From: Anolis carolinensis
Lineage: Eukaryota
DNA: 64,000 bases
Reading direction: 5' to 3'
Assembly (NCBI RefSeq): GCF_035594765.1
Contig: NC_085842.1
Span: 16,406,782-16,470,781 of the forward strand
Notes under the pieces: generated by a model
Told to the model about the DNA's origin: nothing
The model's database searches: none
The model's input: only the letters and a program-made list of their open reading frames with translations
In this document: one piece after another, positions 1 to 64,000 of the stretch
How positions within the stretch are numbered: the first letter of the stretch is position 1
Layout of the letters: each line of letters begins with the position of its first letter
Made by a program: the position numbers and the translations under genes

Positions 1-291
1 TACTGGACTTGAGGCCAGCTGAGCCTTGCTTCTCCATCACTGAGCAGTGATCCCAGACAGACTCCATCCACGGTGAAGGATTGTTTTCCTCATCTGGGAG
101 ATCTTCCCTCAGGTAAAAGATGGGGAAACATTGGGAAATACCATGCCCTGCAAAAGAGGTAGAATTCAAAGACACAGTTGTGTTAAGTCTGGAATTGTTG
201 GGGGGAAATTATCAAAAAGAAAAGAAAAGCAGCCACAACAACAGTACCAGGAGACTTCAGCCCTCCAGGTGTTTTGGGCTTCAACACCTTC

Positions 292-849
292 CAACAAAGG
301 CTGCCCCCAGGCAGGAATCAGCCAGACCTTGAAGCTGCAAGGCCATTCAATGCTAATCAAGGCGGCCAATTGAAACATTAACACATGCCATCTTATGGAA
401 AGAAAAACAGGTTCCAAAAAAAATGGGAAGTCAACCTCTCCCCCCCTTCCTTTTTAATTTTTTTTAATTTTATTATTTTTTCTTCTCTATCTCAAATTTT
501 CCTTCACTGCTCTTCCTTACTATACCAGCACGATGTTTTCCCTCACTTTTGCTGTAAATATCACAATATAACACAATAAAAATTATTATATATATATAAA
601 AAGAAACATTCACATATGCCTCAAGCAGACAAGAGTTCTGGACATCATTCCACAGGTACATAAACCCCACTTGACTAATTTCCCATAGATCTCACAACCT
701 CTGAGGGTGCCTGCCATAGATGCAGGCGAAATGTCAGAAGGGAATGCTGCTGGAACATGGCCATACAGCCTGGAAAACACACAATAACCCATCATCATCA
801 TCATCACTACAGTATATTTATTACTATCATTATTATGATTACTACAGTA

Positions 850-898
<49 letters not shown>

Positions 899-1028
899 CA
901 CCATTATTATCACCTTTGAGGGTGCCTGCCATAGATGCAGGCAAAATGTCAGGAGGGAATGCTTCTGGAACATGGCTATAGAGCCTCAAAAACTCACAGC
1001 AACCCAGTGATTCTGGCCATGAAAGCCA
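292..1028 (+). mobile_element. Penelope-like element 3'/pLTR fragments (292-385, 604-790, 914-1028) with decayed hammerhead motifs
   Basis: Same sequence as the other pLTR copies in the window (CTCTGAGG.TGCCTGCCATAGATGCAGGCGAAA...CATGGCCATACAGCC...GTGATTCTGGCCATGAAAGCC). Family name from recall. Confidence 0.7.
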
Positions 1029-1029
1029 T

Positions 1030-1065
<36 letters not shown>

Positions 1066-1070
<5 letters not shown>

Positions 1071-1133
1071 CGTAGTAGTAATAACAACAATAAATACACT
1101 GTAGTGATTCTGGCCACGAAAGTCATATAATTA

Positions 1134-1203
<70 letters not shown>

Positions 1204-1844
1204 CCATAGTAGTAATAACAACAACAATAAATACACTGTAGTGATTCTGGCCATGAAAGCCATATAATAATAATTCAACATGGAGTTTGGTTTGGACAAA
1301 TGTTTGACAGTGGCATTGAAGAAGGGAAAAATCATTGAAAGTGAGGGCATAAATATGCCCAATGGCCAAACAATAAAGTGTCACCAGCCAGAGGCCTATA
1401 AATATCTGGGCATACTACAGCTGGACAACATCAAGCATGAACATGTGAAAACTGTGGTCAACAAAGAATACACACAAAGGGTCAGAAAAATTCTCAAAAG
1501 CAAGCTCAATGGAGGCAACACCATCAAGGCCATAAACACCTGGGCCATACCTGTCATAAGATATACTGCTGGCATCATAAACTGGACACAGGTGGAACTG
1601 GACAATTTGAACAGAAAAACAAGAAAACTCATGACCATTCATCATTCCCTGCACCCTCGTAGTGATGTTGACCGGCTATATCTACCTAGAAGATCAGGGG
1701 GCAGAGGACTCTTACAAGTAAAACAAGCAGTCAAAGAAGAAGAATGGTAATAATAATAATAATAATAATTATTATTATTATTATACCGTAGTAGTAATAA
1801 CAACAACAATAAATACACTGTAGTGATTCTGGTCATGAAAGCCA

Positions 1845-1893
<49 letters not shown>

Positions 1894-2144
1894 CCATAGT
1901 AGTAATAACAACAACAATAAATACACTGTAGTGATTCTGGCCATGAAAACCATATAATTAATAATTATTATTATTATTATAATTATTATTATACCATAGT
2001 AGTAATAACAACAATAATAAATACACTGTAGTGATTCTGGCCATGAAAGCCATATAATTAATTATTATTATTATTATTATACTATAGTAGTAATAACAAC
2101 AACAATAAATACACTGTAGTGATTCTGGCCATAAAAGCCATATA

Positions 2145-2177
<33 letters not shown>

Positions 2178-2333
2178 CCATAGTAGTAATAACAACAACA
2201 ATAAATACACTGTAGTGATTCTGGCCATGAAAGCCATATAATTAATAATAATTATTATTATTATTATTATTATACCATAGTAGTAATAACAACAACAATA
2301 AATACACTGTAGTGATTCTGGCCATGAAAGCCA

Positions 2334-2379
<46 letters not shown>

Positions 2380-2534
2380 CCATAGTAGTAATAACAACAA
2401 TAAATACACTGTAGTGATTCTGGCCATGAAAGCCTTATAAAATAAATAATAATAATAATAATAATACCATAGTAGTAATAACAACAACAATAAATACACT
2501 GTAGTGATTCTGGCCATGAAAGCCTTATAAAATA

Positions 2535-2602
<68 letters not shown>

Positions 2603-2645
2603 ACTATAGTAGTAAAAATAACAACAACAATAAATACACTGTAGA
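1066..2645. repeat. Composite tandem repeat: constant ~63-bp unit (10 full + 1 partial copy) separated by variable (AAT)n/(ATT)n tracts
   Basis: Unit ATACCATAGTAGTAATAACAACAACAATAAATACACTGTAGTGATTCTGGCCATGAAAGCCAT at about 1066, 1201, 1783, 1891, 1991, 2079, 2175, 2272, 2377, 2464 and (partial) 2600. Confidence 0.9.
1276..1747 (+). mobile_element. R4/Dong-clade non-LTR retrotransposon fragment (post-RT region)
   Basis: ORF 1280-1750 (MEFGLDKC...YKYLGILQ...[12 protein letters not shown]...[13 protein letters not shown]) is nearly identical to 56350-56810 and is flanked by (TAA)n. Confidence 0.8.
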
Positions 2646-2824
2646 AATGAGAGTACTACTTCTACTAAAATTATATAAATTATTTTATTATTTCCCAGTC
2701 TCTCCTCAAGGCTTGTGGCTACAGTTAAATTAAAATGTAATTAAAAATACATAAAGAGTACTTAGTGCAGAAGAAGGGAAGCCCCGCTTTCCCTCTTCCT
2801 CCTCTTCCTCCTGGAAGCAGGTGG

Positions 2825-2985
2825 ACGGAAGGGGCGGAGCGACGCTGACAGTTGGCATCAGCAACCTTCCAGGTCCCGCCTCCTTTTCCCGCCATTTCTC
2901 TGCCTTCTTAGAAGAGCTACTGAGGTTGGACCAGGAGGATGGGATTTTGGTCTTTGATTCCTCGTTGCCTCTCTCTTGGGTGAGT
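2825..2985 (+). promoter_or_regulatory. Probable promoter and non-coding first exon of gene A
   Basis: GC box GGGGCGGAG at about 2831, local CpGs, consensus donor G|GTGAGT at 2980, and a matching acceptor before the SCAN exon (TTTCTTTCTAG ending at 6980). Confidence 0.45.
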
Positions 2986-3010
2986 CCCACATGTTTCCTA
3001 GATGCAGAAT

Positions 3011-3144
3011 CAGGCCTGGGCCAGCTTGGGCCCTCCAGGTGTTTTGGACTCCAACTCCCACCATTCCTAACAGCCGGTAGGCTGTTAGGAATGGTGGGAG
3101 TTGGAGTCCAAAACACCTGGAGGGCCCAAGCTGGCCCAGGCCTG
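3011..3144. mobile_element. Palindromic MITE (hAT-like)
   Basis: Near-perfect inverted arms CAGGCCTGGGCCAGCTTGGGCCCTCCAGGTGTTTTGGACTCCAACTCCCA...TGGGAGTTGGAGTCCAAAACACCTGGAGGGCCCAAGCTGGCCCAGGCCTG. Confidence 0.75.
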
Positions 3145-3438
3145 ATTTAGTTGATTTAGTTGATCCAGGCCGCAACACCTCTTGAGCTGTCGTAGCCTGG
3201 GTTCAGGGCTCTCTGGATAAGGGTAAACTACAACTCCCAGATCCGAGATCAATCACTCTCAAACCAGGCCTGTACGCACAATTGGCCATGTTCGATCTGT
3301 GTGCCTCCTCCACATACACACATACACATTTTTCACTTTTGTTATGTGTATAGATTGCCGGGCTTGGTCCCCATGTGAGCCGCCCCAAGTCCCTTCAGGG
3401 AGATGGGGCAGGATATAAGAATATTATTATTAAGTGTC

Positions 3439-3770
3439 TGGAGCGGTACCTATGGATCTACTCACATTGGCATGTTTTCGAACTGCTAGGCTGGCAGGAG
3501 CTGGGGCTAACAGCGGGCGCTCATTCTGCTCCCGGGATTTGAACCTGGGACCTTTCGGTCTGCAAGTTTAGCAGCTCAGCGCTTTAACACACTGCGCCAC
3601 CACCAAGGGCCCCGGCGGGAAGGTAACGGCGCTCCATGCAGTCATGCCGGCCACATGACCTTGGAGGTGTCTACGGACAACGCCGGCTCTTCAGCTTAAA
3701 AATGAAGATGAGCAGCAACCCTCAGAGTCGGTCACAACTGGACCTAACGTCAGGGGAAACCTTTACCTTG
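3439..3770 (+). mobile_element. Sauria SINE with inverted 5' half
   Basis: 3439-3612 is the reverse complement of the 5' half of the copy at 26602-26927, and 3613-3769 is the forward 3' half. 12-bp TSD TTATTAAGTGTC at 3427-3438 and 3771-3782. Confidence 0.85.
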
Positions 3771-3892
3771 TTATTAAGTGTCCAGAGTAAAGTGACCAAA
3801 ATGATCAAAGGTCAGAAGTTGTTGTTGTTGTTGTTGTTGTTATTATTATTATTATTATTATGTGATCTTGGCCATGAAAGCCTTCGACAACA

Positions 3893-3935
<43 letters not shown>

Positions 3936-4070
3936 TATACCCTGCCTTTCTCCCTGTGGTGACTCAAAGCGGCTAACACTCCACATTAAACAAGTTTAAA
4001 AGATGCAATACAAAAGTTAACAAAAAAATAACAGTGTGGTAAAAACAGAATTAAAATACAATAATAATAT

Positions 4071-4543
4071 AATCTTTATTTATATTCTGCTCTATCTCCC
4101 CGAGGGGACTCAGGGCGGATTACAGAACACGTTTACGGCAAACGTTCAATTCTGTGATAGAATTAACGAGGACAGACAATATGTAAACAGAGGTAAAGGC
4201 TTTTCCCATCTTTTCCATTTCCGGCATCTGGAGGCTGTGCTCGACTCCGGCCTCGGGGTGGGGTGGGGTGCTGCCGCTCCATCTTCCATGCCGAGGAGCT
4301 TTGTCGTCCTTAGACATCTTCCCAATCAAATCGTAGGCATTGGCCCTACGGGCACCTTTTATTACCTCCTTGCTTAAAGCAGTACCTATTTATCCACTCT
4401 CGTTTCTGTTTTTGATCTGCTAGGTGAGCAGGGATGTGGAGCTAATGGCAGGTGCTCACCCCAACCCAAGCTTGAACTGCCAGCCTTTCAGTTGATAGGA
4501 TTTTCTGCAGCTATCAGTTTAGCTTGCTGTGCTAAGCCCGGCC
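4071..4543 (-). mobile_element. tRNA-head SINE with L2-like 3' tail
   Basis: Minus-strand head GGGCCGGGCTTAGCACAGC...GGCAGTTCAAGC and tail TGTAATCCGCCCTGAGTCCCCTCGGGGAGATAG...AAATAAAG. Confidence 0.5.
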
Positions 4544-4559
4544 CCTAAATACACTAAAA

Positions 4560-6095
4560 TGCCCTTTAAAACTAATATCCTCCGCAGTCCCATCCAATCT
4601 GTCTAAAGCCTTCCCCTTCCCCAAATGCCTGTAGACATAAAAAGGTCTTGACCTACTTGCTGAAGAAAGGTCAGCAGAGATGGTCAGTCTCTTTTGGGAG
4701 GGATTTCCACATTCTGGGAGCAGCCTCCAAAAAGTTCCCACCAAGCAAGCTTGAATGGGAGGTGGGACAAAGAGAAGGCCCTCCCCAGTAGATCGTAGAT
4801 GTCCCACAAGTTCATAAAACGAGATACAGACCTTCAGATAACCTGGACAAGGGCTTTGTAGGTCAAAACCAGTACTTTGAATTGTGCTCAGAAATGTGTT
4901 GGCAGCCAGTGGAACTGTTGGAAAGAGGAGTTGTCCACTCCCTGTCTCCAGCCCCAGCTAGCAGTCTGGCTGCTGCACTTTGGATCAACTGAAGTTTCCG
5001 AGCACTTTTCAAAGGCAGCCCCATGTAGAGTGCATTGTAGTAGTCCAACCAGGATGAAACCAAGGCATGGACCATGGTAGCCAGATCTGACTTCTCCAGG
5101 AATGGGCACAGTTAGCGCACTAGCATTAGAATCATAGAATCATAGAGTTGGAAGAGACCTCATGGGCCATCCAGTCCAACCCCATTCTGTCAAGAAGCAG
5201 GAAATCGCATTCAAAGCACCCCCGACAGATGGCCATCCAGCCTCTGCTTAAAAGCCTCCAAAGAAGGAGCCTCCACCACAGTCTGGGGCAGAGAGTTCCA
5301 CTGCCGAACAGCCCTCCCTCACAGTGAGGAAGTTCTTCCTGATGTTCAGGTGGAATCTCCTTTCCTGTAGTTTGAAGCCATTGTTCCATGTCCTAGTCTG
5401 CAGGGCAGCAGAAAACAAGCTTGCTCCCTCCTCCCTATGACTTCCCCTCACATATTTGTACATGGCTATCATGTCTCCTCTCAGCCTTCTCTTCTGCAGG
5501 CTAAACATGCCCAGTTCTTTAAGCTGCTCCTCATAGGGCTTGTTCTCCAGACCCTTGATCATTTTAGTTACCCTCCTCTGGACACTTTGCAGCTTGTCAA
5601 CATCTCCCTTCAATTGTGGTGCCCAGAATGGGACACAGTGTGATTCCAGGTGTGGACTGACCAAGGCAGAATAGAGGGGGAGCAGGACTTCCCTGGATCT
5701 AGACGCTATACCCCTATTTATGCAGGCCAAAATCCCATTGGCATTTTTCGCCGCTACATCACATTTTAGGCTCATGTTTAACTTGTCCACGAGGACTCCA
5801 AGATCTTTTTCACATGCATTGCTGTCGAGCCAGGCATCCCCCATTCGGTATCTTTGCATTTCATTTTTTCTGCCGAAGTGGAGTATCTTGCATTTGTCCC
5901 TGTTGAACTTAATTGTGTTAGTTTCAGCCAACCATCTTTCTAATCTGTAACTGTGTAAAAGCACTCCTGGTCACTGACGATACCTGGACCTCCAGATTCA
6001 GAGCCGAATCCAGGAGTACTCCCAAACTGCGAAACTGCGTTTTCAGGGGGAGTGTAACACAGGCTGAGTCAAAAGCATATGTATGCTTGCCCACA
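4560..6095 (-). mobile_element. Decayed L2 LINE ORF2 fragment, interrupted by CR1 at 5128-5946
   Basis: Minus-strand peptides RSLGVLLDSALNLEVQVSSVTRSAF and VHALVSSWLDYYNALYMGLP...KLQLIQSAAARLL are typical of the L2 ORF2 C-terminus. Confidence 0.75.
5128..5946 (-). mobile_element. CR1 LINE, 5'-truncated
   Basis: ORF 5248-5964 ([13 protein letters not shown]...EKDLGVLVD...[12 protein letters not shown]...[11 protein letters not shown]) and an (ATTCTATG)n 3' tail at 5128-5146. Confidence 0.92.
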
Positions 6096-6221
6096 TTGCC
6101 CTGCCTCATGCATGGATGAGGAGTTGTTTAAAGCTACAGACAATGCGATGGCTGTTGCCCGCTTTTGGTCCAAAACTATTTAGCTGTTTGTGATTCCTTT
6201 ATTTTATCACTTTTAAACTTA

Positions 6222-6552
6222 TCTATATATATAAAAGAGTGATGGCATCACGGCAGCGAACAAAACAACAAAGGTCAACACCCCACAACCTCGAAAATTG
6301 ACATCACAACCCCTCATCCATGCCTCTAGGTTGATACAACAAAAAGAAAAGAAAAATAAAGTCCTAATTAGAGGGAGAGGAATAGTTGCTTTTATTCAAT
6401 TGCTGCCAGTTAGGCTAAGCTCTGCTCACTTGGTCTCCTAGCAACCCACTCAGCCCAGGGGACCCTTTACCTTAACTACCACCAATTCCTCAATACTATA
6501 TTTCCCATACCACCATACTTCGCCACAGCAACGCGTGGCCGGGCACAGCTAG
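6222..6552 (+). mobile_element. Non-autonomous Helitron
   Basis: Starts with TC after a host A and ends with CTAG before a host T. Subterminal hairpin GCCACAGC-AAC-GCGTGGC at 6522-6539, no TSD. The same 3' end recurs at 24909-24939. Confidence 0.75.
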
Positions 6553-7102
6553 TTTATTATACAATGCTTTTGACACGAAATAAATAAAGTCAAAAGCAGA
6601 GATACCCCTTTGCCATAACCCTCACAGGATTATGACTTGGCCATTACCACACCCTCTTAGGTATTGCATTATGACATTCGCAGTCATTACCCAGGTGATA
6701 TCAATCAACCGCATGTTCATCAAACAGTATTTTTTTTCTTTGACTAGAAATGCTGTGCCATTTCTATCTAACATCGCCCTCATCCCCGTTTTTTTTGGAG
6801 TGATGTAGGTTCTCTTTTGTATATATAGATTGAATCGGAGCTTTTAAAGTATTTCTTTACCTAAACCTTTGTATAGAAAAAATATCCACTTTCCAGATTG
6901 AATCGGAGCTTTAAAGTATTTCTTTACCTAAAAAGAATGTTTATTCTGAGTTCCTCACCAAACATTTTGGTTTCTTTCTAGAGCTTGGTATCATTCGGTA
7001 ATTTCTCCAGTGTGTTTTCAAAGGCTTTCATGGCTGGAATCGCTTTCTCCAGACTTTTGCCCGAGAAAGGATCTGAGAGGAGAGAAAAGGCTTCCTTTGT
7101 AA

Positions 7103-7537
7103 ATGGCAGAATTTGCCCAGGGGCACAGCTCCGTGATGAAGAAGCAAGGCATAAGGCAAGGATCGCCTCCTGTTCAGGCTGGGAGCAAAGGAACATCCTG
7201 GGAAAGAGGAAGCGTGCAGACGAGGACGGTGAAGGATACGCTTAGTTCAGAGGCACAGCGCCAGGACTTTCGACAGTCCTGCTATGAGGACACTGAGACA
7301 CCCCGGGAAATATGCAATCGACTCCACTCTCTCTGCCGCCGGTGGCTGAAGCCAGAGCAACACACCAAGGCCCAAATCCTGGATCTGGTGGTCCTGGAGC
7401 AGTTCCTGGCTGTCCTTCCTGCGGATATAGAGAACTGGGTGAGGGAATGTGGGGCAGAGACCTGCTCCCAGGCGGTCGCCTTGGCAGAAGGGTTCCTCCT
7501 GAGTCGGGCAGAAGAGAAGAAGCAGCAAGATCAGCAG
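7103..7537 (+). CDS. Gene A SCAN-domain exon
   Basis: [51 protein letters not shown]...[20 protein letters not shown]; donor CAG|GTGAGA. Confidence 0.92.
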
Positions 7538-10500
7538 GTGAGAAGCTTTTTTATCTTTAAAAAACAAATTGGAAAACTCTTCCAATTCAACACTCCATGG
7601 TATTTTCTGAAAACCATCCAATTCATTCCCTGTTTCTTTTCTAAACATTCCCTTTGCCCTCTCCTCTGTCGTTTTGTAGCAGGAAGTCTTCATGGGAGAA
7701 TCTGCTGATTTCCCCGATGTTGAGAAGGGTCCTTTTGGCTCCAGAGAGAGAAGGCAGCACAGATGGACTTCTCAGAAACAGGAGGAAGATGCCATCACCT
7801 TGAGCTCCGATATGGATAAGGTAGGAGGTAGGATCCCTGGTCAGCCAAGAAGGGGACAGTTGTGATATCCCTCTCACTCAGGGTCTGAAAAAAAAATCTC
7901 CATCTTCTTTCTTTCCATCACTCTGACATCTAATAGTGATCTTTGGACTTCATCGGATTACTCTGGGAAGTGTTCAGAAGTGTCAGAAGAAGAGAGTTCA
8001 GTCTAACTCCATTTTGTAATAAAATTGAGTTTTTCCCTACCTTTTAATCACAGTGTTTAGTGTACTCAGTTATCTTGCGTATTTTTCAATGAAAAGGTTT
8101 CCACACTGCAGACATTTGGCCCCGCTCACCATCCATCTCGGTGCTTTTTGGTACTTCTGTTGTGGTAATCTCTGAGCGGTTAGACTCAATTTAACCCTCT
8201 CTGGGGGAGATTCCACCAAAATGCAGCAGAGTAGCAAAAGCAGAGCTTTTAAATGCAACAGTTACTTACATGGGGTGAGCAAGAGAAGCCTTTGATCATT
8301 TAGGATTGCAATGGAGTGCAGAGTCTCAGTAAAAGTTCAAAAAGTATTTATTCAGGTAAAAAGAACTCCATTGTAGATAGAAAGGCTTGGGAGCTGTCTA
8401 GTCTACTCTAGACTGGTTTCTAAGGAAAAATAAGAAAGGAAAAATACCAAACATCTAAATAGTTACATCTTTCCAGGAGAGATGGTGAGATGCTTCTTGT
8501 TAGTTAGAAGAACAAAGGGAGAAGAGGGCTTAGAGAGGGGCGACTGACCGCATGGTCCTGCCTTTTATTGGGGCAATAAACATTCCAATGGATAGAAAGT
8601 TAGTATCCCTAAAGAGTCACATTTCTACTAAATTCAAAGTAAGGGATGTGACGTAAACAGGATAGAGTGAAACACAGTAAAGCCTGTCTAGGCATACTTT
8701 GGAAACAGGGAAAGGATTCCCTCAATCTAACTCTATCATCTATCTAACTACATTTAGACTTGAGTAGTCCAGGATGATTCCCAACAACTTCAACTCCCAC
8801 AATTCCCAACAGCAGAGAGGGAGAGAGAGAAAAAAGGGATGGGAGGAAGGGAATCCCATTTGGAAGGGCAGCAGCAGAGGCTCAGCTGGTGTTTTGGACT
8901 ACAACTCCCACAATTCCCAAGAGCAGGGAGGGAGAGGGACAGAAAAGTGATGGGAGGGAAACCCATTTGGAATGGCAACAACACTGGCCTTCCCAGCATG
9001 GGACACAGACTAATCATGGAAAGAAGGAATAAAGGTACCCTAAAAGGCTATTTTTATTTTTATTTTTGCAAAGTGGAAGTGTTATAAGGTAGCTGTAGGG
9101 TTAATTCTGGCCAGCCTTGATTGATAGCCGCGAGGGCAAATGGCAAGGTCTTACATTTGAGCTACTTGACAGGAAGATGCATCACAGAGTGTGGAATGCA
9201 GGAGGTGCTTCGTGCACACAGAGAACAGACTTTTCAGAGAGACAGACATGCAACATGTGTCCGGATAGTTTTGGACAGTAAGCTATGTAAATACTGTAAA
9301 TAAAGCCTTAGAGCCGCTGAGTTTCAGCAGTTATAAATCAGCGAGGCTGTCGTGTTTTGTGATGCCATTTTCGCTGTTCGCAAAGTAGTCTGAGAGGGTG
9401 AGCTGAGGGCCAACTCATCAATCTAGTCGGGGTCCCCGGTTGAACCCTGACAGTAGCTTACAGCCAAACCTTCCTGCTTGGGGAGCAAAAGGAAATTGAC
9501 CAAAAAATTATTTTGACTCCTCCCCTAATTTCTCCTTCCACAAATTGGGTGATTCTAACTTGAGAGCAACGAGGGCTACTTCATTCGAAATTTGGCAAAA
9601 CATCCAAAGTTTTGAGAAAAATCTTATTTCCTCACCTCTTCCTGATACGTTGGAAAAAAAAATACTGCCCTCAATGTTTAAAAGACTCAAAAACTGCACT
9701 TTAACCATAATGAATGTGGTGAACCCAGTGGAGTACCAGATTTCAAGTGTAGAACTCAGTGGAATTTAAGTTATGTGGTGAAGTGGTTTATGAAGAATTA
9801 AGCTGTGTTTCCTAATCACAAGGTATTCATACAGTTTTCTTTTCTGACTGGGTCAGTATGTTTGTCTCACAGGTACAATGTCTTTTCCTAGGTAAACTTT
9901 GAGGCAGTGTCCGTGTGTTTCAGTGAGGAGGAGTGGGCCCTGCTGGACCCGGACCAAAGGGCCCTCCACAGGGAAGTCATGGAGGAGAACAGGTGGCTCC
10001 TGGCCTCTCTAGGTGAGTTCTTCTCATTGCCAAGGCTTCAGAATCACTGCAGCAGCCACAGGAAGAAAAGAGTCCATCCATCTGTTAGTTCCTAGCACAG
10101 GGGTCCCCAAACTAAGGCCTGTGGGCTGGATGCGGCCCTCCAAGGTCATTGACCTGGCCCCTGTCCTAAACTTTAGACTTAGGGTTGACCTAAGTCTACC
10201 TGGTCTTTGGAGGTCTCTTTGCTTATCTGTGGTCTTATGAGATCATCTAGATGGTCTTTGAAGGTCTCTTTGCTTAGCTACAGCCTTATGAGACCATCTA
10301 GATGGCTTTTGGAGGTCACTTTCCTTACCTATGGTCATATGAGACCGTCTAGATGGCCTTTGAGGTGTCTTATCTATGGTCTTCTGATGGCCTTATGAGA
10401 TCATCTAGATGGTCTTTGAGGGTCCCTTTCCTTACCTATGGTTTTTTGAGATCATCTTGATGGCCTTTGGGGACTCCTTTCCTTACCTATGGTCTTATGA

Positions 10501-13500
10501 AACCATCTAGATGGGCTTTGAGGTGTCTTATCTATGGGCTTCTGATGGCCTTATGAGATCATCTAGATGGTCTTTGAGGGTCCCTTTCCTTACTGATGGT
10601 CTTATGAGACCATCTAGATGGTCTTTGGAGGTCCCTTTGCTTACCTATGGTCTTGAGATCATCTAGATCAGGGGTCCCCAAACTAAGGCCCTCCAAGGTC
10701 ATTTACCTGGCCCCTGTCCTAAACTTTAGACTTAGGGTTAACCTAAGTATGAAATGGCTTGAAGGCACACAACAACAATCCTAATTTTGGACTATTTCAT
10801 AGTCCGGCTCCCCAACAGCCTGAGGGACTGTAAATCGGCCCTCCACTTAAAAAGTTTGAGGACCCCTGGCCTAGCAGATGGTCTCTATTCTCCATTTTCG
10901 GGAAAAAAAAGCCCAATGTATCTTGGTCTCTCACAAGATTCCACTTGTGAGAGCTGTTCAGCAGTGGAACTCTCTGCCCCGGAGCGTGGTGGAGGTTCCT
11001 TCTTTGGAGGCTTTGAAGCAGAGGCCGAATGGCCATTTGTCGGTGGTGCTTTGAATGTGATTTTCCTGCTTCTTGGCAGGGGGTTGGACTGGATGGCCCA
11101 TGAGGTCTCTTCCAACTCTATGATTCTATGCTTCTAAGTCTTCACCAGCAAGTGAAAGTGCAAAGGAGGATCTTTTCTTTCCTTGCTCCCTCTGAGTAGC
11201 CAAGTCTAGTTCTTCCCATTGAATTGTCCAGAATGCAGAAAAGGTCACAGCGTTCCAGAAGGAAAGATAAAGGGAGCAACGAGAGGGAACCACTGCCAGA
11301 ATTTGCTCAGTCTTTGCTGCAAAAAGAGGCTAAACACTAACAGCTATGGTTGCATTGTGGTAGGTCAGCAATAGAGAACAAGGGTTGCACTGGCCCCACA
11401 GGTCCTTGGGCTCACGCTCTAAAATCAGATTGCATGAAATGTATGCCCCAGCTTCACAGAATGTGTTTGAGAACTAACAACAAAGTCACAGTCCCCATGG
11501 GCCCAGCATGACAAGTTTCAGAACATATCCCTGAATGCCATCTATTGAGTGGATAATGGTACAGGCACATTCAGACTGAGTATCCCTTATTCAACATGCT
11601 TATCATCCCCCCAGGAAATTTTTAAATACCTCTATTTGCATATACAGTAGAGTCTCACTTATCCAACATAAACGGGCCAGCAGAATGTTGGATAAGCGAA
11701 TATGTTGGATAATTAGGAGGCATTAAGGAAGAGCCTATTAAACATCAAATTAGATTATGATTTTACAAATTAAGCACCAAAACATCATGTTATACAACAA
11801 AATTGACAGAAAATTACCTTCAGGCTATGTGTGTAAGATGTATATGAAGCATAAATTAATCTCATGTTAATACTTGGGTCCCTTCTCCAAAGATATCTCA
11901 TTATGTATATACAGTAGAGTCTCACTTATCCAAGCTCCACTTATCCAAGCTTCTGGATTATCCAAGCCATTTTTGTAGTCAATGTTTTCAATATATCGTG
12001 ATATTTTGGTGCTAAATTCGTAAATACAGTAATTACAACATAACATTACTGCGTATTGAACTACCTTTTCTGTCAAATTTGTTGTATAACATGATGTTTT
12101 GGTGCTTAATTTGTAAAATCTTAATGTAATTTGATGTTTAATAGGCTTTTCCTTAATCCCTCCTTATTATTCAAGATATTCGTTTATTCAAGGTTCTGTC
12201 AGCCCGTTTAGCTTGGATAAGTGAGACTCCACTGTATCTCTTTGACTGCAGCTAAGTTGCTTCTTTTTTGTTTTTCAAGGTAATTGTCAAGAGAAGGAGA
12301 ATGAAGAAGAACCAAGGATGTCTTCATTGCAAAAAGCGGAATATCCATTGAAAGAAGAGAAGAAAACAGAAACTGAAATTCAGGAGACATGGAGGAACAC
12401 ATCTTCTGCTTCTCAGTTTGAAGACATCTGGGGAATCTCTTTCCAAGAACTATTAGACAAAGGAAATGGCAGGAATGAATGCATTTCTCCTTGTTATGGG
12501 AGGAGCCTTGATTTTATAGACAGCCTTCACTTTCCGATGGACATTCATGCCGAAAGAATTCACATGAGAAAACAAAAATGTGTATTTTTAGTGTGTGGAC
12601 AGAACTTTGGGTGGAGTTCACCGTTTATGTCATACCAACAACCCCACATGAGGGACGATCCATTTAAAAACGTGGAGTGGGGCCAAAGTTTCAGTCCAGG
12701 CGGGCATTTCTTCCACCCTCACAATGGGGAGAAACCCTTTCAGTGCTTGGAGTGCGGAAGAGGATTCAGCCGGAAGTCGAACCTGACTGCGCACCAGTTA
12801 GTTCACACAGACGGGAAACCGTTCCAGTGCCTGGAATGCGGGAAGAGCTTCCGGTGGAAGCAAAAGCTCACTCAGCATCAAGTCATTCACACGGGGGAGA
12901 AGCCCTTTCATTGCCTGGAGTGTGGGAAAAGCTTCAGCCGGAAATCAACGCTCATTTCACATCGCTTAATTCACACCGGGGAGAAACCCTTTCAGTGTCT
13001 CGAATGCGGAAAGCACTTCAGATGGAAGCAAAAGTTCACCCAGCATCAGCTAATCCACACTGGGGTGAAACCATTTCATTGCTTGGAGTGCGGAAAGGGT
13101 TTCAGTCGCAAGTCCAACCTGATTTCGCACCAGCTGCTTCACACCGGGGAGAAGCCCTTTAAATGCCTTCATTGCGGGACAGCATTTAGATGGAAGACGG
13201 AGCTCACGCAGCATCAGTTGACACACGGCGGGGAGAAGCTGTTCCAGTGCTTGGAGTGTGCCAAGAGTTTCAGCCGGAGGTCAAGCCTCGTTTCCCATCA
13301 GTTCATCCACACCGGAGAAAAGCCCTTTCCGTGCCTGGAGTGTGGGAAGAGCTTCAGATGGAAGCAAAAGCTCACCCAGCATCAGTTGACTCACACCGGG
13401 GAGAAACCATTTCGTTGCGAGTGTGGGAAGGGTTTCAATCGCAAGTCCAACCTCGTGTCGCACCAGCTCCTCCACACGGGAGAGAAACCGTTTCCGTGCA

Positions 13501-14006
13501 TGCAGTGTGGGAAGAGCTTCAGGTGGAAGACGGAGCTCGCTCAGCACCAAACAACTCACACCGGGGAGAAACCGTTCCGGTGCACAGAGTGCGGCAAAAG
13601 TTTCAGCCGGAAGTCGAGCCTCATCTCACACCAGTTGATTCACACCGGGGAGAAACCGTTTCAGTGCCTGGAGTGTGGGAAGAGCTTCAGATGGAAGCAA
13701 AAACTCACCCAGCATCAGTTGATTCACACCGGAGAGAAGCCCTATCAGTGCGTGGAGTGTGGAAGGGGCTTTACTCACAAAATAAGCCTCACTCGTCATC
13801 AAAGAACTCACGCGTTTCCATGCTGCCGGGAGTGTGGAAAGAGTGTTGCTCAAAAAATAAGCCTCACTTCTTATCAAGGAACTCACACAGCAGAGGATTC
13901 CTTACTGTGTGTGGATTGTACAGAAAGTTTGTGTCAGAAACCACACATTCATTCGGAAGAAAAGTTTTCCTTTGACATTCGGCAACTCACACAGCAGACA
14001 ATATAA
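7103..14006 (+). CDS. Gene A: SCAN-KRAB-C2H2 zinc finger protein (~807 aa); exons 7103-7537, 7680-7820, 9892-10012, 12280-14006
   Basis: All junctions are GT-AG with compatible phases (0,0,1). Total 2424 nt open. SCAN, KRAB-A and 13 fingers in the expected order. Exon 2 boundaries are the least certain. Confidence 0.85.
9094..9452 (+). mobile_element. Solo LTR (359 bp)
   Basis: TGTAGGGTT...AACCCTGACA inverted termini, internal AATAAA near 9299, and a 5-bp TSD GTAGC on both sides. Confidence 0.8.
9892..10012 (+). CDS. Gene A KRAB-A exon (121 nt)
   Basis: [41 protein letters not shown]; acceptor TTTTCCTAG|, donor G|GTGAGT. Confidence 0.9.
10098..10868 (+). mobile_element. hAT-type non-autonomous transposon with an internal ~51-bp minisatellite and a duplicated left end
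   Basis: TIRs CAGGGGTCCCCAAACT...AGTTTGAGGACCCCTG and 8-bp TSD (T/G)CCTAGCA. Second left end at 10669. Confidence 0.8.
10950..11135 (+). mobile_element. CR1 3' end fragment
   Basis: Matches the CR1 3' end (GGGTTGGACTGGATGGCCCATGAGGTCTCTTCCAACTCTATGATTCTATG). Other short CR1 fragments at 46586-46757 (-) and about 27930-28255 (-). Confidence 0.8.
11912..12234. mobile_element. 323-bp Tc1/mariner (Tigger/pogo-like) MITE family 1; other copies 14332-14654, 16430-16752, 35636-35950, 40269-40591, 40898-41220, 50104-50426, 62550-62872; partial copies at 11645, 40184, 50738
   Basis: TIR CAGTAGAGTCTCACTTATCCAA with TA duplication. The empty site for the 62550 copy is visible in the paralogue at about 48771 (CATATACCAA). 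Confidence 0.9.
12280..14006 (+). CDS. Gene A zinc-finger exon (13 C2H2 fingers, one with CxC spacing, plus degenerate C-terminal fingers)
   Basis: ORF 12318-14006 with repeated CxxCGKxF...HxxxHTGEKPF. In frame with acceptor TTTTTCAAG| at 12279. Confidence 0.95.
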
Positions 14007-14146
14007 AATGCGAATTGCTTGAGAGTCCAGCATGTCTAAACTCATTCATTTAGATCACATTTGTCAAGCGCAAGACCTGCGGACCCAAATGGACCTGCAG
14101 TGTCCTTTATATGCCTCTCCAGATGCTGGATTACAACTCCTGTGTT

Positions 14147-14984
14147 GTTTTGTCGAAGGCTTTCATGGCCAGGATCACAGGGTTGTTGTATGTTTTTCGG
14201 GCTGTATGGCCATATCCCAGAAGTATTCTCTCCTGACGTTTCGCCCACATCTATGGCAGGCATCCTCAGCATTTAGGTGATTAACTACAACATTCACACT
14301 GACCTCTCTCACCCTAGACTTTCCACAAATACAGTAGAGTCTCACTTATCCAACACTTGCTTATCCAACGTTCTGGATTATCCAACGCATTTTTGTAGTC
14401 AATGTTTTCTATATATCATGATATTTTGGTGCTAAATTCATAAATACAGTAATTACTACATAGCATTACTGCGTATTGAACTACCTTTTCTGTCAAATTT
14501 GTTGTATAACATGATGTTTTGGTGCTTCATTTGTAAAATCATAACCTAATTTGATGTTTAACAGGCTTTTCCTTAACCCCTCCTTATTATCCAACATATT
14601 TGCTTATCCAACATTCTGCCGGCCCGTTTATGTTGGATAAGTGAGACTCTACTGTATATATTTACCTCTTTGCTTAGTTTTCTCCATACCTCACAACCTC
14701 TGCGGATGCCTGCCATAGATGTGGGCGAAACGTCAGGAGAGAATACTTCTGGAACATGGCCATACAGCCCGAAAAACATACAACAATCCTGTGTTGTTGT
14801 ATGCTTTTTGGGCTGTATGGCCATGTTCCAGAAGTATTCTGACATTTCACCCACATCTACCTCTGCGCATGCCTGCCATAGATGTGGGCGAAACGTCAGG
14901 AGAGAATACTTCTGGAACATGGCCATACAGCCCGGAAAACACACAACAACCCTGTGATCTCGGCCATGAAAGCCTTCGACATAC
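14147..14984. mobile_element. Penelope-like inverted pLTR cluster; similar inverted pairs at 23033-23413, 27403-27628, 35526-36086, 47857-48531
   Basis: Reverse and forward copies of the same ~130-bp unit ending GGCCATGAAAGCCTTCGACAACA, each with a hammerhead-like CTGAGGA...GAAACGTC core. Confidence 0.75.
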
Positions 14985-15758
14985 AACTCCTGTGTTCCTC
15001 ATCATTAGACATCATGTCTAGAGCTGATGGGAGTTGGGATACAGTTACATCTGGAAGGCTGCAATTTGGACTGTGAGAGTGGGGACTGAGTTTAGATTCA
15101 AGGCTTATGAATATGATGCCGGGCTTCAAAATGTTCTTTAGCCTTTCCCCAACCTCAGAGACACAAGGGCTGTTTAGGTTGCAATTCCCATTATCCTCAA
15201 TCTGCATGGTGGATAATCAAAAGTGATGGGAGTTGTCGCTCAATAGCATGTGGGAACCCAAACTGGGTAAAAACTAAAGAGCCAAAACAATATTTGCCCA
15301 CAAACACAACGATATACAATGTCAATGGTAAATCAATTGTTATATACAGTATAAATTCGTATTAAATATAATTTACAGTTACAACGGTGTTGCTCTGTAC
15401 ATCCGAATAATTTATAACTTGAACAATGCGAGTTCTATGTATAAACTTGCTGCTTGTAAAATCAATATGTTGAACCGACGGGCCCAGATACCAAAACCAG
15501 TTTTGACTCTTAAGTCTTCCTCAGGTGAATTTATCTGTGAATATTATATTAAATTAACAAGAGCGTGTACCTATATCCACATAATACAGTTATGAATCTA
15601 ATTCAAATACTCACAATTTTACATTCTCATGAAAAAAACACTTTACATCCCTTTCAACTGTTTGTATTCATGTATCCTTTTTCAATGGTGGGTTCTAAAC
15701 AAAAGGAACAAACAGTGGCTGATACCAATTGACAATATAAAGGTTAGAATTTAAGATT

Positions 15759-15759
<1 letters not shown>

Positions 15760-15838
<79 letters not shown>
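15760..15838. repeat. (TG)n(TA)n microsatellite; many (AAT)n/(ATT)n tracts elsewhere (e.g. 16029-16070, 26333-26380, 33988-34026, 43488-43543)
   Basis: Seen directly in the sequence. Confidence 0.95.
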
Positions 15839-15842
<4 letters not shown>

Positions 15843-16024
15843 CCACATACTGTGAAGATATTATTACCGCTATATTAACTCCTGTTTTATTGTCTTACTG
15901 TGTTTTATCTTTTGTATATTGTGCAATGTATTTATGCTGTTGTTTCTGTAAATTATGCTGGTCGGGCCTTACCCCATGTGAGCCACCCGAGTCCCCATGG
16001 AGAGATGGTGGTGGGGTATAAATA

Positions 16025-16070
<46 letters not shown>

Positions 16071-16806
16071 TATTAGTGTCTATAATTTCATGTCCACATA
16101 CAGTGTCTATAATTTCATGTGCTCCTGTGATACTCTGCTGAATATAGGTTTGTTCTTATTGCAAGTACAGGGTATTCTTTGGGATTACTCTAATATAATG
16201 ATTTATCATTGACATTGTATATCTTTGTGTTTGTGGGCAAATATTGCTTTGGATTCAGTCAGAAACCCATTTACTTAATAAAAACTAAAGAGCACCAACC
16301 ACTAATATATATATACACACACATATATAGTGTGTGTGTTTATATGTGTGTGTGTGTGTGTATAAAAAATGTAGTGGTTGGTGCTCTTTAGTTTTTATTG
16401 AGTAAATGGGTTCCTGACTGATATATATACAGTAGAGTCTCACTAATCCAAGCCTCGCTTATCCAAGCCTCTGGATAATCCAAGCCATTTTTGGAGTCAA
16501 TGTTTCCAATATATCATGATATTTTGGTGCTAAATTCATAAATACAGTAATTACAACATAACATTGCTGCGTATTGAACTACTTTTTCTGTCAAATTTGT
16601 TGTATAACATGAAGTTTTGGTGCTTAATTTGTAAAATCATAACCTAATTTGATGTTTAGTAGGCTTTTCCTTGATCAGTCCTTATAATCCAAGATATTCG
16701 CTTATCCAAGCTTCTGCCGGCCCGTTTAGCTTGGATTAGTGAGACTCTACTGTATATAGTTGGTCCTCTGTATCCACAGATTCTCTGTCCGTGAGTTCAG
16801 TGGCCA

Positions 16807-17134
16807 TGTCAGGGTGCAACAAAGAACAGCATCATCAAAGCTGGTCTTTTCGCAACCTGACTACAAGAGGACAGAGGAAGGAGACCATTTGGCAGGATAG
16901 GCTGATTTATGACAGGGTCTGGTCTTCAAACGTGGGAAAGGACCAAAGGAAAGGGAGGTGTGGATGGAGAAGGAGGAGGGGGGAGGCAACAACCCCATAT
17001 ACTGAGGGGAAAAGCGGAAGAGAGTCAGTAAAAGCTTTTGCAGTCATCTTGGCAAGGCGGATTCAATAAAGTTTTCCATTGCGACCAGCGGTGTGAGCCT
17101 ATTTCTTGGGTCCTACACCTTCCAGGAGCGGACA
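16807..17134 (+). repeat. 5' LTR
   Basis: Direct repeat of 22161-22488. TATA-like CATATAC at about 16996, Inr-like TCAGT at 17025-17029, AATAAA at 17065-17070. Confidence 0.97.
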
Positions 17135-17136
17135 TT

Positions 17137-17147
17137 AAGCTTTTACT
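17137..17147 (+). promoter_or_regulatory. Self-priming primer binding site (non-tRNA)
   Basis: AAGCTTTTACT, 2 nt after the LTR, is the exact reverse complement of AGTAAAAGCTT at 17027-17037 inside the LTR. Confidence 0.75.
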
Positions 17148-17197
17148 CCCTTTTTTTTCCGGCTCATCCCGTGAGGAAAGGTCTCTCCGGTGAGAGC

Positions 17198-18568
17198 ATG
17201 AACCCTGATGGAGGAGAAACCATGAAGGAATTCCTCTTCCTGGAAGAAGAACAGGCGAACCCTCGAGGTGCAGAGGAGTTGAGAGAGGAAAGGAACCCAT
17301 CGCCCGCATTGAGCGAAGGGGGGACAGACCCCTCGGACCCGTCGTGGAAGCCGCTGACCTCCACCCAGTTACCCGCAGGCAGGGGAGTGACGGTGAGACG
17401 GAAGATCCAGATGGGAGGCGATTGGCAGCGAGACGGAGAGGGAGCCCCGGAGATGAGAAGGATGGAGAGGAGATTAGATGCGATGGAGAAAATGTTTGAA
17501 ACTTTCTCTCGACAGATGGATCTGATGCAGCGGCAGGTAAACGAGTCCTGGAGGGCGACAGTCGAGCAACGGGAGCAGAGGAGAGGGCTGCCCGGGAGAG
17601 GGACTGAACCCCGTCCCTTTGCCGGGGAGGGTCCACAGGACTATGTGGATGAGATGCCTCAGCAGGGCACATCAGTTTTCCCCACGGGCCTGTCGGGAAG
17701 GAGCCAAATGCCTGGGAAGGGAGAATTTCGGGTGAAGTTCAACGGGGACCCCAAACAGCTGTCTTATTTCATTACAAACGTAAGACACTTCATGGAGGAT
17801 TTTGGGGACCAATTCCCTTCAGAAAGCGCAAAAATCCACATGGTGGGGGCAAACTTGAAAGAAGCAGCTGCAGACTGGCTAATGCAGATGTATGATACTG
17901 GTGCCCGGGAGCTAGCCTGTCTGGAGGATTTCCTAAGAGCCCTCCGTGAGAGATTCGAAGACCCTTTGGCAGAGGAGAGGGCGAAGGCCCAACTCAAAAG
18001 GATATACCAGGGAGGAAGGACAGTGTCAGAATATGCCCTGGAATTTAAAGCCACAGCGGGGAAGATCAGGGACTGGTCCGACACCACCAAACTGGAATAT
18101 TTCAGGGCTGGTTTACGCTCTGAGGTGCTCGAGTGGGCTTTACACAGAGGAAATCCAAGAGACTTGGAGGACTGGATTTTGCTAGCGGGGCGCGTGGAGG
18201 TGGACCAACAGCAAATCTCTCGTCGTCCAAGGGAGAGCAACAGAATCAAACCCCCGACAGCAGCAACACGGCGCTTCTCCCCTCGTCGCGGAAGGTCGAC
18301 CAGCAGGGAGAGGAGAGCAGGGAGGGGGGCCTGCTTCGCTTGCGGCCGCGAGGGACATCGAGCGGCAGAGTGTCCGAAAGGGACAGGCGTGGAGACAAAA
18401 GGAGAGAGGCTTCACAGCCAGAAGCCACCCCACCAGAGCTCCAAACTAGCAAAAGGGAAAGCTGCCATGGCAACGGAAACGGCTTTAGCCCCAGGGCAGC
18501 TTCAGGCAGAAGAGATGGAGGAAGCGGAGGACCTGGAGTTACCGGGAAACGACTGGGATCTGTTTTGA
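17198..18568 (+). CDS. gag: Gag (456 aa): capsid domain plus CCHC zinc knuckle
   Basis: First ATG after the LTR. FNGDPKQLSYFI...AAADW...QGGRTVSEYALEF retrotransposon-gag motifs and CFACGREGHRAAEC knuckle. Confidence 0.92.
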   Translation: MNPDGGETMKEFLFLEEEQANPRGAEELREERNPSPALSEGGTDPSDPSWKPLTSTQLPAGRGVTVRRKIQMGGDWQRDGEGAPEMRRMERRLDAMEKMFETFSRQMDLMQRQVNESWRATVEQREQRRGLPGRGTEPRPFAGEGPQDYVDEMPQQGTSVFPTGLSGRSQMPGKGEFRVKFNGDPKQLSYFITNVRHFMEDFGDQFPSESAKIHMVGANLKEAAADWLMQMYDTGARELACLEDFLRALRERFEDPLAEERAKAQLKRIYQGGRTVSEYALEFKATAGKIRDWSDTTKLEYFRAGLRSEVLEWALHRGNPRDLEDWILLAGRVEVDQQQISRRPRESNRIKPPTAATRRFSPRRGRSTSRERRAGRGACFACGREGHRAAECPKGTGVETKGERLHSQKPPHQSSKLAKGKAAMATETALAPGQLQAEEMEEAEDLELPGNDWDLF

Positions 18569-18601
18569 ACGCCCGGAAACAGATCGAACCACCAGAGGGC
18601 G
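18544..18601 (+). promoter_or_regulatory. -1 programmed ribosomal frameshift signal (G GGA AAC + H-type pseudoknot)
   Basis: Heptamer 18544-18550 in the gag frame, 6-nt spacer, stem 1 18557-18566/18576-18585, stem 2 CGCCC 18570-18574/GGGCG 18597-18601. pol is in the -1 frame. Confidence 0.85.
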
Positions 18602-29883: not shown

Positions 29884-31520
29884 CTACAAACATCCAAAGG
29901 GTTTCTCCCCTGTGTGAATTCTTTGATGTGTCAAAAGTGCTGATTTATCACTGAAGCTGTTCCCACACTCCAAGCACTGAAAGGGTTTCTTTCCTGAATG
30001 AGTTACTTGGTGGCGATTTAAGCTTACTTTGTATGGGTAACTTTTTCCACACTCTGCACACTTGTAGGGTTTCACCCCTGTATGTATACTTTGATGCGAC
30101 ACAAAGGCTTGCTTCCAGCTGAACCTCTCTCCACACTCCAAGCATTCAAAGGGCTTCTCTCCTGTGTGAGTTTTGCAATGACGAGTGAGGTATGGCTTTT
30201 TAGAGAAGCTCTTCCCACAGTCCGAGCACTCAAACGGTTTCTCCCCTGTGTGAGTTGCTTGATGATTAGTGAGGCAAGTCTTCTGATTGAAGCTCTTCCC
30301 ACACTCCAAGCACTTAAACAGTTTTTCCCTTGTGTGAGTTGACTGATGGGAAATGAGACGTAATTTGCGACTGAAACTTTTCCCACACTCCAAGCACTGA
30401 AATGGTTTCTCTCCTGAGTGGGTCCTGTAATGGCGAGTGAGGTGCTGCTTTTGAGAGAAGCTCTTCCCACACTCCAAGCACTGAAACGGTTTCTCCCCCG
30501 TGTGAGTTGCTCGATGAGAAGTGAGACTTGATTTGCAAAAGAAACCTTTCCCACACGCCACACATTGAAAGGGCTTCTCTCCAGTGTGCGTAGCTAGATG
30601 ACGACTCAGGTTTGTTTTTTGACCAAAGGTTTTCCCACACTCCGAACATTTGAACTGCTTCTCTTCTATGTGAGTTACTTCATGATTGATAAGGTGCGTC
30701 TTCTGACTGAAACTCTTCCCACACTCCAAACACTGAAAAGGTTTTTGTCCTGTGTGCTTTCTGTAATGGCGGACGAGGTGTGCCTTTTGAGAGAAACTGT
30801 TTCCGCACTCCAAGCACTGAAACGGTTTCTCCCCTGTGTGCGTTGATTCATGAATAGTGAGACTTGATTTGCGAGTGAAACATTTCCCACACGCCACACA
30901 CTGAAAGGGCCTCTCTCCAGTGTGAGTAGCTAGATGACGACTAAGAGATGTTTTTCGACCAAATGTTTCCCCACATTCCAAGCACTGATATGGTTTCTCT
31001 CCTGAGTGCGTGTCCAGATGACGAGTGAGTTGTTTCTTCCTAGTGAAGCTCTTTCCGCATTCAAGGCATTTAAAGGGTTTCTCCCCTGGGGGCATTCCTT
31101 GATGTGACACAAAGTTTGACCTCCACCGGATACTCTTTACGCACCTCAGATAGTTAAAGGTTTTCTCTCTCATTTGAAATCTTTCATGGGAAATCAGAGG
31201 CTTCTTTATACTGGGTGTCCTTTTCCACATACCAGCTTTGAAGGATTTCTCCTCTGAGTGAATTCTTCTATGAACGATAAGGCTTGCTTTACACCTAAAG
31301 CTTTTCCCACACAGGAAACAAAGACATTTACTCCTTTCTTTCCTGTTCCCTGTTATTTCTTCGACTGAGATGTCACCCTCCTGAGAAGCAGGATACATGT
31401 CCCTTCCATTGCCATTGGTGTCTGATTTTCTTTCATTCCTTGTCATCTGCTCCTGCTTGTTCCTTTGCAGGAATGCCTTGCTAGGTTCTCTGTTGTTCTC
31501 ACTCTCTTGCACGTCCCAAC
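29884..31520 (-). CDS. Gene B zinc-finger exon (14 tandem fingers + 1 isolated)
   Basis: ORF 29884-31539; acceptor TTTTTCAG|GTTGG. Confidence 0.95.
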
Positions 31521-33986
31521 CTGAAAAAGAAAAGCACAACTACTCATAGCCCAATCGAGATATATAGACGTAAGTGAAAGATGTAACACAATTATGAAGC
31601 TGAAATTGATTGACATTAAGCTATGGAAGCTTTTGAAAAGGGAGATGTGACTCCAGAGTCACTCTAATGCTTCTCCTGAGAGACCAGATCCATCATATTG
31701 GATATTCCATAACCTATTGCAAAACATTACTTATTGCATAAGCTATGGGAACAGAACTGAACTCAGTCTGTGGTCACATATCCTTTTGCAAATGTGAATC
31801 TCCATGAATATGTGGAGACCACCTTTGGAAAACCACTAGTCAAGAAAAGCATGACCTTGTTAGAAGTAAACTCTTTTAACAAGTGATATTAACAAGCATT
31901 AATGTAATGGCACACGCAGTGCTGGCCCAACATAACGGCCAATGTAAGCGCCTGCTTGTGGCGCATTTCACCGGGGGCGCTGTTGAGGTGCCCCCGCGGC
32001 GGCGGGGACCATCGGGTCCCTCCTCGCCAAACGTGGAAGGCCTCAATTGAGGCATCCCGCGTTCGGCGAGAAGGGACCCGATGGTCCCCGCCACCACCGC
32101 AGGTATGTGTGGGTCCTTGGAGGGGCGCAATTTCGGGGGGGGGGGGCACTAGGTTCGCCTACAAGGCGAAATTACCTAGGGCCGCTTCTGGGCACATGGG
32201 TAAATTCAGCTGTTAAACTGAAGAACCATGTCTTTAGACTGCTAAGGGTAAAGACATGCCACTACTAACATTTAGTTATGGTTGTTTCTTTGCAGTTGAA
32301 GTTGCCCAAAAGATATACGCTCCCTTTAAACCTCTTAGTTAAAATATGCATTCAGAGATTAAACAAAGCCTTCTTTAAAAAATAACATAACTTGTATTAA
32401 TTCACCATACAGGCACATTTCTTAATAAAGTTCAGTTACAGATAGGATGTAGCTGCTTCTTCTCTCTGTGTTAATAACACAGGGGATCAGTCTTAATCAA
32501 TAGTCTATAGTCTTTGAGTATATCTGTACTCACTGAAGTCCATAAGCAAATATTGAAGTCAGTTTAGAAGTCCAAATACCAACTGCTTTCATGAAGTCCA
32601 AACACACACTTGCATGCATCTACCTCCTCTGAGGTGCAAACAGATACTTTATACAAAATGGAGTCTTGAGTCCGCACATGCTCAGTATAATCACGTGTCT
32701 ATAACTCCTCTTGCAACAAAGAGGCAAATTAACAAACACATAGAGTACCGGTTACAAATAAATAGTGAGTGGCTTGGGAGGTTGCTATTTCCAACACATC
32801 AAGTCTCTCATCTCCTTCCCTGAAAGATACTCTTGGGATTTTGAAATCATACGAGCTGCTATCTCATTTTGTTTTCCCACATACCTTAAGCACATCAAAT
32901 TTCTCCTTTTGGTCAAGACTGGGGGAAGCCATGGGAGCTGATGGCTAAGGCAAGGAAGGCTGGGGAGGAGCTAAGAGCTCAATGGACCCAATCTTTCATG
33001 AAGCAGCTGCAACTAATTTGAACTGACCATGCAGCCTGTATTAATATTATTGAAATCATGAGTCCTGAAATACTTCAGTTTTATCTTTTAGAAAGTTTTC
33101 ATTTGCCTTTTATAATTGTGCATTAGATTATAATTGTGCATCTTGCCGTACTTTTAACCATGTTAATATATAATGGATGGTGAGATATGCCACATTCTTG
33201 TATCAGTTTGGATTTTTTTTATTGTGTGCTGAATGGTCAGATGCACTGGGAGTGAGAAGTACAGGCAAAGGCTAGCTACCAAAGTTGTCTTAGTGAGAGA
33301 CAGTATATAAAGGGGGAGGGGAGAAAATTCATGGGATGTTTTGATTAACTGGGAATGGGGTTGTAGTCTTTGTAAAATTGCCTAAATAATAATAATAATA
33401 ATAATAATTTTACTTTTTACTTGCCTTATTTATGGCTCGAGGTACATTACAGCATAATTAAAACACATAAACATTCTAAAAATTCTACAAATAGCAATGT
33501 TATAATGTATTTCAATAAAACATGTATATTTAAAATTTATTTCTATAAAATACATATTAAAATACACATAACAGAAATGGTAGATTTGCGTGAAACCCAA
33601 AGGAGTGGATCGACGACAAATCAGATGGGATAGGATAAGATAACAGAGAGTAAACACAAGACACAAGTTTAAAATTCATGCTATAAACTATATCCTTAAA
33701 TCCTAATGATTGTGTACGAAAATCTAACTAAAGCTTCTAGACTTTTGAGATATTTTGGTTTCTGGACTAGAGTTAGCCTGTACATGACAAATTTAAGAAG
33801 GCTGAAGAAGAGTACTATTTTTTATCCTGTATTTTTGTTTTAATTGATATATTGTATTACTGTTTTCTCCTTTTATAGTGTGATTTGTATTATGTTGCCT
33901 ATGTTTTGTCCTATGTTGTTTGGGCCTCTGCCCCATGTAAGCCGTCCCGAGTCCCCACGGGAAGATGGTGGCGGGGTATAAATAAA

Positions 33987-34028
<42 letters not shown>

Positions 34029-37000
34029 AACAATGCTATTGTTCTTGTAAACTGATTAGAAAGAGTCTTACCTAGAGAGAACACCATCCTCAAATTCTCA
34101 TCCATGACTTCTCCATGGAGGGCCCTTTGGCCTGGAGACAGCAGGGCCCACTCCTCCTCCGTGAAATCCACAGACACCTCTTCAAATGTCACCTGAATTA
34201 ACAAGACATGAGCCATGAGTCGTGGTGTGGAAAGGTCTGTCAGGAGGCAAAGGCAAGGCAAGAGTTCTGCTAAGAAAGGGACAATCTTCAAAGGACGTGA
34301 GCACCCAGCCAACCCTCTTTTCCACCCAACAGGAATCCTGTCCCTCACCTGGTTTGGCCTCATAGGAACTGTTCTAGATCCATCCGTATGAAGAGATGCT
34401 TTTGGCCATGTCCTTGTTGCACCTCCTGTAAGGAAAACAAAACGGATCAAGGAATATTCTTTACTACACTCTCTGTTTCTGATTTAATATTTCCGTAACA
34501 GGCAGAGAGCAAAAAAGCATTGATACACACACACACAAATAGGAAGGTAATTACAGAATCAAAGTAACTGCTACATGGAAATTATCTTAATCTGGAGACC
34601 AGACAGAACTAAAAGGAGACCAGACAGAACTAAACAGTTGCATTAGATCTTAACAGTTTGAAGAAAGGTCTTAGAAATTTGGTTGAGAACCAAACACGAC
34701 AGAGTTCCTGTCAAGGGGTAAAGGAGACTAGACTTTTCTAATACTGGTTATAATGCCATAAATAATGTTCAGCTCTTACCTACTTTTCCTTTGAAAAGTT
34801 ACATAGATTTTAGCTTAGAACTGTGTCCTATGGAATATAGTTACTAGGACTTTTTTGGTTTAGAATCATGAGTGTTTCCATCTAGTACATCTTTCATTTC
34901 ACTCCTCTCCCTTTAAGATAAAAGTATGAGAGAAAAGGGAAATGCTGAGGTCTGTGCTAACATGTCAGCACTCTTATCAACTCAACTGCTTCAACCTGTC
35001 TATATTCTGTGGCAAATGCCATACTAAACGCACAAAAACAATTAGAATATGTCAGCAGAAGGAAAGTAATCCTGAGCTTGGCAGGGATGAAAAACAATGA
35101 ACAAATGTGGAGTGGGCTGGGCCTGCTTTAGACCCTTGTTAGGCACCAGGGCTGGGGACATTAGAGATGGTAACACATTTGGGCGTCCCCTGGGCAACGT
35201 CTTTGGAGATGGCCAAATCTCTCACACCAGAAGCGACTTGCAGTATGTTCTCAATTTGCTTCTGACACGATTAAAAAAGCACCAGGGCTAAAAAATTCAT
35301 AGCTATCCAGTGATGTAAAACAATTAACGTGTATTAGTGGCCTTGTTTGATACATTTTTGTATGCACTTGGCAGGAATCCTTACCCACTGAGGTGGATGC
35401 GCTGTTACCATCTTGTGTGACCCACTCATTCTTCACCTCAACCGTCTCTTTGGCAAAGATGGTCTGTACCGAGGACAGGAAAGAAAAAAGAAAATTAGGA
35501 AGAAGACAAAGTCTGGAAGACTAGAGTTGTTGTATGTTTTCCAGGCTGTATGGCCATGTTCCAGAAGTATTCTCTCCTGATGTTTTGCCCACATCTATGG
35601 CAGGCATCCTCAGAGGTTGTGAGATATATCATATACAGTAGAGTCTCACTTATCCAACACTCGCTTATCCAATGTTCTGGACACATTTTTGTAGTCAATG
35701 TTTTCAATACATCATGACATTTTGGTGCTAAATTCGTAAATACAGTAATTACTGCATAGCATTACTGCGTATTGAACTACTATTTCTGTCAAGTTTGTTG
35801 TATAACATGATTTTTTGATCCTTAATTTGTAAAATCATAACCTAATTTGATGTTTAATAGGCTCTTCCTTAATCCCTTTTTATAATCCAACATAATCGCT
35901 TATCCAACGTTCTGCCGGCCCGTTTATGTGGGATAAGTGAGACTCTACTGTACCTCACAACCTCTGAGGATGCCTGCCATAGATGTGGGTGAAACGTCAG
36001 GAGACAATACTTCTGGAACATAGCCATACAGCCTGGAAAACACACAACAACCCTGTGATCCTGGCCATGAAAGCCTTCGACAACACATCTGAAGGACTAC
36101 TTTTCACTATATCCAAATAAAGAGGAAAGCAGTGGGGAGTTTTCCTATACCGAAAAACCTCAGTTAACGAGGTAGATGTGTTTCTATGCAACATGGGAAG
36201 AGGCTGGGATGTGCTACTGTGTTTCCCCAAAAATAAGACAGTCTTATATTAATTTTTGCTCCCAAAGATGTGCTAGGTCCTATTTTCAGAGGATGTCTTA
36301 TTTTTCCATGAAAAAGAATTCACATTTATTGTTGAATTAAAAAATGAACATTTATGTTATACTGTACAGCAGTTCTCATCACAAACTAGCATAACCAGAC
36401 AAACTGTGAAATCCTATCAAGAATTTCTTGTTACTACCATTATTTCCATGTACATCAATCTATGGTACGTACATTTACTGATCCTGCACGTTCTGGTGTT
36501 CGGTTCGGCAGGCATGCTTCCAAAAAAAACCTTTGCTACGTCTTACTTTCAGGGGAGGCCTTATATTTAGCAATTCACCAAAACCTGTACTAGGTCTTAT
36601 TTTCAGAGGATGTCTTATTTTGGGGGAAACAGGATATTGGCACCACAGCCCTCCTGAGCTCAGGGCCACTCCACAAACTGGGAGGGATAGCCAACACTCC
36701 AGAAGAAAGGAGCAGAATTCAAAACGATCTTGACAGACTAGAGAGATGGGCCGAAACTAACAAAATGAAGTTCAACAGGGACAAATGCAAGATACTTCAC
36801 TTCGGCAGAAAAAATGGAAATCAAAGATACAGAGTGGGTGACACCTGGCTAGATAGCAGTACATGTGAAAAAGATCTTGGAGTCCTTGTGGACAACAAGT
36901 TAAACATGAGCCAGCAATGTGATGCGGCTGCTAAAAAAGCCAATGGGATTCTGGCCTGCATCAATAGGGGAATAGCGTCTAGATCCAGGGAAGTCCTGCT

Positions 37001-38144
37001 CCCCTCTATTCTGCCTTGGTCAGACCACACCTGGAATACTGCGTCCAATTCTGGGCACCGCAGTTGAAGGGAGATGTTGACAAGCTGGAAAGCGTCCAGA
37101 GGAGGGAGACTAAAATGATCAAAGGTCTGGAGAACAAGCCCTATGAGGAGAGGCTTAAAGAACTGGGCATGTTTAGCCTGCAGAAGAGAAGGCTGAGAGG
37201 AGACATGATAGCCATGTACAAATACGTGAGGGGAAGTCATAGGGAGGAGGGAGCAAGTTTGTTTTCTGCTGCCCTGCAGACTAGGACATGGAACAATGGC
37301 TTCAAACTACAGGAAAGGAGATTCCACCTGAACATTAGGAAGAACTTCCTCACTGTGAGAAGGACTATTCGGCAGTGGAACTCTCTCCCCTGGACTGTGG
37401 TGGAGGCTCCTTCTTTGGAGGCTTTTAAACAGAGGCTGGATGGCCATCTGTCGGGGTGCTTTGAATGCAATTTCCTGCTTCTTGGCAGGGGGTTGGACTG
37501 GATGGCCCATGAGGTCTCTTCCAACTCTACTATTCTATGATTCTATGATTCTGGAGAGGAGAGACATGGGACTAGTGCTGAGCCAAAGCAATGAGTCCTG
37601 GCCGTAGCAGTAGGAAAACCTTAACAGAGGAAGGCGCTGGCTCCACCTGCATACTATTGTATGCATTCCAGAGTAAAGACTATGTTTTTGAATGCTACCA
37701 CTCTGGATTGTTTTTGTATTTGGCTCAGAAACCAATGGAAGTGTTACTACTCACCTGCTGCTCTTTGAATTTCTCCTCTTCTGCCCGACTCAGGAGGAAT
37801 CCTTCAGCCAAAGCCACGGCCTGGGAACTGGTCTCTGCCCCACATTCCCTCACCCAGCGCTCCATCTCCGCAGGAAGGATGGCCAGGAACTGATCCAGGA
37901 GCACCAGGTCCAGCATCTCCGCCTTTGTATGTTCCTCGGGCTTCAGCCACAGGCGGCAGAGAGAGTGGAGGTGGTTGCAGACCTCTCGGGGTCCTCTGCC
38001 TTCTTGGTAGATGATCTGCCTGAAGCCTTGTTGTGCATCTCCCGGCTCCTTCTGCATGGCTCCTCCAAAGAATCCCCTTCCATGCTGAGCCTGAACAAGG
38101 CCAGGCCGTTCTCCCCACTCGGGGCTCACTGTGTGCATGGGCAT
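29884..38144 (-). CDS. Gene B: SCAN-KRAB-C2H2 ZNF (~767 aa); exons 38144-37755, 35463-35385, 34425-34349, 34192-34072, 31520-29884
   Basis: GT-AG junctions, phases 0/1/0/1, 2304 nt open. Exon sizes 79/77/121 are conserved in genes C and D. Confidence 0.88.
31696..32796. mobile_element. Solo LTR-like insertion (1.1 kb) in the last intron of gene B
   Basis: TATTGGA...TCCAACA inverted termini and TSD CATCA. Empty site CCATCAAGTCTC is present in the paralogues (about 46818 and 58874). Confidence 0.75.
31917..32190. mobile_element. GC-rich hAT-like MITE with an internal ~92-bp palindrome
   Basis: Imperfect TIR CAGTGCTGGCCC/GGGCCGCTTCTG and 8-bp TSD GGCACA(C/T)G. Confidence 0.7.
34072..34192 (-). 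CDS. Gene B KRAB-A exon
   Basis: [41 protein letters not shown]. Confidence 0.9.
36217..36634. mobile_element. Tc1/mariner-type MITE family 2 (~420 bp); other copies 46106-46523 and 48002-48431
   Basis: TIR C(C/T)GTGTTTCCCCGAAAATAAGAC with TA duplication. Empty site GTGCTATTGG is present in the paralogues. Confidence 0.85.
36673..37550 (+). mobile_element. CR1 LINE, 5'-truncated
   Basis: ORFs 36765-37067 and 37016-37540 (ORF2 C-terminus) and an ATTCTATG tail. Absent from the paralogous introns. Confidence 0.93.
37755..38144 (-). CDS. Gene B SCAN exon
   Basis: [51 protein letters not shown]...AVALAEGF. Confidence 0.9.
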
Positions 38145-38734
38145 CTCAGCCTGTAACCTGTTCCCACACTGAGTGCTTTGCTCTCAATCACCTCCCTCTC
38201 TTCCTCTCTCATCCCTGCCTGGGCCTTTCCCCTTCACCTCACCATTGAATTCTCCCACTTCCTTAACTTCTTCCTCTTCCTCTTCCTCCTCTCCCTGTCA
38301 AAAAGAACTGAGTGGGGGCAGGCTGTTACCCAGAAATCATTCTTGCCCATAGTCCCACCCCTTCCTACTATAGTCATGCTCCTTCCTAGAGCAGAGCAGG
38401 AAGGAACCACAGGGACCTCAGAAGGACTGTATTGAAGACTTTGGCGCCTTCTAGAGGACTCCACCTCATGTGCGAGGAAGTCCAATTAATGATATCAACA
38501 TTAATATTGTTAGGATAATAACAATATCCTGCAAATCTCTTGGGAAGACAGGCGTACAAACGTCAGTATGTTGGAAGAAGCCAAGACCTCCAGCACTGAA
38601 GCAATGCTCGTGTCCCATCAACTCCACTGGACTGGCCACCTTGTCCGAATACCCACTCACTGTTTCCCAAAGCAGTTACTCCACTCCCAACTCAAGAACG
38701 GAAAACGCAAAGTTGGTGGACAGGAAAAGAGATT

Positions 38735-39183
38735 TATTATTTACAATATTTATATTCCGCCCTTCTCACCCCGAAGGGGACTCAGGGCGGATTACAATGA
38801 ACACATATATGGCAAACATTCAATGCCAACAAACAACATACATTAGACAGACTCAGAGCCATTTTTAACATTTTTCCAGCTTCACGATTCCGGCCACAGG
38901 GGGAGCTGTTGCTTCACCGTCCAGAAGTGACTGTACTTCCTCATTCCTTTCCTTGTGTTTTGCTGGCAGTTTTATGGTGTTGTAAATTAGCCTCCTGCAT
39001 AAAGCGTCCCTAAATTTCCCTAATTGACAGGTGCAACTGTCTTTCGGGGCTGCATAGGTCAACAGCAAGCCGGGGCTATTAATGGTCGGAGGCTTAACCC
39101 GACCCGGGCTTCGAACTCATGACCTCTCAGTCAATAGTGATTTATAGCAGCTGGTTACTAGCCAGCTGTGCCACAGCCCGGCC
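38735..39183 (-). mobile_element. tRNA-head SINE; same family at 60792-62255 (+, split by an LTR) and a short form at about 40610-40825 (-)
   Basis: Head GCCGGGCTGTGGCACAGCTGG...GAGTTCGAAGCCC (A/B-box-like) and an L2-like tail. Confidence 0.7.
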
Positions 39184-39904
39184 TCTTTTGTTTTTAATGC
39201 CTTTAATTGAAAACTCCAGAAAAAACCACAACTTTTAAAATATATATTTACATATGTTTTGTCAAGAAATAAACAAAAAAAAAGGAAAAAACAAACAAAC
39301 AAAATCCTTAGTAAAACAATTAACCAGGAATATATTTTTGAACCCGAGTACGTTTTGGGATAAGATATTATATATCATATTTTTATATCTATAATATAAT
39401 ATAAAAGACATTATTCGTTTCCTCCTAATAATTATGTCCAATTAATTAAAAAAGAAGACAAAAAATCAACCAGCTATTTAGTATTAATTATTATACATCT
39501 AAAAAAATTAATTCCTTTTCAGTAGCTAAGAAGAAAACCGTAAAATAGAATACCAATAATTAATTAACATTAATTAGCTATTAACATAATTATTAATTGT
39601 CTGATTAATTAGTAAATCCATGAACCGATTATTGATAATTGGCATTGAATGGCTAATTAACAAGTAATTAATTGCCACTTAAATGGCTAATTAATATTAA
39701 TTAATTACAATAATTGACATTGATTAGCTACTTGGCTAGCAATTCATCGCTAATTAGCTAATTAATATCAACTAATCGACGAGAAAGATAACGTTCCCTT
39801 GTTAATTGGCGACTGAAATTCGGGTATGTATAAAATTGATGTTTTACTATTATTTTGCCTGGCAATCTAACGTGACCCCGTCCCTTTCAAAATGAGGAGT
39901 CAAG

Positions 39905-40160
39905 TGGGGTGACAAAGTGGGCGGGGCCTAAAGGATTATTATTAAAATTCTAATATTATTTCCATATTTTCCCCTCGTCTGTCAATCAAAATGTGGCCCT
40001 GCCTCCACCAAAGCCGTGGGAGGGGCGGGGTCAAAGGAAGGGGGGGCGGGGACTCAGGATTCGAACTCTCAACATGTTAATTAATCAAGTTGTTTATTTA
40101 TTTAGAAATATTAGAAAAACAAATGTATTTTTTAGAGGGGAGGGGTCACTTCCTGTCGGG
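39905..40160. promoter_or_regulatory. Promoter-like GC-box/ETS cluster upstream of gene B
   Basis: GGGCGGGG at about 39919, 40023 and 40044, CACTTCCTG (ETS) at 40148-40155, and local CpG retention in AT-rich DNA. Confidence 0.45.
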
Positions 40161-41479
40161 TGCACAAGGTCATAAAAAAGGTACAGTAGAGTCTCACTTA
40201 TCCGACACTCGCTTATCCAACATTCTGGATTATCCAACGCATTTTTGGAGTTCAATGTTTTCAATATACAGTAGAATCTCACTTATCCAAGCTAAACGGG
40301 CCAGCAGAAGCTTGGATAAGTGAATATCTTGGATAATAAGGAGGGATTAAGGAAAAGCCTATTAAACATCAAATTAGGTTATGATTTTACAAATTAAGCA
40401 CCAAAACTTAATGTTATACAACAAATTTGACAGAAAAAGTAGTTCAATACGCAGTAATGTTACGTTGTAATTACTGTATTTACGAATTTAGCACCAAAAT
40501 ATCACGATATATTGAAAACATTGATTACAAAAATAGCTTGGATTATCCAGAGCCTTGGATAAGCGAGGCTTGGATAAGTGAGACTCTACTGTACATATAA
40601 TATTATTACTTATTATTTACAGCATTTATATTCCGCTCTTCTCACCCCGAAGGGGACTCAGGGCGAATCACATTACACATATAGGCAAACATTCAATGCC
40701 TTTTAACATAGAACAAAGACAAACAGACATAGGCTCTGAGCGGGCCTCGAACTCATGACCTCCTGGTCAGAGTGATTCATTGCAGTGATTGATTGCAGCT
40801 GCTCTCCAGCCTGCGCCACAGCCCAAGCTATTATAATATAATTATAATATTATTATCAATAATATTATTATTGATAATATTATAATGTAATACAATACAG
40901 TAGAGTCTCACTAATCCAAGCCTCGCTTGTCCAAGCCTCTGGATAATCCAAGCCATTTTTGTAGTCAATGTTTCCAATATATCGTGATATTTTGGTGCTA
41001 AATTCGTAAATACAGTAATTACAACATAACATTACTGCGTATTGAACTACTTTTTCTGTCAAATTTGTTGTATAACATGAAGTTTTGGTGCTTAATTTGT
41101 AAAATCATAACCTAATTTTATGTTTAATAGGCTTTTCCTTGATCAGTCTTTATAATCCAAGATATTCGCTTATCCAAGCTTCTGCTGGCCCGTTTAGCTT
41201 GGATTAGTGAGACTCTACTGTATAACACTAATAATAATAATACCATATAATAATATTAATTATATATTCTATATTACATATAATATTACTAATAATATTA
41301 CTGTATAGTGGTATAGTTCAATATAGTAATATATAATGCTAATATTGTGCTATGCTAATAATATAATATATTGTATGTACATATAATTTGTAAGCCACTC
41401 TGAGTCCCCTTTGGGGTGAGAAGGGTGTGATACAAATGTAGTAAATAAATGCAGTAAATAATAAATAAATAAATAAATT

Positions 41480-41817
41480 TTAGACTTGGGCTCACCCAAA
41501 GTCTGAAATGACTTGAAGGTACATAACAACAACAACAACAACAACCCTAATTAACTTGACTATCTCATTGGCCAGAAGCAGGACCACACTTCCCATTGAA
41601 ATCCTGATAAATGTTTGTTGGTTAAAATTGTTTTTATTTTTAAATATTGTATTGTTCTTTCATTGTTCTTGTTGTTGTTGTTGTTTTTGCACTACAAATA
41701 AGACATATGCAGTGTGCATCGGAATTTGTTTGTATTTTTTTCAAATGATAATCTGGCCCCTCAACAGTCTGAAGGATTGTGGACCGGCCCTCGGCTTAAA
41801 AAGTTTAGGGACCCCTG
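41480..41817 (+). mobile_element. Right half of a hAT element related to 10098-10868
   Basis: Ends AAAAGTTTAGGGACCCCTG and shares internal sequence with 10720-10868. Confidence 0.7.
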
Positions 41818-42092
41818 GTATAAACGGACACCTTCCATGAGCAAGGCATCCTCAGCAGGCTTCCATTTCCTGTATGGCCTCCTCGTTGTAGATGGAGTGT
41901 TGGTCGTATTCCTCCCGAGCTGTGGTCCAATGGGTTCCTCCTGCCACTCCTGCTCTTCAGTGGTGGGGCAGGAGGAACCCATTGGACCACAGCTCGGGAG
42001 ATTAAAAGCTAACCTTAAAAACTGTGGTATAGACACCATGAGAGAATTGGGAAGCCCTGGCACTTGAGTGCTCTAACTGGAGGTTAGCTGTG

Positions 42093-42355
42093 GTGCTGGC
42101 GTAGTGGGCTAAAGCCTTGTGACTTGAAGGTTGGGTTGCTGACCTGAAGGTTGCCAGGTTCGAGTCCCACCTGGAGAGAGTGTGGATGAGCTCCTTCTAT
42201 CAGCTCCATGCGGGACATGAGAGAAGCTTCCCACAAGGATGATAAAAACATCAAAACATTTGGGCATCCCCTGGGCAACATCCCTGCAGACGGCCAATTC
42301 TCTCACACCAGAAGCAACTTGCAGTTTCTCAAGTTGCTCCTGACACACACAAAAA
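42093..42355 (+). mobile_element. tRNA-derived SINE inserted in the RTE; equivalent copy at 51607-51841; fragments at about 24215, 35175 and 60665
   Basis: TGGCGTAGTGG...GGTTCGAGTCCC A/B boxes, A-rich tail, TSD AGCTG(T/C)G. Confidence 0.75.
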
Positions 42356-42998
42356 GCTGCGATCAGCAGTGCTCTGGAATTTAAAGAAGAATTAATGGAG
42401 GGCGAAAGGGAGAAATGTGCTAAGAGGAAGGTGCCTCACGCCAACCCTGACTGGGACCACCTTCCACCTGGAAACCGATGTCCTTACTGTGGATGAACAT
42501 GTGGGTCAAGAATAGGGCTCTACAGTCACCTACATATCCACCACCAAGACACTACGCTTGAAAGGCCATCATACTCAAACAAGGAGTAGAAAAGTAAGTA
42601 GACTCCAGCTCGAGTCCTCCAGTGGACTGACTTACTTAGGCGATCCCTCTTTATCCGAGTATGATGGTCTTCCAGGTACAGTGTCCTGGCGGTGGATATG
42701 TAGGTGACTATGGAGCCCTATTCTTGACCCACATGTTCTTCCACAATGATGACATCTGTTTCCAGGTGGAAGGCGGTCCCGGTCAGGGTTGGCTTAACAT
42801 GCCTTCCTTTGGGCACGCTTCTCCCTTTCACCCTCTATTCGTGCCTCTTAAAATGTTAACATTTAATGCAGCCATTTAGTTTTGCCCTGTCGTCTTCCTT
42901 TCTTCTTATACTTTAAGATAATTTTTACATGATTCTGTTATTACCTTCCTATTTGTGTATGTTAATGCTTTTTCCTCTCTAATGTCTTTTTAATTCAG

Positions 42999-43095
42999 GC
43001 AACATTCGAAGAGGTGCCTGTGGATTTCACTGAGGAGGAGAGGGCTCTCCATGGAGAAGTGATGGAAGAGACCTTGACAGCTGTGTCCTCTCTCC
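42999..43095 (+). pseudogene. Inverted, internally deleted KRAB-A exon relic; second copy at 52713-52795
   Basis: AATTCAG|[24 protein letters not shown] lacks the WALL segment and the donor. It is followed by an inverted copy of the KRAB-ZF intron. Confidence 0.75.
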
Positions 43096-43487
43096 TTTCC
43101 CCTTGCGGCTGATCAAATCAATTTACAAGAGCAAAAGCATTGTTTTAGTGCTCTTCTCCAAACTTCCTGTATTTGTCATGTACAAGCTAACTCTAGTCCA
43201 GAAACCGAAATATCTCAAAAACCTAGAAGCTTTAGTCAGGAAAACAGTATATTTCACTACATAGTCGTTCCAATTGAAGGATTAGGAGTTATAAAATATA
43301 TAGTTTTAATCATGAATTTTCATTTTGCATCTTGTGTATTTTAATATGTATTTTATAGAAATATGTTTTAAATATGTATCTTTTATTGAAATACATGTTA
43401 ATGTACTTATAGATTTTTTACAATATTTATGTGTTTTAATTATGCTGTAACGTACCTCAAACCACAAGGAGAGGTGGGCAAGAAGTA

Positions 43488-43545
<58 letters not shown>

Positions 43546-44847
43546 GTGATTTTTACAAAGGCTACAACTCCATTCCTCAATTAATCAAAACATCCCATGA
43601 ATTATCTCCCCTCCCCTTTATACACTCACCATCATCATCACAAAACACAAGGGAAAACAGTCCAAACCTGAGGTGTTAGCTGTGAAAAAATATATATATT
43701 TGCACTTTTTACCTTTGTCAACTCGATATAGACACAGGGTCTATTCCCATCCCAATTTGCACTTCCAAGAATTTGCAGCACTTTATCAGTCACCTCGTGT
43801 TTACAATATTTATATGGTGCACCTTACCCAGTCTACTTTTACAATCTCTCAGTTTTAATCCATGTTTTTATTAGTTCTTGTTTTTTATTGGCTAATGTTT
43901 AATTTTTTTATTTTTTTTATTGTGCATGTTTTTGTCTATTGCTGTGTTTTATACTGCTACTGTTTTTATTCGGGCTTGGCCCCATGTAAGCCGCCCTGAG
44001 TCCCCTTTGGGGAGATAGAGGCGGGGTATAAAAATAAAGTTATTATTATTATTATTATTATTATTTTATTATTGCTTGTGGGAATGTAACATAAGGTTTG
44101 TGAGCTCTGAAAATCCAGTAATGTTCTAAACTTTGATATGATTCCACCCACATGTTGCATTTCCCAAACTATTCTTTATCTTTGGCACCGTCCAAACATT
44201 CATATAATTTCTATAAGACATTAATATTTTGGTGTGGCATAATGTAGGAATTAAACCAATCATTTTACAGATTTCTTTCCCATGTGAGTTGTCAGATGAC
44301 GAGTGAGACATATTTACTGATTGAAGCTCTTTCCATAATCTAAACATTTAAATGGTTTCTCTCTTTTATGTGCTGCCAGATGATGAATGAGGCTTTCCTT
44401 CCAAGTGAAGTCCTTACCAAACTACAGACATAAACTGGTTCTCCCCTGAGTGAGTTGATTGATGAGATGTGATGTCAGGATCACCATAGCAGCCTGGAAC
44501 TGGCTGCTTTGGTTTTCTTCCAGAAAGAAGGGAGATTGGGGGGGGGGGGGGGGGGGGGGAAGGGAGGCAGAGAACAGGGTAGTGTAGGTAAGACATCTGT
44601 TTTGTGAGGGAAATAGAAATTGCAGTTAACAGATTGTGGGCACACTAGGGGGCAGATGGGAGTTGGTCTGTTATATTACAGGGTGTTTTGAGTAGGAAAC
44701 ATTTAGAACTGTTACTCAGTGACTGTGGAAAGATGGAATAAATCATTTGCTTCTAGTGTATTGTTGTTGTGAGCTTGATTTCAACTCCAAGAACTTCCAG
44801 AATCTTACATGTGAGGCTTTTTTATGCCTGAAGCCCTTTATACTCTA

Positions 44848-49499
<4,652 letters not shown>

Positions 49500-51986
49500 T
49501 CCAACCTGTAACCTGTTCCCACATTGGCTGCTCTGCTCTCAATCCCCTCCCTCTCTTCCTCTCTCATCCCTGGCTGGGCCTTTCCCTTTCACCCCACCAT
49601 TGAACACTCCCACTTCCCTGCCTTTTTCCTCCTCCTTCTCTCCCCACACAAAAAGGACAGGCTGTGACCCAGATCTCACTCTTACCCATAGTCCCACCCC
49701 TTCCTACAATACTGATGCTCCTTCCTAGAGCAGAGCAGGAAGGAGCCACAGGGACCTCAGAAGGACTGTATTGAAGACTTTGGCGCCTTCTAGAGGACTC
49801 CATCTCATGTGCGAGGAAGTCCAATGAATGATATCAACATTAATATTGTTAGTATAATAACAACAATATCCTGCAAATCTCTTGGGAAGACAGGCATACA
49901 AACGTCAGCATGTTGGAAGAAGCAATGATCTCCAGCACTGAAGCAATGCTCGTGTGCCATCAACTCCACTGGACTGGCCACGTTGTTCAAATACGCGCTC
50001 ACGGACTTGTTTCGATATTCCAAGGAAGGGAGGCAGAAGCAAACACAGACTTAAAATCAGCGTAGTGGATACAGCAAAAATAACAACTATTATATTACAA
50101 GTACGGTAGAGTCTCACTTATCCAACATAAACGGGCCGGCAGAATGTTGGATAAGCAAAGATGTTGGATAATAAGGAGGGATTAAGGGAAAGCCTATTAA
50201 AGATCAAATTAGGTTATGATTTTACAAATTAAGCACCAAAACATCATGTTATACAACAAATTTGACAGAAAAAGTAGTTCAATACGCAGTAATGCTATGT
50301 AGTAATTACTGTATTTACGAATTTAGCACCAAAATATCATGATGTTTTGAAAACATTGACTACAAAAATGTGTTGGATAATCCAGAACGTTGGATAAGAG
50401 AATGTTGGATAAGTGAGACTCTACTGTAGTTGCTTGTAATTAGTTTTTCACCTGCTGGTATAGTCAGTTTTGTGGTGGCTACTAAGTCAAAAGCTTTTGT
50501 TTGCCGTGAGCTTACTCTAATGCTGAAGAAGAGTAAGAAGAAGAAAGAAAGAAGGAAGGAAGGTGTAAGAAACAACCAAGCAAGTCAGAGTTTGAAGTTC
50601 CAGGACACTTACAACTTAATGAAAGTCAACACAAAGTTTGTTGGCCACAGGGACAAGTTCCTGGCGTGTCTGTTGCGCTGCTGCAGAAGAGGTAAGAATA
50701 CCTCCAGGCAGCCCTTCTGTTTCTGCCTTTGGAATTACAGTAGAGTCTCACTTATCCAACACTCGCTTATCCAACATTCTGGATTATCCAACGCATTTTT
50801 GCAGTCAATGTTTTCAATATATCATGATATTTTAGCATTTTAGTATCTTTAATCATTCAGTGGGAACGATATGTGTTGGAAAAGGCACAAAGCACAGGAG
50901 GACTGACCCGTTCTGGTTCTGTTTGCTTGAGAAGCTTTCAACCACTAGGATGGTTTCTACAAGGGCCCAGCTACGCAAAGCCTCCACTATGAACACTGTG
51001 CCTAACCTAGTTTAGAAGTCAATTCTAGAATACTATGATCCAGCAAACACCGGGAAAGAACCAGGAGCAAGTGAACACCAGCTGGATCATGAATTCATGA
51101 ACTTGGCTGCATTGGGCAGAGCGGGTACTTCAAAGACAATTTGTACAACAGCAGAGAAAATGGATGAGGACGATGAAGCTGTGTCTAGTGCTCGACTTTC
51201 CCTTAATGAAGGTGCTGCTAATTAGTCCATTGACCCAGGTTTGAGGGAACTGACCCCTCCACCTCCATCGGAAAGACAAATTAGCTGCATACATAGAAAT
51301 TATAAACCCTCTCAAAGATAGGATTGGCAGACTTGACTCAATACTATTGGAGAACATCATCCCTTCATTGCATAACCTCATGCGAGACCAATGCTTCCTA
51401 GTAGAGCAGACAGCAGAATACCCACTCACTGTTTCCCAAAGCAGTTACTCTACTCCCAACTCAAGAATGGAAAACAGAATGTTACTGGACAGGAAAAGAG
51501 ATTGAAAGATGGGCTTAAAGCTAACCTTAAAAATTGTGGCATAGACACCACAAGAGAGAACTGGGAAGCCCTGGCCCTTGAGCGCTCTAACTGGAGGTCA
51601 GCTGTGGTGGCGGCATAGTGGGCTAAAGCCTTGTGATTTGAAGGTTGGGTTGCTGACCTGAGGGCTGCCAGGTTCGAATCCAACTCGGATGAACTCCCTC
51701 TATCAACTCCAGCTCCATGCGGGGACTTGAGAGAATCTTCCCACAAGGATGGTAAAAACATCATCACCTTGCAGACAGCCAATTCTCTCACACCAGAAGT
51801 AACTTGCAGTTTCTCAAATTGCTTCTGATACGAAAAAAAAAGCTGTGACCAGCAGTGCTGTGGAAATTGAAGAAGCACAAATGGAGGGCGAAAGGGAGAA
51901 ATGTGCCAAGAGGAAAGTGCCTCACGCCAACCCTGATTGGGACTGCCTTCCACCTGGAAACCGATGTCCTTACTGTGGATGAACAA

Positions 51987-52195
51987 CTTCTTCTTCTTCT
52001 TCTTCTTCTTCTTCATTCACACAGTCGTTTCCGACTCTTTGTGACCTCATGGACCACTCCACGCCAGAGCTCCCTGTCGGCCGTCACCACCCCCAGTTCC
52101 TTCAAGGTCAAACCAGTCACTTCAAGGATACCGTCCATCCATCTTGCCCTTGGTTGGCCTCTCTTCCTTTTTCCTTCCATTTCCCCCAGCATCAT
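51987..52195 (-). mobile_element. BovB (RTE) LINE 3' end with (GAA)n tail
   Basis: MLGEMEGKRKRGQPRARWMDGILEVTG...WRGVVHEVTKSRKRL and TSD ATGAACA. Confidence 0.8.
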
Positions 52196-54236
52196 GAACA
52201 TGCAGGTCAAGAATAGGACTCTACAGTCACCTACGTGTCCACCACCAAGACACTACACTAGAAAGGCCATCATACTCGAACAAGGAGGGATCACCTAAGT
52301 AGAAAAGTAAGTAGACTCCAACTCGAGTCCTCCAGTGGACTTACTTAGGCGATCCCTCGTTGTCCGAGTATGATTGTCTTCCAGGTAAGGTGTCCTGGTG
52401 GTCGATACGTAGGTGACTGTGGAGCCCTATTCTTGACCCACATGTTCTTCCACAGTGAGGACATCGGTTTCCAGGTGGAAGGCGGTCCTGGTCAGGGTTG
52501 GCTTGATGTGCCTTCCTCTTGGCACGTTTCTCCCTTTTGCTCTGTATTCGTGCCTCTTAAAATGTTAACATTTAATGCAGCCATTTAGTTTTGCCTTGTC
52601 ATCTTTCTCTCTTCATATACTTTAAGAATTTTACGTGGCTGTTGATTCTGTTGATTACCTTCCTATTTGTGTATGTGAATGCTTTTTTCTCTCTAATGAT
52701 TTTTTAATTCAGGAGACATTTCAAGAGGTGGATTTCACAGAGAGGGCTCTCCATGGAGAAGTGATGGAAGAGACCTTGACAGCTGTGTCCTCTCCTTTCC
52801 CCTTGTGACTGGTCAAATCAATTTACAAGAGCAAAAGCATTGTTTTAGTGCTCTTCTTCAGCCTTCCTGAATTTGTCGCGTACAGGCTAACTTTACTTTA
52901 GAAGACTTCTTAAAAATCTAGAAGTTTTAGTCAGAAAAACAGTAGATTTTACTACATAGTCATTAGGATTGAAGGATTAGGGGTTATAAAATATATCGTT
53001 TTTAAGCATGAATTTTCAACTTGCATCTTGTGTATTTTAATATGTATTTTATAGAAATACATTATTACTATGTATCTTTTATTGAAATACATTTTAATGT
53101 GCTTATTTATAGAATTTTTTACAATGTTTATGTGTTTTAATTATGCTGTAACAACAACAAAACAACAATACTAATACATGTGATTTTACAAAGGCTACAA
53201 CACCATTCTTCAATTCCATGAATTATCACCCCTCCCCCCCTTATACACTGTCTCTCACTATCATCATCACAAAACACAAGCGAAAAGGACACACTTAAAC
53301 AGTCCAAACCTGAGGTGTTAGCTTTGAAAAAAATTATATTATTGCTTGTAGGAATGCAACGTAAGGTTTGTGATTTCTGAAAATCCATCAATGTTCTAAA
53401 CTTTGACATAGTTCCACCCACATGTTGCATTTCCCAAACTATTCTTTATCTTTGCCACCCTCCATGCATTCATATAATTTCTATAAGTCGTGAATATTTT
53501 GGTGTGGCATAATATAGGAATTCAACCAATCATTTTACAGATTTCTGTCCTACGTGAGTTGTCAGATGACGAATGAGATGTATTTTCTGATTCTTTCCCG
53601 AATGAATTGCTTGGTGGCGATTTAGGCTTATGGGTAACTTTTTCCACACTCCGCACACTTATAAAGTTTCTTCCCCACATCTATATGTTGATGTGACACA
53701 AGGGCCGACTTCGAGCTCAACCTGTTTCCATATTCCAAGCACTCAAAGGGTTTTTCTCCTGTGTGGATTCTGTAATGGCAAGTGAGGTGTTGCTTTTGAT
53801 AGAAGCCCTTTCCAAACTACAAACATAAACTGGTTCTCCCCTGAGTGAGTTGATTGATGAGTTGTGATGTCAGGATCACCATAGCAGCCTGGAACTGGCT
53901 GTTTTGGTTCTCTGCCATAAAGAAGGGAGGTAGGAGGAAGGGAGGCTGGGAACAGGGTAGTGGAGATAAGACATCTGTTTTGTGAGGGAAATAGAAATTG
54001 TAATTATCAGACAGTGGGCACAATGTTTGGCCACTAGGCGGTGAATCGGAGCTGGGCTGTTATATTACAGGGTGTTTGAGTGGGAAACCTTTAGAACTGT
54101 TTATTCAGTGATTGTGGAAAGATGGAATAAATCATTTGATTCCAGAGTATTGTTGTTGTGAATTTGATTTCAACTCCAAGAACTTCCAGAATCTTACATG
54201 TGAGGCTTTTTATGCCTGAAGTTCTTTATACAAATA

Positions 54237-56197
54237 TCAACATGGTTTTTCCCCTGTGTGAATTCTTTGATGTGTCAGAAGTGCTGATTTTTCACTGAAG
54301 CTGTTCCCACACTCCAAGCACTGAAATTGTCTCTTTCCTGAATGAGTGGCTTGGTGGCGATTTAGGCTTAATTTGTATGGGTAACTTTTTCCACACTCCG
54401 CACACTTATAAGGCTTCTCCCCCGTATGTATACTTTGATGCGACATAAGGGCCTGCTTCAAGGTGAACTTCTTTCCACACTCCAGGCACTCAAAGGGTTT
54501 CTCTCCTGTGTGGGTTGTAATATGGCGATTGAGGGTTATTTTCTGCGAGAAGCTTTTCCCACACTCCAAGCACTGAAACGGTTTCTCTCCTGTGTGTATT
54601 CTTTGGTGACAATTGAGGCTTACTTTTTGACAGAAACATTTTCCACAAGTCACACATTTGAATGGTTTCTCCCCTGTATGAGTTCTTTCATGTGACGAAA
54701 GCATAGATTTCTGCGAGAAGCTCTTTCCACACACCAAGCATTTGAATGGTTTCTCTCCTGTATGAGTTCTTTCATGTGACAAAAGCATAGTTTTCTGCGA
54801 GAAGCTCTTTCCACACACCAAGCATTTGAATGGTTTCTCCCCTGTATGAGTTCTTTCATGTGATGAAAGCATACATTTCTGCCTGAAGCTCTTTCCACAC
54901 ACCAAGCATTTGAATGGTTTCTCCCCTGTATGGATTCTTTGATGTGATATGAGGATTGACTTCCGATTGAAGCTTTTCCCACAATCCACACAGTGAAATA
55001 GATTCTCCCCTGAGTGACTGGCTTCGTAAAAAGTGAGACTTCCTTCCCCGATGAATTTTTCACCACATTCCAAGTATTTAAATGGTTTCTCACCTGTATG
55101 ACTTGCTTGATGGCAAGTGAGGCTTAATTTATGCCTGAAACACTTTCCACATTCCAAGCATCCAAAGGGTTTCTCCCCCGTGTGAATTCTTTGGTGTGCC
55201 AGAAGTGCTGATTTTCCACTGAAGTGGTTTCCACACTCCAAGCATTGAAATGGTTTCTCTCCTGTGTGAGTTCTGTAATGGCGAGTGAGTTGTTGCTTTT
55301 GAGTGAAGCTCTTCCCACACTCCAAGCACTGAAACCGTTTCTCCCCCGTGTGAGTTGCAAGATGAGTAGTGAGATGTGATTTGGTAATGAAACCTTTCCC
55401 ACACACCACGCATTGAAAGGGCTTCTCTCCAGTGTGAGTGGCTAGATGACGACTAAGGCCTGCTTTTTGAGCAAATGTTTTCCCGCATTCCAAGCATTTA
55501 AATGGTTTCTCTTCCATGTGAGTTGCTTCATGACTGGCGAGGTGCGTCTTCTGATTGAAACTTTTCCCACACACCAAGCATTTGAATGGTTTCTCTCCTG
55601 TGTGTGTTCTGTAATGATGAGTCAGGTGTGCCTTTTGAGAGAAGCTGCTTCCGCACACCAAGCACTGAAACGGTTTCTCTCCTGTGTGCGTGGCCAGATG
55701 ACGAGTGAGGTATTTCTTCAAAGTGAAGCTCTTTCCACACTCCAGGCATATAAAGGGTTTTTCTCCTGTGTGAGTTCTTTGGTGTGACACAAAGTGTGAC
55801 CGCCACTTGAAGCTCCTTCTGCACCTCCAACAGTTAAAAGCTTTCTCTCTCGTTGGAAATCTTTCATGGGAAATCAGAGCCTTTCTTAAACTGGGTGTCC
55901 TTCTCCACTCACCAGCTTTGAAGGATTTCTCCTCTGGGTGAATTCTTCTATGAACAACGCTTCCTTTCCACCTAAAGCCTTTCTCACACAGGGGATAAAA
56001 ACATTTACTCCTTTCTTTCCCTTTCCCTCTTATTTCTTTGACTGAGATATCACCTTCCTGAGAAGCAGGATACGTGTTCCTTTCATTGCCGTTGGCGGCT
56101 GATTTTCTTTCCTTCCTTTTCATCTGCTTCTGCTTGTTACTTTGCAGGAATGCCCTGCTTGGTTCTCTGTTGTTCTCACTCTCTTGCTCGTCCCAAC
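54237..56197 (-). CDS. Gene D zinc-finger exon (18 fingers)
   Basis: ORF 54237-56216. Confidence 0.95.
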
Positions 56198-58494
56198 CTG
56201 AAAAAGAAAAGCACAACTATTCATAGCCCAACCGAGATATATAGACATAAGTGAAAGACATAATAAATAATAATAATAATAATAATAATAACAACCCTGA
56301 AATCCAGTCTCTGACTAACACTGTCCGAATTTTTAGCACTGATATCAGCATGGAGTTTGGTTTGGACAAATGTTTGACAGTGGCATTGAAGAAGGGAAAA
56401 ATAATTGAAAGTGAGGGCATAAATATGCCTAATGGCCAAACGGTAAACATCACCGGCCAGAGGCCTATAAATATCTGGGCATATTACAGCTGGCAACATC
56501 AAGCATGAACATGTGAAAACTGTGGTCAGCAAAGAATACACACAAAGGATCAGAAAAATTCTCCAATGCAAGCTCAGTGGAGGCAACACCATCAAGGCCA
56601 TAAACACCTGGGCCATACCTGTCATAAGATATACTGCTGGCATTATAAATTGGACACAGGTGGAACTGGACAATTTGGACAGCAAAAACAAGAAAACTCA
56701 TGACCATTCATCATTCACTGCACCCTCGCAGTGATGTTGACCAGCTGTATCTGCCTAGAAGATCAGGGGGCAGAGGACTCTTACAAGTCAAACAAGCAGT
56801 CAAAGAAGAAGAACATGCCCTGGCAGAATATGTAAAGCAAAGTGAAGAACCTGCTTTGATTGAAGTCAAAAATCAGAAACTCCTCAAAGCACAGCAGACA
56901 AAAAACCAGTACAAGAAAACCGCACTACAAACTAGAGCTGACAGCTGGCACAACAAAACATTGCATGGAAAGTTCCTTGACAAAATTGAAGGAAAATCTG
57001 ATAAGGAGAAGACCTGGCTCTGGCTCACGAATGGGACCCTGAAGAAGGAGACAGAAGGCCTGATCCTTGCAGCCCAGGAGCAAGCCATCAGAACAAAGGC
57101 AATTAAGGCCAAGATCGAAAATTCAGCTGATGACCCAAAATGCAGACTGTGCAAGGAAACTGACGAAACCATTGATCATATCCTCAGCTGCTGTAAGAAA
57201 AGCACACAGACTGACTACAAACAGAGGCACAACTATGTGGCTCAAATGATTCATTGGAACTTATGCCTCAAGTACCACCTCCCAGCAGTAAAGAATTGGT
57301 GGGATCACAAACCTACAAAGATAATGGAAAATGAACACGCAAAGATACTGTGGGACTTCCGAATCAAGACTGACAAAGTTCTGGAACACAACACACCAGA
57401 CATCACAGTTGTGGAAAAGAAAAAGGTTTGGATCATTGATGTCACCATGGCTTGACAGCAGTGTGTGCGAAAAAGACCTTGGAGTCGTCGTGGACAACAA
57501 GTTAAACATGAGCCAACAATGTGATGCGGCAGATAAAAAAGCCAATGGGCCTGCATCAATAGGGGAATAGCGTCTAGATCCAGGGAAGTCCTGCTCCCCC
57601 TCTATTCTGCCTTGGTCAGACCACACCTGGAATACTGTGTCCAATTTTGGGCACCGCAGTTGAAGGGAGATGTTGACAAACTGGAAAGCGTCCAGAGGAG
57701 GGAGACTAAAATGATCAAGGGTCTGGAGAACAAGCCGTATGAGGAGCGGCTTAAAGAGCTGGGCATGTTTAGCCTGCAGAAGAGAAGGCTGAGAGGAGAC
57801 ATGAGAGCCATGTACAAATACGTGAAGGGAAGTCATAGGGAGGAGGGAGCAAGCTTGTTTTCTGCTACCCTGCAGACTAGGACGCGGAACAATGGCTTCA
57901 AACTACAGGAAAGGAGATTCCGCCTGAACATCAGGAAGAACTTCCTCACTGTGAGGGCTGTTCGACAGTGGAACTCTCTCCCCCGGGCTGTGGTGGAGGC
58001 TCCTTCTTTGGAGGCTTTTAAGCAAAGGCTGGATGGCCATCTGTTGGGGGTGCTTTGAATGCGATTTCCTGCTTCTTAGCAGGGGGTTGGACTGGATGGC
58101 CCATGAGGTCTCTTCTAACTCTACTATTCTATGATTCTATGATTCATCCCAGGTGACAGTTGCATTGACGAAAAACAACAGGAAAAACTCAGCCGCTATC
58201 AGGACCTCAAGATTGAACTTCAAAGACTCTGGCAGAAAGCAGTACAGGTGGTCCCGGTAGTGATGGGCACACTGGGTGCCATGCCAAAAGATCTCAGCCG
58301 GCATTTGGAAACAATAAACATTGAGAAAATTACGATCTGCCAACTGCAAAAGGCCACCTTATTGGGATCTGCGTGCATCATCCGAAAATACATCACACAG
58401 TCCTAAACGCTTGGGAAGTGTTCAACTTGTGATTTTGTGATACGAAATCCAGCATATCTATCTTGTTTGCAGTGTCATACAACCTTGCTGTGTC

Positions 58495-58537
<43 letters not shown>

Positions 58538-61500
58538 TAATATAATAACTTTATTCTTGTATCCTGCCACCATCTCCTCAAAGGGACTTGGGGCGTCTTA
58601 CACAAGGACAAGCCCAACACAGCAACGTAATTTTACATAAAGTGATTTAAAACAGTAGTTTAACACAATACAGTAATAAAATATGCACATTAGATAAAAA
58701 TGTCTTTAAAAACTTAGCATCAATAGCACATATAACAGAGGGTGACTAGTGCAAGGACTCTAAGACGTAACACAATTATTAAGCTGACATTGATTGGCAT
58801 TAAACTATGGAAGCTTCTCAAAAGAGAGATGTCACTCCAGAGTCTCTCCAATGGCTTTCCTGAGGGACCAGCTCCATCAAGTCTCTCATCCCCTTCCCTG
58901 AAAAATAGATACTCTTCGGATTTTGAAATCTCATGCTCTTCTGGCTAATGAGCTAAATGCTCAACTTTTTGTATCCTGTTTGATTTTTGGATGCTCTGCT
59001 ATATTTTAGGATAGTTTTTCCCTAACAAAAAGGGTTATGGGCCCAGGCTGTGTACCTAGTTTAAGTGCCCAGATTGTATGTGTGCTGAAAGAAAGGGCTT
59101 GAATGAAAAATAGGAAGGCTAAAAAGAGCAGAGAGGCTTATTTCAAAGGGTTTGGGAGGTTTTGGGAGTGTTTGGATTTTTGGCGCATCTTTATTTTTGG
59201 AAGGATGCAAAGAATGGCAAGGAGACAAGAGTTCTTCCTGAGTCTAACTATTCAACTTGGAAGAAGAGACTGGAGCTACTTCTGGATTCAAAGTAAACCA
59301 AGGTCTGTCAACAAGATCCACCACAAGCTGATGACGATGACTTTGAAGTGGGGACAGAAATCGACAGATGGGTGAGAGCCTTAACTGCAAATTCCTTATC
59401 TAAGAAGGCTTTTGAATATGTTAAGAATGATGCAACAGCTAAAGCCGCACTTGCACTTCTGGAGAAAATCCACAGCAAAACTATATGTTGTATAACCCCT
59501 AATTCTTGTGTCTTAATGACTTTGTAGTGAAATGCACTCTGTTTTTCTGACTAAAGCTTTTAGACTTTTGAGATATTTCAGTTTCTGGACTAGAGTTAGC
59601 CTGTACATGACAAATACAGGAAGGCCAAAGAAGAGTTCTAAAACAATGCTTTTGCTCTTGTAAACTGATTTGAAAGGAAGAGAAAGGGGTCTTACCCAAA
59701 GATAACACCATCCTCAGATTCTCATCCATGACTTCTCCATGGAGGGCCCTTTGGCCTGGAGACAGCAGCGCCCACTCCTCCTCCGTGAAATCCACAGTCA
59801 CCTCTTCAAATGTCATCTGAATTAACAAGACATGACCCATGAATCGTGGTGTTGAAAGGTCTCTCAGGAGGCAAAGATTAGGCAGGAGTTCTGGTAAGAA
59901 TGGGACGGTCTTCAAAGGATATGAGCACCCAACCAACCCTCTTCTCAACCCAACAGGAATCCTTCCCCTCACCTGGTTTGGCCTTATAGGAACTGTTTGA
60001 GGTATATTCATATGAAGAGATGCTTTTGGCCATGTCCTTGTTGCACCTCCTGTAAGGAAAACGAGAAGGATCAAGGAATATTCTTTACTTCACTCTCTGT
60101 TTCTGATATAATATTTCCGTAACAGGCAGAGAGCAAAAAGCATTGATACACACATACACAAATAGGAAGGTAATAGCAGAATCAAAGTAACTGCCACATG
60201 GAAATTATTCTAATCTGAAGAAAAAAGAACACCAGACAGAACTAAATAGTTGCATTATATCTTAACAGTTTGAAGAGAAGTCTTAGAAATTTGGTTTAGA
60301 AGCAATCACGACAAAGAGTTCCTGTCAAGGGGTAAAGGAGACTGGACTTTTCTAAATCTGGTTGTAATGCCATAAATAATGTCCAGAGCTTAACTACTTT
60401 TCCTTTGAAAAGTAACATAGATTTCAATTTAGAACTGTGTACTATGAGATATAGTTACTAGGACTTTTCTGGTTTAGAATCATTAAGTGTTTCCATCTAG
60501 TACAATTTTCATTTCAATCCCCTCCCTTTTAGATAAAAGTATGAGAGAAAAGGGAAATTCTGAGGTCCGTGAATTCTTATTCAACTTAAACTGCTTCAAC
60601 CTTTCTATATTCTGCGGCAAATGCCATAGTATACACACACAGGGCCAGAGACATGAGAGATGGTAACACATTTGGCCTCTGGGCAATGTCTTTGTAGATG
60701 GCCAATTCTCTCACACCAGAAGCGACTTGCAGTACGTTCTCAATTTGCTTCTGACATGATGTTAAAAAAGCACCAGAGCCAAATGTTGATAGCTGGGCTG
60801 TGGCGCAGCTGATTAGTAGCCAGCTGCAATAAATCACTACTGAACGAAAGGTCATGAGTTCGAAGCCAGCCTGGGTTGGAATAAACTCCTGACCATTAAT
60901 AGTCTAGCTTGCTGTTGACCTATGCAGCCTGAAAGACAGTTGTATCTGTAGAGTAGGAAATTTAGGTACCGCTTTATGCAAGGAGGCTAATTTAACTAAT
61001 TTACGACACCATAAAACCTTCAAGCAGCGTGTGGAAGAATGAAGAAGTGCGCCATCAAGGACTCGGTGTTACAAGTGGACGGTGAAGCGGCAGCTCCCCC
61101 TGTGGCCAGAATTGAGCATACCCTCTGGGAAGAGCTAATAACGACTATGAACGTCTAAGGCTCCTTCAGGCAGGGGGAACCTTTTTATCCCACCGCTGCC
61201 ACCAATTTGTAAAAGACTAATAACTACTAAGGCTCTTTCAGGCAGGGAGAAATCTTTTTATCCCACCGCTGCCACCAATTTGTAAAGATGCAACCACCAA
61301 AGACGCAGGGAGACATTTACTTTTACTTTAAAGGATAGCGTAACTTAGTTTAGAATATATGCGACAGAGGCTTAGATGTTGGAAGAACAATAACAAGTTT
61401 ATTCAGGCACAGAGCTTAGTGGTTACAATGTTGTTTCTCACTTAGAGGTATTCTTATTAACAGTTACAATACTAGAATGAGATGAATCAAACTCTCTAAA

Positions 61501-63570
61501 GTATCACTTCTTTTACTTAAAGTAGTAAAAACCTATTCCTCTGCTCCTTTCTAACTGTTACTTCAATGGATCTCTGTGAGTCCAGCTGGGATTGGTTCCC
61601 AAAGTCTGAAACTTGGACTACCCAGTGACTTCAAACCACAGGCACCCCTGTGATATACTATCACAGATTCTCTGTGCCTTTCCAGGACACAGACTACATT
61701 AAATAAGTCACCAAACTTACTTAAAACTGACTCAAAATGAAAAATTGAGTCTCCTTGATCCCATCAACCTAGAATCAACCTTCCCTGTGCCTCATCAGAG
61801 CACAGACTGAGATTTGAACTTCTCTGGTTTCCCTAAACCTGGAACCAGTCTCTTCCCTGTGACTCTCCCGATCACAGACTGAACTCTCTTCAAAACATTC
61901 CCTCCTTTTTCATCCAGCTAGCTCTGCCCCTTTCTTGCTAGCTTCGAAATAGTTACATTTCTACAGAAGCAGCTACGTTTCTATGGCAACCTGCCTTAGA
62001 ATGCTGAGCTGGCTACCATCCCCCACACACTGCTAACTCTAATACTTGCCCTTTTAAAACATATACACACAATTAAACATTCATACTTCATTACACCCTC
62101 ATGAAGCCAGAAGCAGGAATGTTAAACTGCCTCTGTGTTTATCTATATATGTCATATGTCTAATGGCATTGAATGTTTGCCATATATATGTGCATTGTGA
62201 TCCGCCCTGAGGTCCCTTCGGAGTGAGAAGGGCAGAATATGAATACTGTAAATAAATAATAGCTATCCAGTAATGGAAAAGAATTAACTTGTATTTGTGG
62301 CCTTGTTTGATACATTTTTTGTATTCACTTGGCAGGAATCCTTACCCAACGAGGTGGATGCGCTGTTACCGTCTTGCATAGCCCACTCATTCTTCATCTC
62401 AACTGTCTCTTTGGCAAAAATGTTCTGTACCGAGGAAAAGGAAAGAAAAAAGAAAATTGGGAAAAAAGCCAAGTCTGGAAAACTACTTTGCATGGTTTCC
62501 AAAAAAAAAACAAAAAAAAAAACAGGAAGCAGTGGGGAGTTTCCATATACAGTAGAGTCTCACTTATCCAAGCCTCGCTTATCCAAGGTTCTGGATTATC
62601 CAATACATTTTTGTAGTCAATGTTTTCAATATATTATGATATTTTGGTGCTAAATTCGTAAATACAGTAATTACAACATAACATTACTGCGTATTGAACT
62701 ACTTTTTCTGTCAAATTTGTTGTAAGACATGATGTATTGGTGCTTAATTTGTAAAATCATAACCTAATTTGATGTTTAATAGGATTTTCCTTAATCCCTC
62801 CTTATTATCCAAGATATTCGCTTATCCAAGCTTCTGCCGGCCTGTTAAGCTTGGATAAGTGAGACTCTACTGTACCAATATACCTCAGTTAACGAAGCAG
62901 ATGTGTTTCTATGCAACATGGGAAGAGCCTGGGATGTGCTATTGGAACCACAATCCTCCTGAGCTCAAGGCCACTCCATGTGGGGCTGGAGGGGAGAGAC
63001 ATGGGACTAGTGCTGAGCCAAAGCAATGTGTCCTAGCCATAGACCATAGGAGGAAGGGGCTGGCTCCACCTGCATACTATTGTATGCATTCCAGAGTAAA
63101 GACTATGTTTTCGAATGCTACCACTCTGGATTGTCTTTGTATTTGGCTCAGAAACCAATGGAAGTGTTACTACTCACCTCCTGCTCTTTGAATTTCTTCT
63201 CTTCTTCGCAACTCAGGAGGAATCCTTCAGCCAAAGCCACAGCCTGGGAACTGGTCTCTGCCCCACATTCCCTCACCCAGCGCTCCATCTCCGCAGGAAG
63301 GACGGCCAGGAACTGCTCCAGGAGCACCAGGTCCAGCATCTCCGCCTTGGAGTGTCGCTCTGGCTTCAGCCACAGGCGGCAGAGAGAGTGGAGGCGGCTG
63401 CACACCTCTCGGGGTCCTGCAAACTCCTGGTAGCTGAACCACCCGAAGCCTTGTTGCGCGCCCAAATCCCACTCCTCATACCCCGGTTCCTTTTGCATGT
63501 CTCCTCCAAAGAATCCCTGAACAAGGCCAGGCCCTTCTCCCCACTCGGGGCTCACTGTGTGCACGGGCAT
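54237..63570 (-). CDS. Gene D: SCAN-KRAB-C2H2 ZNF (~876 aa); exons 63570-63178, 62424-62346, 60049-59973, 59816-59696, 56197-54237
   Basis: GT-AG junctions, 2631 nt open, 18 intact fingers + 1 degenerate internal finger. Confidence 0.88.
56296..58494 (+). mobile_element. R4/Dong LINE, 5'-truncated (post-RT region, CCHC, restriction-like endonuclease), interrupted by CR1
   Basis: [31 protein letters not shown]...HNTPDI...IIDVT|IPGD...EKL..YQDL. (TAA)n on both flanks. Confidence 0.9.
57449..58144 (+). mobile_element. CR1 LINE nested in R4
   Basis: ORF 57612-58058, ATTCTATG tail, CAT duplicated at both junctions. Confidence 0.92.
58549..58761 (-). mobile_element. L2-like 3' tail element; similar tails at about 3330-3430, 15870-16070, 26335-26560 (-), 33830-34025 and 43860-44065
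   Basis: TGTAAGCCGCCCCGAGTCCC...GGGAGATGG.GGCGGGGTATAAGAATAAA followed by (TTA)n. Confidence 0.6.
58935..59485 (+). mobile_element. Ty1/Copia relic: LTR end, PBS and gag fragment
   Basis: ...CCTAACA, then GGTTATGGGCCCAG (59033-59046), then [17 protein letters not shown] and [32 protein letters not shown]. Confidence 0.7.
59696..59816 (-). CDS. Gene D KRAB-A exon
   Basis: [41 protein letters not shown]. Confidence 0.9.
61126..62095 (-). mobile_element. LTR-like element (970 bp) with a tandemly duplicated tRNA-Leu PBS
   Basis: TG...CA ends, 5-bp TSD CCCTC, splits a SINE, minus-strand AATAAA near 61400, TGGTGGCAGCGGTGGGAT present twice. Confidence 0.75.
63178..63570 (-). CDS. Gene D SCAN exon
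   Basis: [46 protein letters not shown]...AVALAEGF. Confidence 0.9.
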
Positions 63571-63867
63571 CTCAGCCTGTAACCTGTTCCCACATTGACT
63601 GCTAAGCTCTCAATCACCTCCCTCTCTTCCTCTCTCATCCCTGCCTGGGCCTTTCCCCTTCACCCCACCATTGAACACTCCCACTTCCCCACCTTCTTCC
63701 TCTTCCTCCTCTCACTGAGTGGGGGGCAGGCTGTTACCCAGCTGTCACTCTTGCCCATGGTCCCACCCCTTCCTACTATAGTTATGCTCCTTCCTAGAGC
63801 AGAGCGGGAGGCAGCCACAGGGACCTCAGAGGGACTGTATTGAAAACTTTGGCGCCCGCTAGAGGAC

Positions 63868-64000
63868 TAAGTAGCCACAGTAAGAACAGATCACGGAACA
63901 ACAGACTGGTTCAAGATTGGGAAAGGAGTGCGGCTGGGCTGCATACTTTCACCCTCCCTATTCAACTTCACATCATGCGACATGTGGGGCTTGACGAATC
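63868..64000 (+). mobile_element. BovB RT fragment (runs off the window end)
   Basis: VRTDHGTTDWFKIGKGVR.GCILSP.LFN. Confidence 0.75.

Follow-up and report, generated by a model that had tools for sequence, protein, structure and literature searches.

An old periodic zinc-finger code in a SCAN-KRAB protein of Anolis carolinensis, with a predicted simple-repeat target

The product of gene A, XP_062829318.1 (P0016), was located in a window of 64,000 nucleotides of Anolis carolinensis DNA. It is a spliced SCAN-KRAB C2H2 zinc-finger protein, as a sequence-only reading of the locus had proposed: the translation of the four-exon model is identical to this accession, and both accessory domains matched their Pfam profiles (Table 1). 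All 13 fingers are encoded by a single 3' exon. Run X18 gave a contig in which the KRAB exon is spliced in frame to the zinc-finger exon. In X1 and X6, too, contigs end at the acceptor, and a contig of the DNA-type run X2 reads through; the RNA status of X1, X18 and X6 is a software guess. Three paralogues cluster with gene A inside the window. The helices and accessions of gene A were not mentioned in the literature searched (subscription journals and bioRxiv supplements lay outside its scope), and for KRAB and SCAN zinc fingers of Anolis or squamates this literature offered a general TE review only.

Table 1. Coding exons and zinc-finger features of gene A (positions in the window; helix residues at -1/2/3/6)
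Feature	Position	Strand	Evidence
Coding exon 1, SCAN domain (residues 49-137)	7103..7537	+	Pfam PF02023, 122.4 bits (cutoff 27)
Coding exon 2, linker	7683..7820	+	AG/GT borders, phase 0
Coding exon 3, KRAB-A box in its own exon	9892..10012	+	PF01352, 60.3 bits (cutoff 20.4)
Last coding exon: spacer, 13 C2H2 fingers, degenerate tail, stop	12280..14006	+	Exon model and finger scan
13 C2H2 fingers	12744..13811	+	
Four-finger unit 1, RSNA WQKQ RSTS WQKQ	12744..13058	+	Finger scan
Four-finger unit 2, RSNS WTEQ RSSS WQKQ	13080..13394	+	Finger scan
Four-finger unit 3, RSNS WTEQ RSSS WQKQ	13416..13727	+	Finger scan
Finger 9, C-x-C spacing, one codon lost	13416..13475	+	Finger scan, orthologues, contigs
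Finger 13, HISR, outside the period; helix identical in all three species	13749..13811	+	

The KAP1/TRIM28 interface of KRAB consists, in ZNF93 numbering, of Asp8, Val9, Ile11, Phe13, Leu21, Tyr29, Val32 and Met33 (PMC9753469). With residue numbers carried over by eye from the KRAB consensus, the residue at the Asp8 position of gene A is Ala in the two anoles and, in Sceloporus, Lys. Tyr29 was replaced by His, as in the three neighbouring paralogues, and Ile11 by Val; the remaining five interface residues were kept. By its interface residues the box thus falls outside the standard KAP1/TRIM28-recruiting type. Since the salt-bridge residue Asp8 is missing, silencing through KAP1 would likely be weak or none, and on these residues it is considered doubtful.

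The 13 helices were the same as those of the sequence-only reading, and its strictly alternating two-finger code, repeated six times and with Trp at -1 in every second finger, was confirmed. The four-finger repeat it had described (fingers 5-8 equal to fingers 9-12) extends over all of fingers 1-12, as the odd fingers carry N, T, N, S, N, S at position +3. Contact identity at lag 4 was 0.88 over the 12 fingers, and Tandem Repeats Finder reported periods of 84, 168 and 336 with matches of 67, 73 and 78%. Of 100,000 random orders of the 13 fingers, 102 reached the observed contrast of lag 2 minus lag 1. When the 164 proteins with at least 12 contiguous fingers, out of 395 fetched, were ranked by alternation, gene A and its orthologues (five records) took the top five places with values of 0.71-0.76, the next value being 0.52. 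P0283 would be a second candidate for a protein recognisable by its periodicity. We read the gene A array as three copies of a four-finger unit, each consisting of two two-finger units; taken jointly with the constraint and the simple-repeat target described below, this reading is given a probability of about 45%.

An assembly artefact as the source of the array was ruled out, because the same 13-finger order was found in the orthologues and the array was covered by contigs of four runs. The joints met in the contigs had a short side of 18-32 letters and stem from other zinc-finger genes. The codon loss in finger 9 was spanned gap-free by contigs from three of the four runs and, among the three species, was specific to A. 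carolinensis; A. sagrei and Sceloporus are without it. Several linkers of gene A are non-canonical.

Synonymous divergence between fingers was near saturation, with pS values of 0.656 for odd-odd, 0.687 for even-even and 0.657 for odd-even pairs. As like fingers are no closer than odd and even ones, the finger units are old. The corresponding pN values, a comparison of the dN/dS type that had been proposed for each of the two finger types, were only 0.14 (odd-odd) and 0.13 (even-even). Fingers 5-8 and 9-12 differed with a pS of 0.52, and the lowest value for a single finger pair was 0.31. A neutral recent or minisatellite-like duplication was ruled out, the pooled pS of 0.52-0.69 being far from zero. 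Near-zero synonymous divergence had been named beforehand as one observation that would speak against a periodic reading; like fingers stood at 0.66-0.69. The accompanying claim that linker and framework codons vary while the pattern persists also held, with synonymous sites near saturation and contacts kept.

Contact residues were more constrained than the framework, a result supported by comparisons inside the array as well as across species. Like fingers shared 0.73 of their contact residues, compared to 0.26-0.27 in other arrays of equal framework identity. Between fingers 5-8 and 9-12, non-synonymous differences were observed at 0 of 38 contact sites and at 23 of 147 framework sites (Fisher p 0.005), and unit 3 had none relative to unit 2 at contact codons. 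Eleven variants were found across the four runs, nine of them synonymous and none at contact residues. The squamate orthologue search proposed with the sequence-only reading yielded orthologues in A. sagrei and Sceloporus, in which the 13-finger order and all 13 helices are conserved. Relative to A. carolinensis, A. sagrei differed at 1/52 contact and 23/117 framework residues (p 0.0015) and Sceloporus at 2/52 and 42/117 (p 2.7e-6); in unit 1 of Sceloporus, S and L replace two W. As far as these proteins are concerned, the periodic code was shown to be old and nearly unchanged across two lizard families. On this evidence the array is judged to be a rare, selected one, its contacts probably held by purifying selection. 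Constraint at contact positions is reported to be usual in old KZFPs (PMC10547255).

Three ranked lists gave no deeper orthologue: the top 120 of 7905 proteins, the top 120 of 6049 shorter ones and the top 150 profile matches. These lists consisted mostly of generic long arrays, and silence outside Anolis and Sceloporus is no proof of absence. The word search of proteins covered lengths up to 1005 residues. A search with the spacer matched the query alone, missing even the known anole orthologues, and a PDB search with gene A gave generic finger arrays only.

Duplicated fingers also make up the PRDM9-type minisatellite arrays and the two-finger repeat of ZFX/ZFY, and recent duplicates in PRDM9 keep the framework alike while the contacts diverge. 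The same was observed in P0262, an ordinary duplicated array with a framework identity of 0.94 and a contact identity of 0.72, the reverse of gene A. This opposite signature argues against the explanation that the array is frozen history, in which ordinary two- and four-finger duplications were retained, a subset of fingers binds, the likeness comes from structural constraint or occasional gene conversion, and the period is uninformative on the target. Several features agree with such a history. C2H2 arrays are reported to grow mainly by two, three or four fingers, and their two- and four-finger duplication units resemble those of gene A (PMC1553488). Finger 8 matches finger 12 at 77 of 84 bases, 39 of them in one exact run, and finger 9 of A. 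carolinensis is damaged. In Sceloporus, units 2 and 3 differ at 10 of 112 residues, as against 16 for orthologous units, and the unit tree did not tell late duplication there from conversion. Conversion would, however, also homogenise synonymous and framework sites, which are near saturation in most pairs, and the helices conserved across species are all 13 and not a subset. Frozen history is regarded as rather improbable.

Trp at -1 is uncommon, being present in 81 of 1670 background fingers, and the helix type of gene A was absent from all other proteins among the 395 fetched. Both observations would fit an array that binds RNA or a repetitive protein surface instead of duplex DNA and stacks its exposed tryptophans on bases. 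The canonical linkers and spacing, the placement of constraint on DNA-contact positions and the existence of W-1 fingers whose specificity for duplex DNA has been measured make this very unlikely.

The DNA target was predicted with a rough, hand-set matrix derived from few engineered or fly fingers, in which W-1 was based on three fingers with other helices, K3 on two fingers, and E3 was nearly uninformative. The code assumed G for R-1, T/A for W-1, A for N3, G for K3, T/C for S/T3 and C/A for Q6. No matrix for any gene A helix was found in part 1 of 28 of the matrix file of PMC4005693 or by term searches, and tryptophan is not mentioned in the main text of PMC4330361. Under this rough code the 12-bp unit is predicted to be close to (C/A)GT N(T/C)G (C/A)NT NAG, read in the order of fingers 12 to 1. 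(TGAG)n was top of 39 tetranucleotide classes in three of three settings of the matrix, and the best dinucleotide was TG or AG, switching with the assumption made for W. A dinucleotide repeat calls for a two-finger period, amounting to 6 bp, and a tetranucleotide for a four-finger period, amounting to 12 bp. For period 4, P was 0.016-0.028 under column shuffles and 0.028-0.16 under the stricter within-class shuffles; for period 2 the values were 0.002-0.033 and 0.010-0.11. Five informative periods in three settings were tried once the data were known. A scan of the window with the rough matrix gave nothing exceeding shuffles; the best site was a TG tract at 23172 (13.4 versus 10.1 +/- 3.1 in shuffles), and there was no run of three TGAG anywhere in the window.

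In silico target prediction for long arrays has been called "extremely challenging" in a study that assigned 71 of 349 human KZFPs to simple or low-complexity repeats, satellites and tRNAs (PMC10547255). A periodic target would follow only if many fingers bind together at about 3 bp each. With this proviso, a TG/GA-rich simple repeat is the likeliest predicted target of gene A. The recognition-code check proposed earlier, run here in its hand-set form, leaned towards the microsatellite among the targets first suggested, with modest statistics, and the telomere-like option was weakened. Telomeric or interstitial (TTAGGG)n and its variants, if read as GGT TAG, agree with the -1 residue of each of the twelve fingers (R with G, W with T), and with position 6 ignored TTAGGG tied at the top with other NGTNAG hexamers. 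In the other two settings it ranked 119 and 184 of 366 hexamer classes, and Q6 disfavours G (0.002-0.03 in the matrices examined). A pure 6-bp repeat, moreover, needs no four-finger period. ZNF524, ZBTB48/TZAP and ZBTB10 are C2H2 arrays which read periodic telomeric DNA and share an RxxHxxR finger, one to four fingers being needed (PMC10716145); this motif was found in 0 of 13 fingers of gene A. A telomeric target is considered highly improbable.

The main rival is a clustered short motif of about 6-12 bp, or an internal repeat of a unique regulatory site or TE, which would be locally periodic without being a microsatellite. It predicts the same constraint pattern, and a TE motif may yet be the target, as a TE or unique site with internal repeats would leave the same signature. 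The top units under the full matrix were CpG-containing hexamers such as CGTNAG, at 33.1 bits, and not common microsatellites; (TGAG)n scored 25.5 of 45.4 bits. Most human KZFPs having a target prefer TEs (PMC10547255), and in BCL11A two arrays with five of six base-contacting residues in common recognise short motifs in clusters (PMC12006351). A 13-finger code fixed over two families would nevertheless be less expected for a decaying TE, and the weak fit to periods 2 and 4 beyond shuffles is not predicted by a clustered motif, which we consider unlikely, if the strongest of the alternatives.

Gene A resembles the tetrapod SCAN-KRAB C2H2 clusters in its SCAN domain, KRAB-A box, single finger exon and clustering, and differs by its old, selected periodic code and a KRAB without Asp8. 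BCL11A is not known to carry KRAB or SCAN. It likewise contains duplicated two-finger modules with base-contacting residues kept, but these are two modules 300 residues apart (PMC12006351), compared to six contiguous ones in gene A. Mouse Zscan4 is reported to bind (CA)n microsatellites (PMC7083622); it has four fingers, and its motif is short (review PMC12539977). As a SCAN zinc-finger protein acting on TG/CA-type microsatellites it belongs to the class predicted for gene A, which differs by its 13 fingers, its KRAB and its periodic code; binding by gene A is predicted, and no orthology is claimed.

Under the simple-repeat reading, the array would bind DNA of matching 12-bp period with several units at once, on degenerate repeats rich in TG/GA, for instance (TGAG)n, or (TG)n interrupted by GA. 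It might dock on a repeat tract in several registers, which would make the loss of finger 9, or a weaker unit 1 in Sceloporus, tolerable. The whole array need not bind, given the damaged finger 9, the two W lost in Sceloporus and the non-canonical linkers. The outcome would, speculatively, be closer to Zscan4-like repeat protection than to classical transposon repression. In its most specific form, which is an improbable one, gene A would be an iguanian SCAN-KRAB molecular ruler for a tetranucleotide microsatellite: three units would each read 12 bp, or three tetramers, of (TGAG)n-like DNA, with the N/S alternation at +3 tracking GAG/GTG, and a KRAB no longer recruiting KAP1 would serve a protein that marks or protects simple-repeat tracts.

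Targets of long zinc-finger arrays are usually unpredictable, and reptile KZFPs have barely been studied. Gene A is a natural experiment, built from only five related types of helix whose fixed period is conserved over two families. It would show whether a long array engages DNA over its whole length and whether its period mirrors that of the target, and would extend the recognition code to Trp(-1) as it occurs naturally in a vertebrate protein. Microsatellite content is reported to vary extremely among squamate genomes (PMC6050309), and a dedicated reader of simple repeats would be a plausible host response. If the ruler reading is true, a natural array would reveal its target's period by its own, and a search for periodicity alone would be enough to find such proteins.

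The gene carrying the finger array, gene A, was modelled with four coding exons, the translation of which is exactly P0016 (XP_062829318.1), publicly named zinc finger protein 737 isoform X2 (Anolis carolinensis), an automatic label that implies no orthology with human ZNF737. Pfam identified a SCAN domain (122 bits) and a KRAB box (60 bits) besides the C2H2 array. The transcript is spliced between the KRAB and finger exons, since a contig of sequencing run X18 joined them and contigs of X1 and X6 ended at the finger-exon acceptor, where the DNA-type run X2 read on into the intron; the RNA status of X1, X6 and X18 is an automatic guess. Directly downstream, within the zinc-finger cluster, lies a full-length Ty3/Gypsy element, the insertion of which was very recent because its LTRs are identical, its target duplication (5 bp) is present and gag and pol are open. 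Many (AAT)n tracts occur throughout the window.

Features of the window (o/e, observed/expected)
Feature	Position	Strand	Remarks
Gene A coding exons	7103-7537, 7683-7820, 9892-10012, 12280-14006	+	fingers in last exon
Tandem 51-bp unit	10201-10668		9 copies, higher-order 158 bp; intron between KRAB and finger exons
MITE-like short non-coding repeat	11649-12238, 14333-14655		terminal inverted repeats; several copies flanking finger exon; read by eye
Gene A finger array	12744-13811	+	GC3 0.69, CpG o/e 0.66
Finger 9	13416-13475	+	C-x-C
Ty3/Gypsy LTR retrotransposon	16807-22488	+	
LTRs	16807-17134, 22161-22488		TG...CA, ~328 bp
gag	17006-18568		
pol	18124-22023		protease, RT, RNase H, integrase, SH3
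Paralogous SCAN-KRAB gene	29884-38183	-	14 canonical fingers
Paralogous SCAN-KRAB gene	44909-49538	-	9 canonical fingers
Paralogous SCAN-KRAB gene	54237-63609	-	18 canonical fingers; local triplet QCMS QTMS QSMS

Re-reading of the contact residues (helix positions -1/2/3/6) of the 13 fingers agreed exactly with the sequence-only reading, and the two-finger alternation described there proved stronger than stated, with a four-finger period spanning fingers 1-12. The array consists of three four-finger units followed by finger 13, as position +3 of the odd fingers reads N,T,N,S,N,S. Contact identity among the twelve fingers was 0.88 at lag 4 and 0.00 at lags 1 and 3, and the alternation contrast was matched by 102 of 100,000 finger-order shuffles. 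The comparison set was a non-random one of 395 proteins retrieved by likeness to the query; among the 164 with at least 12 contiguous fingers, gene A and its orthologues (five records) took the top places in alternation (0.71-0.76), followed by P0262 (0.52), a recent duplicate with a framework identity of 0.94. Only one other protein in the set, P0283, had a comparable surplus of contact over framework identity (0.28), and the pattern is therefore rare, not unique; in gene A it is a solid sequence feature. P0283, an unrelated multi-cluster zinc-finger protein, likewise has an old alternating array (QGDK / EGNR), in which contact identity exceeds framework identity, and is a candidate periodic reader of the same kind. 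No comparable period was found in the three tandem paralogues downstream, which have finger blocks in common. The SCAN-KRAB family and repeat-binding zinc-finger proteins are already known; for a KRAB protein with a twelve-finger code that is old, under selection and strictly periodic, no counterpart turned up in the openly accessible papers searched.

Duplication of two to four fingers is the usual growth mode of C2H2 arrays (PMC1553488, in part), and the periodicity could be a frozen duplication history, which was considered unlikely. pS between fingers of the same type was near saturation (odd-odd 0.656, even-even 0.687; unlike fingers 0.657), so the near-zero synonymous divergence of a neutral recent duplication, the outcome named against the earlier claim, is absent (pS 0.31-0.69). 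pS was 0.515 between fingers 5-8 and 9-12 and fell to 0.31 for fingers 8 and 12, the most similar pair. Like fingers matched at about 5/9 variable framework positions, yet at 0.73 of contact positions, compared to 0.26-0.27 in other arrays at equal framework identity. Units 2 and 3 differ by no non-synonymous change at their 38 contact sites, compared with 23 at their 147 framework sites (p 0.005), and none of 11 variants in four runs (9 synonymous, 2 missense) hit a contact residue. Constraint on contact positions is normal in old KZFPs (PMC10547255, in part); what is unusual in gene A is that contacts are kept between paralogous fingers despite diverged synonymous and framework sites. GC3 and CpG o/e of the array are elevated relative to the three neighbouring arrays (0.46-0.52 and 0.35-0.54; window CpG o/e 0.38), for which GC-biased conversion is one possibility.

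The orthologue search in squamates suggested with the original claim returned the same 13 fingers in A. sagrei (XP_060615540.1, XP_067321271.1) and Sceloporus undulatus (XP_042311456.1). Differences from gene A affected 1/52 contact and 23/117 framework positions in A. sagrei (p 0.0015), and 2/52 and 42/117 in Sceloporus (p 2.7e-6). Sceloporus units 2 and 3 differ at only 10/112 residues, which is compatible with late duplication or gene conversion alike. Finger 9 is one codon short between its cysteines, in A. carolinensis alone of the three species; the loss was spanned gap-free by 3/4 runs and leaves the recognition helix unchanged. This loss, the replacement of W by S and L in Sceloporus fingers 2 and 4, and several non-canonical linkers are signs against use of the whole array.

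The DNA target was predicted with a rough specificity matrix, hand-set from measured fingers, none of which has a gene A helix. R-1 without D2 specifies G and N3 specifies A in an RSSNLTR finger, W-1 in two fly fingers specifies T (0.83-0.90), K3 G, S3 T or C, and T3 C; E3 is mixed, and Q6 prefers C, then A or T, seldom G (supplement of PMC4005693, in part). One human W-1 finger is listed with GGW, hence A or T, and Q6 goes with A in the same source (PMC3139592 table). The predicted unit, from finger 12 back to 1, would be about (C/A)GT N(T/C)G (C/A)NT NAG. Three settings were used: full matrix, position 6 ignored, and W accepting A equally. On this rough matrix (TGAG)n topped 39 tetranucleotide classes in all three (25.5/45.4, 27.7/38.1 and 27.4/40.4 bits), the best dinucleotide was TG (AG where W accepts A equally), and CpG-containing hexamers CGTNAG scored 33.1, above every common microsatellite. 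When the twelve columns were shuffled, period 4 had P 0.016-0.028 and period 2 had P 0.002-0.033, and a stricter within-position-class shuffle gave 0.028-0.16 and 0.010-0.11, all post hoc and uncorrected; periods 3 and 5 gave no signal in the column-shuffle tests. Scanning the 64-kb window with the matrix gave no score above shuffles. A unique or TE site that is clustered or repeated internally, for which BCL11A is a precedent (PMC12006351, in part), would be a less probable target than simple repeats. Telomeric repeats are a very improbable one: among 366 hexamer classes TTAGGG tied first with position 6 ignored, but ranked 119 with the full matrix and 184 with W accepting A equally, and the RxxHxxR motif common to ZNF524, ZBTB48 and ZBTB10 (PMC10716145, in part) is carried by 0/13 gene A fingers. 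An RNA or protein ligand was rated lowest.

At what we take to be position 8, the KRAB box of gene A carries Ala in the anoles and Lys in Sceloporus, and position 29 is His; the neighbouring paralogues have acidic Glu and likewise His, with the numbering moved by eye from the KRAB consensus. Asp8 makes a salt bridge in the structure of KRAB with KAP1 and is required for silencing, and Tyr29 lies in the core (PMC9753469, in part). Because both are replaced, and the Pfam score is weaker in Sceloporus (46 bits), recruitment of KAP1 by gene A appears doubtful.

The gene A protein is tentatively predicted, with a probability of roughly 0.45, to recognise degenerate simple repeats that are rich in TG/GA and have a 12-bp period, on which the array would dock in several registers with weak repression or none. 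The closest functional model is Zscan4, a SCAN protein with a protective effect on the nucleosomal (CA)n to which it binds (PMC7083622, in part). Of the 349 human KZFPs that have targets, 71 are found on low-complexity or simple repeats, satellites or tRNAs (PMC10547255, in part).

What the first reader, a model, noticed from the sequence alone, without database searches (positions are those of the whole stretch)
17027..17147. tRNA-independent self-priming signature: the first 11 nt of the predicted transcript pair with the PBS
Seen: no TGG-type tRNA PBS after the 5' LTR. AAGCTTTTACT (17137-17147) is perfectly complementary to AGTAAAAGCTT (17027-17037), which begins at the A of an Inr-like TCAGT about 30 bp after a TATA-like motif. 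Known: fission yeast Tf1 primes minus-strand synthesis with its own first 11 nt after RNase H-dependent cleavage, and this has been proposed for the Tf1/sushi group. Inference: an intact amniote element using self-primed reverse transcription.
Basis: partly seen in the sequence, partly recalled or inferred. Interest (0 to 1): 0.8.

Follow-up and report, generated by a model that had tools for sequence, protein, structure and literature searches.

The report
Self-priming lizard LTR retrotransposon
An intact, very young jumping gene of the green anole lizard carries the sequence signature of a rare trick, first shown in fission yeast, in which the element's own RNA tip rather than a host tRNA starts its DNA copying; this extends a known mechanism to squamate reptiles and is not a new kind of system.

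Summary
AGTAAAAGCTT (17027-17037) is the exact reverse complement of AAGCTTTTACT (17137-17147). The second site lies 2 nt after the end of the 5' LTR, where a primer-binding site must be. The pairing is exactly 11 bp and there is no TGG-type tRNA site.

The host element (16807-22488) is an intact Ty3/gypsy chromovirus-type retrotransposon of Anolis carolinensis. It has 328-bp LTRs that are 100% identical, a 5-bp target duplication, gag, and a -1 frame pol.

In 11 of 12 related families fetched (Anolis, rattlesnakes, gecko, two fishes, one fungus), the post-LTR site is an exact complement of a site inside the same LTR. In seven squamate-clade families the pairing is 11 nt, 77 of 77 pairs are Watson-Crick, and 10 of 11 positions carry compensatory changes. 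The duplex always begins at an A or G that lies 28-32 nt after a TATA-like motif in most of the elements.

Tf1-type self-priming is therefore well supported by sequence. The transcription start and the RNase H cut remain inferred. Self-priming is already regarded as a common feature of the Tf1/sushi group, vertebrates included, so this is a new member of a known kind.

The parts
16802..16806 (.). target-site duplication GGCCA, left copy
   Evidence: the same 5 nt directly flank both LTRs
16807..17134 (+). 5' LTR, 328 bp, TG..CA. Inferred layout: U3 16807-17026, R 17027 to about 17086, U5 about 17087-17134
   Evidence: 100% identical to 22161-22488. The U3/R/U5 split is inferred from the TATA, the 11-mer and AATAAA.
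16997..17002 (+). TATA-like motif ATATAC, 29 nt upstream of the proposed start
   Evidence: TATA or a TATA-like motif sits at -28 to -32 in relatives L003, L005, L006 (TATTTAG in L001 and L004).
17027..17037 (+). proposed self-primer AGTAAAAGCTT, the first 11 nt of the predicted transcript
   Evidence: exact complement of the PBS. The position and length are conserved and the sequence co-varies in relatives.
17065..17070 (+). polyadenylation signal AATAAA inside R
   Evidence: AATAAA or ATTAAA at +23 to +38 in the window and four snake elements
17135..17136 (+). 2-nt spacer TT between the LTR end and the PBS
   Evidence: a 2-nt spacer is present in all seven 11-nt elements
17137..17147 (+). 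primer-binding site AAGCTTTTACT
17198..18568 (+). gag (456 aa): Ty3-type capsid and a CCHC zinc knuckle
18544..18550 (+). G_GGA_AAC slippery heptamer in gag phase, the likely -1 frameshift site
   Evidence: it lies 15 nt before the gag stop, and the pol frame is open across it
18133..22023 (+). pol ORF in the -1 frame: protease, RT, RNase H, integrase (H2C2, core, Tf2-type SH3), and a weak chromodomain
22147..22157 (+). polypurine tract GAAGGGGGGAG, 3 nt before the 3' LTR
   Evidence: sequence left of the 3' LTR; the function is inferred
22161..22488 (+). 3' LTR. It holds the second copy of the 11-mer at 22381-22391.
22489..22493 (.). target-site duplication GGCCA, right copy

Best explanation
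The window holds a full-length, very recently inserted Ty3/gypsy chromovirus-type LTR retrotransposon of Anolis carolinensis that starts reverse transcription by Tf1-type self-priming.

Shown by sequence:
- The 11 nt directly after the 5' LTR plus a 2-nt spacer are an exact complement of an 11-mer about 107 nt upstream in the same LTR.
- This arrangement, with the same length and geometry but a different sequence, is kept across squamate families through fully compensated changes.

Inferred:
- Transcription starts at A17027, about 29 nt after the TATA-like motif, so the 11-mer is the 5' end of the genomic RNA.
- The RNA folds back so that nt 1-11 pair with the PBS.
- The element's RNase H cuts after nt 11.
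- The freed 3'-OH primes minus-strand strong-stop DNA through the spacer, U5 and R.
- After transfer to the 3' R the cycle proceeds as in other LTR elements, with plus-strand priming at GAAGGGGGGAG.

If the plus strand copies the retained RNA primer, as reported for Tf1, the PBS is rewritten from the primer in each cycle. That would explain why pairing is perfect Watson-Crick in every family.
For: - Exact 11-bp complement at the PBS position. Null expectation is 7.6e-5 per 11-mer, and 0 of about 5000 internal 11-mers match the LTR.
- The MFE fold of 17027-17150 closes with this duplex: -42.8 kcal/mol, z = -3.7. The same holds in all seven relatives folded.
- Relatives: L001 AGAGCTGGTTT, L003 AGGGTAAACTT, L004 AGGGCTGACTT, L005 AGTGCTGACTT, L007 GATTCTGGCAT, L002 AGTTCCCGCTT. 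Each matches its own PBS 2 nt after its LTR. 77/77 pairs are Watson-Crick, and 10 of 11 positions have changes on both sides. Position -1 never pairs, and position 12 pairs in only 1 of 7.
- RNAalifold on four snake elements keeps the helix, with 7 compensated pairs.
- The signature also appears in gecko (10 nt), Labeo (10 nt), Lates (12 nt) and the fungus Cunninghamella (10 nt, 2-nt spacer).
- A TATA-type motif at about -30, C at -1 in 6 of 7, and AATAAA or ATTAAA at +23 to +38 in most.
- Domain set and best solved relative: Ty3 Gag-Pol 7q5b, E = 3e-125.
- The mechanism as defined for Tf1 is an 11-base primer with an RNase H cut between bases 11 and 12 (PMC7175516). It is called a common feature of the Tf1/sushi group (PMC10085805).
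Against: - No transcript, CAGE or cDNA data were available, so the start site at 17027 and the cleavage are inferences.
- The two extra duplexes of the Tf1 'pretzel' were not better than shuffled controls in any of seven elements.
- No host tRNA set was at hand: ARAGORN found no tRNA genes in the window or in the nine loci scanned. Pairing of the PBS with an internal tRNA segment was therefore not excluded directly.
- One distant relative (Batrachochytrium, L010) shows no such complement.
- The protease triad reads D-C-G instead of D-S/T-G, so full autonomy of this family is not certain.
Confidence: 0.85

Rival explanations
1. A host RNA (a tRNA, a tRNA half or another small RNA) primes at 17137-17147. 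The complement inside the LTR is a regulatory stem that masks or presents the PBS.
For: No host tRNA set could be scanned. Half-tRNA priming exists in some Ty1/copia lineages (PMC6317226).
Against: There is no TGG after the LTR. The PBS differs at 10 of 11 positions among related families and always follows its own LTR 11-mer. One host primer cannot fit all of them, and the different primers would each have to be mirrored in the LTR.
Confidence: 0.05
2. The inverted repeat is only a long-range closing stem of the 5' leader, used for packaging, dimerisation or translation control. Priming happens by some other, unrecognised means.
For: The duplex closes a well-folded R-U5 domain. Leader stems with other roles are known in retroviruses (general knowledge).
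Against: The 3' arm always sits exactly where a PBS must be, 0-2 nt after the LTR end. The length is held at 10-12 nt. The 5' arm always begins at the predicted +1 and never extends upstream. No alternative PBS is visible. The same signature is accepted as the self-primer in Tf1, Tj1 and related elements.
Confidence: 0.07
3. Chance complementarity, helped by the palindromic AAGCTT core.
For: Six of the 11 nt are a palindrome, so part of the match is automatic once AAGCTT occurs at both sites.
Against: Expected matches in the whole window are 0.12 against 3 seen, all at the predicted places. Null counts are 0-3 per roughly 5000 k-mers. Eleven of 12 families show the same feature with unrelated, non-palindromic sequences.
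Confidence: 0.01

Closest known systems
Tf1 and Tf2 of Schizosaccharomyces pombe (and Tj1, Tosmo1-3, Tcry1)
   Same: The PBS just after the 5' LTR is complementary to the start of R. The primer length is 11 nt, as stated for Tf1 (PMC7175516). The elements are chromovirus-type with PR-RT-RH-IN, a Tf2-type SH3 domain and a chromodomain. The LTR ends in CA before the PBS (PMC10085805).
   Different: Pol is only distantly related; no named Tf1 sequence was available for a direct comparison. Here gag and pol are separate frames joined by a -1 slip, whereas I recall Tf1 as a single ORF (the fission-yeast paper mentions single-ORF and in-frame-stop types). The two side duplexes of the 'pretzel' were not detectable above shuffles. 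There are no experimental data here.
Vertebrate Tf1/sushi elements (sushi-ichi of pufferfish and others; Butler et al. 2001, cited)
   Same: A vertebrate host, membership of the fungi/vertebrates chromovirus cluster, and proposed self-priming. The fish relatives fetched here (Labeo, Lates) show the same signature.
   Different: This element belongs to a well-supported squamate-only clade. That clade has its own primer class (AG......CTT, 11 nt, about 100 nt from the LTR end, 2-nt spacer). The fish elements use GC...TATT(C), lie 270-330 nt from the LTR end and have a 0-1 nt spacer. I could not read Butler et al., so I do not know whether reptiles were covered.
PEG10 / RTL (sushi-ichi-related) domesticated genes of mammals
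   Same: The gag matches the same capsid families (Retrotrans_gag/PEG10_N-capsid, DUF4939/RTL1-8_LDOC). The slippery heptamer G_GGA_AAC is the one I recall for PEG10 (from memory, not tested).
   Different: Those genes have lost their LTRs, their PBS and their mobility. This element keeps all of them.
Tcn1-clade chromoviruses of non-seed plants and TAR Ty1/copia elements
   Same: They are predicted to self-prime for lack of a tRNA PBS (PMC6317226).
   Different: They come from different kingdoms and lineages. They are known only from predictions, and no detailed comparison was made here.

Membership tests
Tf1/sushi group of self-priming chromoviruses | The PBS directly downstream of the 5' LTR is complementary to a sequence in the same LTR, not to a tRNA 3' end | tested here: met
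   17137-17147 against 17027-17037, 11/11, with a 2-nt spacer and no TGG.
Tf1/sushi group of self-priming chromoviruses | The complementary segment is the very 5' end of the element's mRNA | not testable with these tools
   Only indirect support: TATA at -29, C at -1 and A at +1, the duplex never extends upstream of +1 in 7 of 7 elements, and AATAAA lies at +38. No transcript data.
Tf1/sushi group of self-priming chromoviruses | Primer of 11 nt (Tf1: first 11 bases, cut between bases 11 and 12; PMC7175516) | tested here: met
   Exactly 11 bp here and in 6 further squamate-clade families; position 12 pairs in only 1 of 7. The cleavage itself was not tested.
Tf1/sushi group of self-priming chromoviruses | RNase H-dependent cleavage that frees the primer | not testable with these tools
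   An RNase H domain is present with the DAS motif. No biochemistry.
Tf1/sushi group of self-priming chromoviruses | Three-duplex 'pretzel' leader structure (PMC10085805) | tested here: inconclusive
   The central duplex is present and closes the MFE. Duplexes between PBS-adjacent segments and R/U5 are no better than shuffles, with z from -1.4 to +1.5.
Tf1/sushi group of self-priming chromoviruses | Chromovirus Pol: PR-RT-RH-IN with a C-terminal chromodomain | tested here: met
   One search gives the order PR, RVT_1, RNase H, H2C2, rve, SH3_Tf2-1, Chromo. The Chromo hit is below Pfam's cut-off in this copy (17.7 against 25.1 bits), but PF00385 is recorded for most relatives.
Tf1/sushi group of self-priming chromoviruses | Pol groups with named Tf1 and sushi-ichi references in a tree | not tested
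   No named reference sequences could be fetched. Proxies: the nearest non-squamate relatives are amphibian, fish and fungal chromoviruses, some named 'Tf2 polyprotein' by their source, and the tree of 24 rows.
Ty3/gypsy (Metaviridae) LTR retrotransposon | LTRs with TG..CA, a short TSD, gag, and pol with RT before IN | tested here: met
   The best solved relative is Ty3 Gag-Pol 7q5b, E = 3e-125.
tRNA-primed LTR retroelements | PBS complementary to the 3' end of a tRNA (starts TGG) | tested here: not met
   No TGG in 17135-17170. The PBS varies with its own LTR in relatives. A full tRNA set was not available.

The most novel reading that the evidence does not exclude
Squamate chromoviruses form a currently active amniote lineage in which an 11-nt self-primer is held as a strict ruler from fission yeast to lizards. 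Its perfect Watson-Crick match to the PBS would be kept not by slow compensatory selection but by the PBS being rewritten from the retained RNA primer at every replication cycle. On this reading the primer sequence is free to drift and diagnoses families. The green anole would then be the first amniote in which self-primed reverse transcription can be studied in a natural, apparently live element.
Probability: 0.35. Interest if true: 0.5.

Novelty: new member of a known kind. Interest (0 to 1): 0.35.

Why it matters
The result shows that the tRNA-independent start of reverse transcription, proven only in fission yeast, has left a clear and evolutionarily tested footprint in young, intact elements of lizards and snakes. 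It gives a simple sequence rule for annotating these elements, which tRNA-based PBS finders miss: LTR end, 2-nt spacer, then an 11-mer that mirrors a site about 100 nt upstream. It also predicts the transcription start of each family. The lineage is the living sister of the elements that gave mammals PEG10 and the RTL genes. Beyond that it is confirmation and extension, not a new principle.

Tried and rejected
- Transcript evidence for the start site was not obtainable. Exact look-ups of the window's gag and pol found nothing in the collection. The one Logan contig of a relative (L002) starts 66 nt upstream of its 11-mer, so it says nothing about the start.
- A host tRNA scan was not possible: ARAGORN found no tRNA genes in the window or in the nine loci scanned.
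- The original Tf1 papers and Lin & Levin 1997 are not held in the library. Tf1 facts are therefore cited from later open papers.
- The pretzel side duplexes were not significant.
- The negative control with a second, unrelated gypsy fragment in L005 failed because no LTR pair was found.
- Rfam scan of 16700-22600 gave nothing relevant, only a sub-threshold snoRNA hit.
- One search was a badly formed pattern search and gave no information. The slippery site was found by script instead.
- I did not build the joined Gag-Pol frameshift product; gag and pol were searched apart.
- No contig looked human, and the window has no N.

Full report
**What is there.** The finding lies in the 5' leader of a full-length LTR retrotransposon at window 16807-22488 on the + strand.
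- The two LTRs (16807-17134 and 22161-22488) are 328 bp, begin with TG and end with CA. They are 100% identical.
- They are flanked by a 5-bp target duplication, GGCCA.
- Between them lie gag (17198-18568; Ty3-type capsid and a CCHC knuckle) and a 1296-codon pol ORF in the -1 frame (18133-22023). Pol carries protease, RT, RNase H, integrase zinc finger and core, a Tf2-type SH3 domain and a weak chromodomain.
- A G_GGA_AAC heptamer in the correct phase lies 15 nt before the gag stop.
- The best solved relative is the Ty3 Gag-Pol polyprotein, E = 3e-125.
- A UniRef protein of Anolis carolinensis is 99% identical.
- A second copy of the same family was fetched from an A. carolinensis assembly. 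It sits at a different site, with its own TSD and LTRs that are 99.4% identical (L008).
- The window has no N, and no contig met looked human.

**The observation.** AGTAAAAGCTT at 17027-17037 and AAGCTTTTACT at 17137-17147 are exact reverse complements.
- The neighbouring positions cannot pair, so the duplex is exactly 11 bp.
- The 3' arm starts 2 nt (TT) after the last base of the LTR, which is the place of a primer-binding site. No TGG follows the LTR.
- In the whole 64-kb window the 11-mer occurs only at these two places and in the 3' LTR copy, against 0.12 expected.
- None of about 5000 internal 11-mers of the element has an exact complement in the LTR.
- A TATA motif lies 29 nt upstream of 17027 and AATAAA lies 38 nt downstream.
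- An RNA running from 17027 to 17150 folds so that the two arms close the structure: -42.8 kcal/mol, z = -3.7 against shuffles.

**The test in relatives.** I used Pol to find relatives and fetched the DNA around twelve of them. For each I located the LTRs and compared the bases just after the 5' LTR with the LTR itself.
- In six further families the LTR end is followed by a 2-nt spacer and an 11-mer that is the exact complement of an 11-mer 98-119 nt upstream of the LTR end. These are four families of Crotalus adamanteus, one of C. tigris, and one Logan contig of unknown host.
- The sequences differ from family to family: AGAGCTGGTTT, AGGGTAAACTT, AGGGCTGACTT, AGTGCTGACTT, GATTCTGGCAT and AGTTCCCGCTT.
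- Over the seven families, 77 of 77 pairs are Watson-Crick and 10 of 11 positions show changes on both sides.
- The base before the 5' arm never pairs with the base after the PBS. Position 12 pairs with the base before the PBS in only one family.
- RNAalifold on the four alignable snake leaders recovers the same helix, with 7 compensated pairs.
- Each leader folded alone closes with this helix.
- The 5' arm is preceded by C in six of seven families. A TATA-type motif lies about 30 nt upstream in most, and AATAAA or ATTAAA follows at +23 to +38.
- More distant relatives show the same feature with other parameters. These are a gecko element (10 nt, 297 nt from the LTR end), Labeo rohita (10 nt), Lates calcarifer (12 nt with no spacer) and the fungus Cunninghamella blakesleeana (10 nt with a 2-nt spacer).
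- An element of Batrachochytrium shows none.
- A Pol tree of 24 rows places the window element in a squamate-only clade (SH-aLRT 100) together with all the 11-nt, about-100-nt-distance elements. The gecko element is in the sister squamate clade, amphibian and fish elements come next, and fungi lie outside.

**How it most likely works.** Two points are shown by sequence. The PBS-position 11-mer mirrors an LTR-internal 11-mer, and selection (or the replication mechanism itself) keeps this in step across families. The rest is inferred from the mechanism established for Tf1:
- The 11-mer is the first 11 nt of the transcript.
- It folds back on the PBS.
- The element's RNase H cuts after nt 11.
- The freed end primes minus-strand DNA.

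For Tf1 the literature states that the first 11 bases pair with the PBS and that RNase H cuts between bases 11 and 12 (PMC7175516). The equal length here is a striking agreement. The uniform absence of G-U pairs or mismatches holds even in an old copy whose LTRs are only 93% identical (L005). That would follow if the PBS of each new copy is templated by the retained primer. This is my inference, not a result.

**Rivals.**
- A host tRNA or fragment as primer is very unlikely, because the PBS differs among families and always follows its own LTR.
- A purely structural stem does not explain why the 3' arm is always at the PBS position, why the length is fixed, or why the 5' arm starts at the predicted +1.
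- Chance is excluded by the relatives.

**What is weak.**
- The start site is not mapped.
- No host tRNA set could be scanned.
- The two side duplexes of the Tf1 'pretzel' (PMC10085805) were not better than shuffled controls.
- The protease triad in this family reads D-C-G where relatives have D-S/T-G.

**Comparison with what is known.**
- Self-priming is described as a common feature of the Tf1/sushi group and as implicated from fungi to vertebrates (PMC10085805, PMC4600332, PMC6317226).
- Full-length, presumably active Metaviridae, including chromoviruses, are known from Anolis and other reptiles (PMC3670739).
- I found no paper in the library that documents the self-priming signature in Anolis or other squamates. 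I could not read Butler et al. 2001.
- The finding is therefore a correct reading, now supported by covariation, of a new member (in fact a squamate clade) of a known kind.

**Handling notes.**
- gag and pol were searched apart, and the frameshift fusion was not joined.
- One bench step that would alter a cloned copy of this animal retroelement is referred.

Noticed in passing
window 16424-16758 and 14329-14657: Two copies (about 90% alike) of a roughly 325-bp MITE with perfect 27-30 nt terminal inverted repeats (CAGTAGAGTCTCACT...) and TA-rich flanks, Tc1/mariner-like. One copy ends about 50 bp upstream of the retrotransposon.
   Followed up: partly
window 18544-18550: G_GGA_AAC slippery heptamer in gag phase, 15 nt before the gag stop. 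It is the likely -1 frameshift site and the same heptamer I recall for mammalian PEG10.
   Followed up: partly
window about 18700-18711 (pol residues LDCGC): The protease active-site triad reads D-C-G in this Anolis family, whereas squamate, amphibian and fish relatives have D-S-G or D-T-G. The family nevertheless has very young copies.
   Followed up: partly
L001, L003, L004 (Crotalus adamanteus), gene 10001 to about 14100: The snake relatives encode gag and pol as one continuous ORF of about 1365 aa, whereas the Anolis element needs a -1 frameshift. The expression strategy therefore changed within the squamate clade.
   Followed up: no
L001-L005 leaders (for example L003 9059-9100): In the snake elements the AAUAAA signal sits in the loop or top of a hairpin directly after the self-primer, followed by a second U5 hairpin next to the PBS. 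This is seen in single-sequence folds only.
   Followed up: partly
window 15986-16091 and 25046-25712: Long (ATT)n microsatellites. The second is embedded in a tandem array of about 158-nt units (25111-25623).
   Followed up: no
L010 8610-8923 (Batrachochytrium dendrobatidis): This chromovirus relative (39% Pol identity, LTRs 94% alike) has neither a TGG-type PBS nor a self-complement after its 5' LTR. Its priming mode is unclear.
   Followed up: partly
L001 9143-9150: The LTR terminus of this snake copy reads ..TATA instead of ..TACA in both LTRs, yet the spacer and the 11-nt PBS/primer match are intact.
   Followed up: no
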